NCBI GenBank assembly: GCA_048499675.1 | Contig: JASNZL010000007.1 | Coordinates: 2,401-66,400, forward strand | Direction of reading: 5' to 3' | Source: Candidatus Zambryskiibacteriota bacterium | Lineage (GTDB): Bacteria; Patescibacteriota; Minisyncoccia; Phycocordibacterales; WO2-35-19 | Length of the DNA stretch: 64,000 nucleotides | Notes under the pieces: generated by a model | The model's database searches: none | What the model was told of the DNA's origin: nothing | The model's input: the letters and a program-made list of their open reading frames with translations, nothing else | Part shown: piece by piece, positions 1 to 64,000 of the stretch | How positions within the stretch are numbered: position 1 is the stretch's first letter | Layout of the letters: each line of letters begins with the position of its first letter | Position numbers and translations under genes: made by a program

Positions 1-248
1 TTGCATTCAAAACAGTTTCAATATTCTTCTCCTTTTCTAAGCGACAAACCATAATCAATGTAAAAGGAAACGGCTTTTTAAAAGGTTTCTCCTTGAGGTC
101 CCTATTTTCTAAGGAGAGACCTTGGGAAACTTCCATCTTTATAGGCAAAACATCAATATTATTTGAAAAAGCTTGTATCGACTTTTTGATTCTTTCTGAA
201 ACAACTCTCACCCTGTCAGAATATTTCAAAGTAAATTCCGACATCATA
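1..248 (-). CDS. Hypothetical protein, partial (5' end in window, runs off the left edge); possible glycosyltransferase-like Rossmann domain
   Basis: Open frame on the minus strand from an ATG at 248 to position 1 with no stop. The translation (…FTLIMVCRLEKEKNIETVLNA) resembles the start of a GT4 C-terminal domain. It is absent from the ORF track because it is truncated. Confidence 0.3.
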
Positions 249-708
249 AACCTAATTTTGTTTAAGTGTGATGATTCCTTAAAATATTTGTGTCCTAAGT
301 CAGTGTGAATTTGAATGTGTAGCGGTAGACCATATATCAACTTTATAAATGCGCCAACAATGCCGGTTTCGAAAGGATCCTGGCACGAAATGACATAGTC
401 ATTTCGTGAATTTTTAATTTTTAATTTAGAATTTTTAATTATTTTTTTAATGATTAAAAGCGCATCAATGATGTAAAAAAGTTTGTTCCTTGAATTAGTC
501 GGATAAACAGTAATGTTTTCCCCTATTTTGAAACTTTGGATTTTTGATTTTGGATTTGTTTGTAATTTGGAATTTGTAATTTGGAAATTTTTTTTTGAAA
601 AGACTACAATATGTAGCTTTTCAAAAAGACGCCCATACTCAATCGCCCTCTTCCTCACCGCAGAATCCTCTTCAAACAATTTCCTGTCTGTTCCTATTGA
701 GATTACTT

Positions 709-1722
709 TCATATTTTTTTATATATATCAACAAATTCCTCTGCTATCTGATCCCAAGTATGCACAAAATTAAAATTTCTTACTTTTTCTTTTGCTTTCT
801 TATAACCATCTTCAGTAAGTAAATTTTGCACAGCTTCCTTTATTTCACCTTTATCTAATGGATCAACAAAAGTCCCAGCATCTTTTATCCTATCGTAAAT
901 TCCCACTTCTTTGGTACAAATAAACGGCCTGTTTAATCTTATAGCATCCATTATCATATTTGGACTTATATCACCCAGAGAAACCAGAATAACAGCATAT
1001 GCTCTAGACATTTTCTGCATAAATTCATTATATTTAAGATCTTGTTTAAAAAGAAATACATCTTGATAATCTTTTTTTATTTCATTAAAAACTTCCTCTA
1101 GAATATCGAAGTTTTTCCAGCTCAAATTTCGAGCTGAAGCAACAAACTCTTTTGAGTCAAAATCATAATCTGATTCTTTGGGACCATAACAGTTCTCTAT
1201 TATCCCTGTTTTATTTTTATCTATTTTGTATGCTTCCAAAAATATATTCCTTTGCCAATCAGTTGAAAATATCAATGTTGAAACATTTTTCAAAGTCCAA
1301 TTTGTAAGTTTGAAAACTACTTTTTCCTTTTGGGTAAAATAATTTTTTTCTGTTTTATAAAAGTTTCGGAGCAAGACTTTCTTTTTTGTTCTCTCAGAAT
1401 ATTGCTCCCAGAGGAAATCTCCACCGGTCCTTATCAAACTTTTTTTATTAAAAATTTTTGAGGCAAACACCGTGGGTAGTCCGACACTAAACGTATCTAA
1501 CGAAACCACATAATCACACCAAATTATTTTTCTTATAATTTTAAGAAAGAAAAAAAAGTGCCTTATACCAGTTGGCAACTTATCTTCTATTGTATAGGTT
1601 TCTACCCGAACCTGATGTCCTAAATTTTCTAAAGCTAACTTTAGGTTTTTGGCATATTGTGCAGGTCCTCCAATTTTTGGTGGGTAAATACCTGTTGTTA
1701 ATAATATTTTTTTTCTTTCCAT
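709..1722 (-). CDS. Glycosyltransferase (GT-B fold, family 1/4-like)
   Basis: Begins MERKKILLTTGIYPPKIGGPAQYA…, the typical GT-B N-terminus. It sits in an operon with an epimerase and a GT4 gene. Confidence 0.55.
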   Translation of the reverse strand: MERKKILLTTGIYPPKIGGPAQYAKNLKLALENLGHQVRVETYTIEDKLPTGIRHFFFFLKIIRKIIWCDYVVSLDTFSVGLPTVFASKIFNKKSLIRTGGDFLWEQYSERTKKKVLLRNFYKTEKNYFTQKEKVVFKLTNWTLKNVSTLIFSTDWQRNIFLEAYKIDKNKTGIIENCYGPKESDYDFDSKEFVASARNLSWKNFDILEEVFNEIKKDYQDVFLFKQDLKYNEFMQKMSRAYAVILVSLGDISPNMIMDAIRLNRPFICTKEVGIYDRIKDAGTFVDPLDKGEIKEAVQNLLTEDGYKKAKEKVRNFNFVHTWDQIAEEFVDIYKKI

Positions 1723-2678
1723 TATTTTTTTCTATTTTCAAACCATTCTATGGTTTTAATTAAACCTTCTTCAAATTTAATTTTTGGTTTATATTTTAGT
1801 ATTTTTTCTGCTTTTGATATATCTGCATACGTATGCAAAACATCTCCTTTTCTTGGTGGTCTTTTTTCTAAAAGTATCTTTTTGTTAGTATATTTTTCAA
1901 TTAACTTCTTGACCATATTTACAGACACCCTTTCTCCGTGAGCAACATTAAATACTTCACCATTTAATTTACTTTTAGATTCCATTGCTAACATATTTGC
2001 AGAAACAACATTATCTACATAACAAAAATCTCTAGATTGCTTACCGTTGCCTTCAATAAAGGCTTTTTTATTATTTGGAAAATATATAGATTCTAACCAA
2101 GCAGAGATAACGGTAGAATAGGCCGAGTCGCCGTACTGCCCAGGACCATAAACATTAAAATATCTAAGGCAAACCGTGTCTAAATCAAATAGACTAGCAA
2201 ATATCTTACAGAATATTTCATCTGAATATTTTTGACCTGCATATGGAGATTTCGGATCAGGAAAATTTTCTGATTCTTTTGTAGGCATTTTTTTTGCGCC
2301 TCCATATACAGACGAAGAAGAAGAGAGTATAAACCTCTTACAACCATACTTTACCGCCTTTTCTAGAATCATAACTGTTCCATACACATTAGCGAAAGTA
2401 GTCTTTGATGGATTCTCTACCGAAAAAGAAACTCTTGGTATGGCGGCAAAATGAAAAATGAAATCCGGCTTATGATTTGCAAATATTTTATCTATTTTCT
2501 TATCATCAGTAATTGATATTTTATAAAATATTATTTTTTTATTCACTTCACTCTTTCTCCCACTGGATAGATCATCAACTCCAACAATATCTATTTCAGG
2601 ATATTTTTTTATAAATTGGTTACAAAAATTACTTCCTATAAAACCAGCACAACCAGTTACTAATACAGTTTTTTTCAT
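1722..2678 (-). CDS. NAD-dependent epimerase/dehydratase (UDP-sugar 4-epimerase-like, SDR family)
   Basis: N-terminal Rossmann motif VLVTGCAGFIGSN; an epimerase-type YxxxK motif (YAGQK). Confidence 0.8.
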   Translation of the reverse strand: MKKTVLVTGCAGFIGSNFCNQFIKKYPEIDIVGVDDLSSGRKSEVNKKIIFYKISITDDKKIDKIFANHKPDFIFHFAAIPRVSFSVENPSKTTFANVYGTVMILEKAVKYGCKRFILSSSSSVYGGAKKMPTKESENFPDPKSPYAGQKYSDEIFCKIFASLFDLDTVCLRYFNVYGPGQYGDSAYSTVISAWLESIYFPNNKKAFIEGNGKQSRDFCYVDNVVSANMLAMESKSKLNGEVFNVAHGERVSVNMVKKLIEKYTNKKILLEKRPPRKGDVLHTYADISKAEKILKYKPKIKFEEGLIKTIEWFENRKK

Positions 2679-2688
2679 TATATATTTT

Positions 2689-3912
2689 TTAAAAATTAAT
2701 AAAGACTTCTTTCATTTGTTCAGCTATCAAATCCCAATTGTATTTTTGTTTTACCATATTAAAAGCATTTTCTACAACTTGGTTTCTGTTTGAATCATTC
2801 AAAACTCTATTGACAGTTTTCGCAATACTCTCTGGATTTTCTGGTTCACAAAAGTATCCAGTTTGCACTTCTATACCACTTTGCAGTGGCTTCGCGAGAT
2901 CTACGAGAAAATCTGGTATACCACCAACTGGTGTTGCAATCACAGGAATTTTACAAGCCATCGCTTCAACAAACGAAATGCCGAAACCTTCAGAAAGTGA
3001 TGGTCTTATAAAGATATCACAAGATTTCAAATATTTTGGAAGTTCATTGTGAGAAACAAATCCCAAAAAACAGATTCGAGCTTGGAGATTGGAGCTTAGA
3101 ACTTTTTGTTTTAATGCCTCCTCTAGAGACCCAGATCCCAAAATCACAAATTTAACATTGTCCGGTAAAAATTTTAAAGCATCTATCACATCTCCCACCC
3201 CATTTTTCTTCACCAACCTCGACGATGTCACAAGCGCAACATCATTTTCTTCCATTCCCATTTCCTTTCTGATTTTTTCTCGTTCTTCGTAACTCGTATT
3301 TCGTACCTCAAATTTATCCACATCTACTCCATTCGGAATTATGCTCACTTTCCCCTCATACCCAAACCTTTCCGCCCTATCTTTTAGAAACTGGCTAAGC
3401 ACTGTAAGATGATAAGTTCTTTTGAGAGCCATCTTCCAAGAAAAATTGATGAGACCAAACCAACGTTTGGCAAAATGTTCTTCTGAATCACCTTCTTGGA
3501 GGTTTAAAATTATTGGTACTTTATGTTTAGAAAAAATATTTGCAATATAAGCCCCCCCAGAAGCAAAGGTCGCCATAATGCACCAATAAAAATCATAATG
3601 ATTTATATTATTTAATTTTAGTGTTTTTAATGCGCCCCAAAAAGGGAGCAATATTTTATCCAAAGTTTTGAAACCAGATCCAACTCTATAAACAGAAACA
3701 TTCCCTATTTTTTCAAATTTTGGGAGTTTCCTATCAAATCGCGCTGTAATCATATCAAACTGTAGATCTGAAATCCTGTCTGTTATTTCTTTGACCGCCA
3801 CCTCTGCCCCACCCACAAATGGGTAATATGCCGTTGAAAATATGAGTATTTTTTTTGATTGTTCCACAGCATTAAGCATATCAAAAACACTCCCCCTTAT
3901 CCAATTATCCAA
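2689..3912 (-). CDS. Glycosyltransferase family 4 (GT1 superfamily)
   Basis: C-terminal EGFGISFVEAMACKIPVIATPVGGIPD motif, which is the EX7E/GT4 signature. Confidence 0.8.
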   Translation of the reverse strand: MDNWIRGSVFDMLNAVEQSKKILIFSTAYYPFVGGAEVAVKEITDRISDLQFDMITARFDRKLPKFEKIGNVSVYRVGSGFKTLDKILLPFWGALKTLKLNNINHYDFYWCIMATFASGGAYIANIFSKHKVPIILNLQEGDSEEHFAKRWFGLINFSWKMALKRTYHLTVLSQFLKDRAERFGYEGKVSIIPNGVDVDKFEVRNTSYEEREKIRKEMGMEENDVALVTSSRLVKKNGVGDVIDALKFLPDNVKFVILGSGSLEEALKQKVLSSNLQARICFLGFVSHNELPKYLKSCDIFIRPSLSEGFGISFVEAMACKIPVIATPVGGIPDFLVDLAKPLQSGIEVQTGYFCEPENPESIAKTVNRVLNDSNRNQVVENAFNMVKQKYNWDLIAEQMKEVFINF

Positions 3913-3978
3913 GGGCTACCCTTGGAAGAGTTTTACCCTTATTTTTCAACACCAAAAACATCCAAGGGTAGCCCTTGG
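3909..3978. repeat. REP doublet (REPIN-like): two 17-nt palindromes, CCAAGGGCTACCCTTGG and CCAAGGGTAGCCCTTGG, separated by a ~36-nt spacer
   Basis: Perfect 7-bp stem palindromes. The same unit recurs at 37036-37120 and 37843-37919 flanking the RAYT gene, and a variant occurs at 4599-4672. Confidence 0.8.
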
Positions 3979-3989
3979 ATGTTTTTAGT

Positions 3990-4238
3990 TTATTTGTAAT
4001 GATTCGTAATTTGAAAAACTTCCATCTCTCCATTTTTATCAACAAAACATAGGGCTCTGTATTTTCTATCTAAACGAAAAGAAAATATACCTCTCCACTT
4101 TGGCTCAAGTAGCTCAAAATTCAATGAGGGATGTTTATGATTTTCTACAAACAAAGTGGACCTTTTTATCCACTTTGTAAACAAATTTCTTTTCTTTAGA
4201 TAGGTAATTAATTCTTTTCTAAGAGGTTTTATCTGCAT
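3990..4238 (-). CDS. Type II toxin, RelE/ParE superfamily (YoeB/Txe-like)
   Basis: 82 aa with C-terminal …HPSLNFELLEPKWRGIFSFRLDRKYRALCFVDKNGEMEVFQITNHYK, matching the YoeB pattern (…FSRRI..HRLVY…YHY). It sits immediately downstream of a small partner ORF. Confidence 0.6.
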   Translation of the reverse strand: MQIKPLRKELITYLKKRNLFTKWIKRSTLFVENHKHPSLNFELLEPKWRGIFSFRLDRKYRALCFVDKNGEMEVFQITNHYK

Positions 4239-4240
4239 AA

Positions 4241-4450
4241 CTATCTACTATAACTTGATTTTTCTAAACCTTTTTGCAGATCTATAATAAATTCTTTGGA
4301 ATAAAGACCTGTTTTTTTAAAATCAGCAACAACGTCTTCAGTAGAGCTTTTGACAACAGCAGAAAAAAGTTTAGTTGCTATTTTCTTGTAAGCTTTTGAT
4401 TGCTCTTTTAGTTCTTTGTATTCTTTTTTGGATATAGTCACATTACTCAT
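4241..4450 (-). CDS. Putative antitoxin partner of the YoeB-like toxin
   Basis: 69-aa ORF ending 2 nt before the toxin start, the classic antitoxin-toxin arrangement. No recognisable family. Confidence 0.4.
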   Translation of the reverse strand: MSNVTISKKEYKELKEQSKAYKKIATKLFSAVVKSSTEDVVADFKKTGLYSKEFIIDLQKGLEKSSYSR

Positions 4451-4598
4451 TACTTTATTATATCATATTTTTATATATTCAGCCACAGCAAACTCCATTC
4501 ACCCCGTTTATCTCACAATTTTCAATTTTCAATTTTGAACCCACCCATTCATAATTTTCAATTTCCAATTTTCAATTTTCAATTAACCCAACACAAAA

Positions 4599-4672
4599 CA
4601 CACAGGGTAGACCTGTGTAGATTTTTGTCGTTATTTTTCAACACTTTCAATCACACAGGGCTACCCTGTGTG
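4599..4672. repeat. Degenerate REP doublet (CACACAGGGTAGACCTGTGTAG … CACACAGGGCTACCCTGTGTG)
   Basis: Variant of the CCAAGGGTAGCCCTTGG palindrome with the shared TTATTTTTCAAC spacer. Together with 3909-3978 it brackets the toxin-antitoxin module. Confidence 0.6.
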
Positions 4673-4725
4673 TTTTGGGGTATTTTTTAGAAATTAGATT
4701 AATTAGTAATTAGAGTACTTTTTCT

Positions 4726-6720
4726 TTATTCTCCCTTCAAAATTTTCCTCAATTCTTCTTCTGGGATTTCTTTGGTGTGCTTAGAGGCCGAAGGTTTAGG
4801 CTTGGAGGTTGGAGGTTCAAGATTGGGATTTTCTTGCTTTTTTTCTTTACTATCACCTTTTACCTCTAAGCTCTCAGCTTCCTTTTCGTTCTCCATCTTG
4901 TTTTTTATTTCCGAATTTAGAATTTCTGATTTGTTTCGGGTTTCGGATTTAGAATTTTGAATTTTACTCAACGCTTCTCTCAGCGCATTTATATTCTCAG
5001 GTTTTGCTTCTTTGTTTTTATTTTTATCTCCATTTTTTAACAAAGCTAGCGAGATTTTCTCCTCCTTTTTACCCGCTTCATTGTTATTGTTTTGGAATGC
5101 GGAAGCAGAAACTTGCGCATTCGAATTGCCGTTTTTTTCTTGAAGCGCTTTTGCTATTGCTTCTTTAAGTAAAGTATTTCCTTTCTGATTCTCTTTTTTT
5201 TCTTCTGCCTTTACTTTTTGTGCAACTTCGTTTTCTTTTATTCTTTCTTTACTTTCTTTACTAACATCTGTCCCATTTCTATCTTTTCTTTCATCTTCAT
5301 TTTTTGATTTTCCCGATTTGCCACCTCGGTCAGAACTATTCTTATACTCATTTGAATCACTCTGTTTGTTTCCTTTTGTTTTATCATTTCCGTTTTCGTT
5401 TCCGCTTCCGCTTTTTTGCTCACCATTATCAGCGCTGTGCCATTCTTGAATTTTCTTCTCCACCTCCGCTTTTGGATTTGCATAATAAGCACGAGAAATT
5501 TCTACTACTTTGTCTTTGATAGAAATTTCTGGTTTTGGAATTGGAGCAAGAGTTGTAGCAGAAAACGGTGACGAGGCGACTCCGTCTATCATCAATTTTA
5601 AGTAGATCTGTACAAATCCCAGATTGACCATATCTTCAGCTGTAAAAACTGGAGCAAACTCTTTTTCTAATATTTCCGCATCATACGAACCAACCCTAAA
5701 AGAAATCATAGTGCCCACGTTACCAAAAACGGCAGCCCTCACCTCTTCTGCCATTTGTTCTATGTATTGGTGGGTAATATTTAAACTGAGTTTGTATTTT
5801 CTGGCTTCAGATAATATGTCTGCAAAACTCTTGTTGGCAAAAGATTGAAATTCATCAACATAAAGGTAGAAACTTGGTAATTTTTTTAGTTCAGTTTCTG
5901 GCATATCGGCGCGAGACATAGCAGAGAGATAAATTTTGGTTACAAGCATAGAACCCAAGAGATTGGCATTGCTCTCCCCCACCAAACCCTTTGAAAGGTT
6001 TACTACCAAAATCTTTTTCTCATCCATTATCTTTCTGATATCAAAAGAAGACTTAGATTGACCAATTATATTTCGAATCAAAGGATTTGATGTAAATTGT
6101 CCAACTTTGTTTTGGATTGCGGGGACTGCTTCGGCGGCAAACCTATCGGTATAACCGGCGAATTCTTTTGTCCAATAATCTTTGACTGATGGGTCAGTCA
6201 CGTTTGCCACAACTTTGTTTCGATATGCTTTGTCCGAGAGCATTTTGTTTATACCAAGAAGAGTAGCCCCCGGATATTCAAGTAGGGCTAGGATTGTATT
6301 TTGCAATATATACTGCATTCTGTCTGAAAAACTTTCTTCTCCGAAAACTTTTTCAAAAGCACTCATAAGACCAGAGAGAACAAGGTGTCTTCGCATAGGT
6401 CCAACATCCTCCATCACATTAAAAGAAATCGGATACTCCGTATCAAAAGGTGCAAAATATATTACATCTTTCATTCTCTCTTCCGGGATATAATCCAAAA
6501 GCAAATCTGCCGTCTTGCCGTGCGGATCAAGGAAAGCCATACCATTGCCATTCTGAATATCTTGAATCGCCATATTCTCAAGCATTGTAGACTTACCCAT
6601 TCCAGTTTTTCCTATAGAGTAGATGTGGCGAAGTCGATCTGTGTCTTTTATGCCAAACTTGACTCGCTTGTTGCGAGCATCTGTTTCGGCGAAATAAGTA
6701 ATGTTGTTTCCTTCCATCAA
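4726..6720 (-). CDS. P-loop ATPase of the TraG/TraD/VirD4 (FtsK-HerA) superfamily, DUF87-like, with a ~260-aa low-complexity K/E/N/S-rich C-terminal tail
   Basis: Walker A SIGKTGMGKST, Walker B FYLYVDEFQSF, conserved QYIEQ region. No N-terminal TM helices. The C-terminus is a compositionally biased, disordered-looking tail. Confidence 0.55.
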   Translation of the reverse strand: MMEGNNITYFAETDARNKRVKFGIKDTDRLRHIYSIGKTGMGKSTMLENMAIQDIQNGNGMAFLDPHGKTADLLLDYIPEERMKDVIYFAPFDTEYPISFNVMEDVGPMRRHLVLSGLMSAFEKVFGEESFSDRMQYILQNTILALLEYPGATLLGINKMLSDKAYRNKVVANVTDPSVKDYWTKEFAGYTDRFAAEAVPAIQNKVGQFTSNPLIRNIIGQSKSSFDIRKIMDEKKILVVNLSKGLVGESNANLLGSMLVTKIYLSAMSRADMPETELKKLPSFYLYVDEFQSFANKSFADILSEARKYKLSLNITHQYIEQMAEEVRAAVFGNVGTMISFRVGSYDAEILEKEFAPVFTAEDMVNLGFVQIYLKLMIDGVASSPFSATTLAPIPKPEISIKDKVVEISRAYYANPKAEVEKKIQEWHSADNGEQKSGSGNENGNDKTKGNKQSDSNEYKNSSDRGGKSGKSKNEDERKDRNGTDVSKESKERIKENEVAQKVKAEEKKENQKGNTLLKEAIAKALQEKNGNSNAQVSASAFQNNNNEAGKKEEKISLALLKNGDKNKNKEAKPENINALREALSKIQNSKSETRNKSEILNSEIKNKMENEKEAESLEVKGDSKEKKQENPNLEPPTSKPKPSASKHTKEIPEEELRKILKGE

Positions 6721-6782
6721 TTCAATTATACAACTTGATAATAAATTAATCTAATTGTTCTAAACAAACCCCAATATATAAA

Positions 6783-7259
6783 TTAATAAGTATTACTAAG
6801 AAAAATATTCCAAATTTCTTGAGATAGTTTGCCAAATTTGGGCGGGTTATTTTTTGTAAACCAAGATGCTTCGGCTATTTCAAATTCATCTACCACCAAA
6901 TTATCTGTGTCGCTTTTTGCGTAATAAATATAAATATTGTCTTTTTTGCCCTCTTCAGTTGATAGAATTTTTGTTATAAATTTCAAATCACAAATATCAA
7001 GACCGACCTCCTCTTTTATTTCTCTAATTCCTGTTTGTTCTGGTGTCTCACCCTTTTCCATCCTTCCGCCAGGAAAAGTTATACTCCTTTTACCATAATC
7101 GTTTATTACATACAAAAATTTACCTTCGTTTTCTATTATCACTTTTACTCCAAAAGTTTCCGGTTTGAAAACGCGCCAATACAATTTAACAACTGGAAGT
7201 AGTATAGGAGTCACTAATTTAATTATTTTCTGTTTAAAAGACATATTTTTTGAAAACAC
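6783..7259 (-). CDS. NUDIX hydrolase
   Basis: Nudix box GGRMEKGETPEQTGIREIKEEVG. Confidence 0.8.
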   Translation of the reverse strand: MFSKNMSFKQKIIKLVTPILLPVVKLYWRVFKPETFGVKVIIENEGKFLYVINDYGKRSITFPGGRMEKGETPEQTGIREIKEEVGLDICDLKFITKILSTEEGKKDNIYIYYAKSDTDNLVVDEFEIAEASWFTKNNPPKFGKLSQEIWNIFLSNTY

Positions 7260-7382
7260 AGAGCCAAATTTTCAAAATTTTAAATTCTAAACTTTTTGTT
7301 TTTACTCAGTCCAATTCCTTATGATTGGTGTTTTTGATCTTATTCATTTCTTAGGTCAATTAGTTTAATTAGAGCAATTAGG

Positions 7383-8591
7383 TTAATTCCCCAAAAGTGC
7401 TTCCCGAGTATACTTGTTACTTGGATCCCAGAGCATCCACGACGTGAGTCCAACATCATATGTCGCTTGGATTTGAGCGCGAACCATCTCTGTCGTATAA
7501 GGCACCGGATAATCAAAATCTTGAAGCCAAGGGCGGAGCTGTTTTTTGTCCAACCTTTGTAAAACTTTGGCATTTGGAGTACTTGAAGCAATTTCTTCTT
7601 TTAGGAAATTGAGTTTTGATATTGCACCATTCATACTAAATTCTATGATTTCGTATGGAACTTTGTTTGGGTCAGGCCAACCATTAAATTTGGATGGATA
7701 GTGAGATGGATAAACCATCGGCGCTACAAAATCAAAGTGCATAAGAGCATATTCCAAAACTTGCCCTATCCCCAAATCATCTGTGTTGGTAGTCGTCATA
7801 CCAAACAAATCAGCTGATGTGACAATACCGCTATCATGAAGCGAGTTGTCTAAATACTCAAAAAATTGTCGGAGCATTTCCCTCTTGGTGGTACTTCCGG
7901 TATGTGAGAAATATATATCTTCCATATTTCCATCTGATGGAAAACGAATGTAATCAAAATTTATTTCATCAAACCCAATCGCGTACGATGACTTAGCAAT
8001 ATCTATCGTGTAATCCCAAAATGGTTTCGCTCCGACATCCACAAACGAAAGTCCTTTACGATCTTTCCAAACCGCCCCATCTGATTTTCTTTTGACAGCA
8101 TACTCAGGATAAGTTCTGCTGTAAAGAGGATCTTGAAATACGGTCAAACGAGCAATTCTATAAATATTTTTGTCATAGAGATACTCCAGAAATTCCTCCA
8201 GATCTTTAGTTTTGCAACCTGTACCATCCAACTTGTCTATTGATTCTATGCCCGTATCAAATGCCACTGTGCCCGTATAATCTTTGACATCAATTACTAT
8301 AGCGTTTAATTCGGTCTCTTCTATCAATTTTACCAACCTCTCTCTAATGCTAGGAGTTGCAACGACACACTGGGTCATATAAATCGCCTTGAGTGGTTCA
8401 GGAGTTTTTATGTGTTTAACCTCTTTTTTTTGTAGCGATTCTGTCGAATCAAGGACTTCCTGATTTGGATTATCTCCCTCATTATTTTCGAAAGAAACAG
8501 ATGATGGCATTAAAAAAGAAAAAACAAAAGCAACAAGAGCTCCGCCCCCAATGAAAAAACCAAAGATTCTGCCTCTATTGTTGATTGTCAT
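7383..8591 (-). CDS. Hypothetical membrane-anchored protein, possibly a glycoside-hydrolase-like TIM barrel (DUF4015-like)
   Basis: N-terminal TM helix followed by a ~350-aa domain with alternating hydrophobic beta strands and acidic residues (…AIVIDVKDY…FDEINFDYIRFP…). Weak resemblance to GH-like families. Confidence 0.3.
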   Translation of the reverse strand: MTINNRGRIFGFFIGGGALVAFVFSFLMPSSVSFENNEGDNPNQEVLDSTESLQKKEVKHIKTPEPLKAIYMTQCVVATPSIRERLVKLIEETELNAIVIDVKDYTGTVAFDTGIESIDKLDGTGCKTKDLEEFLEYLYDKNIYRIARLTVFQDPLYSRTYPEYAVKRKSDGAVWKDRKGLSFVDVGAKPFWDYTIDIAKSSYAIGFDEINFDYIRFPSDGNMEDIYFSHTGSTTKREMLRQFFEYLDNSLHDSGIVTSADLFGMTTTNTDDLGIGQVLEYALMHFDFVAPMVYPSHYPSKFNGWPDPNKVPYEIIEFSMNGAISKLNFLKEEIASSTPNAKVLQRLDKKQLRPWLQDFDYPVPYTTEMVRAQIQATYDVGLTSWMLWDPSNKYTREALLGN

Positions 8592-8907
8592 TTTTTGAAG
8601 TATCTTCTGCTATTTTGGTAAATTTCAAATCATCTTTTTTGATAGATGGAATAGCAGATTCTTCTGGCACAGTCTCTATGCTAGACGAACTAGTTGATAC
8701 TTCTTTTGGTGTAACTATTTTTGCTCGAGGCTTTCTTGTTGGTGGTTTTACACTAACTTTTTTTAGAATTATGGGATAGATATAAATACAAAATAATATA
8801 AAACCAGACAAAGAAATAATGTAATTTCTCCAAACGTTTGGAATACCAAAGAAAGGTACGAGTATTATCCAAATTGAAAAATAAATTATAAAGTTATTCA
8901 TAAACAA
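8575..8907 (-). CDS. Hypothetical small membrane protein
   Basis: Two N-terminal TM helices; overlaps the downstream gene by 17 nt, suggesting an operon. Confidence 0.3.
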   Translation of the reverse strand: MFMNNFIIYFSIWIILVPFFGIPNVWRNYIISLSGFILFCIYIYPIILKKVSVKPPTRKPRAKIVTPKEVSTSSSSIETVPEESAIPSIKKDDLKFTKIAEDTSKNDNQQ

Positions 8908-9331
8908 AGTTTATCACAATAGACCAAAAATCAAACTGTGAATTAGATATAGAGAATTTAAAAGTTAAAAAGGCGCAAGTTAGAAAGTTCATACACGACA
9001 CCAATACACCTGCCCGCAATGCTATCGCATACGCGTTGCAGGCGGGCGAATGTATTCGAATGACACGAATATAGAGTTAGAAAGTTAAAAAGTTTAGAAA
9101 GTAACCCACTAATCACACTAATACATGCGAATCATAGCGAATGGGAGATGGGAAAGGAATAAGCTTATTTAAAAATTTTAAATTGAAAATTGAATCATTG
9201 AAAATTTATTGCGTAAAGCAACGTTGTTGCCACGCAACTTTACGTTGGAAATTGAAAATTTTAAATTAAAAATTATATAAGTACTAGTAATTAGTGGGTT
9301 AAAATTGAAAATTAAAAAGAAAAAGAAAACG

Positions 9332-9374
9332 CCCCGTTCCGCTTTGGGCTCTTGCGAGCCCTTGCGGAACGGGG
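9332..9374 (-). terminator. Rho-independent terminator of the GC-rich gene
   Basis: Hairpin CCCCGTTCCGC…GCGGAACGGGG followed on the minus strand by TTTTCTTTTTCTTTTT. Confidence 0.7.
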
Positions 9375-9380
9375 AGTTTG

Positions 9381-10322
9381 TTAGTTGATTGTGCCGAGCT
9401 TCTCGGCAAAGGCGTGGTTGCCCGACCACTTCGGATCAACCATCTTGCGCCCGCATTCCTCTTCTTCGGAAGAGGGCGGGAAGATTTCGCACCCCTTCTC
9501 GATCACCCAATCGGGGGCGTTTTTCGCCTCAAGGGCCTCGAGGAGGTTTTCGACGAGCTTTTCGGTGTGCTCGTCAAGACCGTCGCCACGAGCGGTATCG
9601 TCGAGCGCGATTACCGCGTCGAGAACCTGACCCGCCTTGACGCAGAGCCAAGCGGGCAAACGCTCGTCTTTGTTCTCAGCAACCTGAGCGGTCGTCGCAA
9701 CGACCACCCCATCCTGCCCGAAGAGAAACTTCTCGAGCTCCTCGGTCGGAGCCTTCAAGAATACCTCTTTCGGGTTTGCCTCGTTGTGGAGGATGTAAAA
9801 TCCATTCCCCCACGCCTTAGCGACCGCCGGAAGGAAAACCTCCCAGAAGTCATTCCCGAGGAGATACTTCCCCTGGAAGACCCTCGTGACCAACTGGGTC
9901 GTTTTGGCGGGGTGAATATTTTTCCCCCCCAAGAAACCCCCAAGGAAGTTTTTCAACTTCCTGACGGGATCGTCGAGCTCGCGAGCGGAGCTCGTTTCGC
10001 TTGCGACCGGCTTTTTGGGAGCCGGAGTCGGAAGCGGAACCTGCGGGATGGCCGTAACCGGTTTCCGCGTCTCCTGCTCCATTTCGACCACTTCGAGCGG
10101 AGAGATCTCCGCCCTGATTGTCGCGGGCTTCGGGCGGAGGGCTTTCTCCAGCCCGAGCCAGAATTCGGGGTCCCCCCCGACAATCTGACGAATGGCGTCC
10201 GCCCTCGCCTCGGCGGGGGCGCCGAGGTTGTCCAAAGTTTGAATCGCCCCACGCATTTCCGCGAGACGCTTTTGAATGATTTGCTTCAGGCTTTTCATCG
10301 CCTTTTTTCTCCTTTTTTTCAA
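9381..10322 (-). CDS. Hypothetical protein encoded by a compositionally foreign (~58% GC) CDS
   Basis: 313 aa starting MKKRRKK… It has an AGGAG ribosome-binding site, its own consensus promoter and its own terminator. GC content is roughly double that of every neighbour. The overlapping ORFs on both strands are Arg-rich artefacts typical of high-GC DNA. Confidence 0.6.
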   Translation of the reverse strand: MKKRRKKAMKSLKQIIQKRLAEMRGAIQTLDNLGAPAEARADAIRQIVGGDPEFWLGLEKALRPKPATIRAEISPLEVVEMEQETRKPVTAIPQVPLPTPAPKKPVASETSSARELDDPVRKLKNFLGGFLGGKNIHPAKTTQLVTRVFQGKYLLGNDFWEVFLPAVAKAWGNGFYILHNEANPKEVFLKAPTEELEKFLFGQDGVVVATTAQVAENKDERLPAWLCVKAGQVLDAVIALDDTARGDGLDEHTEKLVENLLEALEAKNAPDWVIEKGCEIFPPSSEEEECGRKMVDPKWSGNHAFAEKLGTIN

Positions 10323-10381
10323 ACAACTAACACCAGCATCTGCTTATTACAAACAGAAGCCAAAATATCAATCTACCCTAT

Positions 10382-10410
10382 ATTATAGCAAATTGTGTAT
10401 AAAAAGTCAA
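10382..10410 (-). promoter_or_regulatory. Perfect sigma70 consensus promoter (TTGACT-N17-TATAAT) for the GC-rich gene
   Basis: Minus-strand read TTGACTTTTTATACACAATTTGCTATAAT. The -35 box abuts the upstream gene's terminator stem. Confidence 0.6.
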
Positions 10411-10434
10411 CCCCGCCGTTAACAACTGGCGGGG
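10411..10434 (-). terminator. Terminator hairpin of the 10435-11115 gene
   Basis: CCCCGCCGTTAACAACTGGCGGGG followed on the minus strand by a T-rich run. Confidence 0.6.
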
Positions 10435-11115
10435 TCATATTTTGATGCCTCTTATTCTCTTTTGAAAACATTCCGCAATCATTCTGCAGAACCGCTTCCT
10501 TTTTTCCCTATAAATAATGTATTCGGGAATGAGAACGAAGTGATTTATTTTTCTTGCTTTAATTCTTTCTTCTGTACCATTTTCTTTTGGCGCGTATTGC
10601 CAAAAGTCACTCCTTGGGTTAAGAATCCGAGTCCAGCCGGAAACGGTATCCTCACCACTTTTTTTCAAAAAAGATGACAGCCCTCCTTTATGAACAAAAA
10701 GGTCTGATTGGAAATTTTCCTCCGAATATGTCGGTGAATCCTTCTCCCAAAGATCTCGAAGCTTGGCAGAAAATTCAGTATCAAAGTTGAATAAATCAAC
10801 CATAATAAAGAACTTCGGAACTAACGGGAGATAGAACAGCGCATCGGTCTTATGGGACCAGTCTGCACTAGTTCCGGTTGTGGGGATAAAAGCGAGACCG
10901 CTTGAGTCAAGCCCCATTTTTTTAAGTTGGTTTCTCACACCGTGATACAAAAGTTTCGCAACATCTGTATCTGGGTGTTTATAACCCTCCCTTACAGCTT
11001 TGTTAATAATGAACCTAAAAGATCCATCAAAACTATTCAGATTATACCCGAATGCACCAAAATCATGGCGCCCAAGTACTAAATCCTCAAACGCTCTGCT
11101 ATTTTTATAGTGCAC
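10435..11115 (-). CDS. Hypothetical protein
   Basis: 226-aa ORF with host-like composition and no motif I can assign. Confidence 0.4.
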   Translation of the reverse strand: MHYKNSRAFEDLVLGRHDFGAFGYNLNSFDGSFRFIINKAVREGYKHPDTDVAKLLYHGVRNQLKKMGLDSSGLAFIPTTGTSADWSHKTDALFYLPLVPKFFIMVDLFNFDTEFSAKLRDLWEKDSPTYSEENFQSDLFVHKGGLSSFLKKSGEDTVSGWTRILNPRSDFWQYAPKENGTEERIKARKINHFVLIPEYIIYREKRKRFCRMIAECFQKRIRGIKI

Positions 11116-11213
11116 TTCAACACTCCCTTCTATTTACAACATATCAAAAATATTGCAAAAATGCAAGGTGGTCATTAAGGGCTAAGCGCGAGCCACTAAG
11201 CGCTAAAAAAAAA

Positions 11214-11537
11214 TTAGTTTTTTCCAATTGACTTAATGAATCCTCCCAACATACAAGATATTTCTTCACAAATTCCAATCATATTATCAAAATCCTTTTT
11301 GTTTATATAACTAAACTCTATAGCCAAAAATAGCATTGATTTTACTTCCCCGCATGAACCTTTTGATATGAAGGGAAATCTTTCTAACTCTTTGCTACCT
11401 TTTCTCTCTATTCCTTCTGCAATATTGTTCATTATAGAAACTGAAGCTCTTTGTATTTGATCTTTAAAACCGTAGTCTTTGCAATTTTTAAAAACCGAAT
11501 AGACAGAAAATGTTAACTCTTTAGATTTTAACCACAC
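11214..11537 (-). CDS. Four-helix-bundle protein (23S rRNA intervening-sequence protein / Avd-related family, TIGR02436-like)
   Basis: Contains …QIQRASVSIMNNIAEGIERKGSKELERFPFISKGSCGEVKSMLFLA…, matching the family signature. Confidence 0.65.
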   Translation of the reverse strand: MWLKSKELTFSVYSVFKNCKDYGFKDQIQRASVSIMNNIAEGIERKGSKELERFPFISKGSCGEVKSMLFLAIEFSYINKKDFDNMIGICEEISCMLGGFIKSIGKN

Positions 11538-11581
11538 TTTGTTTCTTCGAACCTCATTCTGATTGATTTAGTTCTTAGCGG

Positions 11582-12520
11582 TTAGCGGTTGGCTTTTAGC
11601 GCTTTATTCTTATTCATCGTCACAAGAAGTGGCGACCCGAAGAAAATAGAAGAATAGGTTCCAGCTGTTATACCTATTATTAATGCGAGTGAAAAATTTT
11701 TGATTGTTTCCGGACCAAAAAAGTATAATACCACTATAGCAAGAAGAGTTGTGACTGATGTATTTATAGAGCGTATTAATGTTTGACTTATACTGTCCCC
11801 TACTATTTGTTCAAAATCTTTGCCTTCTTTGAATTGCTCATTTTTTTGTAAATTCTCCCTAACTCTATCGAACACGACGATTGTATCGTGAACTGAAAAT
11901 CCGAGTATAACCAAAAGTGCTGTGACAAACAGGGTGTCCACTTCTGTACCCAACGTTCTACCAAGTATTGCAAAAACTCCCATTGGTATCAAAACATCAT
12001 GAAAGAGTGCAAGTACCGTAACAAAACCATAATCAAAAGAAGATAATTTTACTTCTGAATTTTTTACAAGAGCATCACCAGAAACTTTTCTAAATGCAAA
12101 AGCTACGAATAAAAGTATTGCTAGCAAAACAAGGACGATAGAGAGCCAAGATTTTTGAAGTGCTTCTTTACCCAAAATTGGCCCCACACTACTTGTATTT
12201 TCTCCAGAAACATTATACGTCCCACCAAAAGAAAGTCCGCTTACAATAGAATCTTTGCTATCTTGCTCCAACTCTTTTGTTCTTATTATAAAACCGTTGG
12301 GAGAAGGTCTGACAGATGCATCACCAATATTTTGCTGTGCGATAAATTCTCTAACTTTACCGATTTCTGGTTTTTCGCCTTCATAAGAAAGATTTATCAA
12401 AGTACCTCCAGTAAAATCTATACTTGGTTTAAGTCCAAAAAATAATATAGCAAAAATTGAACTCCCAAGAAGTATTGCTGAGATTATATAAAATATTTTT
12501 CTGTGTTTTACGATTGTCAT
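11582..12520 (-). CDS. secF: Protein-export membrane protein SecF
   Basis: N-terminus TIVKHRKIFYIISAILLGSSIF…IDFTGGT and a 6-TM C-terminal domain, directly downstream of secD. Confidence 0.85.
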   Translation of the reverse strand: MTIVKHRKIFYIISAILLGSSIFAILFFGLKPSIDFTGGTLINLSYEGEKPEIGKVREFIAQQNIGDASVRPSPNGFIIRTKELEQDSKDSIVSGLSFGGTYNVSGENTSSVGPILGKEALQKSWLSIVLVLLAILLFVAFAFRKVSGDALVKNSEVKLSSFDYGFVTVLALFHDVLIPMGVFAILGRTLGTEVDTLFVTALLVILGFSVHDTIVVFDRVRENLQKNEQFKEGKDFEQIVGDSISQTLIRSINTSVTTLLAIVVLYFFGPETIKNFSLALIIGITAGTYSSIFFGSPLLVTMNKNKALKANR

Positions 12521-12674
12521 ATGTTATTATTTTTCAATTTTCAATTTAGAATTTTCATTAAATTTTCAATGATCCAATTTTTAATTTTGTATTTTATTTA
12601 TAATTTTCTTTACGTTTTTTGTTTTGATTTTTGTTCTATAATTTTTTATTTGGGATTTGTTTAGTATTTCGGGT

Positions 12675-14063
12675 TTAGTATTTAGAATTTTGATTAGTAT
12701 TCGTGTTACTACTTAATGCAAACAAAATTGTTCTTGAGGCAGTTATTGCACTAAACATTGAAACTAAAACTCCAATAAAGAAAACAAGTGCAAAACCCTT
12801 AATCATTGGAGTTGACGCAAAGTAATAAAGTATAATCGCAGTAATAATACTGGAAATATTTGAATCTCTGATAGAACTCCATGCCCTGTGGAAACCTTCT
12901 TTGATTGCTTCGTATTTTGTTTTACCTAAAACTTCGCCTTGCGAAGTTCGGTCGACCGCTCCATTGGAGCGGTTTAGACCTTTTTTCAATTCTTCTTTTG
13001 TTCTTTCGAAAATCAAAATGTTTGCGTCTACAGCCATACCAATTGAAAGAATAAAGCCAGCAATACCAGCGGACGTTAGAGTGACTGGAATAATTTTGAA
13101 CAGAACAAGATTTATTATTGTGTATATTGCAAGAGCAAGAACAGCAACTACTCCCGGAAGTCTATACCAAGCAATTAGGAAAATTGAAACGATTATAAAA
13201 GCAATGATCCCAGCTTTGACGCTTGCGCTAACTGCTACCTCACCAAGAGAAGCGCCGATTGTCTCCGAACTAAGAAGTGACACCGGCATAGGAAGAGCTC
13301 CATAATTTAAATCTCTTACTACCTGTTTAGCTTGATCAGGAGTAAAGTCTCCCGTGATAACAGCTTCTCCACCTGCAATTTCTTCCCTTATAAATGGTGC
13401 TTCGATTAAATTACCATCCAAAAATATTCCTAGCACACTTCCAACATTTTCTCTTGTAATCTTTGCAAAAAGCTCTGACCCCTCGTCATTAAATCTCAGA
13501 CCTATAATCGGCATGCTGGCAATATTTTGATCAAATTGAATGCTTGCTCTCTCTAACATTCGTCCAGTGAGTCCTGTATCAAAAAAATATTCCCCTTCGT
13601 TATCCGCTTCAAAAACCTCTCCAGACCTTATTAGATTTTCACCATCCTTTGAAAGAAGTTTGAATTCCAAAATTGGTGTTTCGCCAATTCTTTTTATTGC
13701 TTCTTCGATATCAGTCACTCCAGGAAGCTCAACAATGAGTCTTTGTTCTTTTTCTCCTCCAAACATACCACCCTCCTCAACCTGAACAATTGGTTCAGAT
13801 ACACCAAAAAGATTTACCCTCCTTTCTATGGTATCTCTCAAAGATTGCATCGAAGAAGAAACGTCGCTTGGTGATATTTGGGAAATATCTGCTTTATATA
13901 CGAGCTGAGTTCCGCCAGATAGATCCAATCCCAGCTTAAATTTTTTGGTTGATTCTTCGGATTTTTCTGAATTCCACACAAAAAAACCGAGCGCTATTGC
14001 GCCGACTATCAAAATAATTGCAGAAAATCTGTATTTGTTCATATTAAGAATTCTAATAATCAA
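12675..14063 (-). CDS. secD: Protein-export membrane protein SecD
   Basis: LGLDLSGGTQLVY motif and SecD periplasmic and TM domains. Confidence 0.85.
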   Translation of the reverse strand: MIIRILNMNKYRFSAIILIVGAIALGFFVWNSEKSEESTKKFKLGLDLSGGTQLVYKADISQISPSDVSSSMQSLRDTIERRVNLFGVSEPIVQVEEGGMFGGEKEQRLIVELPGVTDIEEAIKRIGETPILEFKLLSKDGENLIRSGEVFEADNEGEYFFDTGLTGRMLERASIQFDQNIASMPIIGLRFNDEGSELFAKITRENVGSVLGIFLDGNLIEAPFIREEIAGGEAVITGDFTPDQAKQVVRDLNYGALPMPVSLLSSETIGASLGEVAVSASVKAGIIAFIIVSIFLIAWYRLPGVVAVLALAIYTIINLVLFKIIPVTLTSAGIAGFILSIGMAVDANILIFERTKEELKKGLNRSNGAVDRTSQGEVLGKTKYEAIKEGFHRAWSSIRDSNISSIITAIILYYFASTPMIKGFALVFFIGVLVSMFSAITASRTILFALSSNTNTNQNSKY

Positions 14064-14131
14064 TTAAACGATATTACTAAATAACCTATCACACTATCAC
14101 TCTTATTTCCATAGGTTATTTTTTGCTCATA

Positions 14132-15457
14132 TTATGTACCACTTCTTGAAAGAAGCGCCTTTATGGTTTTGAGGGCAATCTTCAAATCAAGCATAAATGA
14201 GCGGTTCTTTATGTAATACAAATCATAAGATAGTTTTCTTCTTGTTTTTTCGCTATCTGCATCAATTTTTGGTGGATCTGTGTGGTAAAGTTGTGCCCAA
14301 CCAGAAAGCCCTGGTTTAATCAAATGGCGTACATTGTAATAAGAAATCTCTGATTCATAGTGTTTAACCAAAGTGGGAATTTCTGGACGTGGTCCAATGA
14401 GTGACATATCACCGTTAAATATATTCCATAGTTGTGGTAATTCATCTATTCTTGTTTTGCGAAGCCACTTACCAACTCTTGTCACTTCATTACTCCCGTC
14501 TTCTTTCATGCTTCTAAATTTTCTTACTTTTATAATCTTATTATTTTTGCCTATCCTTTCTTGAATAAATAAAATACTACCTCTATCATCAATCTTTATT
14601 AAAAAAACAACAATCGGATAAAAAACTAAAGACACTAAACCTAAAACAGTAGAGATAAAAATATCCATTAGACTTTTTAAAAAGTCATAGGTGGTTCTTG
14701 ACTCAGTAGAAATATTTTCTAAAAACCAATTATACTTCACAAGAGAAAGTGGCTCTCTATCAAAAATATCTTCGTATATTTTGTACATATCTATAAACTT
14801 AACCTTAGAAAAAATTAGATTGTATAGATGGGGTAAAATTGGCTCTACTTTGTCGTTTTTTAGATCAATCGCAATAATCTGAACCTCTTCTGAATAAACT
14901 CTAGAGAGTATTTCTTCTTTGAAATCTACCCCCTCAACTTTGTTTAAATCTATTGATGAAATAAATTCCAAACCATATCTTGGATTATTATTCACCTCTT
15001 CGAGAAGCTCTTTCATCTCTTCTCCACTTCCTATTATTATCCCCTTTTGCTTTACACTTGGATGCAAAAACCTGTCTCCGTAGATTCTCCAAAGCAACAC
15101 AAAAGCAAAGGAAACGAGAAGATATATAAACAAATTTGTTTTTGGTGCAATGCCAAAATAAGGAACAAAATAGAAAAATAAAACAGCTATAAAACTGTTT
15201 GCAATTTGTGCATTAAAAACAGTACTTGGTAATCTACTTTTTAGTATCAAGGTGTGTTTTTCGTATAGTCCCGATATAAAAAAGACCAAAACCCAGACTC
15301 CTATGATAAATGTAAAAGGTTCAAAGTGTATGTCCCAAACTTTTTGACTTGGAAATTCCCAATATCTAAGAAGCAGTGTTAGCCAAAGTGAAAAATACAA
15401 GAGGAATATATCCCCAAGAAAAAGCGCAAAAGTTTCCTTTTTTCCTGCAATAGTCAT
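14132..15457 (-). CDS. Polyprenyl-phosphate sugar phosphotransferase (WbaP / bacterial sugar transferase family)
   Basis: C-terminal DELPQLWNIFNGDMSLIGPRPE motif and an N-terminal multi-TM region. Confidence 0.8.
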   Translation of the reverse strand: MTIAGKKETFALFLGDIFLLYFSLWLTLLLRYWEFPSQKVWDIHFEPFTFIIGVWVLVFFISGLYEKHTLILKSRLPSTVFNAQIANSFIAVLFFYFVPYFGIAPKTNLFIYLLVSFAFVLLWRIYGDRFLHPSVKQKGIIIGSGEEMKELLEEVNNNPRYGLEFISSIDLNKVEGVDFKEEILSRVYSEEVQIIAIDLKNDKVEPILPHLYNLIFSKVKFIDMYKIYEDIFDREPLSLVKYNWFLENISTESRTTYDFLKSLMDIFISTVLGLVSLVFYPIVVFLIKIDDRGSILFIQERIGKNNKIIKVRKFRSMKEDGSNEVTRVGKWLRKTRIDELPQLWNIFNGDMSLIGPRPEIPTLVKHYESEISYYNVRHLIKPGLSGWAQLYHTDPPKIDADSEKTRRKLSYDLYYIKNRSFMLDLKIALKTIKALLSRSGT

Positions 15458-15562
15458 TTTATAAAAGTATGCATTATATTGAAAAGTGCGTCAATATGTG
15501 TAAAAATAATAATTCGTATTAATTTTGTTGTATTTTGTATAAAATTTATAAAAATTAATCCC

Positions 15563-16711
15563 ATGACTTCGAGTGAAAACCTAAATAATAAAAAGAAAAT
15601 CCTTTTTGCAATAACCAAAGGAAACTTCGGAGGAGCACAAAGATATGTTTTTGACCTAGCAACATCCCTACCTCAAGACAAATTTGAAGTACTGGTAACC
15701 TGTGGTGAAGGAGAATTACTCAAAAATAAACTTAGAGAAAAAAACATTAAAGTTATTGATTTAAAATCTTCTCAAAGAGACATAAACACAAAAAAAGACA
15801 TTGGTACATTTCTAGAAATAAGGAGAATTATATTGGAAGAAAAACCAGACGTATTACATTTAAATAGTTCAAAAATTGGAGGGGTCGGCGCCCTTGCTGG
15901 CAGACTGTGTGGAGTCAAGAAAATTATTTTTACTTCTCACGGGTGGGCCTTTAATGAAAACAGGGGGTTGTTATCTAAATATTTAATCTTGTTTCTTCAT
16001 TGGCTCACAATAATGCTTTCTCATACAACAATAACCGTATCTCACAAAGCCAAGAGAGATATCGTATGGTTGCCCTTTATAAAAAACAAAATTAAAGTTG
16101 TTCACAACGGCATTTCTGATTTTGAAACAATAGAAAGAAATGAAGCCCGAAAAATTTTGGCTGGCGAAAATAATCAAAACAAAAAAATTATTTTTTCACT
16201 AGCAGAACTTCACAATAACAAAGGAATTGATATCGCACTCAAAGCAATTTCAATGTTACCTCAAGAGATAAAAAATGATTTGTTGTTTTGTGTCGCAGGT
16301 GAAGGAGAAGAAGAAGAAAATTTGATTAACTTAATAAAAAAATTAGAGCTCGAAAATAGCGTTATTTTGCTTGGTTATATAGAAAATGGTAAAAAACTTT
16401 TGGTTGGTGCTGACATATTTTTGCTCTCATCCAGAACAGAAGCTTTCCCTTATGTAATTTTAGAAGCTGGCATAAAGAGTCTGCCGATAATTTCTTCCTG
16501 TGTTGGTGGAATTCCAGAAGTCATACAAAATATGGAAAATGGAATTCTGGTCCATCCAAAAAATCCTAAAGAAATTGCTGAGGCCATTTCTTACCTAAGA
16601 GAACATCCTGGTTATGAAGAAAAGTTTAAAAAAGAAATTAAAAAAACCATTACAAATTTTTTCAATTTAGACAAAATGCTTTCTGAGACATTAGAAATTT
16701 ACTCATTGTAA
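15563..16711 (+). CDS. Glycosyltransferase family 4
   Basis: AFPYVILEAGIKSLPIISSCVGGIPE motif. The start is more likely the ATG at 15563 (MTSSENL…) than the upstream track start at 15479. Confidence 0.75.
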   Translation: MTSSENLNNKKKILFAITKGNFGGAQRYVFDLATSLPQDKFEVLVTCGEGELLKNKLREKNIKVIDLKSSQRDINTKKDIGTFLEIRRIILEEKPDVLHLNSSKIGGVGALAGRLCGVKKIIFTSHGWAFNENRGLLSKYLILFLHWLTIMLSHTTITVSHKAKRDIVWLPFIKNKIKVVHNGISDFETIERNEARKILAGENNQNKKIIFSLAELHNNKGIDIALKAISMLPQEIKNDLLFCVAGEGEEEENLINLIKKLELENSVILLGYIENGKKLLVGADIFLLSSRTEAFPYVILEAGIKSLPIISSCVGGIPEVIQNMENGILVHPKNPKEIAEAISYLREHPGYEEKFKKEIKKTITNFFNLDKMLSETLEIYSL

Positions 16712-16748
16712 ATTATTATAAAATTTTAAATTTAAAAATTAAAAATTA

Positions 16749-17885
16749 TTATACGGCGCCTATTATTTCATTTTTGGAAACTTCTCTATGAGCGGCTCTT
16801 GCGTACTGTTTTTGTCCCATCAGTATTCCAACCCCCAAAAACTCAGCAATCAAGTGAGAACCTCCATAACTCATAAACGGCATAGTAATACCAGTCACAG
16901 GGAGTAATCCTATATTCATTCCCACATGTATAAATCCGTGCACCATAAAAAGAGAAGCGAGTCCTAAACCATATAGTATTTCAAAATTTGAAGAACCTTT
17001 TTTGGCAATATCAAAAATCCTCCAAAAAACAACTCCATATAAACCAAAAATAATCACTACGCCTACATAGCCCCACTCTTCACTAAAAGCGGCGAATATA
17101 AAATCTGTTTCGTATTCCGGTAGGAATTTTAGTTTAGATTGACTGCCCATACCAACACCTTTGCCGAATATTTCTCCAGAACCCACAGCAATCATTGATT
17201 GGTGTGCGTTGTAACCTGCTCCAGTCAAATCAGCGAGTGGGTGTAAAAAAGATACAATTCTATCTCTTTGATAATCCTGAAAAACAAAAAACCATAGGAA
17301 AGTAAACGCGAGGACACCTGATACCAAAACAAAAATTAAATGTTTTTTTGATACACCAGAAAAGAGAATCATAAAAAACCACAAGAAAAAAATGATGACA
17401 GCAGAACCAAAATCTGGCTGGAGGAAAACAAGCAAAAACAAAACAAAAATGTAAAAACCAGAAACGATAATGTGGCGAATATTGGCGATTTCTATATGTC
17501 TTCTCGAAAAATATTTGGCAAGTATTATGAGTACAACAATCTTTGTGAATTCAACAGGTTGAATAGCAAATAAACCTAGGTTAAACCAACTCTGAGCACC
17601 TTTAAAAATAGAACCGAGAATAAAAAGAAGGAGGAGGGAGAAAACTGACAGAAAATAAATAAAAGTAACTGAGCCGGTTTTTCTAAGAAATCTCCAGTCT
17701 ACCAAGCTAGAAATAATTAACACAAAACTTGCAATCGTAATCCAAATTGCCTGTCTTCCAAAAAAATTGCTTTCATCAACAAAAGAATTCATAGTCAAAA
17801 GACCAGCAATAGAAATAAAAAATATCGCCCCAAACAAAAGCCAGTCAACAGAATATGCTATTTTCTTAAAAAAACTTATTTGCAT
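16749..17885 (-). CDS. SEDS-family peptidoglycan glycosyltransferase (FtsW/RodA)
   Basis: 10-TM protein with the conserved SEDS loop (…GAQSWFNLGLFAIQPVEFTKI…). Confidence 0.85.
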   Translation of the reverse strand: MQISFFKKIAYSVDWLLFGAIFFISIAGLLTMNSFVDESNFFGRQAIWITIASFVLIISSLVDWRFLRKTGSVTFIYFLSVFSLLLLFILGSIFKGAQSWFNLGLFAIQPVEFTKIVVLIILAKYFSRRHIEIANIRHIIVSGFYIFVLFLLVFLQPDFGSAVIIFFLWFFMILFSGVSKKHLIFVLVSGVLAFTFLWFFVFQDYQRDRIVSFLHPLADLTGAGYNAHQSMIAVGSGEIFGKGVGMGSQSKLKFLPEYETDFIFAAFSEEWGYVGVVIIFGLYGVVFWRIFDIAKKGSSNFEILYGLGLASLFMVHGFIHVGMNIGLLPVTGITMPFMSYGGSHLIAEFLGVGILMGQKQYARAAHREVSKNEIIGAV

Positions 17886-19316
17886 TTAAATTGAACTCCC
17901 GAATATCCTGTAAGTGATTTCTACTCTTGCAGGCACTTCTTGGCAAATATTTGATGATATGTTTTTGTATATCACATCAAGATTTTCGGTAGTAGGAGAA
18001 TGATAATAGTTACCTGCCACAGAAGCAAGCCTAGTCAAAAATGACTCGTTGATTTGATTACCAAGTCCAATTGTAAAAATATTTACCCCTTCCCTTTTTG
18101 TAATGCTCGCTTCTTCTCCGGCTAAATTTTCTGCATATTTTATATCGTCTTCTTCTGTGCCCCCATCAGGATTTCTTGGATTATTTGCAACACCATCAGT
18201 TAAGAGTATTAAAACTTTTGAAACTTCCCCACCCCGCGCCCTATCGGATAATAATTCTATTCTGGACAACCTTAAAGCATCATATATATTTGTAAACTGG
18301 GTTGTACCATTTTCTATATTTATCTTTTGGATTGAGTCTTTAACTTCTTCAAAATTATTTGAAAGCAGTGAATCTATTGGATTTTTTGCATCTGTTGCAA
18401 ATGAAACAACTCCAACTTTGTCTTTATCTCCCAGTCCATCAACAAACGATATGGCGGCATTTTTTGCATCAGTCATTGGTTGAGGAGGATTCATACCAAT
18501 CGAAGCCATTGAACCCGATCTGTCTAGAACCAACATAATGTCAGAAGGTTTATCACATTGCAATTCTTTTAAATCAAAAGGTTTGGGCCATGTGAAAAAT
18601 ATATTTGCACTATCGTTTCTTTTTAGCTCTTCTAGCAAAGTTCTAGAAGCTGCTATTGCGTTCCCAGACCCATCAAATATTGCAATAACGAACTCTATAT
18701 TTTTTATATCAAAAATATCATTATTTCTTATGGTTGCTTCTACCCTCGGGGCTGTATCCAATCTTAAAATTGGAGTATGAGTAATTCTAATGTCAGGATT
18801 TGGTAAGTCATTTTTCTTCCAAGAAATATTAGTGCCTATTTCAAAAACAGTTCGTCTTGGCCTCGTGTTTTCCGGTATAGTTATGTTGCCCTCAAAGACG
18901 CCGACTGTTCTATTTTTAGGAAGAATTGTTGCTCCTTTTCTTTCTGCGATAACCTGATTATTCTCACCATAAATAGTAAAACTGTATGGAAGATAATTTG
19001 CTTCTAAATTACTGTTTGGATTATCAACATACACAAGAGCGCTCCACACACCGGGTATAATTTCAAATAATCTTGGGTCCCAACGTATGATTGGTGGTAT
19101 AGCATCTCCGCTACAAACCCGCGCACAAGAACCACCACAATCAATGCCTGTCTCATCCCCATTTTGTATTCCATCAACACAACTTGGTGCCATGTACCAA
19201 AATTTCCAGAATATTACAAACGCAAAAAGTGAGAGTGCAAAAATAATCGCACCCATAATTAGATTTTTTCTTCTGGAGGCCCAAGGATTTATTCGGTTAG
19301 TGACTTGTTCTTCCAT
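17886..19316 (-). CDS. Membrane-anchored von Willebrand factor type A (vWA) domain protein
   Basis: N-terminal TM helix, a Cys-rich segment, and the MIDAS motif DIMLVLDRSGSM. Confidence 0.7.
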   Translation of the reverse strand: MEEQVTNRINPWASRRKNLIMGAIIFALSLFAFVIFWKFWYMAPSCVDGIQNGDETGIDCGGSCARVCSGDAIPPIIRWDPRLFEIIPGVWSALVYVDNPNSNLEANYLPYSFTIYGENNQVIAERKGATILPKNRTVGVFEGNITIPENTRPRRTVFEIGTNISWKKNDLPNPDIRITHTPILRLDTAPRVEATIRNNDIFDIKNIEFVIAIFDGSGNAIAASRTLLEELKRNDSANIFFTWPKPFDLKELQCDKPSDIMLVLDRSGSMASIGMNPPQPMTDAKNAAISFVDGLGDKDKVGVVSFATDAKNPIDSLLSNNFEEVKDSIQKINIENGTTQFTNIYDALRLSRIELLSDRARGGEVSKVLILLTDGVANNPRNPDGGTEEDDIKYAENLAGEEASITKREGVNIFTIGLGNQINESFLTRLASVAGNYYHSPTTENLDVIYKNISSNICQEVPARVEITYRIFGSSI

Positions 19317-19508
19317 TATTTAATTATAATTCAAAAGTTGTGAAGTATAAAGGAGTCAAAAAAATATGAGGTATTATTTTGAAACGGGATTTAGGATTTA
19401 GGATACAGAATATGGGATTAAGAGTATGAGGTATGGAAATATGGAATTCTAAGAAATAAATTCCACATCCCCCAACTGCCAAGGACGTGCCTTGACACTT
19501 ATGATAAC

Positions 19509-19529
19509 AATCAAAAAAACGTGACACCG
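19509..19529 (-). terminator. Rho-independent terminator at the end of the rRNA operon
   Basis: Hairpin CGTGACA-CCGAATA-TGTCACG followed on the minus strand by T7. Confidence 0.6.
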
Positions 19530-19568
19530 AATATGTCACGTAGAATCTACTTTAGATTAAAAACTTAG

Positions 19569-19868
19569 TTCTGCTTGCCCATCCGCAGCTTACTTTGACC
19601 TTCCATAGCCTTGTGCGGAGTGGGTAGCGAAGGTGGGGCGGCTACCTACTTCCCTTACAGGGACTGTCCACTCATTGGACTTTTTGTTCGCTCTACTCAC
19701 AAAAATCCTCAATGAGTCTTGCGCTTGGGGCCCCTTACCCCAAACTCACCCCTTTACGAGTGAGAAGCGAATACTTGGAGTATTTCAGAGCCGGAGCACG
19801 ACGGTGCGAGGCAGGGTCGCGCAAATTTTTAGCAAAAAATTATGCGTGACCGGGTATGACTTCAACAA
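19569..19868 (-). ncRNA. GC-rich structured element downstream of the 5S gene, a degenerate 5S-like duplicate with insertions, bounded by 24-bp direct repeats
   Basis: The 24-mer CTTTAGATTAAAAACTTAGTTCTG occurs at 19545-19568 and 19869-19892. The element carries 5S 3'-end fragments (CTCGTAAAGGGG … GGGAAGTAGGTAGCCGCC) interrupted by ~100-nt and ~60-nt GC-rich inserts. It is ~50% GC in a 30% GC background and lies inside the rRNA transcript, upstream of the operon terminator. Confidence 0.35.
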
Positions 19869-19896
19869 AATAAAACTTTAGATTAAAAACTTAGTT

Positions 19897-20002
19897 CTGG
19901 CGGCTACCTACTTTCCCCTTTACGAGTATCATCGGCACTATAGAGCTTAACTTCCGTGTTCGGAATGAGAACGGGTGTGGCCTCTATGTTAAACCACCAA
20001 AA
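19897..20002 (-). rRNA. rrf: 5S ribosomal RNA
   Basis: Minus-strand read …CCACACCCGTTCTCATTCCGAACACGGAAGTTAAGC…GTAGGTAGCCGCCAG. Confidence 0.8.
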
Positions 20003-20081
20003 CCAAGTTTTCAAATTAAATTAATTCCTTGAATACGGAGGCAATCGGTATGATTGCCACAAATTAACGGGCCAAAAGAAC

Positions 20082-20155
20082 TGGTAGGGCGTGTGGGATA
20101 TGAACCCACATCCTCTCCCTTATAGGGAGATGTCTTGCTCTTAGACCACCGCCCC
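20082..20155 (-). tRNA. tRNA-like element in the 23S-5S spacer with an encoded CCA and a non-canonical anticodon loop (CUAUAAG)
   Basis: The minus strand folds as GGGGCGG-TG-GTCT-AAGAGCA-AGAC-A-TCTCC-CTATAAG-GGAGA-GGAT-GTGGG-TTCATAT-CCCAC-ACGCCCT-A-CCA. All four arms form, but the implied anticodon AUA is not a known species. Confidence 0.4.
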
Positions 20156-20481
20156 ACAAAAGCGGAAAATTTCCGCATTCAAAGAATTAATTGTATTGTA
20201 GTCTTATAAGACAGGATAAAAAGTGGCTAATCCCGCAAAGCGGGATGCCTAAAATACTTTAGGCTTCTGAATTTCCTAACAGGATCGGAAAATTAGTACG
20301 CCTCGGCTCAACACATTACTATGCTTACACCTAGCGCCTATCAACGTGATCATCTCTCACGATCCTTAACGATTCCTAATCTTGGGGAGGGCTTCCCTCT
20401 TAGATGCTTTCAGAGGTTATCCTTTCCCGACTTAGCTACCCTGCGCTGCATTTGGCAACACAGCAGGTACACCAGAGGTCA

Positions 20482-20512
<31 letters not shown>

Positions 20513-20582
20513 ATCCCCTCAAGAATCAACGCCTGCAGTAGATAGGAGACCAACCTGTCTCACGCTTGTTACCACACATTAC

Positions 20583-21554
20583 TGTGTGCAATGGACTATA
20601 GCTTTTGCAAGTTTAAAGCTTGAAAGGCGCAAGTTTGAAAGTTTGGAAATTCCTAACTTTTTAACTTGTTAACTTTTTACTTTATAACTCACTTGTTGAC
20701 ATTTAGTCTCTACGGGTGTTTGTAAATTGTGTGGAAGGTCTCATTAAAAATGAGACGCGAAGAACATGGGGAGGGCCCTCCTTATAACCCTCCACACAAT
20801 TCACAAACTTCCCTCGGTATTCTCCTTTTTGCTTTTTACTCTAAGCTCTTAGCTTCAAGCTCTAAGCTCTTCAGGAATCTACCGATATAAGTCAACTTAT
20901 CCGTAATTTTTAATTTTGAATTTTCAATTTTAAATTTATTACGGCCGCCGTGATTTGATTGCTCTGCCCCGTGATTTGCGTAGCAAATTTTACGGGGATT
21001 CTACTATACTTTAATTACAAACTCTTGAGAATTTATAATTTTCCAAACGAAAAAATTTATAACAGTTCCGACAATTTTGTCGGGATTCCGACTTGTAAGT
21101 CGGAATTTAAATTACCTCTGAGGATTCAGATTGTACAAAGGATAAGCACGAAATTCTAAATCCGAAACTCGAAACAAATTCAAAATTTTAAAATTCAAAA
21201 ATTTTAAACGTTTCGGATTTCGATATTCGGATTTCGGATTTTCATCTGTACGGTCTGACGTGTCTACTCCACTATTACTAGTGGTACTGACTATACCTTT
21301 TCTCAAATTTTCCACTTTGAGAACTGACGTGTTAGCAAGCCAATTGGCTCGCTCTGCCGACATTTGTCGACAAGTCGATACGGGGATTACAATTTTTCAA
21401 AATTAGTATTGGAAATCACAAATTGCAATCTTCCCACGATATTATCCATTACTTAAATTATAACATCTAAGCATTCGGACTACACCGTTATGAGTCAGTT
21501 TACTATTCTTTTTATTTTATTCTCGATGTGAATTGGCTGGGCTCAAGAATCCTT
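20583..21554 (-). mobile_element. ORF-less intron-like insertion in the 23S (between GCTGGGT and AACAAGCGTGAGACAG; E. coli ~2593 region)
   Basis: The exon sequence is interrupted by ~970 nt. The insert contains an internal AT-rich repeat with hairpin flanks (21150-21250) and no credible ORF. Confidence 0.5.
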
Positions 21555-21572
21555 ACCCAGCTCGCGTATCTT

Positions 21573-21605
<33 letters not shown>

Positions 21606-21638
21606 TCTCCAGCCCCGGGATAAGATGAGCCGACATCG

Positions 21639-22467
21639 CTGTCGTATTGCCCCAATTACTTGAGGGGTCGGACTATATCTTCACCCTTATTTTATATAAA
21701 ATAAGGGGTTCGGCGTATTAGCATGAAGTCTAGCTTCACACTCCAACCACTTAAGGTTAAGTCTCTACGGGGTCATAACCCAATTTATATTTCATGGACG
21801 GAATAATATTATTTTCTATAATTCCAAATAATTTCGAAATACTAGATGTCTTAAATCTAATTCTGTAATACTCTTTATCTTTATTTAGAGTCCCCTCTAA
21901 ACCAAATTCTTTTAGAGACCGCAATAATTTCTCTTGGTCACTTTTTGAAAATTGTTGAGTATTCAGATACACATTATTTTTTCCACATCTACTTCCGTCA
22001 TCCATAAACCATACTGCCAATATTATTGGATCTAATTTTAGATCAGGAATACATTTTTTCTTATTCCTATAAAACAAATCCATCATTTTGGTAAATTCAG
22101 GATGTTGTTTGGTAAAGAATCTATATGCAATCCGCGCACCATTTCCTTTTCGAGATTTTGGTCCACTTCTTGATAAATTTTTTAAGATTGAGAATTTCCA
22201 TTCAACATACTCTTTTTGAGTTATTGAATGATTAACTTCCAAAAATGCATTTTTTCTTCCTTTTACTCGACGAATATATCCGTCTCCTAAAAGAGTTCCG
22301 ATAATAAATGACTTCTGTAATTGAGTTAGACTTCCCTCGGTATTGTCCATATTACTAATTATATCATTTGATATAACGCCTGTTTATGGAGTCCACCGAT
22401 ATAAGCCAAATTTTTTTATATGAGATTACTCTCATAGGCACCCCGATGTGTTGTAACAACAAGTTAA
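21639..22467 (-). mobile_element. Group I-like intron in 23S domain V (after …GGCACC; E. coli ~2449 site) encoding a LAGLIDADG homing endonuclease
   Basis: The exon resumes at CGATGTCGGCTCATC. The insert contains a 594-nt ORF. Confidence 0.65.
21757..22350 (-). CDS. LAGLIDADG homing endonuclease (two-motif type)
   Basis: LLGDGYI and WFMDDGS motifs; located inside the 23S intron. Confidence 0.8.
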   Translation of the reverse strand: MDNTEGSLTQLQKSFIIGTLLGDGYIRRVKGRKNAFLEVNHSITQKEYVEWKFSILKNLSRSGPKSRKGNGARIAYRFFTKQHPEFTKMMDLFYRNKKKCIPDLKLDPIILAVWFMDDGSRCGKNNVYLNTQQFSKSDQEKLLRSLKEFGLEGTLNKDKEYYRIRFKTSSISKLFGIIENNIIPSMKYKLGYDPVET

Positions 22468-23017
22468 GGTGCCGAACTCCGCCGTCGCTCTGGACGCTTA
22501 GGCGGAACCAGCCTGTTATCCCCGGAGTAGCTTTTGTCCGATAATCTTTTGCCGCGTCTAACGCGAACAATCGGTTCACTTAGCTCTGCTTTCGCATCTG
22601 CTCCTCATGTACGAGTTGCAGTTAAGCCAGCTTGTGCCTATACACTATCGCCATGGTTTCCATTCACGGCTAGCTGACCTTAATAGGCTCCTCCGTTACT
22701 CTTTGGGAGGATAGCGCCCCACTAAAACTGCCCACCAGACACTGTTTCTTTACGTTTTTGCCGTAGAGATTAGAAAATATATCAATACAGAGTGGTATTT
22801 CACTGACGACTCCATGCTCCCCAAAAGGAACACTTCAAAGTCTCCCACCTATGCTACGCAGTAAAAACATATCCTCAATGCCAAGTTGCAGTAAAGCTTC
22901 CGGGGTCTTTTCGTCTAACTGCAGGTAACCGGCATCTTCACCGGTATTGTATTTTCACCGAGCGAGTCCCCGAGACAGTTCCCCAGTCGTTACACCATTC
23001 GTGCGCGTCTGAACTTC

Positions 23018-23373
23018 ATGTCTCGTTTTTTGTTTGCGTTATCAATCGCAAACTTACGATTTCTCTTATTTCTAAGAGCATAGACTATATCTTCATCTTA
23101 AGAGAACCTATAAATTTTATCTTAAGAGTCGGCGTGTTATAACAATGTTTTCTCAAATTTAATTGAGGCATTTGCTATCCGTTCATTTCTGAACAAGTCG
23201 TTACGGGTTCACGATTTGTCCAAATTAATATTTGGTCACAAATCGCAATTCCCACGGTATTATCTTTCCTTCAACATTCTTATCCTTGAATAAGAACTCC
23301 AGTTAAGACTTCACCGTTATTAGCCGAATTTTTTCATCGAGATTACTCTCGAAGCTGGCAATTCAATTACCAG
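23018..23373 (-). mobile_element. ORF-less intron-like insertion in 23S domain IV (after GGTAGCGAAATTCCTTGTC; E. coli ~1931 site)
   Basis: The exon resumes at AAGTTCAGACGCGCACGAATGG. The insert is ~356 nt. Confidence 0.5.
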
Positions 23374-23399
23374 ACAAGGAATTTCGCTACCTTAGGACG

Positions 23400-24148
23400 A
23401 TTCATTTCTTTTTATTACTCAGTTAGTAGCTACTGAGAGCCTCATTGTCGCCAATGAGATCGGACTATATCTTCCCAAAATGATTTCTCGCTTTAGGTCT
23501 AGCGTATAGTCTCTGAGGATTTTCTGATAAGGAATTTTTATAATCTTTTAAATTATACTTCCTTGTTCTTCCTTTTCCTTCGTTCAATTTCTCTCGAAGT
23601 TCTACAACCTTTAACATTCCGTCATTACTTAAATGTTCTTTTTTGAAAACCATTTTTGCAATTTGGGAGAAGATTGAGAAATTTTTCTTCTTATTTGAAG
23701 AAAGAAAAGAATATTTTTCAAAGAAAGGTATTATCCTTTCTTCAATAGCGACAGGATTCTCTACTACGTAGTAGCAAACCCCGTCTTTTCGTTCTTGCAA
23801 TCTTCCACATCCTAAATGATGTTTCATTAACGCAAGAACAGTTTTGTCGCGTTGAGCAACATTTAAAGTCAGTACCACTTGCCATCCAAGAGAATGATCT
23901 TCTCTTTTTCTTAGTGAGACATTGAAGCTTCCTTCTCCGTCCACAAAGCCAGCAATATAGTTTCCTATATTTTGAGGAATTGACTTAAGCCACGAAATAT
24001 CTTTCATTTTTAATTCGTTGCTTATCAGAATCTTTCCTGCGGATTGTCTGCACCGCTACATTTTTACTGCCATTTCGATTTATGACGAGTAGTAGACGGA
24101 TACTCAGAGTTTCCCGCATTTAGCTAGATTTTATAACTACAATTATCC
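23400..24148 (-). mobile_element. Intron-like insertion in the 23S (after GGCGATAACTATAA; E. coli ~1917 region) encoding a LAGLIDADG endonuclease
   Basis: The exon resumes at CGTCCTAAGGTAGCG. The insert contains a 543-nt ORF. Confidence 0.55.
23465..24007 (-). CDS. LAGLIDADG homing endonuclease (single-motif type)
   Basis: YIAGFVDGEGSF motif; located inside the 23S insertion. Confidence 0.75.
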   Translation of the reverse strand: MKDISWLKSIPQNIGNYIAGFVDGEGSFNVSLRKREDHSLGWQVVLTLNVAQRDKTVLALMKHHLGCGRLQERKDGVCYYVVENPVAIEERIIPFFEKYSFLSSNKKKNFSIFSQIAKMVFKKEHLSNDGMLKVVELREKLNEGKGRTRKYNLKDYKNSLSENPQRLYARPKARNHFGKI

Positions 24149-24389
24149 TTATAGTTATCGCCGACATTCACCAGGGCTTACAACAGTCAGCATACATCAT
24201 GCTGAGTACGAGAATTTTCAATTTGAAAATTCATACGCAGTATGATGTACACCGCCATTGTTTAACCTTCTGGCATTGGTCAGGTGTCACCCCCTATACA
24301 TCCTCTTACGAGTTCGCAGGGAGCTGTGTTTTTGATAAACAGTCGCCAGGGATTCTTTAGCTGCGGCCCAACCGCACCTCGCTACGCTC

Positions 24390-24520
24390 GGGCGGAATTC
24401 TCAATTTTTAATTTTTAATTTTCATTCAATTTTCAATGTATTAATTTCAAGTTTTTAACATTGTAAATTAGAAATTATTTGAAAATTTTAAATTGTAAAT
24501 TTTAAATTCCGTGCCGAATG
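24390..24520 (-). repeat. AT-rich intervening sequence (IVS) in the 23S, family member with similar termini
   Basis: Flanked by CCTCGCTACGCTCGGGCGG and CCGTGCCGAATGCAATGAGGCACGG, with an interior of AATTTTCAATTTT-type repeats. Confidence 0.6.
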
Positions 24521-25089
24521 CAATGAGGCACGGTCGGGCAGGCCTTATACCGAAGGTACGGCCGCTTTTTTGCCGAGTTCCTTGGGGACCTCTCACTCGT
24601 TCGCCTTGGTCTTCTCGACCTGACTACCTGTGTCGGTTTACGGTACGGTCTATTTATGCTTAACCTTAGAAGATTTTCTTGGAAGCGTGCTTTACAAACT
24701 CTTATCTGCCGAGGCTTCAAATTGTCATACTGCTTGAGGTGCAATTAAATGCAGTCTTGCGGATTTACCTACAAGACACCCTTACAGCACAAACGCAAAT
24801 CCAATAATGCGCTTTGTATACTACACTCCGTCTCTCCATCGAACATAAACAGGTGCAGGAATATTAACCTGCTGTCCATCGGGTCCGACTTTCGTCATAC
24901 CCTTAGGCCCGACTAACCCTTCCCTGATTGTCATCGGAAAGGAAACCTTAGTCTTTCGGCGCGCGCAGTTTTCATGCGCGTTGTGGTTACTTGTGCCAAC
25001 ATTCTTACTTCGTAACGCTCCAGCATGGGTCACCCCTTTGCCTTCACAGCGGATACGAATACTCTCCTACCGCGCCAGCCACACTACGC

Positions 25090-25250
25090 TACGCTCCGTG
25101 CGCTGGAATTTTCAATTTAAAATTTTCAATTTTCAATCAATTTTCAATGTCTTAATTTTGAAATTTAGAAATTAAGAATTTAATCATTGTTTAGAAATTA
25201 GAAATTAAAAATTAGAAATTCCGCACGAAATGCAATGTAGTGCGGCCGAC
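25090..25250 (-). repeat. AT-rich IVS in the 23S, family member
   Basis: Flanked by CACTACGCTACGCTCCGTGCGCTGG and CCGCACGAAATGCAATGTAGTGCGG. Confidence 0.6.
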
Positions 25251-25318
25251 ACCCTCAGTTTCGGTACATAGCTTAGCCCCGATTATCTTCGGCGCAGAAT
25301 CTCTGAATGAGTGAGCTG

Positions 25319-25361
<43 letters not shown>

Positions 25362-25940
25362 CATTGTCGGAGAAATTTCACCACCTTAAGTGCACTTAGC
25401 TATGATTTAGGGACCTTAAATTGAGATCATGGGCTGTTTCCCTTTTGACGAACGGAGCTTAGCCCCCGCCGTCTAACTGCCACGCTTTCACCCACACACT
25501 AAGTTTTCGATAGTTTTCAACGCGCTTTGCGCAATCAAAAACTTAGTGTGCGGGTTAACTATTGGTATTCGGAGTTTGATAGGTCTAGCGAGATTTCTCC
25601 CTGTCCAGACCTTCCAGTGCTCTACCCCCAATAGGAACGCGTGACGCGAACCCAAAAGCTCTTTCGGAGAGAACCAGCTATTACCAGGTTCGATTAGCTT
25701 TTCACTCCTTACCACAGGTCATCCGAAGGAATCGCACGACCAACCGGTTCGGGCCTCCATCTCGCTTTCGCGAGACTTCACCCTGCCCATGGCAAGCTCA
25801 CCTGGCTTCGGGTCTAATGTATACGACATAAAATTTCGCGCTATTCACGCTCGCTTTCACTATGCCTAACGCGGGTCGACCGCTTCGGCTGCCACATACA
25901 TTAACTCGTTGGCTCATTCTTCAATAGGCACGCCATGACC

Positions 25941-26111
25941 GTCACACCTCGCTACACTCGGTGACGGAATTTTCAATTTAAAATTTAAAATTTAAAAATA
26001 ATTTTCAATATCCCAATTCTCAATTAAGAAAATGGAAATTTAATCATTATTTAGAAATTAGAAATTAAAAATTAGAAATTCCGTTGCAACGAATGCACTG
26101 AGGTGCAACGG
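25941..26111 (-). repeat. AT-rich IVS in the 23S, family member
   Basis: Flanked by GTCACACCTCGCTACACTCGGTGAC and CCGTTGCAACGAATGCACTGAGGTGCAACGG. Confidence 0.6.
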
Positions 26112-26166
26112 CTCTGACTCCTTGTAAGCATATGGTTTCAGGTCTATTTCACCGCCCTCACCGGGC

Positions 26167-26208
<42 letters not shown>

Positions 26209-26646
26209 TAGAAATATATTTAGCCTTACCGGTTAGTTCCGGCAGATTCCCCCGAGCTATTCGTGTCTCGAGGTACTCAAGAACAACAGCAAAAAAGATT
26301 ATTTGTTTTCGACTACGGGGCTATTACCCTCTGGGGCGCTTCTTTCCAGAAGCTTCTTCTAACAAATAATTTTGTAACTTTTCTCGTATAAATACGACGC
26401 TATCGTCTTACAACCCCCGCACACTCACTTTGTCATCGTTGCATTGTGTTTTTATAAAATTTCATTGCACATCCGATTAGCTACCGAATCTTAAATTTCG
26501 TTTACTATCAAAGATGCAACAAAACACAATGACAAAGTGAGTGTGCGGGTTTGGGCTTCTCCGCTTTCGCTCGCCGCTACTCACGGAATACTTTTTAGTT
26601 TCTTTTCCTCCTGGTACTGAAATGTTTTACTTCCCAGGGTAAGCTC

Positions 26647-26805
26647 CGTGCCTCACTACCGCTCGTCACAAAATTTTCAATTTTTAATTTTGTAATTTTC
26701 ATTGAATGTTCCAATTTTAGAATTTTCAAATTGAGACATTGAAAATTTATTGGAAACTGAAAATTGATACTTGAAAATTAGTGCTGAACGAAAGTGAAGC
26801 ACGGT
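26647..26805 (-). repeat. AT-rich IVS in the 23S 5' domain, family member
   Basis: Flanked by CCGTGCCTCACTACCGCTCGTCAC and GTGCTGAACGAAAGTGAAGCACGG. Confidence 0.55.
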
Positions 26806-27523
26806 CCTCGCAAAGCGAGGGGGTTTCCCCATTCGGAAATTTCCGGATCAAAGGTTGCTAGGCACCTCCCCGAAACTTATCGCAGCCACGCCACGTCCTT
26901 CATCGCTATTTCTAGCCAAGGCATCCACCATATGCTCTTAAATTTCCTATTAGGAAATTCAAAAACCACTTGTCCGATCATTTTAATTTAAAATGATTTA
27001 GGACTTAATTATCCTGTCTTACAAGACTACAATCATCCTGCAAGACCTTTGTCTCCATATGCCGAGCTTTTTTCTCCAGCATACAGAAACTACAATATCC
27101 TGATACAAAAAATATATCAGGAAGTCCACTTCCAACAAACAAAGACCCCTTCGACTCGCTACGCTCGCTCAGGGTAAACCCTCAGCAAAAAGAAGCTCAT
27201 CAAAAAGCGATGTTGTAGTGGAATGTACCCAGTAGTAGATTTTGGCATTGAGCAAGCTCACACATACGCAAGCGTATGTTATGCCAAAATTCACTACTGG
27301 GTTTATTTGTCAAAATACAATCGTTCCGAATTTTGTCTTCTCTACCCTGTTCTTAATTTTAGCAAGCTAAAATTAAGAACAGGATTTTGAATCATTATCT
27401 TACTCAAAAAAGAACAAAAAAATCCACTTCTCTCGAAGCGGGCTCAAACCAAGCCAAAGGGTTTTTTCTACCCTCTTTTTCGCTTCGTAGTTAAAAATCT
27501 CAATAACATAATTTGTGCTATCT

Positions 27524-27552
27524 AGTATACACATATAAAAAAAGCTGTCAAC
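27524..27552 (-). promoter_or_regulatory. rRNA operon promoter (TTGACA-N16/17-TATACT), ~570 nt upstream of the 23S with no 16S gene between
   Basis: Minus-strand read TTGACAGCTTTTTTTATATGTGTATACT. The leader contains long hairpins (27291-27330, 27350-27390). Confidence 0.5.
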
Positions 27553-27702
27553 ACAAATAGGATAGTTCAAAAGTTAGAAAGTATAAAGTTCTTAAAGTAC
27601 AAAAACAAGTAAAATAAGGGGGGGTCGGAACACAACTAGAAAGATAAGAACTTAAACAAAAATAGCGCATTGGGCGCTATTTTTGTTTAAGTTTTTTAGG
27701 AT

Positions 27703-28389
27703 TTAGTTTCTATCTGACATATCTTTACTTACCCTATCAATAACTCTAGAAGCCGCTTCCTGCCCACCGAGACCGAAGGCAAGTCCGAGACCCAAAGAGA
27801 GTGCTACTACCAAACCAGTAAATATAGTCTGAATAAAACCAACTGCTATACCAAGTTGTGACAAAGCCACAAGCACAGCAAAAACCCAGATTACCCAACC
27901 TGTAACTGTAGCCAAAAAAGGAGCTGATGATATCCCTGCTGATTTAGCAGATGATAAAACAATTTTTTTCATAGCATCACCAACCAATCCAGCTGCAATC
28001 AAAATCAAAACTGCAACAATTACTTGAGGCAAATAAGCCAATATGTCCCTCAAGAACATAGTAACCTGAGAAAGATTCAAGACTTCAAATGCTCCAATTA
28101 AGAAGACTAAAATAATGAACCATCTAACAAGACCACCAAGGAAAGATCCAGAATTTAGAGTAATTCCTCCCTTACCAAGGAAGTCTTCTACCCCTGCTTT
28201 CTTGAGACCTTCATCCACCCTAAGTGATTTTATTATTTGAGCAACAACTCTACCAAATAGAGAGCCGATACCCCAACCCAAAAACACTATCAAAAGAGCT
28301 ATTACCAAATTAGGCAGGAAACTAACTACACCCAACCACAAATTTGTGAAAGAGAGAGCTAGCACTTCACCCCAATTTTCTATAGTCAT
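27703..28389 (-). CDS. Membrane protein with duplicated 'conserved TM helix' repeats (MscS N-terminal-like)
   Basis: Two ~40-aa repeats (…LPNLVIALLIVFLGWGIGSLFGRVVAQIIKSL… and …LPQVIVAVLILIAAGLVGDAMKKIV…). Confidence 0.45.
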   Translation of the reverse strand: MTIENWGEVLALSFTNLWLGVVSFLPNLVIALLIVFLGWGIGSLFGRVVAQIIKSLRVDEGLKKAGVEDFLGKGGITLNSGSFLGGLVRWFIILVFLIGAFEVLNLSQVTMFLRDILAYLPQVIVAVLILIAAGLVGDAMKKIVLSSAKSAGISSAPFLATVTGWVIWVFAVLVALSQLGIAVGFIQTIFTGLVVALSLGLGLAFGLGGQEAASRVIDRVSKDMSDRN

Positions 28390-28625
28390 ATTTATTTAAA
28401 TTGGTTAATAATCTTATAATTACACAATAAATAATATACTATTTAAACCCTTTTTTCAACTATATTTGGGGATACCTAAAAAAGCTACTGAGGGTAGCTT
28501 TTGAATTTAAAATTTAAAATTATTAATTAAAAAATAAGACAAAATAAACTATTTATTTAAATTTATCCTCAATATCTAAATTGTCTGCACAAACAACCGA
28601 GCATAATTCCATCCTAATTTTCAAT

Positions 28626-29243
28626 TTATAACCCGAGTTTGTTTATTATTTTTTCGTGCGGGTAATCAAGAATATCCCTGATTAATTTATCAAAAACAGA
28701 GTTCCTGTAACTAAATTCAGATGTCTCAAACACAACATACCTTATCTCCTTCCCTATTTCAGATTCAATAGTTTTTATTATATTGTTTAAAGAATTCATT
28801 TTGAGATTATCGCCCACTACAAGCAAATCCGCTCTGGCCTCTTCATACTTTATAAATATTCCAGATATAACAAGTAATTGTATCTTGCCCGCTCTAGAAA
28901 TTTTCTCGATTATATCCTTGTGTTTGAAAGGATTAATATTTGAAAGGAATGATTCTATTGCTTCTAGATGCGGAAACTTGTGATCAAGCGTCCAGCCATT
29001 AACTCTTTTTTTGACTAGAACCATAGTTCTGTTCCTTTGTTGTCTGACTTCTTTGTTATAAGATTTTTGTCTTATAAAATTTATTTTTTCTAAATCCGAA
29101 ATTTCCTTCCTTGCTGAAGAGACCGATACCTTTGCTCTTTCTGCAGTTTGATACGCATCAAAAACCATTTCTGGATTCATTAGAAATAGTTTTATTATTT
29201 TTACTTTTGCGCTACTGCCGAATAGTTTTTCAAGTATGTCCAT
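28626..29243 (-). CDS. Hypothetical protein with an N-terminal winged-helix-like region
   Basis: 205-aa ORF with host-like composition; weak wHTH-like N-terminus. Confidence 0.3.
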   Translation of the reverse strand: MDILEKLFGSSAKVKIIKLFLMNPEMVFDAYQTAERAKVSVSSARKEISDLEKINFIRQKSYNKEVRQQRNRTMVLVKKRVNGWTLDHKFPHLEAIESFLSNINPFKHKDIIEKISRAGKIQLLVISGIFIKYEEARADLLVVGDNLKMNSLNNIIKTIESEIGKEIRYVVFETSEFSYRNSVFDKLIRDILDYPHEKIINKLGL

Positions 29244-29605
29244 GATACTCGCATTCTACCTTAATATTCACTTATTTCAAAAGGTTGATATTTATTTTGT
29301 TTTGTTTTGAAATATTCACTTCTACCCAATCAAAAAACTCCTTAGAGGAGTTTTTTGATTTTAACTCTAAGCTCCCCGCCTCGCCGGCAGGCAGGTTAGC
29401 TTCCAGCTCTAAGCTTATTTTAGTGTCACTTTGTCACAGATATTTTACTCGTCAGTCACTCAGAAATTTGTGCCTTCTTACAGAAGCTGTACACCTTTTC
29501 TGTTTTTATTTCGCAAGGCTCATAAAAACTATCAAAGGCCTTGCGAAGCTCCAAGTATTCGCTTCTCACCCCACCTCGCGCCGTCGCGCTCCGGTTCAAA
29601 GTCGC

Positions 29606-30061
29606 TTACTTAAGAGCAACTTTGCCTCCAGCTTCTTCAATTGCTTTCTTTAAGTTTTCAGCGTCTTCTTTTTTCATTCCTTCCGCGAGAACAACAGGAG
29701 CTCCGTCAACTTTATCTTTTGCGTCCTTCAAACCAAGAGCTAGGACTTCTTTTACAACCTTAATAACGGCAATCTTTTGTGCTCCCCCATCTGTTAGTTC
29801 AACTGTAAATGTTGATTTCTCTTCAGCGCCAGCTCCAACATCGGCAGATGCAGGTCCAGCCACAGCAACAGCGCTTGCACTTACTCCAAATCTATCTTCA
29901 AAAACCTTTACAAGTTCATGTAGGTCAAGTACTGACATTTTTTCTATTTCCTCAACAATTTTTGCAAATTTAGCAGGAACTTCTTTTTTAACTTCTTCTT
30001 TTTTTTCTTCTACCACAGGAGTTTCTGCAACTACTGCGTCATCTTTTTTTGTTTCGTCCAT
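29606..30061 (-). CDS. rplL: 50S ribosomal protein L7/L12
   Basis: C-terminal domain …KIAVIKVVKEVLALGLKDAKDKVDGAPVVLAEGMKKEDAENLKKAIEEAGGKVALK with an Ala-rich hinge. Downstream of rplJ. Confidence 0.85.
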   Translation of the reverse strand: MDETKKDDAVVAETPVVEEKKEEVKKEVPAKFAKIVEEIEKMSVLDLHELVKVFEDRFGVSASAVAVAGPASADVGAGAEEKSTFTVELTDGGAQKIAVIKVVKEVLALGLKDAKDKVDGAPVVLAEGMKKEDAENLKKAIEEAGGKVALK

Positions 30062-30176
30062 ATTTTTATAAATTTTTAATTTTGTAATTTTTAATTTTAA
30101 TCAATTTCCAATTTTTAAAATTTTCAAATTAAGACATTAAAAATTTAATGTAAAATTGAAAATTCTAAATTGAAAA

Positions 30177-30662
30177 TTATTTCTTCTCTGCTATTTGATT
30201 TAGAGCAATTGCATATCTCTGGATTGGAGAATTTATTATGTTTACAAACATTCCTCTTAGAACTTGCAATGAAGGAATAGAAGCGATGCTTACCATCTCT
30301 TCTTTTGTTTTGTATTCACCATCATAAATACCACCAACTATATTAATTTTATCTGCAAGTTTTTTTTGGAATGAGAATATTTCTCTCGCTGGAGCAAGCA
30401 AATCTTCTCCGTATGCAAGCGCTATCTCGCCTGACAGACTTGGCATTTCACCTTTTACCTTACTTTCATTTAAAACTTTTTTTATTAAAGTTTTTTTGGC
30501 AACTGTATAACCAACATTTTCTTTTTTTAGAGATCTTCTTACTTCTGAAGCATCGGCAACTGTGAGTTTATCAAAATTGACAAAAACTACAGAATTAGAG
30601 TTCCCTAAAAGATTTTCTATCTTTGAAACAATCTCTTGTTTCTTTTGTTTTGTTATGGCCAT
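30177..30662 (-). CDS. rplJ: 50S ribosomal protein L10
   Basis: N-terminus MAITKQKKQEIVSKIENLL…VVFVNFDKLTVADASEVRRSLKK. Confidence 0.85.
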   Translation of the reverse strand: MAITKQKKQEIVSKIENLLGNSNSVVFVNFDKLTVADASEVRRSLKKENVGYTVAKKTLIKKVLNESKVKGEMPSLSGEIALAYGEDLLAPAREIFSFQKKLADKINIVGGIYDGEYKTKEEMVSIASIPSLQVLRGMFVNIINSPIQRYAIALNQIAEKK

Positions 30663-30871
30663 GCTATCAATTTACAATTTTTAATTTACAATTTTCAGTT
30701 AATTTTCAATTTTTAAAATTTTCAAACTTAATTGAATTAATAAAAATTTGGTAACTGAAAATTACATCGACCAAGCCAGGGTAGCAATTTGAGAATTGCT
30801 TTTAGGTAGGGTATTTTATTACTCATTGATTATACTCAGAGTAAACCTACTGTCTCCAAAGCTGTTACGAA

Positions 30872-30900
30872 TATAATACTTTTTTTGTAGAATTTGTCAA
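30872..30900 (-). promoter_or_regulatory. Candidate promoter (TTGACA-N17-ATTATA) for the rplJ-rplL operon, followed by a ~210-nt leader
   Basis: Minus-strand read TTGACAAATTCTACAAAAAAAGTATTATA. The leader includes the GCAATTCTCAAATTGC hairpin, consistent with an L10-leader autoregulatory element. Confidence 0.45.
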
Positions 30901-31042
30901 TCCTGTAGTGAAAAATGGCATTGCTCTTTAAAAGAGCTCACCACCCTGTAAAAATATTTAACAAAATCAACACTTTGTTTATATAAATATATTTGTATCA
31001 AAATCTTTTAATGCCATTTTTCACTACAAGACTAACCCAGCT

Positions 31043-32527
31043 CTATCTAAATAAGTCCGCAAAGAAACCAAAAAAGTTGTTTACCAAACCTTTCTTTTTT
31101 GGGGCCTCATATATGATTTCATCCTGATTGTCTTCAGTATAAGCATCTCCGAGGACTTCTGCTTTGGGATTTATATTTGTTTCCGAGTTTGAAATGCCAA
31201 TTTGAGTATTGGGTTTATTGCTCACAGCTAATATAGGCGGATTTTTTTCTGTCACTAATTTTGCACTTATTGCCCTATCAACAACCAAAGATACTTCGTT
31301 CCAAATATCATCAGCCTGTTTTTGTATGTCTGACATTGGAACACTTGGTAAAGGGTCTACAATTTTAACAACCACTTTTCCGCGCGAATCTCTGAGTATT
31401 GTTTCTCCATTTGTCTGCTCCCCTTTTATAGAAAGCATGCTTTTATCAAGAGTTAATTTAGAATTTGGAAGCACAATAGTATCTGATTGGAAAATAAAAG
31501 CTTTATGGTTATGTGAGATTTTCCAATTAAATAAATTTAGCTCTGATTTTGAATTATTAAATATTTCTATATATTCGTCTCCAAGAGTTAGAGAAATATT
31601 TACATCACCAACCCTAACCTTAAACCTACTCACCGAATACACATCACCAGCTCTAGCATTTAAAACAACGGCATACTCTCCGGGGTATTTATAAGTATGG
31701 TTTACCGACTGACCAACTCCCACATTTCCATCACCAAAAGACCAGTTAAAATCTATTCTAGAATTCGGTACAGTATTTTTCTTGACCACGGCTTGAAAAT
31801 TGATTGGACTCCCAAGATTAATAAATCTATCACTACCTGACACAACCTCTAATTGAGAGCTAGCTGTAGAAACCGTAGAAAGACTTGAAGAACCTCCAGT
31901 TGTGCCCGAAGTTGTATTTGATGTTTGCGTACCAGCTGTTGTTAACGAAAGAACTTCGCCAGAGCTTGATTCATTTTTCTTGCCCGGTGTTGGAGTACCC
32001 GCAAACCAACTTCCTGATTCTGATTTTTGTAAAGAAAGACCATCGCCATTCGCACCCTGATCAGAAGAGTAAGAAACTTGATCTAATGTATTTCCGTCTC
32101 CATCTCTAATAGATAAAGTTGCTGTTGTGTTTGGTAAAGATATTGCACTAGAAAAAATTGTCCCAGCATATTGCCATTCAGACAAAAATTGTTCACCTTT
32201 TTTTGATATTATTGCGTATTCACCTGAACCAATCGTTTCGTCACCTTGAAACAAATTTAAGGTGTGAGCAGAGTTTATTACAAATCTCCATGAACCTTTT
32301 GATGTGCCTGTCAAAATATTTATCGGCTCACTTCCTGAATTATATATCTCTACCCATTCCCTATCAGTATCCGACCCAGAAAGGTCGTACATTATTTCTG
32401 TAATTATTATCTGTGCATGCAAAAGAGATGGTAAGAAAAGTATTGTAATCGTCAAAAGAATTTTTTTTGCGATATTTTTCATTTCTTTACTCAGCACGAG
32501 TTTGTTCAACATTGGCCGTCCCAGCAC
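31043..32527 (-). CDS. Secreted protein with two lamin-tail (LTD) domains
   Basis: Signal/TM N-terminus, then ITEIMYDLSGSDTDREWVEIYNSG… and …GDEYIEIFNNSKSELNLFNWKIS, the LTD signature. Confidence 0.55.
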   Translation of the reverse strand: MLGRPMLNKLVLSKEMKNIAKKILLTITILFLPSLLHAQIIITEIMYDLSGSDTDREWVEIYNSGSEPINILTGTSKGSWRFVINSAHTLNLFQGDETIGSGEYAIISKKGEQFLSEWQYAGTIFSSAISLPNTTATLSIRDGDGNTLDQVSYSSDQGANGDGLSLQKSESGSWFAGTPTPGKKNESSSGEVLSLTTAGTQTSNTTSGTTGGSSSLSTVSTASSQLEVVSGSDRFINLGSPINFQAVVKKNTVPNSRIDFNWSFGDGNVGVGQSVNHTYKYPGEYAVVLNARAGDVYSVSRFKVRVGDVNISLTLGDEYIEIFNNSKSELNLFNWKISHNHKAFIFQSDTIVLPNSKLTLDKSMLSIKGEQTNGETILRDSRGKVVVKIVDPLPSVPMSDIQKQADDIWNEVSLVVDRAISAKLVTEKNPPILAVSNKPNTQIGISNSETNINPKAEVLGDAYTEDNQDEIIYEAPKKKGLVNNFFGFFADLFR

Positions 32528-32645
32528 TACTTTCTATATACCTCGAAGTCAAAACAATAATCAATAAGCTGGTACAAACTATACACAAAAAACCAAAAGT
32601 GAATTTAAAAAAAGTTTTGTCTAAGTATTTCATAATTAAAATTAA

Positions 32646-32945
32646 TTAAAATCCGAAGTTAGATATTGAATTTCCGAAATAGAGAATAGATATTAATAGT
32701 ACGATAATAACCAAAGGAATAATGGTCCACCTTCTTGAACCTTCAGGGTCTTTTAGGTTAACTAGTAATATAATTACATTGATAATTATACCTACCAATA
32801 ATGCTGTGTTTGTAACCAGATTTATATTGTCATAACCCCACTTAAAATTATCTAATCTTGAATATGTGGCGTTAGTATAAGAAACAATAATAGGTATAAA
32901 AAAGAATACCATTTCATATACTAAATATTTTAAATTTTTTTTCAT
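32646..32945 (-). CDS. Hypothetical small membrane protein
   Basis: Three predicted TM helices. Confidence 0.3.
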   Translation of the reverse strand: MKKNLKYLVYEMVFFFIPIIVSYTNATYSRLDNFKWGYDNINLVTNTALLVGIIINVIILLVNLKDPEGSRRWTIIPLVIIVLLISILYFGNSISNFGF

Positions 32946-32969
32946 TTTATTGTAATCTGTTCTCTAAAA

Positions 32970-33335
32970 CTATTTAATACTTGTTGATGTGTTTGATTTT
33001 TTAGCTCTATACTTACTTCTAATTTTTGACACAAGATATACAACCATACCCCAATATAGCAAAAATAAAGGATTTAAAAATATAAATTGCGGTAAAGTAA
33101 TTTCTGAAACACTCGGAATTACATTTAAAATGGCTAGGCCTGCGACAATTACGGGAAGAGATAACAAAGATACAGCTCTAATGTAAAGATTTCCTGACTC
33201 ACACAACATACCACCATATCCACAATAATCTATCCCAAGAAAACCACAGGAAAAACAGTTCGTATATGTGTGTATGATAACAACAGATCCTCCGAGTGAT
33301 AGACCAAGTAATATTCCTAAAAAGAATTTTTTCAT
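32970..33335 (-). CDS. Hypothetical Cys-rich small membrane protein
   Basis: TM helices plus CFSCGFLGIDYCGYGGMLC. Confidence 0.3.
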   Translation of the reverse strand: MKKFFLGILLGLSLGGSVVIIHTYTNCFSCGFLGIDYCGYGGMLCESGNLYIRAVSLLSLPVIVAGLAILNVIPSVSEITLPQFIFLNPLFLLYWGMVVYLVSKIRSKYRAKKSNTSTSIK

Positions 33336-33349
33336 AATAAATTTTTTAA

Positions 33350-36300
33350 CTATAATAATGATTCAATTTGCTCTAAAATTTTAATGATTTCATTCGCATC
33401 AGTGTCACTCATTTTGCCACTATTTTGGTTTTTATTTATCATATTGTTTAATCGAGCAAGAGTGTTTGTAAGCATTTGTTTTTTCTCCAATCTTTCTACT
33501 CTGATTATGAGAGATGTTTCTAGTGCTGGTTTTATACTCAAACTTTCAATTTTGGTTTTTAAACTAAGTAATAAGTCAGGATCTAGTTGAATACTGTTTG
33601 ATACAGCATCAAGTTCGTTAATAATATTCAATATCTCTTCTGCACTATTAACCTCAATTCTACCATTTTTTGTTTTGTTATTTATGTCCTTCTCTATTCT
33701 TTCCAAAATTTTTACATTTTGTTCTTTTTTTCTTTCGATCTTCTTTTCTAAATTATTGATTCTTTTGAGTAAATTCTTTTTAATTTTATCCTTAATATTT
33801 AGGGAACTTATTTTATCTTTCAAAATTTGAAGCAAATCTGATAAAGAAGGGTTGGTATTATCAGGTAGTATTAACGAATCAATTTCACCATCGCCGTCTT
33901 CATCAATTTGAATTTTTGTTTTTAAAGGCTCTGAAGCTTCGACTACGAAGCTCGCCTGGGATGTTTCTGTAACTGGTATGTCAGTGAAGCTTGTTATGAG
34001 TTCAGGAGCATCGTCTACGAAATTCTTAATTTCAACCGTCACCTCTCCATTACCCGTACCCGAGAAAACAAAATCATAGGTACCTTCTTTAGGAAGAAAA
34101 ACATACTGACTATCCCCAAGCGCTATGAACGAACTACCAGGTATTTCCTCTTTTATTTGTAGGAATCCTAGCGATAAGTCTTGATTTGGTTCAACTCCAG
34201 TAAAATTACCATCACCATCATATGCACCTAATATTACCGGTGAATGTGTGCTGACCAACAACTGCTCACCCAGATCAGAAATTTGAGGTTTATAATTTGA
34301 TACATAATCAATGTTTTCAATTTGATTATTTTTAACCAAACATCTAATAATTTTCTGTGTAGGCCCAGCACTCAAAATATTACCATGTTGTGTATTTAGA
34401 GAAGATTTCTTATTATAATCTACTAGATTTAAATAATAAACTTCTCCTAGGTCAGGTAGCACTGCACTTGGATATACAACTGTGCTGTCACCTTCTTTTG
34501 TAAATAAAGCTTCATAACTCGGACTTCTGTGGTGATTTTTATATTCTATTCCTTTTAGAGTTGGTATCCCCCACCCAGCAACTTGAACCACTCTTATGCT
34601 TGAAGGCATTTTGTACTCATCATAAAATGCGTGAAGATTTTTGGAATGTTCTAGCAGATCACTTCGCAAAATTTCAGGTTTTAAAACTTCTGTACTACTT
34701 GGCTCTTCTCGAACAACACCTTCTCCGCTCAAAAATTCTGTAAAATCAAAATAGTTTGAAATACTATCTCCCCAATAATTGCGCCAATCTTCGGTAAAAC
34801 CCGCTTTGTTGTTGAATCTCATTACCGGATCAGAAACTCTTTCAAAATACAATTCTGAAGGGAGTAAATTAAAAGCACTTTGCATATTTTGACCAACTTC
34901 TCTCATGTCATATTTGCTAGCAATCATTCCCCCAACTATAGATTCCCCATCACCATGAAGTAGTGATCCGATCGCCTGCGGTGTGCCGAGTTGTGGTGTC
35001 CCCACCATTACAAATGATTCGATTAGATGACTCTTGCCCAACTCTTCCATTTTTTTGATTATTTCCTTGCCCAATAATCCCCCCATTGAGTGCGCAACAA
35101 TTGATACTTTTCCTGTGTTAGAATTTTGCGCTAATTCTTCTAATCTCTCTATCACATCGATGCGACCATCACTTTTTGTTTGAATACCATCATTAATTAT
35201 TTTTTCTGGAGAAAATCTCCAATCATATGCAAGAGGTAACCATTCTTTGATTGTGCTCGTGCCAGTATTTTCATCAATCGTAGACAAATTATCCATAAAT
35301 TCACTGAACTCAGAATAAACTTTTGTTTTATAAAAAGTGTCTATTATACCGTCTACCACTATCGGATACTTACTTGTACCATTTTCATTTATCTCAAGTT
35401 GAATTACGTCGTTACTAAACATAGCTGGTGGCCACAATCTATCATTCTCCTTTGTCACATTTACTTTTTCTAAAACACTACCCTTTATCCCAGGCAGAAA
35501 AATAACACTCGAACAACAACCCTTCTCACCGCTTAACGGATCGCTTGTGAGCCACGGATTAAAATCTACAAAATCAGAAACTCTATCACCTTCGCCCAAA
35601 GGATTTGAAGTGGCATTATATGGACCAGATTGTTTGCCCCAATAATTGTTTTTTGCTGAAACTAATTTTGTAGCAAAAAAAGTTTCGATTCCAATATTAT
35701 TATTTGCAATTTTACTTTGTTCAACAGAAATATTTGCATCATCAATAACAAATAATCCATGTTGATTGTTTTCTATTAAAGAACCTTCAACTGAAACATT
35801 TACACTTGGGTATCTTGCCCAAATTCCCGAGCCTTCAAAATTTTTTATTTTTATATTTTTTATATTTCCGCTTACCCCATCAAACACAAAAACACCCTCA
35901 CCTAATCCTCCATCAAAAACTGAATTTTTTATATTCAATTCTGTATTCTGGTAAGCAATGAGAGCTGAAGATGTGCCACCATTCAAAACATTTACATTAT
36001 CCAAATCAACTTTTGAATTTGTAAAAAAATATAGCCCATACTGTCCAGTATTATTTTTAATAGTGCTATTTTTTAGATTAAACTGAGAATCATTAAAAAC
36101 CATCAAGGAACTAGTGTTCTCAGTATGTAGATTATCAAAAAAACCAATTGATTCGTTATATAACATCAAAGCATCTCCTTTAGAATTTTTTATCTTAATA
36201 TTTTTGCCATCTACTATACTTTTATCGTATACAACAATACCTGCCCCAATCACATCTTCAATATTTAAATTTTGGACGAATATTTCTGAGTTACCATAAA

Positions 36301-36979
36301 TTTCTACTGAATTATTGGATAAAGAATCCAATGTAGACCTTATGTCAATTTTATTCAGATTTGATTTTGAATTTAATAAACTGATTGAATGATTTGTGTA
36401 TTCAAATGAAATGTCTTCCATCTTTACCGGACTATTCATAACAAATATACCCTCGTTGTTTTTATGAAATAGAACTTTTCCAAAATCAATCAGGTTTGAG
36501 TTTAAAATTGAAATCCCTTTATCTGAGTGTTTTATTATTGTATTTATGAAATAGGAATTTTCTAGGCTATTATAGAAATTAATTCCAGACCAATCCCCAG
36601 GAATCCCGTAGTCAAAATCTGGATTGTCGGGATTATTTGGAACAGATTCATCAAATACAGAAGTGAAGTATACCGGTTCCCCATCAACAGAACCTACTTC
36701 TATAGAGCCAAAAATATTGATACTGGTCCCATACTCAAACTTAACAACAACACCATTTTCTATTTTAAGTTTTGCACCAGACTCCACAATTAATGGTTCC
36801 ATTATCAAATATGGACTACCGAGAGTAGTCCATATTTGATCTTCTGTTATATATGATTCTGAAGAATCAATTATTGTTTCTGCAGACGAAAAACTTGGAA
36901 CAAATAGAGGGAGCGAAAAGACAACTAATAATATTGCTCGGAACATTTTATTTTTATTAAGTATAAATTTTATCACCAC
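33350..36979 (-). CDS. Large secreted protein: right-handed beta-helix repeats plus an alpha/beta-hydrolase (lipase/PGAP1-like) domain and a C-terminal coiled coil
   Basis: Signal peptide; repeated N/G-rich beta-helix units (…NSVEIYGNSEIFVQNLNIEDV…); lipase nucleophile elbow VSIVAHSMGGLLG; a heptad-rich C-terminus. Confidence 0.55.
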   Translation of the reverse strand: MVIKFILNKNKMFRAILLVVFSLPLFVPSFSSAETIIDSSESYITEDQIWTTLGSPYLIMEPLIVESGAKLKIENGVVVKFEYGTSINIFGSIEVGSVDGEPVYFTSVFDESVPNNPDNPDFDYGIPGDWSGINFYNSLENSYFINTIIKHSDKGISILNSNLIDFGKVLFHKNNEGIFVMNSPVKMEDISFEYTNHSISLLNSKSNLNKIDIRSTLDSLSNNSVEIYGNSEIFVQNLNIEDVIGAGIVVYDKSIVDGKNIKIKNSKGDALMLYNESIGFFDNLHTENTSSLMVFNDSQFNLKNSTIKNNTGQYGLYFFTNSKVDLDNVNVLNGGTSSALIAYQNTELNIKNSVFDGGLGEGVFVFDGVSGNIKNIKIKNFEGSGIWARYPSVNVSVEGSLIENNQHGLFVIDDANISVEQSKIANNNIGIETFFATKLVSAKNNYWGKQSGPYNATSNPLGEGDRVSDFVDFNPWLTSDPLSGEKGCCSSVIFLPGIKGSVLEKVNVTKENDRLWPPAMFSNDVIQLEINENGTSKYPIVVDGIIDTFYKTKVYSEFSEFMDNLSTIDENTGTSTIKEWLPLAYDWRFSPEKIINDGIQTKSDGRIDVIERLEELAQNSNTGKVSIVAHSMGGLLGKEIIKKMEELGKSHLIESFVMVGTPQLGTPQAIGSLLHGDGESIVGGMIASKYDMREVGQNMQSAFNLLPSELYFERVSDPVMRFNNKAGFTEDWRNYWGDSISNYFDFTEFLSGEGVVREEPSSTEVLKPEILRSDLLEHSKNLHAFYDEYKMPSSIRVVQVAGWGIPTLKGIEYKNHHRSPSYEALFTKEGDSTVVYPSAVLPDLGEVYYLNLVDYNKKSSLNTQHGNILSAGPTQKIIRCLVKNNQIENIDYVSNYKPQISDLGEQLLVSTHSPVILGAYDGDGNFTGVEPNQDLSLGFLQIKEEIPGSSFIALGDSQYVFLPKEGTYDFVFSGTGNGEVTVEIKNFVDDAPELITSFTDIPVTETSQASFVVEASEPLKTKIQIDEDGDGEIDSLILPDNTNPSLSDLLQILKDKISSLNIKDKIKKNLLKRINNLEKKIERKKEQNVKILERIEKDINNKTKNGRIEVNSAEEILNIINELDAVSNSIQLDPDLLLSLKTKIESLSIKPALETSLIIRVERLEKKQMLTNTLARLNNMINKNQNSGKMSDTDANEIIKILEQIESLL

Positions 36980-37035
36980 AACAATATAGGTTTATCAAAA
37001 TAGCTGTGGATAACTTTTTTAAATAAAACCTCACA

Positions 37036-37120
37036 GAACACACCAAGGGTAGCCCTTGGATAATTTTAATGTTGAAAAATAAGGGTAAAAACACACCAAG
37101 GGCTACCCTTGGTGTGTTTT
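37036..37120. repeat. REP doublet (ACACACCAAGGGTAGCCCTTGG … CCAAGGGCTACCCTTGGTGTGT) flanking the RAYT
   Basis: Same palindrome and GTTGAAAAATAAGGGTAAAA spacer as 3909-3978. Confidence 0.8.
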
Positions 37121-37129
37121 TGGTGTGTT

Positions 37130-37816
37130 TTAAGATATTTTTGGTATATTATCTTTAAAAAGAAGCCAGAAGTTTATAAAATCATCAAAATCAGAATCTT
37201 TAAAATAATCTGGAAAAACTTCTTTATTCAAAATTGTATGTTGTGGTCTTTTTTCACCAGTTGGATTTATATAGTCCCCATAACTTGAATATTTATAAGA
37301 ATCTAAATATTTTTTAACCATTTCTAAATTACTAATCCCGCCCTCCCTCCAATTAGGTTCAATGATTTTTACTGGATTTAAGTGAATATATGAAAATAAA
37401 TATTTTAAATATTCATCTCTTGTGACATGTTCAGCTTTGAATGGACCTTGAAAAAGTGATCCGTTTCTTTTGTATTTTTTATTAAAATACATTGAATATG
37501 AAGTTTGAATTTTTTCCATAAAAGAACTTACTCCGCCATCAAATTTTGCCCTAACTAATATATGAAAATGGTTAGGCATCAAACAATATGCTCCAATATC
37601 AACCAACGTCTCTTCTCTATCAAAAACAAATCTCATTTTTTTTGAAATATTTTTTAAAACAATTCTATTGACAGAATTAAAAAGATAGAGTGTTTCCAAA
37701 AATCTTTGGTGATCTTTGTCTGAATAAAAAATAATTCTTTTATCTGTTCCCCTATTGTATATGTGATAATATTCTTCTTGCGAAAATTTTATTTTTCTTT
37801 CCATACTAATATACAT
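37130..37816 (-). CDS. REP-associated tyrosine transposase (RAYT; IS200/IS605-like Y1 HUH transposase)
   Basis: HUH motif NHFHILV and catalytic-Tyr motif YIHLNPV. Flanked on both sides by REP doublets. Confidence 0.75.
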   Translation of the reverse strand: MYISMERKIKFSQEEYYHIYNRGTDKRIIFYSDKDHQRFLETLYLFNSVNRIVLKNISKKMRFVFDREETLVDIGAYCLMPNHFHILVRAKFDGGVSSFMEKIQTSYSMYFNKKYKRNGSLFQGPFKAEHVTRDEYLKYLFSYIHLNPVKIIEPNWREGGISNLEMVKKYLDSYKYSSYGDYINPTGEKRPQHTILNKEVFPDYFKDSDFDDFINFWLLFKDNIPKIS

Positions 37817-37842
37817 AAATTATATTACTATCCACAAATTAT

Positions 37843-37919
37843 CCAAGGGCTACCCTTGGATAATTTTAATATTGAAAAATAAAGACAAAAACACACCAAG
37901 GGCTACCCTTGGTGTGTTT
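37843..37919. repeat. REP doublet flanking the RAYT (two CCAAGGGCTACCCTTGG copies)
   Basis: Sequence match to the other REP copies. Confidence 0.8.
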
Positions 37920-37938
37920 GGGGGGAATTTGGCAATAC

Positions 37939-37966
37939 AAAAACCCGCCGTGAGGCGGGTTTTTGT
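37939..37966. terminator. Bidirectional rho-independent terminator
   Basis: AAAACCCGCCGTGAGGCGGGTTTTTG. Confidence 0.6.
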
Positions 37967-38014
37967 GAGCATTATCACTAACCGAAATCGGTGATAATCA
38001 CAAGTGCTCTTAGA

Positions 38015-39922
38015 TTAAGGGAAGCTTACGTCGTTAGTTCTCCAGTCAACTTCGCCAGCCATAAATGATGATGACTGTCCGTTGTTCCAGTGAACTGCTT
38101 CTAGACCAACTGAGTATAGACCGCTGTCTACGCCCGAACCATCCGCTGTTCTTCCAGGAACCTGGAATGTAACTGGGATAGTAATTTCGCTACCCTCTGC
38201 CAATGTACAGCTGTTTGTTCCGAATGTTGTACATGTTGAAGGAATAGTGAATGAAGTTGAAGTAGCAAGGTTCTCTGAACTTACTTGACCATTGTAGTAA
38301 AGCTTGAAGCTTGTTGAAGGACCGAATACTGGAGTTGCTGAAGCAACTGAACCTAGTAGTAGGTCACCGCCAACTGCTTTAACTTTTACATTGAATGTAG
38401 CAGTAAGAGTTGATGTACTTACAGGTGAACCGTTTGTTTGTGCAACACCTGAAGTTGAAATACTCTTTGATACCAAAGATACTTCAGCTCCAACATTTCT
38501 TACACCGATTGTGTAACCTTGTGCAGAACCTGTAGGAGTTACAGTGTCACCTTGTGAGTTTTCAGCAACTATGTCAGCTGCGTCGACATCTAGAGTAATA
38601 TTTCTGATTGTACCATTTGCATCTCTAACGTCAGCCTTAACTGTAAATGTTTTTGTTGAATCTTTTGCAACAGTAACATCTATGTCAGAGAATGTAGCAC
38701 CTACACCATTTGATGCTGAGTTGTCGATTTCTGTAGAACCATCAAATAGGTAAAGTGTTGTAACAGTAGCCAATCCTGAATCAGAGTAAACAATGTCTAC
38801 AGTAAGATCTGTGATCATAACTGCATCTTTCTCAGCTTTAACATCGAAAGTTAGCATTGATACTTTGTCCAATTCATCATCTGTTGAACCATCAGCAGCA
38901 ACTACATCCATTTTCTTTGGAGATGCATTGTTTAGAGATAGTTTCAAAGCAGCTGAATCAGAAAGACTCTTTTGAACTGAAACTGATCTTGTGATTGAGT
39001 TTGAACCAGCGTATTGGTCAATACCAGCACCATCAACACCTCTCACACCATTAGTGTCAAGCATTAATGTGTAGCTACCGATATCGCTTGTATCAACTGT
39101 GTTTCTTACATCAGCTTTGACAACGATAGTCCTTGAAGAATCCTTTGGAACAACTAGGTTGAAACCTGTGATTGTTACATAGTATCTTCCACCATCTTTA
39201 ACAACTGTTGAAGAATTTAGGTCAACTGAAGCAAGAGTGTTTCCCCCTTCAGTAACATACAATCTTGAATAAATTTTATTAAAGATTGTTGTAGCTGTAC
39301 CTAGATCCAATTTGATTCTTTGAATAGCAATGTCTGACTGTTTAGCATCCACTTTCATTCCTAAAACAGAAGCCATTGAATCTCCTTCGTATACAGTTGA
39401 AGCAATGCCTGCGCTTGATGAAGTAACAGCAAGTGTTCCTTCAACACCAGGAGTAGTGATACCAGCTCCAGGAGTTGTTGGGGTTGTTCCAGGTACTGTT
39501 GGAGTTGTTCCAGCCATTGCATTTACTTTAGCTCTAGTGATAGGGCCAAAGTATCCAACTGCAGGACTAATTCCTGCTTCTGCTTGGTATTTAGCCAAAG
39601 CAGATTGTGTCAAGGGACCAAAGTATCCATAAGCAACGCCTGCTGGCATTACCAAGTATCCTTTAGATACCAACCACTGTTGTAGAGCAGTAACCTCTGC
39701 ACCTGTTGAACCTATTGTAAGGTCGCTAGTAAACATCATTCCTGCACCTGTTGTTGGAGTTGTTCCAGCAATCTGTGCTTGAAGTTGAGCGATCATAGCA
39801 AGCAAGCTATTGATCTGAGCTGTAAGTTCAGCTGTTGTTTGAGCAGAAGCTGGAATAGCTACTGTACTCAAAACCATAGCAGCACCTAAAACTCCCGCGA
39901 AAAGTTTTGATTTTAATTTCAT
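38015..39922 (-). CDS. Secreted Thr/Ser/Gly-rich protein with an N-terminal peptidoglycan-binding domain (PGBD1) and Ig-like repeats
   Basis: Signal peptide; …GSTGAEVTALQQWLVSKGYL… and …GYFGPITRAKV (PG_binding_1 signature). Elevated GC (~45%) from the amino-acid bias. Confidence 0.55.
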   Translation of the reverse strand: MKLKSKLFAGVLGAAMVLSTVAIPASAQTTAELTAQINSLLAMIAQLQAQIAGTTPTTGAGMMFTSDLTIGSTGAEVTALQQWLVSKGYLVMPAGVAYGYFGPLTQSALAKYQAEAGISPAVGYFGPITRAKVNAMAGTTPTVPGTTPTTPGAGITTPGVEGTLAVTSSSAGIASTVYEGDSMASVLGMKVDAKQSDIAIQRIKLDLGTATTIFNKIYSRLYVTEGGNTLASVDLNSSTVVKDGGRYYVTITGFNLVVPKDSSRTIVVKADVRNTVDTSDIGSYTLMLDTNGVRGVDGAGIDQYAGSNSITRSVSVQKSLSDSAALKLSLNNASPKKMDVVAADGSTDDELDKVSMLTFDVKAEKDAVMITDLTVDIVYSDSGLATVTTLYLFDGSTEIDNSASNGVGATFSDIDVTVAKDSTKTFTVKADVRDANGTIRNITLDVDAADIVAENSQGDTVTPTGSAQGYTIGVRNVGAEVSLVSKSISTSGVAQTNGSPVSTSTLTATFNVKVKAVGGDLLLGSVASATPVFGPSTSFKLYYNGQVSSENLATSTSFTIPSTCTTFGTNSCTLAEGSEITIPVTFQVPGRTADGSGVDSGLYSVGLEAVHWNNGQSSSFMAGEVDWRTNDVSFP

Positions 39923-40573
39923 ATAATTTTTTCATTCACCCACCCTATTCTTTTATTAATAAAATTTTGAATTGGATAGATGATAATCGAGCAAGTATGC
40001 GGTTATTAAACACACACCCACCCGAACTAATAAATAATAATTGATTACTAATATAACCTTCACTCTTTTGTTTTGTTATGAAGAGTTTGCATAAAGCAAT
40101 CTCTAGACAAAAAACTAGAAGCAAAGTTTCTACCAAAAATTATTACTTCTGTAATCGACAAGAAATAATAATTTTAGAGAACAATTTTGAATGGGTACTT
40201 CTGTCTTTACTATAGTTAAGGGACAAAACTGAATTTCAGAAAATTATTTTTGCATATTTAATTGTCAAAGACCTCTTGCACTGATTTTAACGCCTTATTT
40301 CCACGCTTGCAAAATACAATGTGTGGATAAGGCATTGTTTTTAAGTATTGCATATTTTTTAAATAGATTCAACTAGACCCCCACCAATCCACAAATGTTC
40401 ACGAATCTTAACTAATAAAAGACAGAAGAGCAGACGGGGTACCAATCACACAAATATTCCAGATACTCCCGAATGCATTTAATAACGAAAAATTTTTATA
40501 AGCATTTAGGATTTTTATCTATTTTTTAATCTATAAATATTGGTTGATTAGGAAGATTCGTGAATATTAGTAA

Positions 40574-41317
40574 TTAGTGGGTAATTACTGAATAGCGGGT
40601 CCATCTACGCTCACCTGTTTTCTTTATTTTCCCCTCGTTTATTAAACTAATAAGTTCTCTTTGAACTGTCTTTTCGCTACAACCTATTATGTGTGGGACA
40701 ATGTCTTTTATGGTTATGTTATCGTGACTTTTAATGAAATTGAGGATGTTCATCTTTCTTGTCTCTTTTCTTTTGTGTCCGTTACCATTTACACCATTAG
40801 TGTTTGTTTTGTTTTCTACTTTATCAAAATTATTTTGACTTGAAGTTGTTTGCGTAATTTTAAGTGTCTCGCTTGATTCAGAAATACTAGGATTTATATT
40901 TTCTGTGTTGGTTGAATTCTTTAATATATCTTCTACTTTTATGTGATTATTTGAATTTAGACCAAGAGAAAAATTATTCAACTCTTTTATAAAAGATTCG
41001 AATTCTTCTTTTATTATCTTTGCGTTCATTTTTGAAATCATTCCAGCAATAGAAGATATATCGAGCATCGACATAAGCTCTAGTGAATTTTTTTCTATCT
41101 CCCCTATTTGTCTTTTTGTATCATAAAAATTTGCGTCTTTTAATCTAACAGACATAGAAACTATTTCTAAAGACAATTTTTTTATCCTGTTTCTGATTTC
41201 TTCGTTTTCGTCCATTACATTTGATACAGCAAAAACAGCCGCGGATAATCTGTACGACTTATTGTATAGACTCATAAAACCATTATTTTTTTGAATTGTT
41301 GTATCCATAAGAGACAT
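40574..41317 (-). CDS. Hypothetical regulator with a C-terminal winged HTH
   Basis: C-terminus …IKDIVPHIIGCSEKTVQRELISLINEGKIKKTGERRWTRYSV. Confidence 0.4.
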   Translation of the reverse strand: MSLMDTTIQKNNGFMSLYNKSYRLSAAVFAVSNVMDENEEIRNRIKKLSLEIVSMSVRLKDANFYDTKRQIGEIEKNSLELMSMLDISSIAGMISKMNAKIIKEEFESFIKELNNFSLGLNSNNHIKVEDILKNSTNTENINPSISESSETLKITQTTSSQNNFDKVENKTNTNGVNGNGHKRKETRKMNILNFIKSHDNITIKDIVPHIIGCSEKTVQRELISLINEGKIKKTGERRWTRYSVITH

Positions 41318-41371
41318 TATATAGGACGCTTATTTTAAGCCATTTTGACTTATATTTTAATACTGTCCTTT

Positions 41372-41465
41372 ATATTATATACCTTTTGTCCGTTATTGTC
41401 AAGTACTTATTTCTAGTCTTTTTGATGTCTCTTATATTATATTATTTTGTCCTTTTTGACAACAA
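41372..41465 (-). promoter_or_regulatory. Tandemly duplicated ~40-bp promoter/operator unit upstream of the wHTH regulator gene
   Basis: Direct repeats tcctttatattatataccttttgtccgttattgtcaagtac and tctcttatattatattattttgtcctttttgacaacaatc. The first reads TTGACA-N17-TATAAT on the minus strand. Confidence 0.45.
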
Positions 41466-41843
41466 TCTGCAAAGCTTATGGGATCGAACTGAGAACTTAA
41501 AGACTGGGTTATTAGAGTAAAATTACACAAAAGACAAACACCAGAGCACAAATAAAACACACGCAACAAATCACAAATTAGAAAGTGACCCAAATCGTTT
41601 TAATGCTAGTATTTGTGTTTTGTAATTTATTTGGGTTCTGGGTTTTGTTTATTGAATTTTTTAGAATAATTAGGTTAATTAGAAATTAGAATAATTACTT
41701 GTCCCCAGGAACTTTAGTGAAGTGGGAGAATAATTAACTTAAGAGTAGGTAGATAATGATTCCAATTCTCTTTACTTTCAGCTCTTAGATATCACCTTTT
41801 AACACTCTCAATCCCCTATATTAAAAAGCATAAAATATGTTAT

Positions 41844-44060
41844 ATGGTATTATGTTTTTGTATGGGAAGAAGAAAAAAAAGCGAAAACAAAGACAATAAT
41901 ATTATTAAATCTAGAGCCCTAAAAGAAGAGACTATATCTTGGATTCTTGCAATACTATTTTTTGTTCTATCTATCTTTTTTGTATTGGCGTCATTTGGCA
42001 AAGGAGGAAACGTTGGTGAAGTATTGTTTATGATACTCTACAAATTGTTTGGTTATGGATATTTCCTTATACCGGGAGTATTCATGATACTTGGAGTTTC
42101 TTTTGCAAAATCAATAAAACAATCTGTGAGCACCTCAAAATTTTTGGGAGCAACTCTCTTTTTCATTTCCTCTCTGGCACTCCTAGATTTTCTTTTTGCA
42201 CAATTCGACATGGTCAAAAAAGGTGGAATCGTTGGTAACGTTTTGCACAAACCACTTGTATCACTATTTGATGTTTATGCTACTCCAATCATTCTTCTTA
42301 GTTTGATAGTTATCAGTATAATTGTAATATTTGATGCTCCATTAAATTTGAATTCGATTTTTGGATTGTTTAGAAAAAAACAAATTGAAGACGAAGAGGA
42401 CGAAGAGGAAGATATAATAATTTCCGCACCTGAAGCCTCAAAAGAGGTTGCCAAAGAAAAAGCTCCGGCTCCAGTAGAAATAAAAATGAATAAACCTCAA
42501 AATTCTAACGAAGAATTGGGAGAACTTTCTATATTCAAAAATAATTTTCTTTCAAAACCTTTTACTCCCCCACCACTTAGTCTACTCGAAAGAGACAAGG
42601 GTAAACCCGAAGTTGGTGACATAAAAGCAAACGCAAATATTATAAAGAGGACTTTGCTTAACTTTGGGATAGTCGTCGATATGGATGAAATATCCATTGG
42701 ACCGTCCGTGACAAGATACGCACTAAAACCAGCAGAAGGAGTCAAACTCTCAAAAATACTCGGGTTACAAAACAACTTGGAGCTCGCTCTTGCGGCACAC
42801 CCTGTAAGAATAGAAGCCCCTATCCCTGGGAAGTCTCTTGTTGGTATTGAGATTCCAAATTCTGTAAAAACCACTGTGGGTCTCGCTTCCCTTTTGTCAC
42901 AGAGCGAATATTCTGGTTCAGAAAAACCACTAATGGTTGGGCTTGGTAAGAGCATCACTGGAGCGTCTGTCTTTGCAAACCTTGCAAAGATGCCTCACTT
43001 GCTGATTGCTGGTGCAACTGGTTCGGGAAAATCTGTTACGATTCACGTCATCATTAATTCCCTACTATTTAGAAACTCTCCTGAAAACCTCAAGTTTATA
43101 ATGATAGACCCAAAAAGAGTTGAGCTTACTTTGTACAATAAAATATCTCATCTTTTGACACCGGTTATTACAGATGCCAAAAAAGCTATCATGTCCCTCA
43201 AGTGGGCAGCAAAAGAAATGGAGAGACGATATGATTTGCTCGAAAAAAGCAAAGTGAGGGATATTGAGTCGTATCACAAAACAATTCTTTCTCCACATTT
43301 GGAGAGAGTAAAAAAAGGAAGCGCTGAGGAACCGCTTGATATTATGCCTTATATTGTAATAGTCATAGATGAACTTGCAGATATCATGCAAGCTTATCCT
43401 AGGGAACTCGAGGCGGCGATTGTAAGACTTGCTCAAATGAGTCGTGCGGTTGGAATCCACCTTATACTCTCAACCCAGAGACCGTCTGTTAATGTCATCA
43501 CAGGTTTGATTAAAGCAAACGTACCTACCAGAATCGCCCTTCAGGTCGCATCGCAATTTGACTCAAGAACAATCCTTGATAGCGCCGGCGCTGAAAAGTT
43601 GCTCGGAGCCGGTGATATGCTGTACCAATCTGGCGAAATGTCCAAACCAATTAGACTTCAATGTCCTTATATATCAGAATCTGAGGTAAAAAAGGTTGCT
43701 GAATATTTAGTAAAAAATTACGAGGACGAAGTGCCAACTGATATAAATATGGAGTCAGCACAAGACAAAAATGTTATTTTTGATTCTGTGATTGGCGGTG
43801 ATGACGATGTTGACGACGATTTGTATGAAGATGCTCGAGAAGAAGTCATAAAAGCAGGCAGAGCTTCTACTTCTTATCTACAAAGAAAACTCCGAGTGGG
43901 CTATGCGCGAGCGGCGAGATTAATTGATATTCTAGAAGAAAAGGGTGTGATTGGTCCTGGTGATGGAGCAAAGCCAAGAGATGTTTTAATCAAACCAGAA
44001 GGAGGTTTTGAAACAGATAGTAACGAAGAAGATAATTTTGAAAACAATGAGAGAATATAG
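41844..44060 (+). CDS. ftsK: DNA translocase FtsK/SpoIIIE
   Basis: N-terminal TM helices, Walker A GATGSGKSV, and a C-terminal gamma domain (…YLQRKLRVGYARAARLIDILEEKGVIG). The true start is probably the ATG at ~41862. Confidence 0.85.
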   Translation: MVLCFCMGRRKKSENKDNNIIKSRALKEETISWILAILFFVLSIFFVLASFGKGGNVGEVLFMILYKLFGYGYFLIPGVFMILGVSFAKSIKQSVSTSKFLGATLFFISSLALLDFLFAQFDMVKKGGIVGNVLHKPLVSLFDVYATPIILLSLIVISIIVIFDAPLNLNSIFGLFRKKQIEDEEDEEEDIIISAPEASKEVAKEKAPAPVEIKMNKPQNSNEELGELSIFKNNFLSKPFTPPPLSLLERDKGKPEVGDIKANANIIKRTLLNFGIVVDMDEISIGPSVTRYALKPAEGVKLSKILGLQNNLELALAAHPVRIEAPIPGKSLVGIEIPNSVKTTVGLASLLSQSEYSGSEKPLMVGLGKSITGASVFANLAKMPHLLIAGATGSGKSVTIHVIINSLLFRNSPENLKFIMIDPKRVELTLYNKISHLLTPVITDAKKAIMSLKWAAKEMERRYDLLEKSKVRDIESYHKTILSPHLERVKKGSAEEPLDIMPYIVIVIDELADIMQAYPRELEAAIVRLAQMSRAVGIHLILSTQRPSVNVITGLIKANVPTRIALQVASQFDSRTILDSAGAEKLLGAGDMLYQSGEMSKPIRLQCPYISESEVKKVAEYLVKNYEDEVPTDINMESAQDKNVIFDSVIGGDDDVDDDLYEDAREEVIKAGRASTSYLQRKLRVGYARAARLIDILEEKGVIGPGDGAKPRDVLIKPEGGFETDSNEEDNFENNERI

Positions 44061-44496
44061 ATTAGAAGAAGGATTTAATGTCAGATTGTTTGTTATCATA
44101 CTTTCGGCGTGTCTACTTGTTGTGTATGGACTTTTTAACGCTAGAAATCTTATCCTCGGCCCATCAATAGAAATTTGGAGTCCGATAACAAAAGAATTGA
44201 ACACGAGCGAAAACACAATAACTATCAAAGGTAATGTTAAGAATGCAACTTTTTTGCGAGTAAATGGTAGAGCAATGACAGTTGATGTGGAGGGAAATTT
44301 TAAAGAAAAACTTCTTTTGACACCCGGTTTTAATACAATTACCATCCAAGCCATTGATAGATTTAAAAAAGAAGAAAATGAAATAATAAAAGTATTTTAT
44401 GAACCCAAAATAGTGGCGGAAGAAAATTTAGAAACAGAAGAAAATTTCCTTAATGAAATTAGCAAAAAAGAAAATAGTGTAGATCGAGTAAATTAA
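44047..44496 (+). CDS. Hypothetical membrane-anchored protein
   Basis: Overlaps the ftsK stop. One TM helix followed by a beta-rich domain. The track gives a start at 44008. Confidence 0.3.
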
Positions 44497-44512
44497 TAAT
44501 TATTCCAAAAAT

Positions 44513-45601
44513 ATGGCAAAAAAAGAAAAAACAGTAAAAAATTCAAAAGAAACACCCTCAAAAGAGGACAGAGTTTTGGATGCGATAAGAGAAATAAAGA
44601 CAAAATTTGGAGATGATTCAATAATGATGCTTGGCGAAAAACCTCATCTGGATATAAATACAATCCCAACAGGTTCTATTGGACTTGATTCAGCGCTTGG
44701 TGTAGGAGGTGTGCCGAGAGGAAGAATAATTGAAATTTTTGGACCAGAATCAAGCGGTAAAACAACTCTTTCTTTACACATTATTGCGGAAGCTCAAAAG
44801 AAAAATGGAGTTTGTGCTTTTATAGACGCAGAACATGCTCTTGACCCAGAATATGCTGAGAGACTTGGAGTAAAAATAAATGAGCTTTTAATTTCTCAAC
44901 CAGATAATGGCGAGCAGGCTCTCGAAATAGTTGATTCTCTTGTTAGGTCAGGAAAAATTGATGTTATCGTTGTTGACTCTGTGGCAGCACTTACACCCAA
45001 AGATGAGATAGAGGGAGATATGGGTGCTCACCACGTAGGAAAACAAGCGAGACTTATGTCTCAGGCCTTAAGAAAACTTACAGCGATTGTTGCAAAATCA
45101 AAAACCGTTGTTATTTTTATAAATCAAATAAGAATGCAGATTGGTGTTATGTTTGGTAATCCAGAAACAACTCCTGGAGGAAAAGCGTTGAAGTTCTATA
45201 CTAGCGTACGTTTGGATATCAGACGAATTGCTCAAATAAAGAAGGGTGAAGAAATTATGGGTGGTCGTGTCAGAGTGAAAGTGGTCAAAAACAAAGTGGC
45301 GGCTCCATTTAAACAGACGGAGTTTGATTTGATGTATAACGAAGGAATTTCTAGAGAGGGTGAAATAATTGCTCTTGGAGAAAAAATGAAAATAATACAG
45401 AAATCTGGAAGCTCTTATGCATACGGAGAGACAAAGCTAGGTAGAGGCTATGACTCAACGAGACAATTCTTGAAAGAAAACAAAGATTTATCTGATGAAA
45501 TTTTGGAACAGATAAGAGAAGGATTGCATAAAAATGGTGGTTCGAGCGTGCCTGTATCCCCTTCTGAAAAAGAGGAGGCGGATGAAGCACCAGAAGAATA
45601 G
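44513..45601 (+). CDS. recA: Recombinase RecA
   Basis: GPESSGKTT Walker A and the full RecA core. Confidence 0.95.
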
Positions 45602-45692
45602 TAAGGAAGGTTTTAGTTTACAGAAACAGAAAATCAAGCTATAAAAAAGTCAAGTGGATTTTGGCCTTATTTTAGGGTATTATCAGTAATAT

Positions 45693-45716
45693 CCCCGCAT
45701 ATTTTGCGGGTTTAAA
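45693..45716 (+). terminator. Rho-independent terminator after recA
   Basis: CCCGCATATTTTGCGGGTTT. Confidence 0.55.
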
Positions 45717-45774
45717 TTGAGCAAAATGTGCGGGACGAAGATTTTTATTATCGCTTCGCTCATTAAAAAATGTC

Positions 45775-46335
45775 ATGCTTGAATACAACGAAATAACAGT
45801 TGGAAAATTTATAATATTTAACGAGGAACCCTGGGAAGTTATCGCTTCGCATGTTTTTCGCAAACAACAAAGGAAGCCAGTTAACGCTACAAAACTAAGA
45901 AATCTAATAACCGGAAGAATAACCGAAAACTCTTTTCATCAATCAGAAAAAGTAAAAGAAGCAGAGCTTGAATCAATGGATATAAAATTTATATATGAAG
46001 CCAAGGGAGAATACTGGTTCCACGAGGAAGGAAAGCCAGCAAACAGATTTGCTCTAAAAGAAGAGCAGATTGGTTTGGGTGCAAAATTCATAAAAAAAGA
46101 CACTGTGGTTAGAGCTATGATTTTTGATGATAAAATAATAGGTGTGAAGATGCCTATCAAGATTGAACTAAAAGTTGTGGAAGCGCCTCCGGCAATAAAA
46201 GGAAATACTGCTCAGGGCGGAAACAAAGTGGTCAAAGTAGAGACAGGCGCAACCGTAAACGCTCCCCTATTTATAAACGAAGGAGACACAATTAGAGTAA
46301 ACACTGGCACTGGTGAATATGTAGAAAGAGTCTAG
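45775..46335 (+). CDS. efp: Elongation factor P
   Basis: Three-domain EF-P. The loop around the modified residue reads FRKQQRKPVNATKLRNL and lacks the usual PGKG motif. Confidence 0.85.
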   Translation: MLEYNEITVGKFIIFNEEPWEVIASHVFRKQQRKPVNATKLRNLITGRITENSFHQSEKVKEAELESMDIKFIYEAKGEYWFHEEGKPANRFALKEEQIGLGAKFIKKDTVVRAMIFDDKIIGVKMPIKIELKVVEAPPAIKGNTAQGGNKVVKVETGATVNAPLFINEGDTIRVNTGTGEYVERV

Positions 46336-46339
46336 TTTA

Positions 46340-46699
46340 CTAAAAATTAAACTTACCTTTTAGATTTTTTCTTTCAGCAATATAAATAGATGTTGCTGAA
46401 ATAATTAGACCCAGAAGTAACCCTATGTCATTATGGGCGTTGTCTAATATTCTTTGGACGGAAACTATAAACAGGGTGAGTATTGAAAAAATAAAATATG
46501 GGACGCGCCATGATTTGTTTTGATCAACAAAAAACCACAAAACATAAAGAACAAAAAAGGTGGCGGTGAGGTGAAATGATGCATCAAACAAAATATTGCT
46601 CCCCCAGATTTTCATAGGTAAATATTTTAAAAGGAACAAACCACAACCCATCAAAACACCTGTTATTATTATTTTGTTTAATTGTTTTATCTTCTTCAT
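46340..46699 (-). CDS. Hypothetical membrane protein
   Basis: Four predicted TM helices. Confidence 0.3.
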   Translation of the reverse strand: MKKIKQLNKIIITGVLMGCGLFLLKYLPMKIWGSNILFDASFHLTATFFVLYVLWFFVDQNKSWRVPYFIFSILTLFIVSVQRILDNAHNDIGLLLGLIISATSIYIAERKNLKGKFNF

Positions 46700-46827
46700 T
46701 GATTTAATTATATAATATTTTTAAGTACATAAATAATATTAATCAGATTCTAAACAAAAAAAATACAAGGCATTGCCTTGTATTTTTTTACTGAAAGAAT
46801 TATTGGAAACTTACGGCTCAAGATATA

Positions 46828-47037
46828 CTATCGAGAAACATAAGGTAGTAGGGCCATAAATCTTGCTCTTTTTACAGCAACACTTAGCTTCTTTTGATAT
46901 TCTGCTGATACTCCTGTTCTTTTTTTGGATAATATTCTTGCGTGCGGATTAAGAAACTTTTTTAAAAGTTCAGTGTCTTTGTAATCCACATATTTTATTC
47001 CATTTTGTTTGAAATAACAATCTTGTTTTTTTGACAT
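46828..47037 (-). CDS. rpsR: 30S ribosomal protein S18
   Basis: …RARFMALLPYVS…; conserved rpsF-ssb-rpsR gene order. Confidence 0.85.
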   Translation of the reverse strand: MSKKQDCYFKQNGIKYVDYKDTELLKKFLNPHARILSKKRTGVSAEYQKKLSVAVKRARFMALLPYVSR

Positions 47038-47075
47038 AATTTTAAAATAATTAGTTTAATTAAAAATTAGAATAA

Positions 47076-47531
47076 TTAAAATGGTATATCTTCTGCATTT
47101 ATTTCTTCTTCTGGATACTCTATTGATGGCACTTCTTCTTTTTTGGTTTCCTTGTTTGAATCAAGAGAAGAATCATCGGCTTTGTTATATCCAGACGATG
47201 TACCACTTTTAGGGCCGAATTGTATTCTGTCAGCCACTATTTCTGTTCTGTATCTCTTTGTTCCATCTTGTGCATCCCAACTTCTTGTTTGAATTCTTCC
47301 TTCAACAAAAAGTCCATTTCCTTTGTGTATGTACTGTTTAACCAAATCAGCTTGTCTGCCAAATACCACAACATTGTGATAATCGGTAGACTCTTGTTTT
47401 GCTCCATTTTTGTCTTTCCATACCCTGTTTGTAGCAATAGAGAATTCACAAACTTGCATACCTGAAGGCAGAGATTTCAACTCTGGGTCTCGTGTTAGAT
47501 TACCGTAGATGATTGCTTTGTTTATATACAT
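47076..47531 (-). CDS. ssb: Single-stranded DNA-binding protein
   Basis: OB fold with MYINKAIIYGNLTRDPEL… and the acidic C-terminal tip DIPF. Confidence 0.9.
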   Translation of the reverse strand: MYINKAIIYGNLTRDPELKSLPSGMQVCEFSIATNRVWKDKNGAKQESTDYHNVVVFGRQADLVKQYIHKGNGLFVEGRIQTRSWDAQDGTKRYRTEIVADRIQFGPKSGTSSGYNKADDSSLDSNKETKKEEVPSIEYPEEEINAEDIPF

Positions 47532-47572
47532 TTTGTTAGAGATTAAATTTAATAATCAAACTCCCAAATAAT

Positions 47573-48076
47573 TTATAGCTCTTCATCTACTACAAGTTCA
47601 TCTATACTCTTATCTATCTCTTTTTCATCCAATTCCACTTTCTCTGCCAGATCCTTTTCATCAACAACTTCTGTTTCTTTTTCTTTTTTATAAGTTGGTG
47701 TTTTAAGAATAGAAATTGTGTTTTCTTTGACTGTCTTTATGATTAAAAATCTAAGTATATTCTCTAATGTTTCTACTTTATTTTTCAAACCAAGAACTTT
47801 TGATCTATCCATTTCAAACTTTATCCAACCAAAATAAGCCTTGTTGAATTTTAGACTCTTTGCATCAACTTTCTTGTCTATATCAAAAGCAAGTTGCTTT
47901 AGTGTTGGGTTACTTTCTGAAATAACGACTCCCTCATTATCTGAAATCAAAGTGTGAATTTTTGATACTTCAACTTGTAAATCTTCTTCGGGTACTGTAG
48001 GTAATATGTGGTACCCCAATTCATACACCTCTATATCTCCTAAATCTTTTGTTTTATCTTCCATAATAAACACCAA
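47573..48076 (-). CDS. rpsF: 30S ribosomal protein S6 with an acidic C-terminal extension
   Basis: Position upstream of ssb-rpsR and the S6 fold pattern (YELGYHILP…LAFDI…ILRFLIIK). Confidence 0.65.
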   Translation of the reverse strand: MVFIMEDKTKDLGDIEVYELGYHILPTVPEEDLQVEVSKIHTLISDNEGVVISESNPTLKQLAFDIDKKVDAKSLKFNKAYFGWIKFEMDRSKVLGLKNKVETLENILRFLIIKTVKENTISILKTPTYKKEKETEVVDEKDLAEKVELDEKEIDKSIDELVVDEEL

Positions 48077-48389
48077 ACGGCTCTAATGGTTAATTAGACA
48101 GAGGCGTTATATTAAAAGTGCCTCGGGCTTGGTTTAAAGGATAATAACATAAAAAAAGACCTTGTACAATACAGCACACAGACCCATGACTCCCCTTAGC
48201 GAACAAACGACAGAATTGTAAATAATAGATTGAAAGCCGAAATACGAGTTACGAGTTACGATAAAATTTTAAATTGAAAATTCAAAATTAATACATTTAT
48301 TAAAAATTTAATGGGTAAGATTAGTAGGTATTAGTAATTAGTGGACTACTTTTAAACATGCGCCTTTATGAACTTTCTAACTAACTCTA

Positions 48390-49193
48390 TTATTTTAAGT
48401 TAAAGAACCTTATTGCATTCTGAAGGAGTATATTTCTAACAGTTTCAAAATCTTCGCCTCTTATTTCTGCAATCTTTTTTACAATCAAAGGGACAAAAAA
48501 TGGTGAATTCCTCTCTCCTCTGTGAGGAGTTGGTGCAACGAAAGGTGCATCTGTCTCTGACATAATTTTTTCGATTGGAGTGTATTTTATATATTCATCA
48601 TAATCTTCTGTAAAAGTAATAACACCAGTAAAAGAAACAGAAAAGCCAATATCTAAAAATCTTTTTAGAATTTCCATATTGCCAGCAAAAAAATGCGCGT
48701 TGCCTTTTAGTTTTTCTCCTTCAATCTTATAGTGACTTTCTAAAATTTCTAAAGTATCAAGATATGCGTCCATATCATTCTTACTGGGCCTAATATGGAG
48801 CATTAGAGGCTTGCTTACTGATAAAGATAATTTGATATGTTCTTCAAATATATTCTTTTGTGCTTTTTTTATTTTTTCTTCGTCACCTTCCAATCTAAAA
48901 TAATCTAGACCACACTCACCTATTGCTACAACCTTAGGGTGTTTTGCGAGCTCATTAATTTGTTCATCAAAAATAGAATCTGGTTTTGTATATCCCGGAT
49001 GATCTCCTACGGAGGCAAAAAAATATTCATTTTGTTCTGCCAAGTCTATTGCTGATTTTGATGACAAAAAATCAGTCCCGATGGTAATCGTTCCTATTCC
49101 TGCTTCTTTTATTTTCTTTATTTCTTCTTCTCTATCAATATCAAACTCTGGGAAATAAAGATGCGAATGTATATCAAAATATTTTAAATTCAT
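48390..49193 (-). CDS. TatD-family metal-dependent hydrolase
   Basis: FDIHSHL N-terminal motif and ETDAPFVAPTPHRGERNSP C-terminal motif. Confidence 0.8.
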   Translation of the reverse strand: MNLKYFDIHSHLYFPEFDIDREEEIKKIKEAGIGTITIGTDFLSSKSAIDLAEQNEYFFASVGDHPGYTKPDSIFDEQINELAKHPKVVAIGECGLDYFRLEGDEEKIKKAQKNIFEEHIKLSLSVSKPLMLHIRPSKNDMDAYLDTLEILESHYKIEGEKLKGNAHFFAGNMEILKRFLDIGFSVSFTGVITFTEDYDEYIKYTPIEKIMSETDAPFVAPTPHRGERNSPFFVPLIVKKIAEIRGEDFETVRNILLQNAIRFFNLK

Positions 49194-49239
49194 AATTGTT
49201 GGTATACCTGATTATAAAGAATAGTTGTACTAAAGGAAA

Positions 49240-49261
49240 GGTTCCGCATTTCTGCGGAACC
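49240..49261 (-). terminator. Rho-independent terminator
   Basis: GGTTCCGCATTTCTGCGGAACC followed by TTTCCTTT on the minus strand. Confidence 0.55.
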
Positions 49262-49267
49262 GAATCT

Positions 49268-49639
49268 CTAAATATCCAGAACCTGCTTCAATTCGCTCGG
49301 AAAGATGCCGTACATTTCTTCTGGGCACCTTTCAATTACTGCTGTTGCCCCGCCACGTCTTGCTTTTGACAATTCTTCCTTGTTGGTAGAGAGAGCAAGG
49401 ACCGGCAATTTACCGTATTTCTTTCTGATATTTAAAGTGAGTGATACACCATCCATTGATGGCATATTTATTTCCGTGATGACTATTGAAACATTTTGGG
49501 TCTCAATAATATCGAGAGCTTGTAAGCCATTATTTGCCTCAAAGAATTCAAATTGGATTCCTTCAAATTTTTTGACTATAAAAGACATGAGTAGTCTTCT
49601 GGCTTGCTCATTGTCACCAACAATCAATATCCTTTTCAT
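49268..49639 (-). CDS. Stand-alone CheY-like receiver domain with an atypical phospho-acceptor site (Glu in place of Asp)
   Basis: Receiver fold (ILIVGDNE…VITEINMPSMDG…LALST…). The usual DxNMPxMDG aspartate is E in ITEINMP, and the first acidic pair is reduced to G-D. Confidence 0.65.
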   Translation of the reverse strand: MKRILIVGDNEQARRLLMSFIVKKFEGIQFEFFEANNGLQALDIIETQNVSIVITEINMPSMDGVSLTLNIRKKYGKLPVLALSTNKEELSKARRGGATAVIERCPEEMYGIFPSELKQVLDI

Positions 49640-49750
49640 CTTTCAAAACCTCCAACTAGAGAATAGCAAGAAGCAAATTGAATTTCAAATTTTAATCTTT
49701 TCTAGCAAATAGGGGTTTTTCAGGAGTTTTGTTTGCTTTTATTAATTCTT

Positions 49751-51142
49751 TTATTTTTGAAGAAGTTTCAGGAAGAAAAGGAGAAAGATTTTGGCAACTT
49801 CATAGAGCTCATTTACCAATTCTTCAATGACTTTTACTCCCTTGATTTTTTCCTCTGGAGTCCCCTTTACTAAAGAGAAAGGTTTTGTATCTTGGATTTT
49901 TTTATCCATCTCCCCTATTTTTTGCCAAATTACATCCATAGCTTTCTGCAAATCAAAATTTAGAATTGCTTCAGTATATTCTTTTGAAGTTTGTTCGTAA
50001 TTCGTATCTCGTACTTCGTATTTCTTATCTTCAGCCATCTTCATCACTCTTGAAACCAAATTACCCAGACCATTAGCAAGACCGGAATTATAAGAATCTT
50101 TGAACCTCTCCATCGTAAAAGGACTGTCTTCAAAACTTGAGATTTCTTTTAGGAGAAAATATCTCAAAGCATCTACTCCATATTCTTCTGATACTTTTTT
50201 TGGATCAACTACATTTCCTAGTGATTTTGACATCTTTACACCACCCTCCGCAGTAATATGTCCGTTTACTACAATTTTATCTGTATTTGAAATACCGCAA
50301 GCCATAAGCATTGCTTGCCACATCACCGCTTGGAATCGAGTATTGTCCTTACCACAGTATTGAAGTGGTGTACCACTTATCCAATACTTTTCAAAATTTG
50401 AATCGTCGCCACTTCCCCAACCCAAAGCGGTTATATAATTTGTAAGCGCATCAAACCAAACGTACATCACATGATCTTTGTCGTCAGGAACCTCTATACC
50501 CCAAGGCATTTTTGATTTTAATCTTGAAATACTGAAGTCTTGTAATCCTCTTTTTACAAAAGAGATTATTTCATTGTATCTAAATTGAGGTACAACAAAT
50601 TTAGGATTTTTATCATAAAAATCTAGGAGCTTGTCTTGAAATTTTGAGAAAGCAAAAAAATAATTCTCTTCTTCTATTATTTCCAAATCTCTGTTTGGAT
50701 GAACTCTACATCTACCATTTTCTAAATCTGAATCAGTCTTTTCTTCTTCACATCCTACGCAATACTTTGTTTTATAATTTTTTTTGTAGATGTATCCATT
50801 TGCTTTTACTTTTTTCCAGAATTCTTGAGCTCCTACTATGTGATTTTTATCTGTAGTCCTTATGTAATTAATATCTCTAGATACTCCAAAAGATTTTAGT
50901 TGTTCTTTAAAGTTTATAAAGGCTTCGTTTACAAATTTTTGAGGGTCTTTATTGTTTAGAATCGCTTTTTCGTATATTTTCATACCATGCTCATCTGTAC
51001 CGGTATTAAAAAAAACATCAAAACCATTTATTTTTTTATACCTATACAAAGCATCCGCCCTAATTATCTCAAGAGCGTGCCCCATATGGAGGTTTGCATT
51101 TACATAAGGAAGAGTTGTTGTTATATAGAATGTTTTAGACAT
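49751..51142 (-). CDS. metG: Methionyl-tRNA synthetase (short form without the C-terminal tRNA-binding domain)
   Basis: PYVNANLHMGHA and KMSKSLGN class I motifs. Confidence 0.9.
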   Translation of the reverse strand: MSKTFYITTTLPYVNANLHMGHALEIIRADALYRYKKINGFDVFFNTGTDEHGMKIYEKAILNNKDPQKFVNEAFINFKEQLKSFGVSRDINYIRTTDKNHIVGAQEFWKKVKANGYIYKKNYKTKYCVGCEEEKTDSDLENGRCRVHPNRDLEIIEEENYFFAFSKFQDKLLDFYDKNPKFVVPQFRYNEIISFVKRGLQDFSISRLKSKMPWGIEVPDDKDHVMYVWFDALTNYITALGWGSGDDSNFEKYWISGTPLQYCGKDNTRFQAVMWQAMLMACGISNTDKIVVNGHITAEGGVKMSKSLGNVVDPKKVSEEYGVDALRYFLLKEISSFEDSPFTMERFKDSYNSGLANGLGNLVSRVMKMAEDKKYEVRDTNYEQTSKEYTEAILNFDLQKAMDVIWQKIGEMDKKIQDTKPFSLVKGTPEEKIKGVKVIEELVNELYEVAKIFLLFFLKLLQK

Positions 51143-51156
51143 TTCTCAATACTACC

Positions 51157-52245
51157 TCAAGATTTCTTTTGAGCAAGCTCTCTTGCTTCAATTTTATTTT
51201 TTTCAAAATCATCAAGTAATTCCATAAGCATAGTAGCTATAGGGACGGCAATAATTATTCCCACAAAGCCCGCAAGCTTGCCTCCAATAATAAGAGCTAA
51301 AATTGAAATAATCGGGGGGACACCAACTATTTTTCTAACAACCAAAGGATAGATTAGCTGACTTTCAAATTGTTGGATTATCACATAAAGACCAACAACA
51401 AGGAGGGCGCTCGTCATTCCGTTGGTAATCAGGGCAATTGATACAGCTGGTATTGCCGCAAGAATAGGACCAAACAATGGAATAATTTCAAACATTCCAG
51501 CCAGAACTGCAAGAAGAAGAGCGTTTTCTACTTGGAGCAGAGTTAATCCTAGATAAGTAAGCATCGCCACAATTATTGCCAAAACTACCTGCCCCTGCAT
51601 CCATAAACCAATCTTCGCCTGAGATCGTCTCCATAAATCTAATATATAGTTTTCTTTTTTGTCTGGCACCACAATTCTTAAGAATTTTTCTACTCCATTT
51701 GCTTCTACAGACAGATAAAAAGAAAGAACAACAACTAGTAGAAAAGATAAGATACCACCAAAAACCCTGCTTGCCGTTGAGAAGAAACCTTGAGAAAGAT
51801 TAGAAACTGACTGATCTACTTGTTTTACAATTTCGGAAAGTGAAAAATTCTTTGAAAGACCCTCTAGTGCTCCGTTTGATGAAATAATTGGGTTATTTTG
51901 GAGAGGGTTCCAAACCTGTAGTTCACCTAGATAGCTTGGGAGACTCGACAAAAGACTAGCCGACTCACTGAGTAATGGCAAGAAAAGAAAATAAAATGCC
52001 CCAACCATAAGTACCGCCACAACTGAATATATCAAAAGTACTGCAAACACTCTCGGCACCTTTCTTCTAATAAACCACAATGTTGCTGGCTCAATAGCTG
52101 AAGCAATTATAATCGCTAGAATAACAACCAAAAAAATATCTCTCAGATAGAATATCGCAAAAAATGATAACCCTATCAAAATAGCTTTCAAAATTGTCCC
52201 CGAACTTATTTGTATTATTTTTTCTTCAGGAGATTTTATTACCAT
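51157..52245 (-). CDS. AI-2E family transporter (UPF0118 / PerM-like)
   Basis: 8-TM topology and family-typical N-terminus. Confidence 0.75.
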   Translation of the reverse strand: MVIKSPEEKIIQISSGTILKAILIGLSFFAIFYLRDIFLVVILAIIIASAIEPATLWFIRRKVPRVFAVLLIYSVVAVLMVGAFYFLFLPLLSESASLLSSLPSYLGELQVWNPLQNNPIISSNGALEGLSKNFSLSEIVKQVDQSVSNLSQGFFSTASRVFGGILSFLLVVVLSFYLSVEANGVEKFLRIVVPDKKENYILDLWRRSQAKIGLWMQGQVVLAIIVAMLTYLGLTLLQVENALLLAVLAGMFEIIPLFGPILAAIPAVSIALITNGMTSALLVVGLYVIIQQFESQLIYPLVVRKIVGVPPIISILALIIGGKLAGFVGIIIAVPIATMLMELLDDFEKNKIEARELAQKKS

Positions 52246-52247
52246 AA

Positions 52248-53576
52248 TTAAACATTATAACTTATTTTTTCTGAAAAGTAAGTTATAAGTTCATTTTGAT
52301 TTATCCTAACCTGTTCTCCACTGTCTCTATCTCTTACAGTCACTCCCAAATCTTTTTCTATTGTGTCAAAATCAATAGTAACGCAAAATGGAGTTCCGAT
52401 TTCGTCTTGTCTTCTGTATCTTTTGCCTATGTTTCCGTTGTCATCGAATTCGACAGAAACAAATTCTTTTTTTAGTAGTTTATAAATCTCTCTCGCCTTT
52501 TCTACTAATTCCGGTTTATTTTTTAGAAGCGGGAAAACCGCAATCTTAACAGGTGCTATTTTTGGTGGGAATTTTAAATAAATTCTTTTTTCTCCACCCA
52601 TCTCGTCTTCCCTATATGAAGAAACGAGTACTGCAAGCAAAGTTCTACCATGACCCATTGATGGCTCAATCACATGGGGAATAAATTTTTCTTTCGTAAG
52701 ATCATCTGTATAAGAAAGATCCACTCCTGAACCTTCAGAATGTTTTTTTAGATCATGGTCGGTTCTATAAGCCAAACCGTAGAGCTCCTTCCTACCAAAA
52801 GGCCAGTCAAACTCAAAATCAATTGTTCTTTTTGAATAGTGAGCTCTGTCCTCAGGGGAAACTTCTAGTTCGTGAGTCATATCTTTGTCTATACCAACCC
52901 TTTCTATCCACCTCCACATCTCTTTTCTCCAAAATTCATAATATTTTTCCCATTCAGATTCTCTCACAAAAAATTCAAATTCCATTAAATCAAATTCTCT
53001 AACTCTAAAAAGAAAATCTCTAGGAGCAATCTCGTTTCTGTATGCTTTGCCTATTTGAGCTAATCCAAAAGGAATTTTCGGTCTTATGGTATCCAAAACA
53101 TTTTTAAAATTTACAAACATCCCTGGAGCAATCTCTCCCCTTAGATACGCTATACTGTCAGAAGAGCTCCCCATATTCAAAGGGAACATAAGGTTAAAAG
53201 CTTTTTCGTCACCAAGTCCCCCTCCACAGAGAGGACACTTTTTTGAGTCTAAATATTTTTTATCCAAATGATCTGCTCTAAATCTGTGATGGCATTTATG
53301 ACACTCAATCATTGGATCTGTAAAACCAGAAAGGTGGCCACTTGCTCTCCAAACCGCTTCTGGCATTATTGTTGGGGTAGATATACCAAAAATGTTTTCT
53401 TGCTCTTTGACAAAATGACGCCACCACAAATCTTTTATGTTATGAGAAAGTTCTGCGCCATATGGTCCATAATCCCAAGTTCCAGCCATCCCACCATATA
53501 TGTCAGAACCTTGAAATACAAATCCTCTCCTCTTACACAGAGATACAATTTTTTCCATTTTGTTTTCTTCTTTCAT
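52248..53576 (-). CDS. glyQS: Glycyl-tRNA synthetase (alpha2 dimeric, class II)
   Basis: …FQGSDIYGGMAGTWDYGPYG… and the class II motifs. Confidence 0.9.
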   Translation of the reverse strand: MKEENKMEKIVSLCKRRGFVFQGSDIYGGMAGTWDYGPYGAELSHNIKDLWWRHFVKEQENIFGISTPTIMPEAVWRASGHLSGFTDPMIECHKCHHRFRADHLDKKYLDSKKCPLCGGGLGDEKAFNLMFPLNMGSSSDSIAYLRGEIAPGMFVNFKNVLDTIRPKIPFGLAQIGKAYRNEIAPRDFLFRVREFDLMEFEFFVRESEWEKYYEFWRKEMWRWIERVGIDKDMTHELEVSPEDRAHYSKRTIDFEFDWPFGRKELYGLAYRTDHDLKKHSEGSGVDLSYTDDLTKEKFIPHVIEPSMGHGRTLLAVLVSSYREDEMGGEKRIYLKFPPKIAPVKIAVFPLLKNKPELVEKAREIYKLLKKEFVSVEFDDNGNIGKRYRRQDEIGTPFCVTIDFDTIEKDLGVTVRDRDSGEQVRINQNELITYFSEKISYNV

Positions 53577-53625
53577 AGTTCTTTATTTGTAGCATTTAAA
53601 AGAGGTTGTTTCAAATATAGAAACT

Positions 53626-55575
53626 CTACCTGACCACAATATCATTTCCTTGTTTATAGGTTGGATCTGAAGAAAAATTAGTTGTAACACTAGGCACTTT
53701 ATAATCTATTCTTCCGTTAGTTACCCTATCAACACCAGAAATTCTAGCTTCTCCCAAAATTGTTGGCGATTGTCCGACTTGGCTCAAACTAGGTAATAGT
53801 TCTACTTGGAAATAAACTTCCTTTTTTGATGAAGTAAAACCGGTATTAGGAAGAACCGAGCCCGCCCTCCAAACAATTTCGTTTGTTGGTTGATTATAAG
53901 AAACAGACTCAGAATTTGGACTATACAAATTTGTCCAAGTAACATATGGAGGAAGCGTAGCTCTAACTTCTACGTTGCCTGCCTGATTAAAAGAATTTTC
54001 TAAGCTCCAAACGATAGTATATGTTGTTTTTGCCTCAGCTTTGGGCGGTATTGGACCCGTATTTTCTATATTTCCAATCGATCTAACAACCCTTGAAGTT
54101 AAGTTCAAATCGGTTGATAAAACTACTTTGCGTATATCTGTTGATACTATTCTTTCAACTGATCCTGTATCAGAAACCCTTTCCCCTCTCACTGTAACCA
54201 ACATTTCTATTTCTGGATTTTGTCCCCGCGGAATATCTGAGTAAGCTAAAGACCCTAATCTAAAATTGAGAATTTCTGATGACCCCGGACCAAAATCTGA
54301 AAAACTAGAAATGGCACGCTTGTCCCAAGTGATGGTGTTGTTTGAAGATTGATAAAATCCTCCACCGCTTGGTTGTACAACATTTCTATTTAATGCTGGA
54401 CCTTTTAACTCCACCTCCACCGAAACATCAAAAATTCTTTCGGGTAGATTGTTTACAACTCTAACATCGACAGGAAACTGAGCACCTCCCCTAACAGAAG
54501 AATCTTCAGCTCTGCCAGAAACGAGCACACTAAGTCCAATGAAAGGTCTTTTTATTAAAATAGATTCGATTGATTCTCCAAGAGAAACATTTATCATTCT
54601 TTCATCGTCTGGGTTTGCTGTTCCGGTATTTATCCTAAAAACTCTCTCTTCGTTATCTTGACCAACAATCGTCCCCCTGATTGATATGTTTTTCTTGTCT
54701 CCTGAATTAAAGTTAGAAAACTTCCAAATACCATCCCCAAAAGTTGGCGCTGGGGTAGCCCCAATAAAGTTAAAACCAAAAGGATATTCTACACTAACCA
54801 AAAAATCATTGATTCTATCTGAAGAATTAGATGCGACCTCAATATTAAAAACTACTTCTTGATTTGAATTAACCTCCTTGGGGTATGTTGGTGTAATAAT
54901 TACAGGAGCAGAACTTATTGTTACAGTATAATTTTTTTCTTTATAGAATAGAGCGCTTGAATTTTCCACCCTATACTCAAGAGATATTTTTATTTCTTTT
55001 TCGGTATCTTTTTCTCCAAAAAATACAGGCTTAATAACTTGAGTATAATTTTGACCGGGGCTTATTGACTCAAGAGAGAATCTTTCTCGATTTAAGTCTT
55101 GCGACAAATCGTTTAAAGATTTTGTTCCAGAAGGATATTCAACCAAAAGAGATGCCGAGTCTAGTCTTATATTGTTATTGTTTATTATTTGAATATCAAA
55201 GCTTGTTTCTTGACCCCCAGCTACAGAAATTGGACCGACAATTTTTATATCAACATTTTTTGATGACACAAAATTCATTCCCCCCATAAATACAAAAACG
55301 GCTATTCCAGCAGCAATGATAAAAAATACCACTGATAATATAAATATTTTATTTAGTATGTTGTGTTTTTTTTGAGCCACTTTTGACATTCTAGAAGCTA
55401 ATTCATCGAAGCTGTTGTTTGGGGTTTCCTCTTTCCAGTTACTTTCAACTTCAATAGGACTATCATCGTCTTTAAAATTAGACCTGCCATCATCTATTAT
55501 ATCTGGAGAATTCCTTGAATAAAGACGTTTTTCTACTCGATTGAGTTTTTCTCTTTTTTCGCCATCATATTGCAT
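53626..55575 (-). CDS. Hypothetical single-pass membrane protein with a large extracellular beta-rich domain
   Basis: Charged cytoplasmic N-terminus, one TM helix, then a ~550-aa S/T/N-rich region. Confidence 0.4.
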   Translation of the reverse strand: MQYDGEKREKLNRVEKRLYSRNSPDIIDDGRSNFKDDDSPIEVESNWKEETPNNSFDELASRMSKVAQKKHNILNKIFILSVVFFIIAAGIAVFVFMGGMNFVSSKNVDIKIVGPISVAGGQETSFDIQIINNNNIRLDSASLLVEYPSGTKSLNDLSQDLNRERFSLESISPGQNYTQVIKPVFFGEKDTEKEIKISLEYRVENSSALFYKEKNYTVTISSAPVIITPTYPKEVNSNQEVVFNIEVASNSSDRINDFLVSVEYPFGFNFIGATPAPTFGDGIWKFSNFNSGDKKNISIRGTIVGQDNEERVFRINTGTANPDDERMINVSLGESIESILIKRPFIGLSVLVSGRAEDSSVRGGAQFPVDVRVVNNLPERIFDVSVEVELKGPALNRNVVQPSGGGFYQSSNNTITWDKRAISSFSDFGPGSSEILNFRLGSLAYSDIPRGQNPEIEMLVTVRGERVSDTGSVERIVSTDIRKVVLSTDLNLTSRVVRSIGNIENTGPIPPKAEAKTTYTIVWSLENSFNQAGNVEVRATLPPYVTWTNLYSPNSESVSYNQPTNEIVWRAGSVLPNTGFTSSKKEVYFQVELLPSLSQVGQSPTILGEARISGVDRVTNGRIDYKVPSVTTNFSSDPTYKQGNDIVVR

Positions 55576-55587
55576 AATCTAATGATA

Positions 55588-56205
55588 TCATATTAAATTG
55601 CTCTCCTTCAATGATTCATTAATAAGTCTAATTATCTTTTGTCTGTTTGGGGCAATCAGCAAAAGGTCCTCGTCTTCTATAATAGAAGAATTTATAGGTA
55701 TTAAAATGTCTGGATCGCTTCTCATATAACCAAAAATTTTTAATATTTTTAAGAGAACAAGACATTCCAAAAGTTGAATTGACTCTTTTTTTGCATTCTC
55801 AAGGTATAGCAAAAAATTATAAACAACATCAAAGAGCAAAATGTTTAATTCCTCTTCTCCTGATAACTTTTTGATAAGGTTTAAAATATTTATAGAAACA
55901 TTTAATTTATCCCTGTCGTTTTTAAAAATTTCAAATATATTTTTTTCTGAGGAAACACTAACAAGCTTCCATTCATTTCTACCTTTTACAATAGAAAAAT
56001 TTCCAAAAGAGAAGTCTTGGACTCCATATCTCATTTTTGAGTTTATTTTTCTTGCACTTTGAACTTTTGCTCTGATCAGACCAAATCTTTCGGTCAGGAT
56101 ATAAATTTTTAGACTTGAATCCCCTTCCGGATAACTCTTGAGAACTATTCCTTTTGTGTGATGCTTGTGGTACATGAAATTAGTTGGAAAGTTGAAAAGG
56201 TGCAA
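55588..56205 (-). CDS. recO: DNA repair protein RecO
   Basis: N-terminal OB-fold pattern (…TKGIVLKSYPEGDSSLKIYILTERFGLIRAKVQSARK…). Confidence 0.55.
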   Translation of the reverse strand: MHLFNFPTNFMYHKHHTKGIVLKSYPEGDSSLKIYILTERFGLIRAKVQSARKINSKMRYGVQDFSFGNFSIVKGRNEWKLVSVSSEKNIFEIFKNDRDKLNVSINILNLIKKLSGEEELNILLFDVVYNFLLYLENAKKESIQLLECLVLLKILKIFGYMRSDPDILIPINSSIIEDEDLLLIAPNRQKIIRLINESLKESNLI

Positions 56206-56416
56206 GTTTAAAAGTTAGAAAGGCATAGTTGTAATTATTCTAATTTCTAATTAACCTAATTTCTAATAAAATACCAAGGAACAAATCCCAGAATCCAAAT
56301 AAATTACAAAGCACAAATTTCAAATTTTACTAAGTTTTGGGCATTTGTATTTTGAATTTATTAATTGTTTCGGATTTTGGATTTAGTATTTATTTTAAAT
56401 TCGTGTGATTAGCGGG

Positions 56417-59400
56417 TTATTTTATTTTAATTTTGAATTTATAATTTCCAATTTTTATTTCTTCTCCATCCACGGCACCCAAACTAAATTCGATAATATT
56501 TGTGGGTTTTGAAATAGTAGAAAAATTTGATTCAAAAAACTTTTTTCCTTCTTCACTTGTTTCAATAATAAGTTCTATTTTGTCATTTGGTACTAAACCT
56601 TTTTCTTTTCTTAATTCCTGAATACTTCTTATAAACTCTCTCGCATTCCCCTCTTCTTCCAATTCCTTTGTTATTTCCGTATCCAACCAAACTTCTTCCT
56701 CCATGTTTCCATCAAAAGCCACTTCCTTAACATTTACCTCCTCTTTAATTAGGTTTGTGTGTTCTTCCTTATTTTTTAATTTTGAATTTTTAATTTTTAA
56801 TTTATTTAACGGTTGTCTCACTTTTATTCCTGCGCTATTTCTTTTTTCCATCGCTAGCGAGACTATTTTTCTCACTTCTTCCATTTTTTGATTTAATTCT
56901 TCATCCGCTACAACATTCTCAAGCGTAGACCACTCTTCCAAATGAACACTTTCTTTTTTGTCTCCAAAATTCAAATCTTTATAAATTGTTTCTGCAAGAA
57001 AAGGCATAAACGGCGCAAGAATTTTTGAAAGTTCTATCAAAACAAAAAGTGTGGTTTCTCTTGCTTTCTTTTGATCTTCAAAATCTTCTGATTTAAACCT
57101 ATCTCTTGATCTTCTCAAATACCAAGTTGAAAGGTCTTCCACAAACCCTCTTATTGGCCGACCCGCTTTGACGGTATCGTATTTTTCTAAATTGAGAGTC
57201 ACTTCAGTGTGCAATTCTTTTAGTCTTGAAAGGATCCATCTGTCCAAAACATTATCCGAGTTTGTATTTGGTTTTATGTTGCTCTCGTATGTTTTATAAA
57301 AAGCTACAACGTTTAGTAAAATATTTATAAGTCTTTGGTAGACTTCCTTTACATCGTCATCCCTAAAATTTAAATCTTCTGCCTGCATAACAACGGATGT
57401 CATAAGGTAGTATCGCAAGGCGTCAGCTCCATATCTATCAATTATCACAAGAGGGTCTGTATAATTGCCTTTGGACTTGCTCATTTTCTCACCATCGCTT
57501 GCAAGAATTGTTCCTGTCGTCACGACATTTTTGAATGGTTCATGGCCAAAAATTCCAACCGCAAGCGCATGCATATAATAAAACCACGTCCTTGTCTGGG
57601 CAATATACTCAGCAACAAAATCTCCGGGGCTTCTTTTTTCAAACTCCTCTTTATTTTGAAATGGATAATTGTATTCAGCAAAAGGCATTGAGCCAGACTC
57701 TACCCAACAGTCAATAACTTCGGGAATTCTTGTGAGTTTGCTTCCATCCTCATCTACAAGCTCTATTTCATCAATGTACGGTCTATGTAAATCAATCTCG
57801 TAGTTTTTGTTATGTGGAAGCGGGACAAAGTTTAGTTCTCCAAATTCTGCTGTTTTAAATCTGTATTGTTTTTTTTCTTTTATTTCTTTTCTTTGTTCTT
57901 TGTCTAAAACGTAAGCAGAACCAAAGAGAGCATTTATTGTGCCCTGATGACTAACTATTAAAATATTTTTACCTTTATATTTATTCTCTAAATCGTATAT
58001 AAAATCTCCGACTCGTATATGGAGACTATCGAGAGACTCTACACCTTCTATATTTTTTTCATACTTTTCTCTTTCTGTTTTGAAGTTGCTATCAAACTCT
58101 TTCCAAGTTTTGCCTTCATAATTTTTACCAATTTGGTATTCAGTTATTCTCTCATCTACCAAAATATTTTCTTGATTCAGACCAAAATGCTTAGCTATAA
58201 TTTCTCCAGTTTCTACACATCTTGTTAAAGGCGAAGTAATGATTAAATCTATTTTTTTGTTTTTTATATCAGATGCAACTACCGAAACTTCTCTTTGGCC
58301 CTCCTCCGTTAAATGAAAAACATTATTGGGATCTGCGTTTACGAAGTCTTTTAGATTAGCTTCTGACTCTCCATGTCGCATTACAAAATATTTGTTTCCA
58401 GATTTCTTGACATATTTTTTTAATTCTTCTACTCCGCTTATAACTTTTACTTCTCCTTTATCATTCTTCCATATAGGTAAAGGTGAGGCCCAAAATCTAT
58501 TTCGGCTAATTGTCCAATCTGGCGCTTTTTCTACTATATCTCTAAATCTTCCATTTTTTAAGTGAGCCGGAACCCAGTTTATATTTTCGTTTTTGGAAAG
58601 CATTTCGCTTTTTATTTTTTGAATATCTATAAACCAACTCGAGAGCGCGTTGTAAATAAGTGGAGTGGAACATCTGTAACAATGTGGGTAAGAGTGAGTG
58701 TTTGGTTTTTTATCAAACAAAAGACTTCTTTTCTCCAAATCTTCTATGACCATTTTTTCTGCTTTTTTGATGTAGACACCTTTTACGAATTCCGGAGCAT
58801 TGTCGTTGTAGTGACCATTTGAAAGAAGGAGCGGGACCATTGGCAAATCTGCTTTGAGACCTAACTGGTAGTCGTCTTCTCCATAAATTACAGCGGTGTG
58901 CACAATGCCTGTCCCCTCTTCCGTATTTACAAAATCAGCTGACAAAACATACCACGCTTTTTTGCCTGTATTTTTTACTGCATCCAAATGATAAAGTGGC
59001 TCGTATTCTAAACCAGCCAAATCTTTGCCTTTTATTTCTTTTTTTATTTCATATTCTTGCCCACCGAAAATACTTTCTACTCTATCTTTTGCCAATATGT
59101 AATTTTCTTTAGTGCTTAGTGCTTCGCTTTTTTTAACTTCGACTATTACATAATCAATATCGTCCCCCACCGCCAAAGCAACATTCGCTGGAAGTGTCCA
59201 TGGGGTTGTCGTCCAAGCCAACAGATAGCTATTTTTAAATTTTTCATTTTTAATTTTAAATTTTATAGTGACCGCTTCTTCTGTGACATCCTTGTATGAA
59301 TTATCCATAGCAATCTCTGCTTTTGAGAGAGGAGTCTCACATCTTGGACAATAGAGCAAAACTTTCCTGCCCTCGTAGAGCATTCCTTTTTTTTGGATAT

Positions 59401-59881
59401 GGGAAATCGCCCACCAAACACTCTCGGTATAGCTTGTATCCATCGTCTTGTAGGAATTATCAAAATCTACAAAACGAGCAAGTCTATCTATATATTTTTT
59501 CCAATCGTTAACATAGGTCAAAACTTGAGACCTACATTCTTCGTTGAACTTTGCAATCCCCATCTCCTCTATATCTTTTTTGTGTTTGAGTCCGAGTTTT
59601 TTCTCTACTATGTTTTCTACTGGAAGTCCGTGACAATCCCAACCCCACCTTCTGCGAACATTGTAGCCCTGCATAGTTTTGAAACGCGGGAAAAGATCTT
59701 TGGCGGTTGAACCGAGTAAATGTCCGTAGTGAGGTAATCCTGTTGCAAAAGGGGGTCCATCATAAAAAACAAACTCCCCTTTAGGTGAAGGTTTCTCTAA
59801 TGTTTTTTCAAAAATTTTATTTTCCTGCCAAAATTTTAAAATTTCTTCTTCTTGCTGTGCAATTTTACTTTTTTCTGTCAT
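56417..59881 (-). CDS. ileS: Isoleucyl-tRNA synthetase carrying an inserted histidine-phosphatase (PGAM-like) domain
   Basis: HYGH and KMSKS class I motifs, CP1 editing domain and anticodon-binding domain. Residues ~497-690 form a complete RHGE…SHQG histidine-phosphatase domain (FVMRHGESEANL … LIVSHQGTINAL). It is inserted between …WTISRNRFWASPLPIW and …DCWVESGS. Confidence 0.85.
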   Translation of the reverse strand: MTEKSKIAQQEEEILKFWQENKIFEKTLEKPSPKGEFVFYDGPPFATGLPHYGHLLGSTAKDLFPRFKTMQGYNVRRRWGWDCHGLPVENIVEKKLGLKHKKDIEEMGIAKFNEECRSQVLTYVNDWKKYIDRLARFVDFDNSYKTMDTSYTESVWWAISHIQKKGMLYEGRKVLLYCPRCETPLSKAEIAMDNSYKDVTEEAVTIKFKIKNEKFKNSYLLAWTTTPWTLPANVALAVGDDIDYVIVEVKKSEALSTKENYILAKDRVESIFGGQEYEIKKEIKGKDLAGLEYEPLYHLDAVKNTGKKAWYVLSADFVNTEEGTGIVHTAVIYGEDDYQLGLKADLPMVPLLLSNGHYNDNAPEFVKGVYIKKAEKMVIEDLEKRSLLFDKKPNTHSYPHCYRCSTPLIYNALSSWFIDIQKIKSEMLSKNENINWVPAHLKNGRFRDIVEKAPDWTISRNRFWASPLPIWKNDKGEVKVISGVEELKKYVKKSGNKYFVMRHGESEANLKDFVNADPNNVFHLTEEGQREVSVVASDIKNKKIDLIITSPLTRCVETGEIIAKHFGLNQENILVDERITEYQIGKNYEGKTWKEFDSNFKTEREKYEKNIEGVESLDSLHIRVGDFIYDLENKYKGKNILIVSHQGTINALFGSAYVLDKEQRKEIKEKKQYRFKTAEFGELNFVPLPHNKNYEIDLHRPYIDEIELVDEDGSKLTRIPEVIDCWVESGSMPFAEYNYPFQNKEEFEKRSPGDFVAEYIAQTRTWFYYMHALAVGIFGHEPFKNVVTTGTILASDGEKMSKSKGNYTDPLVIIDRYGADALRYYLMTSVVMQAEDLNFRDDDVKEVYQRLINILLNVVAFYKTYESNIKPNTNSDNVLDRWILSRLKELHTEVTLNLEKYDTVKAGRPIRGFVEDLSTWYLRRSRDRFKSEDFEDQKKARETTLFVLIELSKILAPFMPFLAETIYKDLNFGDKKESVHLEEWSTLENVVADEELNQKMEEVRKIVSLAMEKRNSAGIKVRQPLNKLKIKNSKLKNKEEHTNLIKEEVNVKEVAFDGNMEEEVWLDTEITKELEEEGNAREFIRSIQELRKEKGLVPNDKIELIIETSEEGKKFFESNFSTISKPTNIIEFSLGAVDGEEIKIGNYKFKIKIK

Positions 59882-59955
59882 TCCTCAATAGTAGCCGATT
59901 TCTCTCACTTTTTCAAAAGATTTTGTATTTTGTTTTCTATCTCTTGTGCTTAATC
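59879..59955. repeat. Direct repeat copy 1 (~75 bp, includes GAGGAA-ATG of ileS)
   Basis: cattcctcaatagtagccgatttctctcactttttcaaaagattttgtattttgttttctatctcttgt, repeated at 60451-60527 with one mismatch. Confidence 0.85.
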
Positions 59956-60060
59956 AAAAAATATTTCACCACAAATGGTTGACTTTCAACTTAGTTTGTG
60001 TATACTAATCATACAAAGTGCCGAAAGGCTCCGAGAAGCCCCGCGAGAGCGGGGTTTCGA

Positions 60061-60453
60061 CTATCTGATAAAATTTCTCAATTTTTCTCTCATTTTTACA
60101 AAAATATCTGGAGCGATTTCATATAATTTTCTTTTCAATCTTTTTACACTCACAAGCTTCATTTGAGCCAAAATAACAGAAACTTTTTGATTATTTGGGT
60201 CTGTAAAATTGAAGTAAAAATCAAATTTCTTTTGTTTAGTAGAAAGTGGAACACACCAAAACATATGATTGTTAAATTTCTTAATAACAAGGACTGGTCT
60301 TGAAAAATTATCACCGCTTCCATTTTGCTCATACCCAATATTTTTACCAATTGAAGACATCCAAACTTCCGCTTCTTTCGGAAAATAATTAGGAGAACCA
60401 TTTTCAAACTGTATTTTCTTTTTAAGTTCGTTCCATGAGTCGTATTCGTTCAT
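60061..60453 (-). CDS. PemK/MazF-family toxin (mRNA interferase-like); no adjacent antitoxin
   Basis: …EAEVWMSSIGKNIGYEQNGSGDNFSRPVLVIKKF…CVPLSTKQ… matches the PemK/Kid pattern GEIW…G.EQ.G.RPVLIV…VPVTS. Bracketed by the ~75-bp direct repeats. Confidence 0.6.
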   Translation of the reverse strand: MNEYDSWNELKKKIQFENGSPNYFPKEAEVWMSSIGKNIGYEQNGSGDNFSRPVLVIKKFNNHMFWCVPLSTKQKKFDFYFNFTDPNNQKVSVILAQMKLVSVKRLKRKLYEIAPDIFVKMREKLRNFIR

Positions 60454-60527
60454 TCCTCAATATTAGCCGATTTCTCTCACTTTTTCAAAAGATTTTGTAT
60501 TTTGTTTTCTATCTCTTGTTTAATCGC
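60451..60527. repeat. Direct repeat copy 2 (overlaps the last 17 codons of the RT gene and supplies GAGGAA-ATG of the MazF-like gene)
   Basis: See copy 1. Confidence 0.85.
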
Positions 60528-61484
60528 AAACTGATTTCCATGTTTCAATAATCCACAATATGAAGTGAGCACATTTACATTTTCACTCTCTTTTAATGCC
60601 TTAGTTACTCTTCTTTTAGTACTTGTCCTTAAAACTCTATGATTAGGAAAATGAACCCAACCCAAAAAATCAAGTCCAGAATAAATTGTCTTTATAAACA
60701 CTTTATCCGGATGAAATTCTAGCTTTAATTTTTTTTGAAGAAAATTGGAAATTTTTGGCATAAGGTTTAACAGAATATTTTTATCACTATCAAAAATAAC
60801 AAAATCATCAGCGTATCTAATATAATATTTAATTTTTAGTTTATGTTTTACAAACTGATCAAATTTATTCATATAAACATTGACCAAAAGTTGGGAAGTT
60901 AGATTACCCAAAGGGAGACCTGTATTTGGTTTACCAATTGTATTAAAACTTTCAATTACTCTCTCCAATAACCAAACTATGTCTTTGTCTTGTATATATT
61001 CATTTAAAATATTAATCAAAATCTCGTGATTTATTGAAGCAAAAAACTTTTTTATATCGCACTTCAATATATAACATTGTTTTGTATTATTTTTTGATAC
61101 TTTTGTACCAAAAAATCTAAATCTATTTATAGCCCTATGTGTTCCTTTGTTTAATCTGCACGAATAAGAATCATATATAAAAAGTTGGTCAAAATATGGG
61201 TATAAAACTCTATGTATGGCGTGGTGCAAAAGACGATCCCTTACACTTGCCTTGTGTATGTTTCTTGGTTTTGGGTCACTTATATTAAACGCTTTGTATC
61301 CATCATGTTTGTATGTTTTGTTTTTGAGAGCATGGTGTAAATCAATAATGTTTCCTGATAAATTTAGAGCAAACTCCGCGACATCTTTTTTATCTTTTTT
61401 ACCTTTTATGAATTCCTGCCATGATTCAAAAAGATTTTTAATTGATATAATATTTTCATAATCAATTTTAATTAAATTTTTCAT
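60477..61484 (-). CDS. Diversity-generating retroelement (DGR) reverse transcriptase
   Basis: Start MKNLIKIDYENIISIKNLFESWQEFIKGKKDKKDVAEF (DGR-RT N-terminus). Motifs SVRDRLLHHA, CDIKKFFASINHEIL, the DGR hallmark GLPLGNLTSQ (SQ in place of the SP of group II RTs), and YIRYADDFVIF. No maturase or endonuclease domain. The track ORF is extended artefactually to 61535 through the 5'-UTR hairpin and G11. Confidence 0.85.
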   Translation of the reverse strand: MKNLIKIDYENIISIKNLFESWQEFIKGKKDKKDVAEFALNLSGNIIDLHHALKNKTYKHDGYKAFNISDPKPRNIHKASVRDRLLHHAIHRVLYPYFDQLFIYDSYSCRLNKGTHRAINRFRFFGTKVSKNNTKQCYILKCDIKKFFASINHEILINILNEYIQDKDIVWLLERVIESFNTIGKPNTGLPLGNLTSQLLVNVYMNKFDQFVKHKLKIKYYIRYADDFVIFDSDKNILLNLMPKISNFLQKKLKLEFHPDKVFIKTIYSGLDFLGWVHFPNHRVLRTSTKRRVTKALKESENVNVLTSYCGLLKHGNQFAIKQEIENKIQNLLKK

Positions 61485-61869
61485 ATGAATACCAATTCTA
61501 CCCCCCCCCCGAGGATTACCACAAGTAATCCTCAAAGAAAAAGAAACGTATATTCTTTGGCAAAGATTACATAAAAATTTTCCAAAAGTTGAACGATTTG
61601 GTTTAGGACAAAAGATCGAAAATTTGTTTCTTTCTATTTTGGAATTAACTTTTTCTTCCGCCTATTTATCCCTCGAACCTAAAATATTGATGCTTGGCAA
61701 GACTATATCTCGACTTGATGTCCTTAAATTTTTTATTCAGATTGCTTGGGAGAATAAACTAATTTCAACAGAACAACACATTGCACTTTCAAACAACTTA
61801 GAGGAAATTGGCCGACAACTCGGTGGTTGGAAAAAAGGTTTAAAAACAAAACTCCCACCTAAAAAATGA
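61485..61869 (+). CDS. avd: DGR accessory variability determinant (Avd-like four-helix-bundle protein); N-terminus disrupted or phase-shifted by a C11 homopolymer
   Basis: The frame beginning at TTG 61558 gives …VYSLQRLHKNFPKVERFGLGQKIENL…LISTEQHIALSNNLEEIGRQLGGWKK, matching the Avd/TIGR02436 pattern. An ATG at 61485, head-to-head with the RT start codon (CATATG), would join this frame if the C-tract were 10 or 13 nt long. Confidence 0.55.
61501..61534. promoter_or_regulatory. C11/G11 homopolymer plus a 9-bp-stem hairpin (GAGGATTAC-CACAA-GTAATCCTC) in the 5' region shared by divergent avd and RT
   Basis: Direct sequence observation. This is the only long homopolymer in the window. Confidence 0.7.
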
Positions 61870-61885
61870 TGGGAGAAATGACTAG

Positions 61886-62005
61886 TTTCGGGACGACAAT
61901 CCGATGACGGTTGTCGCCATTCCACACATTGTCGTTCGAGAAGTGGTTGACGTTAGCGTTCGGCTTACCATCACTGTTCAGATTCACGTTAGCAACGAAG
62001 AATTT
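61886..62005 (-). repeat. DGR template repeat (TR)
   Basis: ~120 nt matching the VR at 62317-62436 with 20 mismatches. Every mismatch is at a position that is A in the TR (minus strand). The TR reading frame is rich in AAC/AAT codons (…NVNLNSDGKPNANVNHFSNDNVWNGDNRHRIVV). Confidence 0.85.
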
Positions 62006-62240
62006 GTGCAATAAATCTTCCATTACACCACTTATCAAATCATGATGAGTTGAATATTATCCGGGACATAAAAGTCCGCCAATTTAGCGCACCAACTAAT
62101 TATTTTTTATTTATAAGAATATACCCACTCTTTTGTAAGACTTATCCGACAAAATTCTCAAACATATTTTTATACAACTATGGCACCAAAGCCATGACCA
62201 TGGCACTTTGCATATATTGCAAATTTAGTATAACAAAAAT

Positions 62241-62278
62241 CCCTCAGACCCGCCCACAATTAGGAAAGGGTCTGAGGG
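62241..62278 (-). terminator. GC-rich hairpin 24 nt downstream of the VR/target stop (DGR-type cruciform and/or terminator)
   Basis: CCCTCAGACCC-N16-GGGTCTGAGGG followed by a T-run on the minus strand. Confidence 0.55.
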
Positions 62279-62301
62279 ATTAAGAATTAGAGGGTTAAGA
62301 G

Positions 62302-62931
62302 CTAAGCTACGAGGGTCTGCGGGACGACAAACCGATGACGGTAGTCGCCAAGCCACACAACGTCGCCCGAGAAGTGGTTGACGCAAGCGTCCGGCCCACC
62401 AGCACCGTACAGATGCACGAAAGCAACGAAGAATTCATCGCCCACCTTGAACAAAAAGAAGGTGGCGTATCCGTCAGTGCGGAGCCACTTCTTGTGGTTT
62501 TCCACAAAAGCAACGATTTGCTCCTGGGTCAGACAAAGATCGTCCCGTTCGCGACCAAGACTGCCGAAGATAGTTTTAAAATCGCCATCCTTGACCATCT
62601 CGTAGACCTCAACGGGAGTTTCCGGCTTTGCCTCCCCTGGGACATCCAAACCCCAGTTTTTGAACTCGGAGTCAATGCCCAAAGTGAACACATCACCGGC
62701 GGAAGAGACCATCCTTTGGCCGGTCGTGGCACGGATCGCGATTCGCTTTCCGCCGGAGATGAGGCGGAGAATTGGTTCTACCTCGACCTTCACCCAGCAG
62801 GGTTCCTTGCGGAGGAACTTTTTGAACTCTGCAATCCACTTGGTCCCGTCGGGACCAGACAGCTTCTCAAAAAAATCTGTGATTGCTCCGGCCACTTCAG
62901 CCAGAGTGTTTGTGCCGAGTACGCTTGACAT
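62302..62931 (-). CDS. DGR variable (target) protein, small and cytoplasmic, with the VR in its last ~40 codons
   Basis: 209 aa with no signal peptide. The VR is at 62317-62436 (…FFVAFVHLYGAGGPDACVNHFSGDVVWLGDYRHRFVVPQTLVA). The CDS is ~53% GC, against ~30% for the RT and avd. Confidence 0.75.
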   Translation of the reverse strand: MSSVLGTNTLAEVAGAITDFFEKLSGPDGTKWIAEFKKFLRKEPCWVKVEVEPILRLISGGKRIAIRATTGQRMVSSAGDVFTLGIDSEFKNWGLDVPGEAKPETPVEVYEMVKDGDFKTIFGSLGRERDDLCLTQEQIVAFVENHKKWLRTDGYATFFLFKVGDEFFVAFVHLYGAGGPDACVNHFSGDVVWLGDYRHRFVVPQTLVA

Positions 62932-63032
62932 AGTCAGCTCCTTCTCCTATTTAAAGCATAGGTGCTATTTTGGCTCTATCTATAATATACACCTAAACAC
63001 CCCTGTTTGTCAAGGGGTAAAACATCTTTGTT

Positions 63033-63908
63033 TTAGAGCGTATTTAGAAATTTTTTTATCTCCTCAAACTCCTCTGGCAAAGCCGATTCTACTTTTATAT
63101 GAGTTCCGCTTGGTAATTCCAATTTTATAGAAACGGCATGAAGCATTAATCTTTGCTTTTTCTTATCGTAACTCGTATCTCGTAACTCGTGCTTCATGCC
63201 CCCATATACTTTATCTCCTACGACAGGGTGCCCTATTGATTTCAAATGGACTCTAATCTGATGAGTTCTGCCAGTTTTTGGTTTTACTTCTACATAAGCC
63301 CCCACTTCGCCAAGGCTACGCGGGGTAAATAACCCTTGAGCTAAAACCTTGTATCCTGTGACCGCTTCCCTCAACTCCCCTTTTGCTCCATACTCTGCTG
63401 ACCACTTTCTAAAATCAGAAGCGCTCCGCCCAATTGGTTTGTCTATCACCCCTTCCAATTTATCTTCATTAAATTTACCCCAAACTACAGCGTGATAAAT
63501 TTTCTCTACTTTTCTAGCTTGGAATTGCTCTTTGAGATATTGATGAGCTTCTTTGGTTTTTGCAACCAAAATAACTCCACTTGTATCTTTGTCCAGTCGG
63601 TGCACTATCCCCGGTCTTTTTATGACTTCACCATTTTGTAAAATTTGTTCTTCCCCAACATCCTTAAGTTCTGGGTAATTTTGAAGAATCCAATCAGTCA
63701 AAGTTTTTTCTTTGCTCCTACTATCGGAACCTGCCCCGCGATCTGCGTCAGCTGATTTTGCGGAACCTGCCCCGCGATCTGCGTCAGCTGATTTTGCGGG
63801 GCTTGCCCCGCGATCTGCGTTAGTAGATTTTGCGGGGTGAACCAAAAGCCCACAAGGTTTATCAAGAGCCAATATATATTCGTCTTCATACAATATTTTT
63901 ATTTCCAT
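63033..63908 (-). CDS. RluA-family pseudouridine synthase with an in-frame 3 x 36-bp GC-rich tandem repeat insertion
   Basis: VHRLDKDTSG catalytic motif and RTHQIRVH motif. The repeat at 63727-63834 encodes (AKSADADRGAGS)x3. Confidence 0.8.
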   Translation of the reverse strand: MEIKILYEDEYILALDKPCGLLVHPAKSTNADRGASPAKSADADRGAGSAKSADADRGAGSDSRSKEKTLTDWILQNYPELKDVGEEQILQNGEVIKRPGIVHRLDKDTSGVILVAKTKEAHQYLKEQFQARKVEKIYHAVVWGKFNEDKLEGVIDKPIGRSASDFRKWSAEYGAKGELREAVTGYKVLAQGLFTPRSLGEVGAYVEVKPKTGRTHQIRVHLKSIGHPVVGDKVYGGMKHELRDTSYDKKKQRLMLHAVSIKLELPSGTHIKVESALPEEFEEIKKFLNTL

Positions 63909-63955
63909 TACAATACTATGCCATATTTTAAAATTTATGGTATATTGTCTGTTAT

Positions 63956-64000
63956 GCGCGCTTAGCTCAGTTGGTTAGAGCGACTGTTTTACACACAGTA
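63956..64000 (+). tRNA. tRNA-Val (anticodon UAC), 5' part, truncated by the window end
   Basis: GCGCGCT-TA-GCTC-AGTTGGTTA-GAGC-G-ACTGT-TTTACAC-ACAGT…. Confidence 0.7.

Follow-up and report, generated by a model that had tools for sequence, protein, structure and literature searches.

Tandem TACGARN heptamers in a Zambryskiibacteriota genome: a candidate lineage-specific repeat family residing in permissive protein loops

The window, i.e. the whole 64,000-nt stretch of a Candidatus Zambryskiibacteriota genome that was analysed here, contains exactly four places at which the heptamer TACGANN is repeated three to five times in tandem, and these are the four that a preliminary description had picked out from the letters alone. 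Three of them lie within genes on the minus strand, namely a GT4-family glycosyltransferase gene (2689..3912; Pfam Glycos_transf_1 and Glyco_transf_4), the methionyl-tRNA synthetase gene metG (49751..51142) and a gene for an RluA/RluD-type pseudouridine synthase (63033..63908). The preliminary description called all three genes essential, which for the GT4 gene is an assumption. The GT4 array (3278..3305, minus strand) is composed of the units TACGAAA, TACGAGT, TACGAAG and AACGAGA, encodes VRNTSYEE and falls into the loop joining the two Rossmann-like domains. In metG, the array (49993..50027, minus strand; TAAGAAA, TACGAAG, TACGAGA, TACGAAT and TACGAAC) encodes DKKYEVRDTNYE in a 16-residue loop that leads from the catalytic part to the anticodon-binding part, and the RluA array (63164..63191, minus strand; CACGAGT, TACGAGA, TACGAGT and TACGATA) encodes HELRDTSYDK; all three peptides are as reported before. 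The fourth copy (48236..48263, plus strand; GCCGAAA, TACGAGT, TACGAGT and TACGATA) is intergenic and situated between the tatD stop codon and the promoter region of rpsF. It is on the opposite strand from a promoter-like site and about 75 nt upstream of it, and no ORF of at least 20 aa runs over it.

Directly adjoining this intergenic copy, and overlooked previously, an AAATTnn array (48264..48291, plus strand; AAATTTT, AAATTGA, AAATTCA and AAATTAA) continues in the same 7-nt register.

The near-identity of the four copies, first noted from the letters, was confirmed, and their frequency is not what base composition would predict. Allowing for at most one mismatch, TACGANNTACGANNTACGA has eight overlapping matches, all of which are inside the four sites, and none in 100 dinucleotide-preserving shuffles; TACGANNTACGA was matched nine times, with 0.04 matches expected. 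As a simple pentamer, TACGA occurs 75 times in the window versus 126 times expected from composition, and nine of the ten adjacent same-strand pairs no more than 30 nt apart are spaced by exactly 7 nt. Within the arrays, a conserved 5-nt core alternates with a variable 2-nt spacer. An Rfam scan of the window at gathering thresholds returned only rRNA and tRNA, with no family hit in any of the arrays.

The peptide (V/L)R(D/N)T(S/N)Y(E/D) common to the three proteins is TACGARN translated in its three phases. Since a tandem heptamer gives one cyclic 7-aa peptide in any frame, the earlier argument from a preserved frame and a similar peptide is uninformative. On the antisense strand, two of the three frames contain TAA, which favours the sense orientation. 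The arrays also retain the rare codons CGA (8% of Arg codons) and ACG (9% of Thr codons); this retention, together with the existence of the intergenic copy, argues for an element at the level of nucleotides rather than a protein motif.

That the copies reside in loops, as had been suggested, is borne out by AF2 models, which show a coil at residues 203-207 of the GT4 protein (pLDDT of 74 for the block 201-210) and at residues 371-386 of the metG protein (pLDDT below 50 at 380-384). In alignments with orthologues and PDB entries, the GT4, metG and RluA loops are as long as those of orthologues lacking an array, and the GT4 linker has an identical length with and without one. None of the three proteins has extra residues, meaning that the 7-aa stretch is no insertion and that the arrays overwrite loop sequence without lengthening it. 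Inside genes, they occupy a few disordered inter-domain loops that tolerate almost any hydrophilic sequence.

An exact look-up of the metG product gave no match, and relatives were reached through homologue searches. The data comprised about 64 kb from this genome plus incomplete contigs from its relatives, which were assigned to an 'L001 genome' and an 'L002 genome' by shared sample and coverage. L128, L126 and L127 have the GT4 array at the corresponding site, the latter two at the same codons at 65-66% aa identity, and the RluA array is found at the same codons in L212, where 24 of 26 array positions are identical while the gene is 59% identical at the nucleotide level elsewhere. The preliminary description had regarded the motif as unlikely to be ancestral, unless distant orthologues carried the same residues. 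For GT4 and RluA, whose distant orthologues have the same array at the same codons, this view fails; as to the remaining sites, of the loci fetched, L001 is the only one to share the metG array with the window, and the intergenic array is absent from the comparable orthologous spacers of L001, L002 and L005.

Conservation of the arrays is bimodal. Arrays can be 92-100% identical between genomes that have 59-84% identity in flanks and genes: in the comparison of the window with the L001 genome, they are 100, 92 and 100% identical, and with the L002 genome 48, 50 and 44%, the flanks and genes being 69-86% identical in both comparisons alike. An array is either better conserved than its own gene (92-100% versus 69-84%) or wholly replaced. 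Replacement affects unrelated loops (metG, RluA and GT4), where one genome has TACGARN and its sister GAATCYA or an AGCT-type unit, and the L002 genome has GAATCYA arrays in both its metG and its RluA loop. The TACGA family occupies four loci in the window and three in the L001 genome, and L138 has AAATCCG arrays at three loci. One and the same unit turns up at loci unrelated to each other and in distant genomes, which is true even of the 19-mer TACGAGATACGAGTTACGA. Where orthologous arrays belong to one family, they differ by substitutions only, and no difference in unit number was found among L002, L003 and L004 or between the window and L001.

Abundant period-7 arrays of other units, which the preliminary description had passed over, run throughout the window. 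Among these are three AT-rich arrays in ileS, on the minus strand, one at the 3′ end of the gene (56429..56454; nnAATTT type) encoding the C-terminal KFKIKIK and two internal ones encoding KLKIKNSKLKN (56778..56803) and KFKIKNEKFKN (59239..59264).

In the window, period 7 accounts for 62 positions, compared to at most six for periods 5, 6 and 8-12, and an unbiased lag-match detector likewise gave 19 for period 7 and at most eight for the others. Across about 1.05 Mb of Paceibacteria loci, there are 155 period-7 arrays versus 2-31 for any other period, with 110 of the 155 (71%) in ORFs of at least 150 aa. Many of the coding arrays are perfect repeats of four to five units, and glycosyltransferase genes of surface-polysaccharide clusters are frequent hosts. 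Array density is uneven between lineages (no array in 15 of 46 loci, at least three in 15; p = 5.5e-7), and L171, L180 and L188 each contain four to six different heptamer units. Such arrays pervade this tiny-genome CPR/Paceibacteria genome and many of its relatives, and TACGA is not special but one family among the many heptamer arrays of the clade. A contig scan showed TACGANN x4 arrays to be widespread outside the clade: among the matches listed, which include no Paceibacteria, they are frequent in Nostocales, Bacteroidota, Akkermansia and other phyla, and about 74% of those retrieved from other phyla lie outside ORFs of at least 150 aa. The host loci are enriched for other heptamer arrays; being conditioned on TACGA, the search is uninformative as to whether TACGA is special.

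The GT4 linker illustrates how the same loop can be occupied over and over. Strict heptamer arrays are present within 75 nt after the PNGV motif in 15 of 47 GT4 orthologues and are built from many different units (TACGAAA, TTCGAAA and TCCGAAA, but also AAATCCA, GAATCCT and GAATCAR), and the same 47 linkers hold no array of period 5, 6, 8, 9 or 10. No array at all was found in the 450 nt upstream. A second site further downstream has a heptamer array in 12 of the 47 orthologues; it is occupied by the AAGCTnn family. In the window, this second site holds a decayed array (3073..3105, minus strand; AAGTTCT, AAGCTCC, AATCTCC, AAGCTCG and AATC) that encodes KVLSSNLQARI, is homologous to the AAGCTnn arrays of the relatives and overlaps a period-7 row of TRF (3072-3094). 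The same loops, in short, carry arrays of quite different units in different lineages.

Taken together, we consider it about an even bet (a probability of roughly 0.5) that the four sites represent a lineage-specific, STRR-like family of TACGARN heptanucleotide arrays that in-register copying renews and that only permissive loops tolerate. Out-of-register copying with an offset of 7 nt (or 14 nt), as we infer it from the arrays, would both create them and keep them homogeneous, and might take place while DNA is replicated or repaired, through transient strand misalignment or template switching, or else by conversion of one unit by another. Offset copying of this kind would overwrite the neighbouring sequence with no net indel, and products longer or shorter by 7 nt would be removed because they shift the reading frame. 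As a pattern, a unit family spreads to several permissive sites of one genome, is then held at the nucleotide level, and can also be replaced as a set, as GAATCYA at metG and RluA in the L002 genome shows. Perfect arrays of four to five units and concerted unit changes imply homogenisation but do not imply indels; no slippage or conversion event was seen directly among the aligned relatives. Three mechanisms had been offered previously, i.e. a mobile element, a tolerated recombination or binding site, and the recurrent expansion of a preferred heptamer; the last comes closest, and mobile insertion is contradicted by the equal loop lengths. Local slippage alone, however, leaves unexplained the recurrence of one unit in distant genomes and at loci that are unrelated, the conservation of the 5-nt core next to a variable spacer, and why 24 of 26 positions of an array are kept in a gene that is 59% identical. 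Rather than a dedicated function, we favour copying or conversion between arrays, in other words a repeat family, selfish or neutral, that evolves in concert, although purifying selection on a recognised motif fits the core conservation and the excess identity of the arrays at least as well.

Among the rival explanations, a small frame-preserving mobile element akin to the Rickettsia palindromic elements (RPE), which would have added about 21-28 nt to each host gene, could account for the same nucleotide stretch in unrelated genes and at an intergenic site, the more so as the metG copy (shared only with L001) and the intergenic copy (no match in orthologous spacers) look recently acquired. Yet, insertion is rejected by the lack of any length gain relative to orthologues in all three genes, other heptamer arrays occupy the same loops in other lineages, and viral contigs contain no exact copy of the 19-mer. 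When the flanks of the four copies were aligned, they had nothing in common beyond a purine-rich context and showed neither terminal inverted repeats nor a hairpin or target duplication, the unit itself being non-palindromic, all of which makes such an element highly improbable. If the arrays were contingency loci, slippage in heptamer copy number would toggle genes by frameshift, especially the surface glycosyltransferase. The arrays are indeed frequent in glycosyltransferase genes of surface-polysaccharide clusters and have units whose length three does not divide, but they comprise just three to five, mostly imperfect units and are also found in metG, ileS and RluA, genes that could be switched off only at a high or even lethal cost. 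Moreover, arrays are identical in L002, L003 and L004 (same metG protein, different samples) and in L129 and L130 (same GT4 protein), and there is no frameshifted allele, all aligned GT4, metG and RluA homologues being in frame. With arrays this stable and hosts that are essential, we reject phase variation and give contingency loci very little credence. A cause at the level of the protein or of translation, be it a functional peptide xR(D/N)T(S/N)Y(E/D) or a CGA/ACG pause cassette at domain borders, would match the location of the arrays at domain boundaries, their rare codons and the conservation of the peptide in distant GT4 and RluA orthologues. It leaves aside the intergenic copy, which lacks an ORF, predicts neither the strict 7-nt periodicity nor the many other unit families nor the AT-rich arrays of common codons, and sits poorly with exact codon retention, which selection on amino acids alone would be unlikely to produce (multiplied over six codons, the codon frequencies give about 2e-4); it strikes us as most improbable.

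A more serious competitor, if still an unlikely one, is that the tandem heptads are cis-acting binding sites, read cooperatively by a sequence-specific factor, either on DNA, in the manner of the heptad operators of RHH proteins such as omega, or on RNA, in the manner of the UAG-N4 repeats of HutP. Such sites would be selected genome-wide and persist only where the protein tolerates them, and a change in the specificity of the factor would drag all sites along, so that one genome would have TACGARN and its sister GAATCYA, just as metG and RluA switched families in concert. The conserved core with its variable spacer, arrays that exceed their flanks and genes in conservation and keep rare codons, the presence of one unit at unrelated loci and an intergenic site, and array stability across contigs with the same metG protein from different samples are all consistent with this explanation, and a repeat-binding factor has been proposed before for the TAACTGA repeats (PMC4679880). 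Conversely, the many unrelated unit families per genome would require many factors, or one that reads the periodicity only; three of the four copies are deep within genes, away from promoters and start codons; their density is low (four per 64 kb); no candidate binding protein was found; and the hot-spot loops of many lineages have perfect arrays, evidently young, that resemble the outcome of a mutational process. Rather unlikely in our eyes is the related notion that a trans-acting system, either a heptad-binding factor or template-directed rewriting, sets the heptamer 'dialect' of a genome and writes or maintains arrays at permissive sites. If true, this would explain why unrelated loops have one unit in a genome and another in its sister, why new copies arise by replacement and without indels, why arrays exceed the surrounding genes in conservation, and why some relatives are array-free. 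A stand-alone group-II-intron-like reverse transcriptase, common to the window, L001 and L002 and missing from L005, is a speculative candidate for the writer. DGR-type retrohoming was rejected, the reverse transcriptase being group-II-intron-like and the A positions of the core invariant, and the list of period-7 arrays between 59.3 and 63.1 kb contains no pair of template and variable repeats. Similarly dismissed was a MazF-like toxin (60061-60453) as the reader of UACGA pentads, as L001 has TACGA arrays and no such gene at the locus.

Compared with known repeat systems, the arrays described here are a coding-region variant of the bacterial heptamer-repeat phenomenon. Cyanobacterial STRR heptamer families were reportedly described by Mazel and colleagues in 1990, and the question of why bacteria favour 7-nt tandem repeats, or what role STRRs play, is said to date from then. 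STRRs are typically longer, near-perfect and intergenic, whereas the present arrays are short, mostly coding and made of a conserved 5-nt core and a variable 2-nt spacer. RPEs are palindromic in-frame insertions of 100-150 bp that add residues; the arrays share with them a nucleotide-level repeat at surface-exposed positions of unrelated conserved protein genes, but are 21-35 nt long, non-palindromic and add no residues. DNA uptake sequences (USS/DUS) are single 9-12-mers that occur about once per kb and frequently form inverted pairs at terminators. Like these, the arrays are short motifs gained in coding DNA by substitution without indels, preferably in poorly conserved segments and in lineage-specific 'dialects'; unlike these, they are tandem heptads with a density of about one per 16 kb and many unit families per genome. 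The operators of the omega (RHH) repressor (WATCACW x7-10) and the RNA sites of HutP (UAG-N4 x3) are found in promoters or leaders beside the controlled genes and have a known cognate protein. The 7-nt register, the conserved core, the degenerate edges and at least three contiguous units are features held in common, in contrast to the intragenic position of three of the four TACGA copies.

Dispersed, genome-specific heptamer repeats are known (PMC4679880, PMC4692102), among them GGGGA(T/C)T and GGGAATC repeats in Nostoc and Xanthomonas (PMC4692102). These and the STRRs resemble the arrays in that several such families coexist in one genome. In many bacteria, long SSRs are described as most over-represented when their unit is a heptanucleotide (Mrazek et al. 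2007, via PMC4679880, PMC4692102), and long heptamer SSRs as mainly intergenic, repeats in genes being expected to have units that are multiples of three. The likeness extends to head-to-tail units (at least three), the strong over-representation of period 7, a patchy, lineage-specific abundance, and the dispersal of one unit at unrelated loci (four for TACGARN, three for AAATCCG, two for GAATCYA). Instead of being predominantly intergenic, however, 71% of the arrays lie in long ORFs, and they recur in hot-spot loops as three to five units with length unchanged. TAACTGA direct repeats of marine Beggiatoaceae, cyanobacteria and Bacteroidetes come in sets of two to six copies at many loci, mostly just upstream of start codons, with a few copies within ORFs, where they encode the protein periphery in a stop-free orientation; a binding factor or mobility has been proposed for them as a hypothesis (MacGregor 2015, PMC4679880). 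The present arrays have no such start-codon bias, and relative to the account of the TAACTGA repeats (PMC4679880), conserved hot-spot loops and the switching of families between sister genomes are reported only here.

The clade constitutes an unusually clean natural experiment: its arrays are located in essential genes that can be aligned, and orthologue alignments directly reveal the ancestral state, the lack of indels, how unit families turn over and the constraint at the nucleotide level. Should a mutational or copying process be responsible, repeat dynamics would remodel protein loops at constant length; should the arrays be recognised sites, a genome-wide system of cis-elements would be concealed in CPR coding sequence. 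In either case, the arrays generate spurious 'shared motifs' between unrelated proteins and form local islands of high nucleotide identity, by which studies of homology, recombination and selection could be led astray.

Heptamer arrays also occur outside protein-coding genes, in the 23S rRNA. One hairpin in a 23S rRNA insertion (24385..24520, minus strand; z = -5.5) is made of AATTTnn and AAATTnn arrays, and a second of the same kind lies in the 23S rRNA (25095..25235, minus strand; z = -4.6). Hairpin pairing as the origin of the core/spacer pattern was rejected for the TACGA arrays, since these lack an inverted partner, but fits the AATTT/AAATT arrays of the 23S rRNA, in which the 5-nt cores pair with each other and the 2-nt spacers form internal loops.

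The four stretches reported in the preliminary description were all found in the window, where they form short tandem arrays of the heptamer TACGARN. By the names of its homologue matches, the source is a Paceibacteria/Zambryskibacteria-like CPR bacterium. Three lie on the reverse strand within genes for a GT4 glycosyltransferase (3278–3305; TACGAAA TACGAGT TACGAAG AACGAGA), metG (49993–50027; TAAGAAA TACGAAG TACGAGA TACGAAT TACGAAC) and an RluA/RluD-type pseudouridine synthase (63164–63191; CACGAGT TACGAGA TACGAGT TACGATA), with all units given on the TACGA-carrying strand. The fourth, on the forward strand between tatD and rpsF (48236–48263; GCCGAAA TACGAGT TACGAGT TACGATA), is covered by no ORF of at least 20 aa and continues directly, in register, into four AAATTnn units. 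All window matches to three TACGANN units with at most one mismatch fall in these four sites, and dinucleotide-preserving shuffles of the window gave none. The two-unit TACGA pattern occurs nine times (0.04 expected), and the 7-nt spacing is exact in nine of ten adjacent same-strand TACGA pairs no more than 30 nt apart.

The similar in-frame peptides noted earlier are present, taking the form (L/I/V)-R-x-T-x-Y-(D/E), but their sharing is trivial: successive units of a tandem heptamer run through the three phases within 21 nt, so that every frame encodes the same cyclic peptide. Read antisense, T-ending units give TAA in two of three frames (hand reading of the RluA array), so the sense orientation is favoured. 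It is the one found in all 12 coding arrays of TACGA type observed in Paceibacteria.

Conservation was assessed as identity to the window, comparing each array with its 60-nt flanks and the remaining gene. In one sister genome (L128, L001 and L211 for GT4, metG and RluA), the arrays match at 27/27, 33/36 and 26/26 positions, against 69–84% for flanks and rest of gene; in another (L129, L002 and L213), they reach 48%, 50% and 44%, against 71–86%. Assignment of contigs to these two genomes rests on common sample and coverage. At a distant RluA locus (L212), the array retains 24/26 positions against 59% around it. The GT4 site of two relatives with 65–66% amino acid identity (L126, L127) reads TACGAGA TACGAGT TACGAAA, and the 19-mer TACGAGATACGAGTTACGA is common to GT4 of these two and RluA of the window, L211 and L212. 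The array codons are rare (CGA, 8% of Arg codons; ACG, 9% of Thr codons), and by our arithmetic, which assumes saturated synonymous sites, the chance of retaining six specific codons under amino acid selection alone is ~2e-4.

The idea that each array is a 7-aa insertion was not borne out, as metG, GT4 and RluA have no extra residues relative to orthologues or, as aligned by HMMER, to the solved structures of MetRS, RluD and GT4. The MAE-to-EY residue count of metG equals that of motif-less orthologues (30-sequence alignment). The PNGV-to-SRLxxKNG distance in GT4 is 38 aa in the window versus a modal 37 in array-less orthologues, and array-bearing orthologues (27–43 aa) span the same range as array-less ones. 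The RluA loop varies in length among orthologues, the window having one of the shorter forms. In AlphaFold models of GT4 and metG, the arrays are predicted as coil with lowered confidence: GT4 residues 203–207 lie between two domains (block 201–210, pLDDT 74 versus ~91 either side), and metG residues 371–386 form a 16-residue loop with pLDDT <50 at 380–384. At ileS, an array-free relative (L005; gene at 1295–4855) has a 29-aa insertion exactly at the heptamer-array site of the window, L001 and L002, so that this loop also undergoes real length change.

The GT4 loop is a recurrent array site. Eighty orthologue loci were fetched from metagenomes; among the 47 sites located in these loci, the window and L126–L130, 15 carry a strict heptamer array within 75 nt after PNGV, whereas none has an array of period 5, 6, 8, 9 or 10 there, and the 450 nt upstream contain no array of any kind at any of the 47. 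A second site ~65 aa downstream is occupied in 12/47; it carries AAGCTnn-family units in many lineages and a decayed copy in the window. First-site units vary by lineage (TACGARN, AAATTCG, AAATCCG, AAATCCA/GAATCCT, GAATCAR, AAGTTSA, TTTTCAA, ATTTCAG), and several differ by one substitution carried through every unit, a concerted change: in the TACGAAA register, the window has TACGAAA, locus L188 TTCGAAA (an AAATTCG array) and locus L138 alternating TTCGAAA and TCCGAAA. Perfect repeats of four to five units are common, and these are therefore young or homogenised. L138, a 15-kb metagenomic contig, bears AAATCCG at 1764–1787, 4406–4432 and 8761–8792, one array lying outside long ORFs and the other two in separate glycosyltransferase genes; it is a second example of a single unit at several loci of one genome.

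The RluA loop behaves in the same way, with TACGA-, GAATC- or GAATTA-type peptides in different orthologues. In L002, metG has GAATCCA GAATCCA GAATCTA GAATCTA at the exact position of the window TACGARN array; that genome uses GAATCYA at both metG and RluA and AGCT-type units at GT4. No TACGA array occurs in ~47 kb of it, and no GAATC array in the 64-kb window. The L005 metG loop shows weak AAATnnn periodicity. Among the loci fetched, the window metG array has a counterpart in L001 only, and the intergenic array has none in the orthologous spacers of L001, L002 and L005 over their extent; the family therefore also gains sites.

Heptamer periodicity extends beyond TACGA. Counting any 5-mer found three times at a fixed period gave 62 window positions for period 7 and 0–6 for periods 5, 6 and 8–12; a lag-match detector that makes no assumption on which positions vary gave 19 period-7 arrays and at most eight for other periods. 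The commonest window units, AAATTnn or nnAATTT, lie between genes, in 23S rRNA insertions and, three times, in ileS, where they encode KFKIKNEKFKN-type peptides. In 1.05 Mb of collected Paceibacteria loci, there are 155 period-7 arrays versus 2–31 for other periods, 110 of them within ORFs of at least 150 aa. Density is uneven among lineages: of 46 loci of at least 10 kb, 15 are array-free and 15 hold at least three arrays (dispersion test p = 5.5e-7). L005 is array-free. This excess and unevenness agree with published work, in which heptanucleotide repeats show the strongest over-representation among long SSRs of many bacteria and are patchily distributed (PMC4679880, PMC4692102). A cross-phylum scan, conditioned on TACGA, listed matches of at least four TACGANN units in at least 120 stretches of GTDB genomes from many phyla, including Nostocales, Bacteroidota, Akkermansia, Acidobacteriota, Chloroflexota, Alcanivorax and Shewanella. 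Among these matches, units are mostly TACGAAT, TACGATT, TACGAGC or TACGACT. The loci concerned are also enriched in other heptamer arrays (156 versus at most 31 for other periods), and ORFs of at least 150 aa contain 34 of the 129 arrays.

Chance, protein-level convergence and mobile-element insertion are excluded by the data as origins of the TACGA arrays. We place them among the known families of heptanucleotide repeats (long SSRs, cyanobacterial STRRs, TAACTGA and GGGAATC repeats), although the Paceibacteria arrays differ in being mostly coding, short and length-neutral, and in occupying recurrent loop hot spots with a core-plus-spacer architecture. Our best reading, given even odds (about 0.5), is that out-of-register copying at a 7-nt offset creates the repeat family and keeps it homogeneous. 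This copying step, which we infer, would overwrite adjacent sequence; frameshifting products would be purged, so that arrays would be retained in permissive loops only, and families would spread and turn over through copying between arrays.

The main alternative is that the heptads are sites recognised by a sequence-specific factor. This would account for core conservation, rare-codon retention and the concerted dialect switch as well as copying does, or better, yet it is strained by the many unrelated units coexisting within single genomes, and we consider it rather unlikely as the main explanation. Recognition and out-of-register copying are not mutually exclusive.

A structural role is visible for the AT-rich family in predicted hairpins within the 23S rRNA gene (22429–26953, reverse strand), which spans 4.5 kb versus a 2.9-kb model and therefore contains ~1.6 kb of insertions, including an ORF at 23465–24007. 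Four clusters (~24385–24520, 25095–25235, 25966–26082 and 26672–26732) are built of opposed AATTTnn/AAATTnn arrays; the two that were folded (24385–24520, z = −5.5; 25095–25235, z = −4.6) give long hairpins, closed by basal GC clamps, in which 2-nt internal loops separate 5-bp helices. The TACGA arrays lack an inverted partner.

Several other features of the window were noted. RluA carries a GC-rich 36-nt tandem repeat (63725–63835, reverse strand; 3.1 copies, 92% matches) encoding PAKSADADRGAGS-type units between LLVH and DGRSKE; with 2, 1 or 0 copies in relatives, it differs from the heptamer arrays in being a true in-frame insertion whose copy number varies. The window metG (463 aa versus ~480 in relatives) ends with an unrelated tail, KIFLLFFLKLLQK (region 49268–49800), and a 123-aa response-regulator receiver gene (49268–49639), absent in L001, L002 and L005, separates it from tatD, which suggests that an insertion replaced the metG 3′ end. 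The ~110 nt directly upstream of rpsF (48077–48190, reverse strand) are shared almost unchanged with L001 and L002, and L005 has a recognisable version; outside this stretch, the tatD–rpsF spacers of the four are unrelated. The shared stretch may represent a promoter and leader element of the rpsF-ssb-rpsR operon. Between RluA and ileS lie a PemK/MazF-like toxin gene (60061–60453, reverse strand) and, adjoining it, a stand-alone group-II-intron-like reverse transcriptase (60477–61535, reverse strand; RVT_1), whose best PADLOC matches are generic RT, RT_UG17 and CRISPR-associated RT and which scores under the group II maturase cut-off. The reverse transcriptase also stands beside ileS in L001 and L002, and not in L005, which has no heptamer arrays either. 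Finally, a tRNA-Tyr gene (20082–20155, reverse strand; ARAGORN) with anticodon ATA, an unusual wobble A, adjoins the 5S rRNA gene (19895–20001).

Follow-up and report, generated by a model that had tools for sequence, protein, structure and literature searches.

The 64,000-nucleotide stretch of Candidatus Zambryskiibacteriota DNA analysed here (the window) carries a gene that lies in a cluster of genes for the cell envelope and for secretion and whose coding sequence (CDS) differs sharply in composition from its surroundings (Table 1). This CDS has a GC content of 58.9%, against 35.1% in the rest of the window. By codon position, GC1, GC2 and GC3 are 0.63, 0.40 and 0.74, and the median GC3 of the 54 crude ORFs of the window is 0.266. 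Only one other of these ORFs is a GC3 outlier, namely the target gene of a DGR at 62302-62931 (0.64). In a 150-nt scan, positions 9301-10350 form the longest and most GC-rich island of the window, which exceeds the 23S rRNA in GC. An earlier note on this DNA had described a GC-rich CDS in an AT-rich genome, with the DGR target as the only other one, and had proposed a sliding-window check of GC; all of this is borne out, except that the genome is at ~35% rather than ~30% GC. The CDS that it gave, running to a TTG at 10322 and encoding 313 aa, is also corrected. The correct start codon, an ATG at 10298, has AGGAG 10 nt upstream and fits an N-terminus, MKSLKQI, that is common to the closest homologues. 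Finally, the view that only the CDS is GC-rich holds, with one refinement. The flanking promoter, 5′ untranslated region (5′ UTR), ribosome-binding site and terminators do look native, and the GC-rich block starts ~30 nt within the CDS, after an initial 30 nt at 33% GC.

Table 1. Features of the GC-rich gene and its upstream neighbour, in window coordinates.
Feature	Coordinates	Strand	Remarks
GC-rich CDS	9381..10298	-	305 aa from ATG; GC 0.589, GC3 0.735
Sigma-70-type promoter, TTGACT-N17-TATAAT, TG extended -10	10382..10410	-	11/12 positions match
5′ UTR	10299..10375	-	77 nt, AT-rich (GC 0.34); bounded by inferred transcription start
5′-proximal stem-loop (predicted)	10333-10361	-	In 5′ UTR
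Shine-Dalgarno AGGAG	10309-10313	-	10 nt ahead of ATG
First 10 codons	10269..10298	-	AT-rich (GC 0.33), predicted mostly unpaired; open initiation zone
Intrinsic terminator of GC-rich gene	9316..9379	-	Nested GC-rich hairpin 9327-9379, then T-rich tract
Terminator hairpin of upstream gene	10410..10435	-	T-tract overlaps -35 box of GC-rich gene
Upstream partner gene	10435..11115	-	226 aa (GTG start); no family match

The codons TTA, CTA and TCA are absent from the sense strand of the CDS. This is the sole reason why a 336-aa antisense ORF is open on the plus strand; as the earlier note held for the overlapping ORFs, it is an artefact, and its frame is broken in two relatives, L001 (192 aa) and L007 (287 aa). 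The preferred codons include the G-ending AAG, GAG and CAG alongside C-ending ones, and both G3 and C3 are raised. In the host genome, by contrast, G/C-ending codons are the rare class. Two simple causes of this usage can be rejected. An effect driven by amino acid content does not agree with a GC3 of 0.49-0.74 across the family, as compared with 0.23-0.43 in the adjoining genes (GC 0.32-0.41). Similarly, translational selection is not the cause of the high GC3, given the preference for G-ending as well as C-ending codons and given that the ORFs of the window that we take, by eye from their N-terminal sequences, to be L10-, S6-, EF-P-, RecA- and SSB-like have a GC3 of 0.21-0.31.

The promoter is one of just six sites in the whole 64 kb that match the consensus at 11 or more of 12 positions; the earlier note had expected it to be among the strongest of the window. 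Judging by coordinates, the other sites probably include ones just upstream of the 23S rRNA, upstream of the L10-like ORF and upstream of the DGR target. The conserved form of the promoter in family members reads cTTGACTTTTTATA...TTTGCTATAAT, with an A(T/A)TTTTGC element, also conserved, after it; the conservation extends to loci with ~30% protein identity. The transcription start was placed ~7 nt past the -10 box by inference. A leader hairpin at the same position, although with another sequence, is found in L004, L009, L010, L018 and L019. The initiation zone is predicted to be open in the family as well: over its initial 30 nt, the CDS has a GC content of 0.30-0.43 in all nine members compared, and the predicted probability of being unpaired is 0.55-0.65 in this zone versus 0.31 in the remaining CDS (three of four transcripts). 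Equivalent terminator hairpins lie downstream of every family member examined, and the 30 nt of the terminator that are present in the mosaic allele L007 are 100% identical.

The family comprises ~46 representative clusters among the 1.84 billion representatives searched, with only Candidatus Zambryskibacteria or Parcubacteria as source names, and every homologue context examined is an AT-rich genome of the same type. Wherever there is sufficient flank, the neighbours follow the order SecD-SecF-(~210 aa)-gene-small TM protein-DUF4015-TrwB-like, which is kept in independent contigs down to ~30% protein identity. No empty syntenic site was seen among the contexts with enough flank, all of which were found through the gene itself. 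An Avd-like 23S_rRNA_IVP gene also lies nearby (11214-11537) and is not a constant neighbour in the relatives. In every context, even at 30% protein identity, the gene exceeds its flanks by 10-25 GC points (0.485-0.59 versus 0.33-0.43, in related low-GC genomes), and the same composition boundaries recur in assemblies made independently (JGI, ENA, Logan and GenBank). No relatives were found in phage, plasmid or viral (IMG/VR) collections; close-alignment scans of genome and metagenome contigs gave no further loci, and a broader alignment added 3 + 2 loci only. The gene is resident in this lineage, and a recent import is not supported. Neither the family nor the phenomenon was found described in literature searches.

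The high GC3 is, in addition, not a relic in decay. Third-position rates per site in the GC-rich gene are 0.21 for S>W and 0.32 for W>S changes, which gives an equilibrium GC3 of 0.60, while in SecF, 1.3 kb away, they are 0.45 and 0.19, with an equilibrium GC3 of 0.30. Under the SecF rates, the substitution pattern of the GC-rich gene has a probability of 1e-6. Therefore, the GC bias is actively maintained. These values, together with the raised GC3 itself, also contradict the fallback explanation in the earlier note, namely, that amino acid content drives the GC of the gene. An amelioration test found no SecF-like decay towards host composition, and a mild S>W excess is left in the most GC-rich clade (46 vs 27, p = 0.03). 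The encoded protein is under purifying selection, with a dN/dS of 0.12-0.23 and an ORF that is open in all members; the differences between strains are ordinary third-position changes, dominant at 70/20/10. In the GC-rich gene, dS is 0.30-0.41 compared with 0.32-0.65 in the neighbours, a reduction that is slight at most and counts against selection on folding.

The predicted mRNA is considerably more stable than its composition requires. Its minimum free energy (MFE) is -429 kcal/mol, versus -362 kcal/mol for dinucleotide shuffles (z -6.7), and fold z values of -6.6 and -6.7 were obtained for the CDS of the window, with ~70% of its positions paired in the predicted fold. Against synonymous-codon shuffles, nine of ten family members reach z -3.8 to -8.1, the exception being L008 with just -1.9, while the values for ten control genes lie between +1.8 and -2.4 (Mann-Whitney p = 1.7e-4). 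The folding excess is larger in the sense than in the antisense strand in all six members compared, which points to the RNA level. However, the antisense strand of the GC-rich CDS also folds well (z -7.5), so that a cause at the DNA level has to be kept in view. At the level of single base pairs, conservation is not clear. In three close strains, pairs are kept in 44 of 105 substitutions at paired sites, where 37.7 are expected (z 1.7), and third positions change at much the same rate whether they are paired or not. Across diverged members, a few helices at homologous positions carry compensatory changes; for instance, one at nt 766-789 of the window sequence appears as AUCG/CGAU, GUCG/CGAC and CUCG/CGAG. 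Most of the predicted structure shows no positional conservation, and a consensus fold of seven diverged members improves only modestly over shuffles (z -3.0). With pair preservation and consensus fold at these levels in a set of ~13 DNA sequences, a specific conserved RNA architecture is a weak candidate. Neither a single conserved switch-like RNA element nor, even at E <= 1, an Rfam match was found.

The product is a real protein, as indicated by the purifying selection and by a confident AlphaFold2 model. An alignment of 47 sequences gave a pLDDT of 81 overall and ~96 in the C-terminal domain, while a model from only five sequences was unusable (pLDDT 48). The predicted domain plan begins with three helices that form an N-terminal domain and continues with a disordered linker, rich in Pro and Ala, that ends in the family motif (T/S)(A/S)(P/S)AR(T/K/E)L; an all-alpha C-terminal domain of nine helices comes next, before a disordered tail. 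That the protein belongs to no recognisable family, as had been remarked earlier, is confirmed by searches of Pfam, PHROGs, PADLOC and the PDB (the last by sequence and by profile), none of which gave a match; Pfam was equally negative for all 47 family members, and Foldseek of the model against the PDB and BFVD returned nothing below E = 0.1. With its cytoplasmic and, by the model, all-alpha product, the gene defines a new protein family, which is specific to Zambryskibacteria and probably abundant there and whose predicted fold has no significant match.

The reading that we prefer, with a probability of roughly 0.5, is that of an old, vertically inherited and lineage-specific gene of Candidatus Zambryskibacteria-type Parcubacteria, in which GC3 is held up by selection for a base-paired, long-lived and high-output mRNA. 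The force on GC-rich codons would act on this one transcript alone and would most likely be selection for a coding region packed with stable G-C helices. Strong transcription of the unit would be driven by the near-consensus extended -10 promoter, which belongs to the class that also precedes the rRNA and the L10-like gene, and the 5′-proximal stem-loop of the leader may be a part of the same design for long-lived output. Initiation would be allowed by a Shine-Dalgarno region and 10 initial codons that are A-rich and open. Downstream of these, a coding region that is ~70% paired would present few AU-rich single-stranded targets to endoribonucleases or Rho, and the strong hairpin terminator would close the unit. 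Going by the quality of the promoter and ribosome-binding site only, the gene would be highly expressed, and its folding may serve the longevity or the output of the mRNA.

A more specific form of this reading can be put forward tentatively. The transcript of this ultra-small CPR bacterium might be a natural 'superfolder' message that has been synonymously recoded throughout the lineage into a body of densely stacked G-C helices, with its initiation zone left open, or else an RNA that has a second, non-coding job. In both cases, selection at the RNA level would override the AT pressure of the genome and codon adaptation in a single gene. The superfolder reading could take in the upstream partner gene to a lesser degree. 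In this upstream gene, GC3 is mildly raised (0.38 here and 0.36-0.51 in relatives), and the mRNA also shows a folding excess (z -4.7). If the superfolder reading is true, the transcript would be exceptionally resistant to nucleases and Rho and, consequently, long-lived.

Other explanations have been weighed against selection for a structured message. It is rather unlikely, but not negligible, that the locus is a recombination hot spot where GC-biased gene conversion raised GC3 while template-switch 'quasi-palindrome correction' created the hairpins, both being mutational by-products without function. The locus is clearly recombinogenic, and its mosaics keep biased gene conversion alive as a contributor. 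For instance, the upstream gene, which is found in most contexts and is absent in L012, is represented here by an allele whose protein is strongly divergent from the one encoded by the 210-aa gene in L001 and L004 and whose DNA does not align with that gene, although the flanks are ~90% identical. L007 is a mosaic, with 5′ 446 nt that are 87.5% identical and a remainder that is unalignable; the window and L004 show zero differences over nt 630-810 and ~18% in the 5′ third; and the cassette, which is bracketed by inverted repeats in L004, appears inverted between L004 and L005. The joint rise of G3 and C3 and the folding of the antisense strand also speak for this reading. Nevertheless, the GC block ends at the edges of the CDS: the 5′ UTR (0.34) and the first 30 nt (0.33) fall within the putative conversion tract and yet are AT-rich in all members. 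The larger folding excess of the sense strand in six of six members points to the RNA level, and the upstream gene, although highly recombining, is only mildly enriched in GC. Moreover, biased gene conversion in bacteria is not known to cause a jump in GC3 from ~0.26 to 0.5-0.74, which far exceeds its reported effects. The recent horizontal acquisition that the earlier note suggested, from a GC-rich donor and not yet ameliorated, is very improbable, as is its variant, a chimeric assembly. The homologues found in related genomes of low GC are just as GC-rich, an observation that the note itself had named as refuting. The neighbours and promoter are conserved to ~30% protein identity, and none of the homologues among the 1.84 billion representatives was traced to another kind of genome, nor did anything turn up in phage, plasmid or viral collections. 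Amelioration would predict decay as in SecF, which the substitution pattern does not show (p = 1e-6), the GC block begins 30 nt inside the ORF, and the same junctions recur in independent assemblies. These observations outweigh the atypical composition, the rve-family integrase gene that adjoins the GC-rich gene in one relative (L001) and the inverted repeats around the cassette in L004.

The structure itself could also be read in two other manners. A dual-function RNA, which would encode the protein and at the same time act as a scaffold, decoy or regulator that needs a GC-rich fold, is an unlikely explanation. We would expect a folding excess of this size of structured non-coding RNAs rather than of ordinary mRNAs, and the few covarying helices and the consensus fold (z -3.0) are compatible with such a role. 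In effect, the gene resembles islands of structured non-coding RNA (rRNA, tRNA and large non-coding RNAs) in forming a GC-rich island within an AT-rich genome, in its folding excess and in a promoter of the class that is found upstream of the 23S rRNA. It differs from them by the purifying selection on a protein with a confident predicted fold, by the lack of an Rfam match at E <= 1 and by a structure that is mostly not conserved in position; dS is, furthermore, near normal. Alternatively, the structure could be a brake, where helices and rare G/C-ending codons slow down the ribosomes to permit co-translational folding or assembly, or else make expression dependent on a helicase, RNase III or temperature. 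The rarity of these codons in the genome and the pairing of ~70% of CDS positions would suit a brake, but we find it decidedly unlikely, as the near-consensus promoter, the strong Shine-Dalgarno sequence and the open initiation zone point to maximal output and no single conserved switch-like element is present.

Parts of a long-lived, high-output message of the kind that we favour are known from other systems. Stabilised bacterial mRNAs include those of the S-layer genes slpA and rsaA, the Bacillus thuringiensis cry genes with their STAB-SD, and the ompA leader. The gene described here is similar to S-layer and cry-type mRNAs in its strong promoter, leader stem-loop, strong Shine-Dalgarno sequence, 3′ hairpin and monocistronic unit, as far as these are predicted. 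However, those mRNAs are stabilised in their UTRs, whereas here it is the coding region that is recoded (GC3 0.5-0.74 versus 0.27 in the genome) and that shows a fold z of -4 to -8; a long half-life, known for the former, is putative here. A second likeness is to engineered, highly structured 'superfolder' or LinearDesign-type CDSs; CDS structure has also been reported to lengthen the functional half-life of mRNA. The engineered CDSs share with the GC-rich gene an open 5′ end and initiation region followed by a maximally paired, GC-enriched body. The GC-rich gene, by contrast, is natural, bacterial and maintained in a lineage, and its benefit is putative. No natural bacterial precedent for a superfolder-type CDS turned up in literature searches.

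Compositional outliers are routinely read as products of horizontal transfer. The gene has the sharp compositional anomaly of transferred genes and genomic islets, but differs from them in its constant neighbours, in the lack of a donor found and in its maintained bias. Here the outlier, by 24 GC points, is ancient, keeps its neighbours and is actively maintained, which warns against this shortcut. Should the cause be selection at the RNA level, nature would offer here an unusually clean case in which structure and GC3 have been tuned over a whole CDS for one gene, and it would bear on the forces that favour GC in bacteria and on the role of CDS structure in mRNA lifetime. The native and a recoded sequence would then form a ready test pair.

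The only other GC3 outlier of the window, the DGR variable-protein gene, also has its own near-consensus promoter and a hairpin terminator. The GC-rich gene was considered as a DGR target and rejected, as no template-repeat or variable-repeat copy of any part of 9301-10450, other than the hit to itself, was found in the 64-kb window at a word size of 7. The same search method did recover the real DGR repeat pair at 62320-62435 and 61889-62004.

With a GC content of 58.9%, against 35.1% in the remainder of the 64-kb window, the GC-rich gene bears out the earlier note's picture of a GC-rich coding sequence in AT-rich surroundings, although the ~30% GC that it gave for the genome is closer to 35%. 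No GC island in the window is larger or richer than the interval 9301-10350, which surpasses the segments of the 23S rRNA in GC. GC1, GC2 and GC3 of the gene are 0.63, 0.40 and 0.74, while the median GC3 of 54 crudely called ORFs in the window is 0.266. Among these, the sole other GC3 outlier is the one already pointed out, the DGR target (GC3 0.64). The GC-rich block begins about 30 nt within the ORF; the 5′ UTR is AT-rich (GC 0.34), as are the first 30 nt of the CDS in all members of the family (GC 0.30-0.43).

The earlier description of this CDS as flanked by a promoter and terminators also holds, but not its start codon, whose true position is the ATG at 10298 (305 aa), supported by an AGGAG 10 nt upstream, and the resulting N-terminus, MKSLKQI, is common to the closest homologues. 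The promoter was found with the 17-nt spacer reported and is among the window's six best consensus matches (only six sites in 64 kb match at 11/12 positions or more). Other such sites include, as placed by coordinates, ones just upstream of the 23S rRNA, and ones upstream of an L10-like ORF and of the DGR target. In the family, the promoter, cTTGACTTTTTATA...TTTGCTATAAT, is more conserved than the protein, and an A(T/A)TTTTGC element after it is conserved too.

Coordinates of features in the window.
Feature	Position	Strand	Remarks
GC-rich gene	9381-10298	-	
Nested GC-rich hairpin and T-tract	9327-9379		3′ of the gene's stop codon
Promoter of the GC-rich gene	10410-10382	-	TTGACT-N17-TATAAT, TG extended -10
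Hairpin terminating the upstream gene	10410-10435		
Upstream partner gene	10435-11115	-	
23S_rRNA_IVP gene	11214-11537	-	Avd-like four-helix-bundle
AT-rich AAATTGAAAATT-type repeats	9166-9324; 12524-12596		Direct and inverted copies
Small hairpin GTTGCCACGCAAC	9226-9238		
Perfect promoter site	41374-41402	-	TTGACA-N17-TATAAT, 12/12
247-aa ORF	40574-41317		Preceded by the perfect site
DGR target	62302-62931	-	209 aa, GC 0.54
DGR variable repeat	62320-62435		3′ end of the DGR target
DGR template repeat	61889-62004		
Reverse-transcriptase-like ORF	60477-61535	-	By eye
Avd-like ORF	61624-61869	+	By eye
23S rRNA gene	22429-26953	-	4.5 kb for a 2.9-kb model
LAGLIDADG-like ORFs	23465-24007; 21757-22350	-; -	By eye
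tRNA-Tyr (ARAGORN)	20082-20155	-	Anticodon 'ata' at position 33
5S rRNA	19895-20001		

The GC-rich ORF is a real protein gene. In comparisons of the window with L001 and L004, two related loci from other assemblies, 58-70 differences fall at third positions versus 20-23 at first and 10-17 at second positions, and dN/dS is 0.12-0.23. The long overlapping antisense ORF had rightly been regarded as an artefact: this 336-aa plus-strand frame, rejected as a gene, is broken in L001 and in the further locus L007, and is open in the window only because the sense strand lacks TTA, CTA and TCA codons. The protein is acidic (pI 5.3) and predicted to be all-alpha, with no signal peptide or transmembrane segment obvious by eye. 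A confident AlphaFold2 model from a 47-sequence alignment (pLDDT 81 overall, ~96 in the C-terminal domain) has three helices in an N-terminal domain (residues 1-54) and nine in a C-terminal domain (111-275), while the Pro/Ala-rich linker between them (55-110) and the tail are disordered.

A word-indexed search returned only four relatives, while a full HMMER scan of 1.84 billion representatives returned 46 clusters. Members have 162-486 aa, mostly ~280-490 aa, and most share the motifs (T/S)(A/S)(P/S)AR(T/K/E)L, FGQDG, MPxWLCAK, LDAIEAVD and NGPDWLIEKG; those with names are annotated as hypothetical proteins and come from Candidatus Zambryskibacteria or the Parcubacteria group. Pfam, PHROGs and PADLOC gave no match, nor did the PDB by sequence or profile; a comparison of folds with the PDB and BFVD was likewise negative, and phage, plasmid and IMG/VR collections contained no relative. 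The lack of a recognisable family noted earlier is thus borne out, and by these searches the family is new and lineage-restricted. A role connected with the envelope or with secretion is hinted at by the genes that always accompany it, which encode SecDF, a small membrane protein, a DUF4015 glycosidase-like protein and a TrwB/TraG-like ATPase.

Recent horizontal acquisition, which the earlier note had suggested, is unsupported. Wherever the flank suffices, the order is Bac_transf-SecD-SecF-(~210-235 aa)-GC-rich gene-(76-110 aa TM protein)-DUF4015-(~600 aa TrwB/TraG-like)-glycosyltransferases, and it is kept in relatives from 91% down to ~30% protein identity. In each context, the gene (GC 0.485-0.59, GC3 0.49-0.74) lies above its neighbours (GC 0.32-0.41, GC3 0.23-0.43). 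At ~30% identity, synonymous sites must presumably be saturated, so leftover donor composition would not explain the pattern. A chimeric assembly, for which a check had been advised, is ruled out, since assemblies made independently (JGI, ENA, Logan and GenBank) agree exactly on where the composition changes. Recent transfer and mis-assembly are thus effectively excluded, and conserved context indicates a resident gene. The case is more interesting than an import would be: throughout the lineage, a single gene of a new protein family overrides genomic AT pressure, and this is coupled to extreme predicted folding of its mRNA.

The GC bias is maintained at present. When third-position changes were polarised on a three-taxon star tree (window, L001, L004), the gene showed 0.21 S>W and 0.32 W>S changes per site (implied equilibrium GC3 0.60), versus 0.45 and 0.19 (0.30) in SecF, 1.3 kb away; the S>W share is 0.63, compared with 0.86 under SecF rates (p = 1e-6). 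Third-position A and T are at 10% and 16%, versus 34% and 35% in background genes, with both G and C raised and AAG, GAG and CAG favoured over their A-ending counterparts. L10-, S6-, EF-P-, RecA- and SSB-like ORFs of the window, identified by eye from their N-termini, have ordinary GC3 values (0.21-0.31). Consequently, generic translational selection is rejected, as is the amino-acid effect that the earlier note had offered as an alternative, the excess being at third positions.

The message is also predicted to fold to an extraordinary degree. For the 918-nt sense RNA, the MFE is -429 kcal/mol, versus -362 ± 10 in dinucleotide shuffles (z -6.7). Against synonymous-codon shuffles, which hold protein, codon usage and GC content constant, z is -6.6 in the window and, in related loci, -8.1 (L010), -6.4 (L012), -5.7 (L019), -5.1 (L011, L007), -4.8 (L018), -4.7 (L009), -3.8 (L020) and only -1.9 (L008); ten control genes (SecF, DUF4015 and RecA-like) give values between +1.8 and -2.4 (Mann-Whitney p = 1.7e-4). 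The upstream partner gene shows an excess too (z -2.1 to -6.2, p = 6e-4), and the DGR target a weak one (z -2.1). In three of four modelled transcripts, the region from the ribosome-binding site to +33 is mostly unpaired (0.55-0.65 versus 0.31 in the CDS body), and each has a 5′-proximal hairpin at the same place, with differing sequence.

The structure itself is weakly specific. The consensus fold of the C-terminal domain in seven diverged members reaches -15.3 versus -8.1 ± 2.4 kcal/mol in shuffles (z -3.0), with a few covarying helices at homologous positions (for example AUCG/CGAU, GUCG/CGAC and CUCG/CGAG at window nt 766-789). In close strains, paired-site substitutions keep pairing in 44 of 105 cases versus 37.7 expected (z 1.7), and paired and unpaired third positions change at similar rates; dS is near normal, and no Rfam match was found up to E <= 1. 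Thus, the selected property looks like dense pairing and not one fixed architecture.

The promoter, which belongs to the class of the site upstream of the rRNA, is combined with a 5′ hairpin, a Shine-Dalgarno and initiation zone predicted to stay open, dense predicted G-C pairing in the CDS body and a strong terminator. Such a layout would be expected to maximise both the lifetime and the output of an mRNA; stabilising elements in UTRs are known for the messages of S-layer, cry and ompA genes, and in engineered mRNAs a structured coding sequence lengthens functional half-life. For this reason, the reading tentatively favoured, with a probability of roughly 0.4-0.5, is selection on this one gene for a message that lives long and resists nucleases or Rho. 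Biased gene conversion with quasi-palindrome correction would be in keeping with a locus that is a recombination mosaic, but the putative tract would include the UTR and the first 10 codons, which are AT-rich. Any purely DNA-level cause is also countered by the strand bias in folding: the antisense strand folds well (z -7.5), as Watson-Crick complementarity requires, but the excess is larger for sense in six of six members, by ~15 kcal/mol on average, as expected if selection acts on G·U-containing RNA helices. A dual-function RNA and a translational brake are the other rivals to selection for a long-lived message.

The locus varies in several ways. In L004, from the strain with P0003, a 156-nt, 98%-identical inverted repeat (1671-1826, 3692-3847) exactly encloses the cassette of partner gene (210 aa) and GC-rich gene, promoters and terminators included. 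A second sample (L005 1714-1902; 99.6-99.8% nucleotide identity) has the cassette reversed relative to secDF, with the switch point within this repeat; either the segment truly inverts, or the assembler took a different path across the repeat. The partner gene has two strongly divergent alleles between ~90% DNA-identical flanks (window; L001 7232-7864; L004 1943-2575), which indicates allelic replacement by recombination; both carry the motifs TDALFYLP and NHFV and belong to no known family. L007 (P0004) is a mosaic allele: it shares 87.5% identity with the window over the promoter and first 446 nt, and 100% over 30 nt of the terminator, while the C-terminal two thirds are unalignable as DNA, yet homologous and GC-rich. 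Between the window and L004, CDS nt 630-810 show zero differences over ~180 nt versus ~18% divergence in the 5′ third, which could reflect local constraint or a tract left by recent recombination or a sweep. The 23S_rRNA_IVP gene separates secF from the cassette in the window and L001 (6918-7136), follows DUF4015 in L004 (5581-5949) and is absent in L010-L012, which makes it a neighbour that is mobile or variable; in L001, the GC-rich gene is followed by a gene for an rve-family integrase. The AAATTGAAAATT-type repeats are intergenic: they occur downstream of the GC-rich gene and in the secD-secF interval (40 nt, 85% complementary).

Elsewhere in the window, the DGR target is served by a TTGACA-N18-TATATT promoter and a hairpin terminator of its own, and its protein has no Pfam match. 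Its 3′ end matches the template repeat at 83.6% over 116 nt, and the reverse-transcriptase-like and Avd-like ORFs adjoin it. The perfect promoter site is the window's only one. The length of the 23S rRNA gene indicates insertions, typical of CPR bacteria, and LAGLIDADG-like ORFs lie within it and just downstream. The tRNA-Tyr, an unusual call, adjoins the 5S rRNA.

Follow-up and report, generated by a model that had tools for sequence, protein, structure and literature searches.

What kind of genetic system is formed by a transposase-like gene that stands between short palindromes in a patescibacterial genome? The textbook example of a domesticated transposase that lives beside a population of its own mini-elements is RAYT and REP (a REP-associated tyrosine transposase and its repeats), a type of system known mainly from Proteobacteria, Cyanobacteria and Bacteroidetes. 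In the window, the whole 64-kb stretch of DNA that we analysed, a first-pass annotation had recognised a RAYT gene between REP doublets and had remarked that such pairs are not usually reported in this type of genome. The remark holds: the genome belongs to the Patescibacteria/CPR, its close relatives are all Patescibacteria MAGs, its 23S rRNA carries ~1.6 kb of insertions, and our literature search found no paper describing RAYT/REP in Patescibacteria. We consider it likely that the locus is a REPtron of a new type, in which a low-copy, mostly vertically inherited gene for a predicted RAYT-class nuclease is bracketed by its cognate hairpin. As such, it adds to the known REP/RAYT system a variant not described before, set apart by the foot of its hairpin, a core shared among lineages, a subclass-2.1 signature and a non-convergent setting.

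The RAYT-like gene and the hairpins of the window

The open reading frame first taken for the transposase does encode a protein with both diagnostic motifs (Table 1). Translation probably begins at the ATG at 37804, which would give 224 aa, since the homologues open with MERK. The HUH motif NHFH occupies residues 82-85 (context PNHFHILV), the catalytic-Tyr motif YIHLNP residues 143-148 (context SYIHLNPV), and a YSSY motif follows downstream at residues 176-179. All three are invariant or nearly so in the 24-30 homologues compared, with P148 invariant and Y143, H145, L146 and N147 conserved in at least 90% of the homologue sequences.

Pfam Y1_Tnp (PF01797) matches the protein with 42 bits against a cut-off of 23. 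Comparison with a TnpA_REP model, which had been proposed as a check, gave a divided answer: NCBIfam REP_Tyr_transpos (NF047646) scores 49.2 bits, well above the 14.7 bits of transpos_IS200 (cut-off 55), but below its own cut-off of 80. The AF2 model of the protein (pLDDT 79, pTM 0.81) has as its top Foldseek match in the PDB 4ER8_A (E 2.6e-4, probability 1.00, TM 0.44/0.58, a modest similarity), the structure of E. coli TnpA_REP bound to a REP; the TnpA proteins of IS608 and ISDra2 rank next. Searches of the PDB with the single sequence and with a profile returned no significant relative. The Y-x-x-x-N-P motif, the NCBIfam scores and the fold match support a RAYT-class rather than an IS200-class protein.

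Table 1. Positions of the RAYT-like gene and of the hairpin doublets in the window
Feature	Position	Strand	Details
RAYT-like Y1 HUH nuclease gene (predicted)	37130..37816	-	228-aa ORF; Pfam, motifs, fold
Doublet 3' of RAYT gene	37043..37112	+	hairpins 37043-37059 (loop TAG) and 37096-37112 (loop CTA)
Doublet 5' of RAYT gene	37843..37912	+	hairpins 37843-37859 and 37896-37912, both loop CTA
Solo doublet	3909..3978	-	hairpins 3909-3925 and 3962-3978; exact spacer core GTTGAAAAATAAGGGTAAAA
Solo doublet, variant family	4600..4671	-	hairpins ACACAGGGTAGACCTGTGT (4600-4618) and ACACAGGGCTACCCTGTGT (4653-4671)

The repeat is a 17-nt palindrome, CCAAGGG-N3-CCCTTGG, with a 7-bp perfect stem and a 3-nt loop. 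Its pattern, CCAAGGGNNNCCCTTGG, was found six times in the window against 0.05 expected from dinucleotide-preserving shuffles (n=100), none of which reached six. Exact copies form the two doublets that bracket the gene, so the flanking repeats of the first-pass annotation are real, but two solo doublets ~33 kb from the gene had been missed. Within each flanking doublet the hairpins are spaced 53 nt from start to start, and the two doublets, 86% identical across 88 nt, are oriented to each other as direct repeats, not as an inverted pair.

The two flanking doublets fold differently. With opposite loops and ACACA/TGTGT flanks, the 3' doublet folds as one long REPIN-like hairpin (-31.6 kcal/mol, z -8.5), and its inner hairpin, which lies 17 nt past the RAYT stop codon, looks like a two-way terminator. 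The 5' doublet folds into two separate 14-bp hairpins, the inner one placed 38 nt ahead of the probable start codon. The spacer between the hairpins had been described as conserved, and this is true in part: the 36-nt spacer of the 3' doublet contains GTTGAAAAATAAGGGTAAAA, which recurs exactly in one solo doublet, but the 5' doublet has ATTGAAAAATAAAGACAAAA, with four differences.

The solo doublet with the exact spacer is oriented opposite to the flanking pair and lies in a gap of ~110 nt, where an 82-aa RelE/ParE-like ORF ends on one side (stop at 3990) and a glycosyltransferase gene begins on the other (~3879). The other, which follows the stop codon of a T4CP-like gene (4726) and precedes a 69-aa ORF (start at 4450), is built on a compensatory stem variant of the canonical hairpin, ACACAGGG/CCCTGTGT. 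It keeps the 53-nt register and has a related spacer, GTTGAAAAATAACGACAAAA; in the first of its hairpins, ACACAGGGTAGACCTGTGT, the innermost pair is broken. Compared with shuffled sequence, each of the four doublets is far more stably folded (z -7.4 to -8.5), and all except the 5' doublet have opposite loops and can form one long hairpin.

A spacer core, GTTGAAAAATAAGG, is conserved in seven doublets from four lineages. The window hairpins are flanked by ACA/TGT, TAT/ATA or CAT/ATG, and those at other loci by sequences particular to each lineage. No recorded protein is identical to the RAYT-like protein, and among the genome contigs searched, no locus matched the 53-nt doublet register; Rfam has no family at the window hairpins, and tblastn detected neither a second RAYT gene nor a pseudogene between the solo doublets. 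All eight window hairpins are intergenic, each between co-directional genes. A predominance of doublets between convergent genes, which had been proposed as a check, is not supported, with none so placed in the window and with most copies intragenic in a relative.

Hairpin and protein among relatives

We examined 16 related Patescibacteria RAYT loci with 35-96% identity. A hairpin lies 6-38 nt upstream of the RAYT start at 15 of them and within -38 to +29 nt of the RAYT stop at 13, and at four the hairpin loop itself supplies the stop codon. The association is found from either side: the RAYT gene adjoins the doublet at 10 of 17 metagenome loci retrieved by the doublet pattern alone, and at the loci retrieved by protein only (L069-L071, L101) there is either the hairpin itself or a version with compensatory changes. 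Two hairpin-bearing loci that have no RAYT gene (L023, L062) yielded no RAYT remnant, and at L024 a paralogue was seen in which the HUH motif and the Tyr are dead.

Many lineages have the hairpin core in common, with loops that vary freely between them. Hairpin and protein clade co-vary across genomes: the P0102 clade has a different 7-3-7 hairpin, TCCAGGT-TWA-ACCTGGA, at the start and the end of its RAYT gene and in neighbouring genes. Because the bracket is kept at 15 of the 16 loci and the hairpin switches with the clade, these sequence comparisons argue for a specific coupling of hairpin and protein.

Might the hairpins instead mainly serve the regulation of the host, as two-way terminators, as stabilisers of mRNA or as binding sites of a dimeric DNA-binding protein, and have spread by ordinary recombination or slippage, with the Y1 protein as a domesticated binder or an incidental neighbour? 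Several window copies flanked by A-runs and T-runs do score as terminator-like on both strands, six against 0.6 expected; the core is conserved across lineages, unlike that of species-specific REPs; and the identical spacers of tandem arrays are compatible with local duplication. The hairpin is, however, dispersed into places where it could hardly serve as a terminator or an operator. In the related MAG CAZMFR01 there are ~40 exact copies, against ~1e-4 by chance; 27 of the 40 lie inside ORFs, and at least 19 are in frame inside conserved housekeeping ORFs with Pfam-verified domains, such as gatB and folD, in three frames. The PG_binding gene upstream of the RAYT gene already has a canonical terminator of its own, and both the preserved bracket and the joint switch of hairpin and protein clade count against regulation as the main role. 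We regard this explanation as improbable, although several of the extragenic window copies with A-run/T-run flanks could also act as two-way transcription terminators.

Considerably less probable is an autonomous insertion sequence of the IS200/IS605 type, in which an ordinary TnpA would transpose a 0.9-kb unit and the doublets would be its subterminal hairpin ends. The protein has a Y1_Tnp domain, and the doublets on either side of the gene repeat each other directly on one strand, like the LE and RE hairpins of IS608. Two relatives also hint at a unit that moves, one in which the RAYT cassette is inverted (L007) and one in which the cassette is 95% identical at the nucleotide level between flanks of at most 79% (L069, where one doublet has also collapsed). 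The first-pass annotation had itself considered that the gene might prove to be an ordinary IS200 with IS ends, or the palindrome to be restricted to these loci. The RAYT-class motif (Y---NP, not Y---Q), the NCBIfam scores and the fold oppose the former, and the hairpin occurs away from the RAYT gene, as solo doublets and as the many copies in CAZMFR01. Moreover, the window has a single copy of the RAYT gene, and no tnpB adjoins it.

The neighbourhood also argues against such an insertion sequence. The RAYT locus lies upstream of rplJ-rplL, and the gene order PG_binding - RAYT - ... - L10/L12 - MS channel is preserved in four relatives (L071, L086, L067, L101), with RAYT and housekeeping genes keeping pace in their divergence (44-69% identity). 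RAYT identity is 69% where the neighbours (L10, MS channel, orf205) are at 67-73%, and 44% where they are at 47-50%. A conserved locus with neighbour-like divergence fits a vertically inherited RAYT gene and not an IS200 element. The L069 cassette, more alike than its flanks, suggests that the cassette may sometimes recombine between lineages, which weakens a purely vertical picture.

That the doublets are the ends of RAYT-mobilisable cargo cassettes, and that the toxin-antitoxin-like pair between the solo doublets moved as a unit, is scarcely credible: the 69- and 82-aa ORFs (weak RelE/ParE/YoeB similarity) do lie between same-orientation doublets 690 nt apart, a bracket that mirrors the 800-nt one around the RAYT gene, but relative L098 has the same order T4CP - antitoxin - toxin - glycosyltransferase but lacks doublets and has hardly any DNA between the genes, and homologous pairs at the unrelated loci L099 and L100 lack such hairpins, which together largely rule out mobilisation of this pair. 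The order in L098 implies that the pair was already in place and that the doublets came or went around it.

Hairpins are thus polymorphic in presence and absence. Both solo doublets are missing from the syntenic L098, and among GatB orthologues of 75-84% identity, some have hairpin arrays and others lack them. The near-identical strains L092, L096 and L097 showed no insertion polymorphism, only point changes.

Comparison with known systems

The reading as a REPtron of a new type rests on a set of likenesses to the REPtrons of E. coli (yafM, subclass 2.2) and of Pseudomonas and Stenotrophomonas (subclass 2.5). The locus shares with them an HUH motif and a single Tyr in Y-x-x-x-N-P, a fold nearest to 4ER8, low copy number, vertical inheritance at a conserved locus, bracketing hairpin repeats with further copies scattered through the genome (single, paired and clustered), and a repeat and a protein that co-vary between clades. 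It differs in that the hairpin foot lacks the GT[AG]G guide, that the hairpin has 17 nt with a 7-bp perfect stem and a 3-nt loop of free sequence where canonical REPs have 20-40 nt, and that the core, far from being peculiar to one species, is common to many lineages. The protein is ~60 aa longer, ~12% identical to 4ER8 and under the NCBIfam RayT cut-off, and in some genomes many hairpin copies are intragenic. Of the association first described as classic RAYT/REPIN, a RAYT-class protein in a REPtron-like bracket remains; the word classic does not, given the missing 5' GT[AG]G foot and the non-species-specific core. We also considered the GTAG found in the loop as a displaced guide and ruled it out, as loops vary freely among lineages and GTAG arises by accident in TAG loops.

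The Y-x-x-x-N-P tyrosine motif is the signature of class 2 TnpA_Y1 proteins (PMC6006769). Subclass 2.1 (Quentin et al. 2018) is the same as RAYT group 1 (Bertels et al. 2017) and as TIRYT/TIRtron (Di Nocera et al. 2013), and it is this group that the window clade resembles, where membership means a match to published motif signatures and not a phylogenetic placement. Against the signature NH[YF]H, FQ, Y[IV]HLNP and SS, the clade has NHFH, LFQG/LFEG, YIHLNP and YSSY; its length is 224-228 aa where the signature has about 238 (a range of about 225-240 holds for both), and the 60 aa from H83 to Y143 compare with an HuH-Y distance of about 58-67 aa. Members of subclass 2.1 are reported to have no REP-like sequences nearby (PMC6006769), whereas in the window clade the hairpin bracket is the rule, so that a long RAYT class regarded as 'REP-less' is now tied to a defined hairpin.

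Di Nocera et al. noted that some TIRs are self-complementary and make up repeat families of moderate abundance, arranged as dimers or clusters. The TIR motif GGGGWSAS is not in the flanks of the RAYT gene, and the window hairpin does not occur in Table S1 of Quentin et al. Likewise, the C-terminal HTH / Bac_DnaA_C, HTH_23 and HTH_28 domains of subclass 2.1 gave no Pfam match at E <= 1 in the RAYT-like protein.

As in REPINs (Bertels & Rainey 2011), two inverted hairpin repeats and a spacer are conserved as a whole; unlike in REPINs, each half is a complete perfect palindrome whose orientation is set only by its loop and flanks, and in one window doublet the two halves point the same way. Rickettsia palindromic elements and intragenic REPs offer a likeness to the relatives rather than to the window, in that palindromes stand in frame in essential genes without disrupting them. 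The Rickettsia elements are 100-150 bp long with no known dedicated transposase, in contrast to units of 25-28 nt, frame triplets and a cognate Y1 gene. With the TnpA proteins of the IS200/IS605 family (IS608, ISDra2), the protein shares the HUH Y1 fold, and recognition of hairpins at element ends is a feature of that family; Y---Q, a dimeric short protein, multicopy autonomous LE/RE elements and tnpB were not seen here.

Possible mechanism and hairpin arrays in genes

From what its homologues do, namely E. coli TnpA_REP and the TnpA of IS200/IS605, we infer nuclease activity, a cleavage site and movement of the hairpin by the RAYT protein itself. The cognate element would be the minimal perfect palindrome, packaged in the window lineage as a REPIN-like doublet of ~90 nt with a conserved spacer, of which further copies would have been planted at other chromosomal sites. 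The RAYT protein would bind the hairpin where DNA is single-stranded, for instance at replication forks, and the hairpin is extruded. A metal bound by His-x-His, together with Tyr143, would then cleave beside the hairpin to leave a 5'-phosphotyrosine link, and the protein would rejoin the strand at a different site. New copies, tandem arrays, deletions and inversions, as observed between relatives, would be the outcome.

The GT[AG]G guide is required by every TnpA_REP enzyme characterised so far (PMC6006769, PMC8266576), and with a hairpin that lacks it, the recognition and cleavage of TnpA_REP are not directly transferable to the RAYT-like protein. The perfect inverted repeat could alternatively be the double-stranded binding site of a dimeric protein. 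For biochemistry, the pair of protein and ssDNA hairpin has the merit of being very small and defined in sequence.

A conserved version of the system in host-dependent Patescibacteria with genomes of ~1 Mb means that RAYT/REP-type systems endure even in very streamlined genomes. Our wider proposal is tentative, and we hold it with somewhat less than even confidence: a large, Patescibacteria-wide clade of 'long' RAYT-like nucleases with a subclass-2.1/TIRYT signature and a guide-less 17-nt cognate hairpin may have been inherited at one locus by rplJ-rplL, its hairpins colonising intergenic DNA and, as frame-restoring triplets, essential coding sequence. If this is true, the clade and its hairpins would be a source of the lineage-specific protein insertions that are typical of reduced genomes.

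The arrays inside genes of relatives, found in gatB, folD, ychF, ftsK and other genes, offer a concrete and testable account of how CPR proteins came by the insertions that render them unusually long and divergent, and they call for caution in gene calling and alignment in CPR genomes. Their units are 25-28 nt long, and their hairpins are read in all three frames. The units often come as triplets with a total length that is a multiple of 3, which puts every copy in a frame of its own (QGLPL / PRATL / KGYPW).

The RAYT gene and its hairpins

The best-supported reading of this locus is a REPtron, a RAYT gene accompanied by its flanking REP repeats. As the first-pass annotation had proposed, the 228-aa ORF carries an HUH and a tyrosine motif (PNHFHILV and SYIHLNPV); its likely start is the ATG at 37804, given that homologues begin with MERK. 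The protein matches Pfam Y1_Tnp significantly (42 bits), scores 49 bits against the NCBIfam RayT model (below the cut-off of 80), and reaches 14.7 bits against the NCBIfam IS200 model. Sequence searches of the PDB with the protein returned no significant match; the best Foldseek match of its AlphaFold2 model (pLDDT 79) is E. coli TnpA_REP bound to REP (4ER8, E 2.6e-4), followed by the IS608 and ISDra2 transposases. The family comprises 424 clusters (50% identity) at E <= 1e-30 and 18,665 at E <= 1e-3, and alignments of 24-30 homologues show NHFH, YIHLNP, and a downstream YSSY to be invariant or nearly so. Set against the published classification (PMC6006769, Table 1), the protein has NHFH, FQ replacing the conserved W, YIHLNP, an SS motif, a HuH-Tyr distance of 60 aa, and a length of ~225 aa, a signature by which it would belong to subclass 2.1, equivalent to Bertels group 1 and the TIRYTs of PMC3733652. 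Four distant homologues (P0298, P0312, P0324, and P0374) have variable insertions in the loop preceding the HUH strand, in which peptides recur (LEVQP / EVEPQ, and VRGETSD twice) with the appearance of translated palindromic repeats of another type, e.g., GAGGTT-N-AACCTC.

The bracketing of the gene also held: perfect 17-nt hairpins, CCAAGGG-N3-CCCTTGG, start at 37043, 37096, 37843, and 37896, spaced by 53 nt within each pair (hereafter a doublet), and the two flanking doublets are direct repeats of each other (86% identical). With further exact copies at 3909 and 3962, the window holds six, against 0.05 expected from shuffles. The fourth doublet has the stem ACACAGGG/CCCTGTGT, with compensatory changes relative to the canonical one. 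The conserved spacer of the flanking doublets, as first described, proved partly right, since the 20-nt sequence is exact only in the left-hand and 3909 doublets; seven doublets from four lineages share the core of the spacer, GTTGAAAAATAAGG. The loop is free, and the constant part of the hairpin is its stem, CCAAGGG/CCCTTGG, where all changes are compensatory; in the window's lineage, the ~90-nt doublet seems to be what moves. Each of the four doublets folds much more stably than shuffled sequence (z -7.4 to -8.5); those with opposite loops (TAG, CTA), three in number, form one long REPIN-like hairpin, and the right-hand one (CTA, CTA) forms two separate hairpins. None of the window's hairpins lies between convergent genes, and none is intragenic. 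Several, with A-run/T-run flanks, score as two-way terminators, making a secondary host role plausible.

Coordinates of the features discussed (positions refer to the window unless a related locus, L, is named)
Feature	Position	Strand	Remark
RAYT ORF	37130-37816	-
Left doublet	37043-37112		3' of RAYT
Right doublet	37843-37912		5' of RAYT
Solo doublet	3909-3978
Fourth doublet (solo)	4600-4671		same 53-nt register; spacer related to that of other doublets
Two small ORFs, 69 and 82 aa	3990-4450	-	bracketed by the two solo doublets
~110-nt repeats	L100 2470-2765, 3245-3755
CAZMFR01 intragenic-hairpin loci	L024 250-1869; L020 4576-5541; L041; L061; L043; L011; L019; L010
Motif-dead RAYT paralogue	L024 2129-2731; L077 56-634		2 kb from intact RAYT
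P0102-clade loci	L102 8207-11555; L103		hairpin overlaps RAYT start codon and C-terminus
Hairpin after PG_binding gene	37968-37998		counterparts: L070 2560-2590, L071 9870-9900, L007 2995-3035
AATTTTCAATTTTCAATT-type repeats (examples)	4537-4586, 12525-12586, 25103-25211, 30067-30180, 56755-56828
23S rRNA gene	22429-26953	-	~1.6 kb longer than bacterial model
Inverted repeat pair, 88 nt	41611-41698, 56231-56318		85% complementary; 14.5 kb apart
Direct repeat, 75 nt	59873-59947, 60445-60519		96%; upstream of two adjacent genes
Three tandem 36-nt units	63725-63832		inside an ORF

Coupling of hairpin and RAYT across relatives

Three kinds of evidence tie the hairpin to the RAYT gene: hairpin-based searches, protein-based searches, and where the hairpin sits with respect to the gene. 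When 185,579 species-representative genomes were scanned for the 17-mer, 68 loci emerged, ~26 of which are single matches in unrelated phyla, about chance level; the remainder come from roughly a dozen Patescibacteria MAGs (~40 copies in CAZMFR01 alone), and at six of these a RAYT homologue (35-69% identity) directly adjoins the hairpin. Of 17 loci recovered from metagenomes by the doublet pattern, 10 have a RAYT beside the doublet. Conversely, loci found by the protein carry the hairpin (L069 and L070; RAYT 96% and 85% identical), a compensatory variant on both sides (L071, 70%; CCAAGGA-CTG-TCCTTGG), or CCAAGGG-GTC-CCCTTGG on both sides (L101, 59%). The hairpin lies 6-38 nt upstream of the RAYT start codon at 15 of 16 loci and within -38 to +29 nt of the stop at 13 of 16, and in four of the 16 the loop, TAG or TAA, is the stop codon itself. 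The P0102 clade of RAYT proteins (57% identity) has a different 7-3-7 hairpin, TCCAGGT-TWA-ACCTGGA, at the start and end of its gene and in neighbouring genes; protein clade and hairpin therefore co-vary, as would be expected for enzyme and substrate. This second hairpin also occurs inside the UvrD-like and KsgA genes adjoining the P0102-clade RAYT.

Close relatives of the RAYT ORF and its neighbours all come from Patescibacteria/CPR MAGs (labelled Paceibacterota, Parcubacteria, Yonathbacteria, and "Saccharibacteria"), so the earlier remark on an unusual genome type was correct. Our literature search found RAYT or TnpA_REP linked to CPR taxa only through automatic KEGG annotation; it did not find the hairpin sequence, which is also absent from the REP table of PMC6006769. 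Automatic annotation already calls some homologues "REP element-mobilizing transposase RayT", so the name of the gene has precedent. What appears to be new is the hairpin, together with its coupling to this class of protein, its conservation, and its spread within genes.

That spread is seen in CAZMFR01, where 27 of 40 hairpins lie inside long ORFs, at least 19 of them in Pfam-verified ones (GatB, FolD, YchF, Mur ligase, FtsK, MiaA, TruB, an AddA/UvrD-like helicase, and an ATP-grasp protein); a RecG gene of MAG JAHIER01 (L009) also contains one. The insertions are in frame within essential genes, often with two or three 24-28-nt units in tandem. The array in gatB consists of three 28-nt units, 84 nt altogether, and every reading frame is used, giving the peptides QGLPL...PRATL...SKGYPW in the GatB alignment; orthologues at 75-84% identity do not have the array, one at 81% retains a decaying copy, and several relatives have this triplet at a second GatB site. 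A hairpin also occurs within the ORF of some RAYT genes themselves, where it encodes QG[VM]PL. A second RAYT paralogue in CAZMFR01 (35% identity) has lost both motifs (HUH to NRYD, catalytic Tyr to RRVHLYP) and still ends in a hairpin, the TAG loop of which is its stop codon.

Inheritance, mobility, and mechanism

The order orf247, PG_binding protein, RAYT, variable surface-protein genes, L10/L12, orf205, MS channel is conserved and recurs in L071, L047, L067, L086, and L101. RAYT identity to the window is close to that of its neighbours, both in L071 (RAYT 69%, L10 67%, MS channel 73%) and in L086 (44%, 47%, and 50%). There is one RAYT copy in the 64-kb window, and no tnpB accompanies it. Such a pattern is that of a RAYT passed on vertically and not of an IS200 element. 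The locus nevertheless changes: L007 has the cassette between the hairpins in inverted orientation with respect to the same neighbours, and the 3' doublet of L069 is reduced to one and a half hairpins. The cassette DNA of L069 (1-874) is 95% identical to window 37090-37951, versus 79% or less in the flanking DNA, and the proteins of the flanking genes share only 35-54% identity. This contrast could come from exchange of the cassette between lineages by recombination or from hypervariable, very fast-evolving surface-protein neighbours.

At the solo doublets, the related locus L098 keeps the order T4CP-like gene, 69-aa ORF, 82-aa ORF, glycosyltransferase (proteins 57-77% identical), with gaps of 32 nt and 0 nt at the doublet positions; either the window's lineage has therefore gained the doublets or that of L098 has lost them. 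In the near-identical strains L092, L096, and L097, the doublets are fixed, with only point changes. The two small ORFs are a probable toxin-antitoxin pair, weakly RelE/ParE/YoeB-like (Txe/YoeB, ParE-like, and HigB similarities fall below threshold), and JGI annotation calls homologues Txe/YoeB toxin. The doublets did not carry this pair in, and homologous pairs at other loci lack the hairpins. In the unrelated genome of L100, a different repeat of ~110 nt, TTCGCGTCCTGGAGCCTTC...AAACCTCTAAGTCTCAAAGGCTCGAAGCTTA, lies on either side of a homologous pair.

By homology with E. coli TnpA_REP and IS200/IS605 TnpA (PMC3479197, PMC8266576), from which we infer the enzymatic steps, the Y1 nuclease would recognise the hairpin extruded in single-stranded DNA, Tyr143 would cut beside it using a metal bound by His-x-His, and the strand would be rejoined elsewhere, yielding new copies, arrays, deletions, and inversions. 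Recognition differs, in that the hairpin has no GT[AG]G foot and its loop is free. The initial observation is confirmed; the RAYT/REPIN interpretation is partly supported, being right in kind, and its description as "classic" was wrong. We are confident that a RAYT-type gene and its cognate dispersed hairpin are present, and we lean towards the RAYT protein itself moving the hairpins.

The window also holds other repeats. A second conserved hairpin (ATTATCAC...GTGATAAT) directly follows the PG_binding gene, before its terminator; its stem varies by lineage with pairing kept, and it is possibly a structured element of the 3' UTR. The 23S rRNA gene spans 4.5 kb against a 2.9-kb model and contains AT-rich repeats internally, along with an ORF at 23465-24007; a 5S gene and a tRNA follow it, and the 16S gene is absent from the window. 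Across the window (G+C ~35%), periodic AT-rich repeats of the type AATTTTCAATTTTCAATT (families D1-D8) occupy many intergenic sites and the 23S insertions.

Follow-up and report, generated by a model that had tools for sequence, protein, structure and literature searches.

A predicted histidine phosphatase nested in the CP3 subdomain of isoleucyl-tRNA synthetase in Paceibacteria

Aminoacyl-tRNA synthetases rank among the most conserved enzymes known. The isoleucyl-tRNA synthetase (IleRS) described here shares the HIGH and KMSKS signatures with the IleRS2 of Priestia megaterium (8C8V) and the IleRS of Thermus thermophilus (1ILE). It also has the same domain order, namely Rossmann fold, CP core, CP1 editing domain, CP2, CP3, anticodon-binding domain and type-2 C-terminal region (DUF5915). 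Type-2 IleRS is the eukaryote-like, mupirocin-resistant type. Unlike the present protein, none of the solved IleRS structures has a 204-residue enzyme domain inside CP3, and the present protein has lost the cysteines of the CP3 Zn knuckle, which are retained in most of its relatives. The CP1 editing domain is a precedent for a catalytic domain nested in a class I Rossmann fold. However, CP1 is universal and acts on aminoacyl-tRNA, whereas the insert is lineage-specific and a predicted phosphatase. Catalytic domains nested in an insertion of the class I Rossmann fold are, to our knowledge and with the exception of the editing domain, essentially unknown in bacteria.

The insert resembles the broad-specificity phosphatase PhoE of G. 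stearothermophilus (1EBB/1H2E), PspA of H. thermophilus (4IJ5) and CobC with an identity of only about 20-24%, and those proteins are free-standing, whereas the domain here is nested in another enzyme. Free-standing phosphatases of Paceibacteria are closer, with about 45% identity at best (P0014) over the domain, which they also match in length and at both termini; they share the neighbourhood argS...ileS...recO, but adjoin an ileS without insert. A second catalytic domain joined to a housekeeping enzyme is likewise found in IleRS with a GNAT domain (NF040702), in PFK-2/FBPase-2 and in the Rv2228c-type RNase H/acid phosphatase (NF005567). The present protein does not belong to the first of these, as it reached 347.4 bits against a cut-off of 1999 for NF040702 and has no GNAT domain in Pfam. 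The histidine-phosphatase fusions known to us are all end-to-end, none of them nested.

The synthetase and the site of insertion

The window, by which we mean the whole stretch of 64,000 nucleotides that was analysed, carries an ileS gene without internal stops in the ORF list (Table 1). The insert-bearing ileS is the sole IleRS gene seen at the locus. PemK-like toxin genes are found nearby in the window. The ileS product scored 862.6 bits against the NCBIfam ileS equivalog TIGR00392 (cut-off 621.4), and in a Pfam scan of the whole protein tRNA-synt_1 was split around His_Phos_1 and followed by Anticodon_1 and DUF5915. The HIGH and KMSKS positions were invariant or nearly so in 38 full-length homologues. 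In the same homologues W223, T224, T225, T226, P227 and T229 of the editing motif WTTTPWT were invariant, as were G323, G325, H328 and D337 of the GTG..H...D motif downstream of it. Judged from these motifs and profiles, the type-2 IleRS is complete, with the synthetic site, the CP1 editing site, the anticodon-binding domain and the C-terminal domains intact, and its predicted functions are formation of Ile-tRNA(Ile) and editing of Val.

An AF2 model of the ileS product was obtained with a pLDDT of 90.9 and a pTM of 0.83. Its best PDB matches were IleRS2 8c8v (E=1e-86) and T. thermophilus 1ile, and the IleRS scaffold superposed on 1ile with a target-normalised TM of 0.93 at 2.8 A. In the model, the scaffold thus appears to be undisturbed by the insert.

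Insert boundaries were set by alignment with the insert-less ileS of four loci (L084, L085, L087 and L089). The initial annotation had reported a full histidine-phosphatase domain of about 195 residues at 57812-58393 (residues 497-690) in an otherwise intact IleRS. Pfam, TIGR00392 and the motifs agree with this, the range is essentially right although the alignment widens it to 57788-58399 (residues 495-698), and all the motifs quoted in it are present in the ORF, with WTISRNRFW starting at residue 456, RHGESE at 502, TSPLTR at 549, SHQGT at 644, HRPYID at 699 and DCWVESGS at 724. The host site had been described as a short linker in the catalytic core. It is instead the CP3 subdomain of about 50-60 residues, in most relatives folded as a Zn knuckle. 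The placement in the core was overstated, as CP3 is a peripheral, structurally variable and permissive host site whose topology differs among the IleRS structures of T. thermophilus, S. aureus and C. albicans (PMC7191050). The insert lies between the two CP3 halves, and both junctions are in frame and inside conserved CP3 in the alignment. The N-terminal half has KNDKG in place of the Zn-knuckle CxxC of the relatives; the C-terminal half aligns with insert-less ileS, and H699, P701 and D704 in it are invariant. In yeast IleRS, the CP2-3 linker lines the pocket for tRNA-CCA and reveromycin, and CP3 follows directly after this linker (PMC7955072).

Table 1. Features of the insert-bearing ileS and its downstream neighbour (positions in the window)
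Feature	Position	Strand	Residues	Remarks
recO, downstream synteny marker	55588..56205	(-)		RecO_N E=7e-12
ileS, type-2 isoleucyl-tRNA synthetase with nested predicted phosphatase	56417..59881	(-)		1154 aa, single ORF
HYGH (HIGH) class I signature	59720..59731	(-)	51-54	P50, H54 nearly invariant
CP1 editing-domain Thr-rich motif WTTTPWT	59195..59215	(-)	223-229	
CP3 N-terminal half	58400..58486	(-)	466-494	From alignments and the published CP3 definition (PMC7191050, PMC7955072)
Inserted module	57788..58399	(-)	495-698	204 aa; branch-1 histidine phosphatase (predicted) plus 12-residue return linker (PLPHNKNYEI..)
Pfam His_Phos_1 (PF00300) match	57893..58387	(-)	499-663	E=3.4e-29, 102.4 bits vs gathering cut-off 21.7
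RHG motif	58370..58378	(-)	502-504	H503, predicted phospho-accepting nucleophile
Second phosphate-binding Arg (TSPLTR motif)	58220..58222	(-)	554	Kept in 200/200
Predicted general acid Glu	58139..58141	(-)	581	Aligned with Glu of PhoE 'REIHLG' (1ebb)
Second catalytic His (VSHQG)	57947..57949	(-)	645	Kept in 200/200
CP3 C-terminal half, HRPYIDEIELVDEDGSKLTRIPEVI	57713..57787	(-)	699-723	Leads into strand DCWVESGS
KMSKS class I signature	57473..57487	(-)	799-803	K799, S801, K802 invariant

The predicted phosphatase domain

By sequence the insert is a complete PhoE/PspA/CobC-like branch-1 histidine phosphatase inside CP3. It matched the His_Phos_1 profile far above the gathering cut-off, and has the alpha/beta fold of that family. 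Among 200 insert-bearing sequences R502, H503, R554, E615 and H645 were present in every one, and position 581 was Glu in 194 (97%) and Asp in five. The glycine of the RHG motif, G504, was kept in 184 of the 200 and replaced by A, T or C in the other 16, and the next residue varied too. The mean pairwise identity was 31% for the insert as compared to 42% for the synthetase core. The (nearly) invariant Arg-His...Arg...Glu...His set bears out the initial proposal in strongly implying a second catalytic activity, for which phosphatase chemistry via a phospho-His is predicted.

The closest relatives of the insert, by sequence as well as by structure, are small-molecule phosphatases. Several characterised subfamilies were considered and rejected by their NCBIfam cut-offs, namely the alpha-ribazole phosphatase CobC (77.8 bits vs 162.9), the phosphoserine phosphatase PspA (53.4 vs 350) and the phosphohistidine phosphatase SixA (36.5 vs 74.5). 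Cofactor-dependent phosphoglycerate mutase (dPGM) was likewise rejected, with 90.9 bits for dPGM_arch (cut-off 225) and 40.9 for GpmB (cut-off 261). The substrate-binding residues of dPGM are E-R-H-Y-G after the acid Glu and H-G-N after the second His, and at these positions the insert has E-Y-Q-I-G and H-Q-G-T; the PDB chains of dPGM cover only the N-terminal half of the profile. Because the cut-off of every characterised subfamily was missed, the substrate class is a guess, and family resemblance would suggest a small phosphorylated metabolite or a nucleotide-like compound. The initial annotation had named a nucleotide by-product, the tRNA 3' end or an alarmone as putative targets.

An intein or another selfish in-frame insertion was rejected as well, since no Hint or homing-endonuclease domain was detected by Pfam in the whole protein and the insert is homologous end to end to a cellular enzyme. 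The GC content of the insert is 0.31, slightly below the 0.34-0.37 of the flanking ileS, and is no signature of recent foreign origin.

Distribution and gene neighbourhood

The initial annotation had treated the architecture as unfamiliar. It is no single case: a survey of related IleRS sequences found the same intact insert-bearing ORF, with the insert at the same site, in at least 80 GTDB species genomes, and the phosphatase-in-IleRS architecture is thus common in Paceibacteria. The count refers to the genomes inspected, and 168 further genomes are candidates. Nearly all of the 80 are labelled as members of the Patescibacteria group (Nomura-, Adler-, Taylor-, Vogel- and Zambryskibacteria, Paceibacterota, Minisyncoccia), a few have generic names only and one is labelled Spirochaetia; the closed chromosome CP060229.1 is among them. 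At E<1e-30 there were 77 protein clusters, and an identical protein was found on two independent contigs. An entire enzyme embedded in CP3 of IleRS is accordingly a design common to at least 80 species of these ultra-small, host-dependent bacteria.

Some ValRS carry the phosphatase domain at the homologous CP3 site, and also in the CP2 region (P0110, P0235-P0237 and L094), and some variants of both IleRS and ValRS have two to four tandem phosphatase domains. No description of a phosphatase-bearing IleRS or ValRS was found in full-text literature searches, nor did a targeted check find one mentioned in a survey from 2026 that comprised about 96,000 IleRS sequences.

Many database relatives are short proteins on long contigs. 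Truly split IleRS genes were rejected as their explanation, as these contigs come from long-read assemblies riddled with frameshifts, and their argS is disrupted as well. Several of the C-terminal pieces start exactly 48 residues before the query, and this common start is a conserved internal Met chosen by gene callers.

The four nearest free-standing homologues (P0014, P0022, P0030 and P0057) are proteins of about 190 aa encoded near argS and upstream of an ileS whose product is 944-977 aa long and has no insert, in the gene order argS-phosphatase-ileS-x-recO. The gap between phosphatase and ileS is 5-6 nt in three of these loci, and in that of P0030 one 238-aa ORF lies between. The insert aligned with the free-standing protein of L084 at 45% identity (E=1e-35), from residue 5 of the latter to its C-terminal ...ELN, and the free-standing homologue has the same catalytic residues as the insert in the alignment. 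As in the window, recO is found downstream in the loci of free-standing genes (L084, L085, L087 and L089). Among the 80 insert-bearing loci argS was upstream in 50 and recO downstream in 52, and a free-standing phosphatase copy was found within 4 kb in none of them; a search of the window and of the flanks of all loci also found no free-standing His_Phos gene. Since the insert-bearing loci keep the synteny and are without the free-standing gene, the insert appears to have been captured into CP3 from the neighbouring phosphatase gene as an entire coding sequence. What appears to be new here is that the nearest free-standing homologues adjoin an insert-less ileS, which points to capture of a neighbouring gene. 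The change from argS-phosphatase-ileS to argS-ileS with the phosphatase inside would then illustrate with unusual clarity how, in nature, an essential protein can take up a whole gene in a permissive loop, and would make a 'Rosetta-stone' link between the phosphatase family and IleRS/ValRS.

More distant free-standing homologues (P0076, P0078, P0081 and P0082) are not adjacent to ileS, and the adjacency is therefore confined to close relatives in Paceibacteria. The source of P0076 is named Gracilibacteria, and the neighbourhoods of P0081 and P0082 are not patescibacterial-looking. Neighbour-joining trees (without bootstraps), built for both the phosphatase domain and the IleRS core, were star-like, with the insert-less L087 and L089 interleaved with insert-bearing sequences and a few inserts branching near the free-standing clade, a picture that would suit a single capture as well as several.

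Possible roles of the nested phosphatase

We consider it somewhat more probable than the alternatives taken together that the protein is a single-chain bifunctional IleRS carrying an autonomous phosphomonoesterase captured from the neighbouring gene. As the closest free-standing homologues are separate proteins encoded beside ileS, the simplest reading is that an autonomous phosphatase was captured, and not one designed for the chemistry of the synthetase. The ancestor would have been a small free-standing phosphatase gene directly upstream of ileS in related Paceibacteria; its entire coding sequence would have been duplicated into the CP3 tip, with later loss of the free-standing gene. The module most likely still performs the job of the free-standing enzyme, and would work autonomously on a permissive surface subdomain. 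H503 would be phosphorylated transiently in the course of phosphomonoester hydrolysis; R502, R554 and H645 would bind the phosphoryl group, and E581 would supply the proton. IleRS would mainly be a carrier that guarantees co-expression, with its aminoacylation and editing chemistry unchanged. If the module is autonomous, CP3 would be a ready-made site for engineered domain insertions in class Ia synthetases, and the insert would hint at a housekeeping phosphatase activity indispensable even to reduced genomes. However, neither the recurrence in CP3 of ValRS nor the tandem copies are predicted by a purely passive carrier. Simple loss of a stop codon would give an N-terminal fusion. The insert instead lies nested some 490 residues from the start of the protein, and its position may have been selected for; this site comes directly after the linker lining the tRNA-CCA pocket in yeast (PMC7955072).

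These observations would fit better with coupling in cis, a smaller but real possibility, in which the phosphatase acts on something that the synthetase itself handles and forms a third catalytic site. Candidate reactions are removal of a 2'- or 3'-phosphate from damaged tRNA 3' ends before charging, and hydrolysis of a nucleotide by-product, be it AMP or another product derived from the adenylate. The domain in CP3 and CP2 of ValRS, the two to four tandem copies, the nested and not terminal insertion, the contribution of the CP2-3 linker to the yeast tRNA-CCA/reveromycin pocket (PMC7955072) and the tight operon linkage of the free-standing gene to ileS all speak for it. The linkage may be mere synteny, as housekeeping genes without relation to each other (pyrH-like, argS, recO) stand together in the operon. 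In the PhoE work of Rigden et al., enzymes of this type reportedly accept nucleotides such as AMP, which would suit such coupling; destruction of AMP would on the other hand be wasteful for organisms dependent on nucleotide salvage. We know of no member of the histidine-phosphatase superfamily that acts on RNA ends, and this counts against coupling. Furthermore, the phosphatase is a separate 190-aa protein in sister lineages, so its function does not depend on tethering, and the paper on yeast IleRS with tRNA names CP3 only once, in a list of domains. It is rather doubtful, in our view, that a histidine phosphatase was repeatedly taken into CP3 of the class Ia editing synthetases of Patescibacteria (IleRS and ValRS) for action in cis on their own substrates, where it might heal 2'/3'-phosphorylated tRNA 3' ends, clear an inhibitory nucleotide by-product or remove phosphate placed on the KMSKS loop by toxin kinases. 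Should the phosphatase serve the synthetase, by repairing tRNA ends, removing by-products or reversing phosphorylation by toxins, this would be a new quality-control step in tRNA charging.

An unlikely role is that of a protein phosphatase that reverses inhibitory phosphorylation on targets such as the KMSKS loop of its own synthetase or neighbouring translation factors, and so shields translation against kinase toxins of the HipA/HipT type. HipA-family kinases inactivate the class I synthetases GltX and TrpS by phosphorylating a serine in the KMSKS region, and the PemK-like toxin genes of the window would mark a genome rich in conflict systems. Yet IleRS is not among the Hip targets known to us, and no kinase gene was seen in any of the neighbourhoods inspected. 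The closest relatives being small-molecule phosphatases, and the SixA score being below its cut-off, also argue against this role.

We regard it as no less improbable that the domain turns over no substrate and is a ligand sensor, an allosteric switch or a structural spacer, tying for instance IleRS activity to a phosphorylated metabolite. A sensor would conserve the phosphate-binding residues too, and the replaced glycine of the RHG motif in 16 of the 200 sequences, with the variable residue after it, would be in line with such a role. Against it, all five catalytic residues (R502, H503, R554, E581 and H645) are kept in 97-100% of the sequences, and the free-standing ancestor would be a stand-alone, enzyme-sized protein with the same residues.

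The mis-assembly or read-through fusion of two genes that the initial annotation had allowed for, or a chimeric contig, has next to no probability: many database relatives are short fragments, but these stem from the frameshift-ridden contigs, whereas 80 independent genomes including the closed chromosome show one unbroken ORF in which the insert has the same position, with both junctions in frame within conserved CP3 and the identical protein on two contigs.

A phosphatase nested in the CP3 subdomain of IleRS

The initial annotation had described the ileS product of the window as an isoleucyl-tRNA synthetase (IleRS) with a histidine phosphatase inside its catalytic core. The phosphatase domain inside IleRS is real and far beyond chance. 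The window protein scored 862.6 bits with the NCBIfam ileS equivalog (cut-off 621.4), and Pfam gave tRNA-synt_1 in two parts, Anticodon_1, DUF5915 and a significant match to the predicted family His_Phos_1 (PF00300) at residues 499-663 (E=3.4e-29, 102 bits vs gathering score 21.7). All the strings quoted from the sequence alone were found where expected: HYGH (51-54), WTISRNRFW (456), RHGESE (502), TSPLTR (549), SHQGT (644), HRPYID (699), DCWVESGS (724) and KMSKS (799-803).

Alignment with the close insert-less IleRS of four loci (L084, L085, L087 and L089) placed the extra segment between '...GS.EELKK' and 'DLHRPYID...', with one half of the CP3 subdomain on either side. Most relatives have a CxxC in both halves, giving a Zn knuckle of the same sort as in T. 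thermophilus IleRS, whereas the window protein has lost the CP3 cysteines. CP3 in published IleRS structures is a small subdomain leading from CP2 to the second half of the Rossmann fold, and its topology is not alike among Thermus, Staphylococcus and Candida (PMC7191050). The segment directly preceding CP3 is the CP2-3 linker (residues 453-465, APDWTISRNRFWA), which in yeast IleRS forms part of the lining of the tRNA-CCA/reveromycin pocket (PMC7955072).

Both enzymes look functional. The IleRS signatures HIGH, KMSKS, the editing-site motifs WTTTPWT and GTG..H..D, WxISRxRxW and DxW..SG were invariant or nearly so in 38 full-length homologues. In 200 insert-bearing sequences R502, H503, S550, R554, E615 and H645 were invariant, with Glu at position 581 in 97% and Asn at position 509 in 95%. 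Mean pairwise identity was only 31% for the insert vs 42% for the synthetase core. The AlphaFold2 model of the whole protein was confident (pLDDT 90.9, pTM 0.83), and its synthetase scaffold superposed on the solved type-2 IleRS 8c8v (E=1e-86) and on 1ile (TM 0.93 normalised to target, 2.8 Å). None of the solved IleRS structures matched has the extra domain.

In the established chemistry of this superfamily the RHG-motif His is the nucleophile that takes up the phosphoryl group, giving a phospho-His intermediate that is later hydrolysed; two Arg and a second His keep the phosphoryl in place, and a Glu donates a proton to the leaving group. As every needed catalytic residue is present and conserved, we infer that the insert is an active phosphomonoesterase. 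The dPGM-specific substrate-binding residues are absent, which points to a phosphatase and not to a mutase, and the window protein reached none of the NCBIfam thresholds for characterised subfamilies.

Distribution and multi-domain variants

A profile search with the insert region in GTDB species-representative genomes gave at least 248 tblastn-confirmed candidates and, taken from these, at least 80 insert-bearing loci. Nearly all of the 80 carried Patescibacteria-group labels (Nomura-, Adler-, Taylor-, Vogel-, Zambryskibacteria, Paceibacterota, Minisyncoccia), a few had generic labels only, and one was on a closed chromosome. One, labelled Spirochaetia (L058, QYPD01000003.1), has its insert-bearing ileS on an 8.5-kb contig that is probably a mis-binned Patescibacteria contig.

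Mis-assembly, raised initially as a possible explanation, did not hold: wherever the contig permitted, these loci had a single continuous ORF (~1100-1300 aa from stop to stop) in which the insert kept its position. An exhaustive HMMER search against 1.84 billion cluster representatives yielded 77 clusters at E<1e-30, the best 150 matches included ~40 full-length IleRS (1100-1470 aa, insert at residues ~460-730), and the window's own protein was recorded from two independent contigs. An assembly artefact is excluded. The short 'fragment' proteins dominating the first search came from frameshifted long-read contigs.

Two phosphatase domains were found in four IleRS (P0189, P0214, P0216, P0225). 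Another IleRS (P0159) has an extra P-loop kinase-like (AAA_18) domain at a second site (residues ~725-910, after DCWFESGSMPYA), and P0129 an IS200-type Y1 transposase domain in the CP1 region and a C-terminal GNAT domain. P0110, a ValRS by score (valS 410 bits vs ileS 199 bits), contains four copies of the phosphatase domain, one of them after 'DWCISRQIWWGHRIPVWY', at the homologous CP3 site. Further phosphatase-bearing ValRS are P0235-P0237 and locus L094 (4369-8188 of a 195-kb contig); in P0110 and L094 the multiple domains (up to four) occupy two insertion sites, one being the CP3 site homologous to that of IleRS.

The phosphatase-bearing IleRS belongs to a known kind, the synthetases with an extra catalytic domain, and is widespread within one bacterial radiation. 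In public databases such proteins go by automatic names ('isoleucyl-tRNA synthetase' or 'histidine phosphatase family protein, partial'). Neither full-text literature searches nor a check of a 2026 survey of ~96,000 IleRS sequences turned up any account of an IleRS or ValRS with a phosphatase domain; NCBIfam provides an exception model for GNAT-bearing IleRS and none for this architecture.

Probable origin from a neighbouring gene and possible roles

The main new finding concerns the evolutionary origin of the insert, which is clear and points to an operon neighbour. Its nearest free-standing homologues (188-198 aa) were up to 45% identical to it. The genes of three (P0014, P0022, P0057) lie just after argS and are separated by 5-6 nt from a downstream ileS that lacks the insert; for P0030 one additional 238-aa ORF separates phosphatase gene and ileS. 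The order (pyrH-like)-argS-phosphatase-ileS-x-recO-DUF11/CLIPPER protein was conserved in 4/4 nearest homologues looked up, and the window matches it in ileS, recO (55588-56205) and a 649-aa DUF11 protein. Among the 80 insert-bearing loci, argS was upstream in 50 (abutting ileS in ~19) and recO downstream in 52, and in no case did a separate phosphatase gene lie within 4 kb. The alignment of insert and free-standing protein starts at residue 5 of the latter ('NKYY.LRHGE' against 'NKYFVMRHGE') and reaches the last residues ('...ELN' against '...ELNF'). Parsimoniously, the neighbouring coding sequence would have been captured whole into CP3 and the original copy then lost. NJ trees did not separate one capture from several. 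The more distant homologues P0076, P0078, P0081 and P0082 showed no ileS linkage; P0076 is named Gracilibacteria by its source, and the neighbourhoods of P0081 and P0082 do not look patescibacterial.

The complementary distribution of insert and free-standing gene implies that the nested domain has kept the function of the separate enzyme. We lean towards an autonomous phosphatase module with IleRS as carrier, because in sister lineages the same enzyme works without a tether and because CP3 is variable and peripheral. A cis-coupled role, with the tRNA 3'-end phosphate and adenylate by-products among possible targets, is a tentative second reading; in its favour, the domain recurs in ValRS and occurs in tandem copies, the fusion is nested and not terminal, and CP3 lies close to the CCA-pocket linker. 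Less likely than either, and both improbable, are a protein-phosphatase role and a non-catalytic sensor role.

Surroundings of ileS in the window

Features of the window
Feature	Position	Strand	Remarks
5S rRNA	19895-20001		
tRNA-Tyr	20082-20155	-	ARAGORN, anticodon 'ata' at position 33; Rfam also tRNA
23S rRNA match	22429-26953	-	4525 nt vs 2925-nt model
ileS ORF	56417-59881	-	ORF listing; uninterrupted, 1154 aa
Extra segment	57788-58399	-	204 aa, residues 495-698; alignment to insert-less IleRS
PemK/MazF-like toxin ORF	60061-60453	-	between DGR reverse transcriptase and ileS start
DGR reverse transcriptase	60477-61535	-	RVT_1, 1e-24
bAvd-like ORF of DGR	61624-61869		
DGR template repeat	61889-62004		
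DGR target ORF	62302-62931	-	GC-rich (0.53); variable repeat at its 3' end
DGR variable repeat	62320-62435		116 nt, 84% identical to template repeat
RluA-type pseudouridine synthase	63033-63908	-	

A diversity-generating retroelement (DGR, 60477-62931) adjoins ileS; read on the minus strand, the mismatches between its repeats are nearly all at template adenines, with one at T. The toxin ORF is flanked by a perfect 48-nt direct repeat (59900-59947 and 60472-60519), an arrangement suggesting that a cassette was recently inserted or duplicated. The 23S rRNA carries ~1.6 kb of insertions; CPR bacteria typically have intervening sequences like these. The tRNA-Tyr adjoins the 5S rRNA; its anticodon is unusual and the assignment looks odd. 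Near its N-terminus the RluA-type synthase has ~3 internal copies of a low-complexity repeat, (S/G)(P/S)AKSADADRGA.
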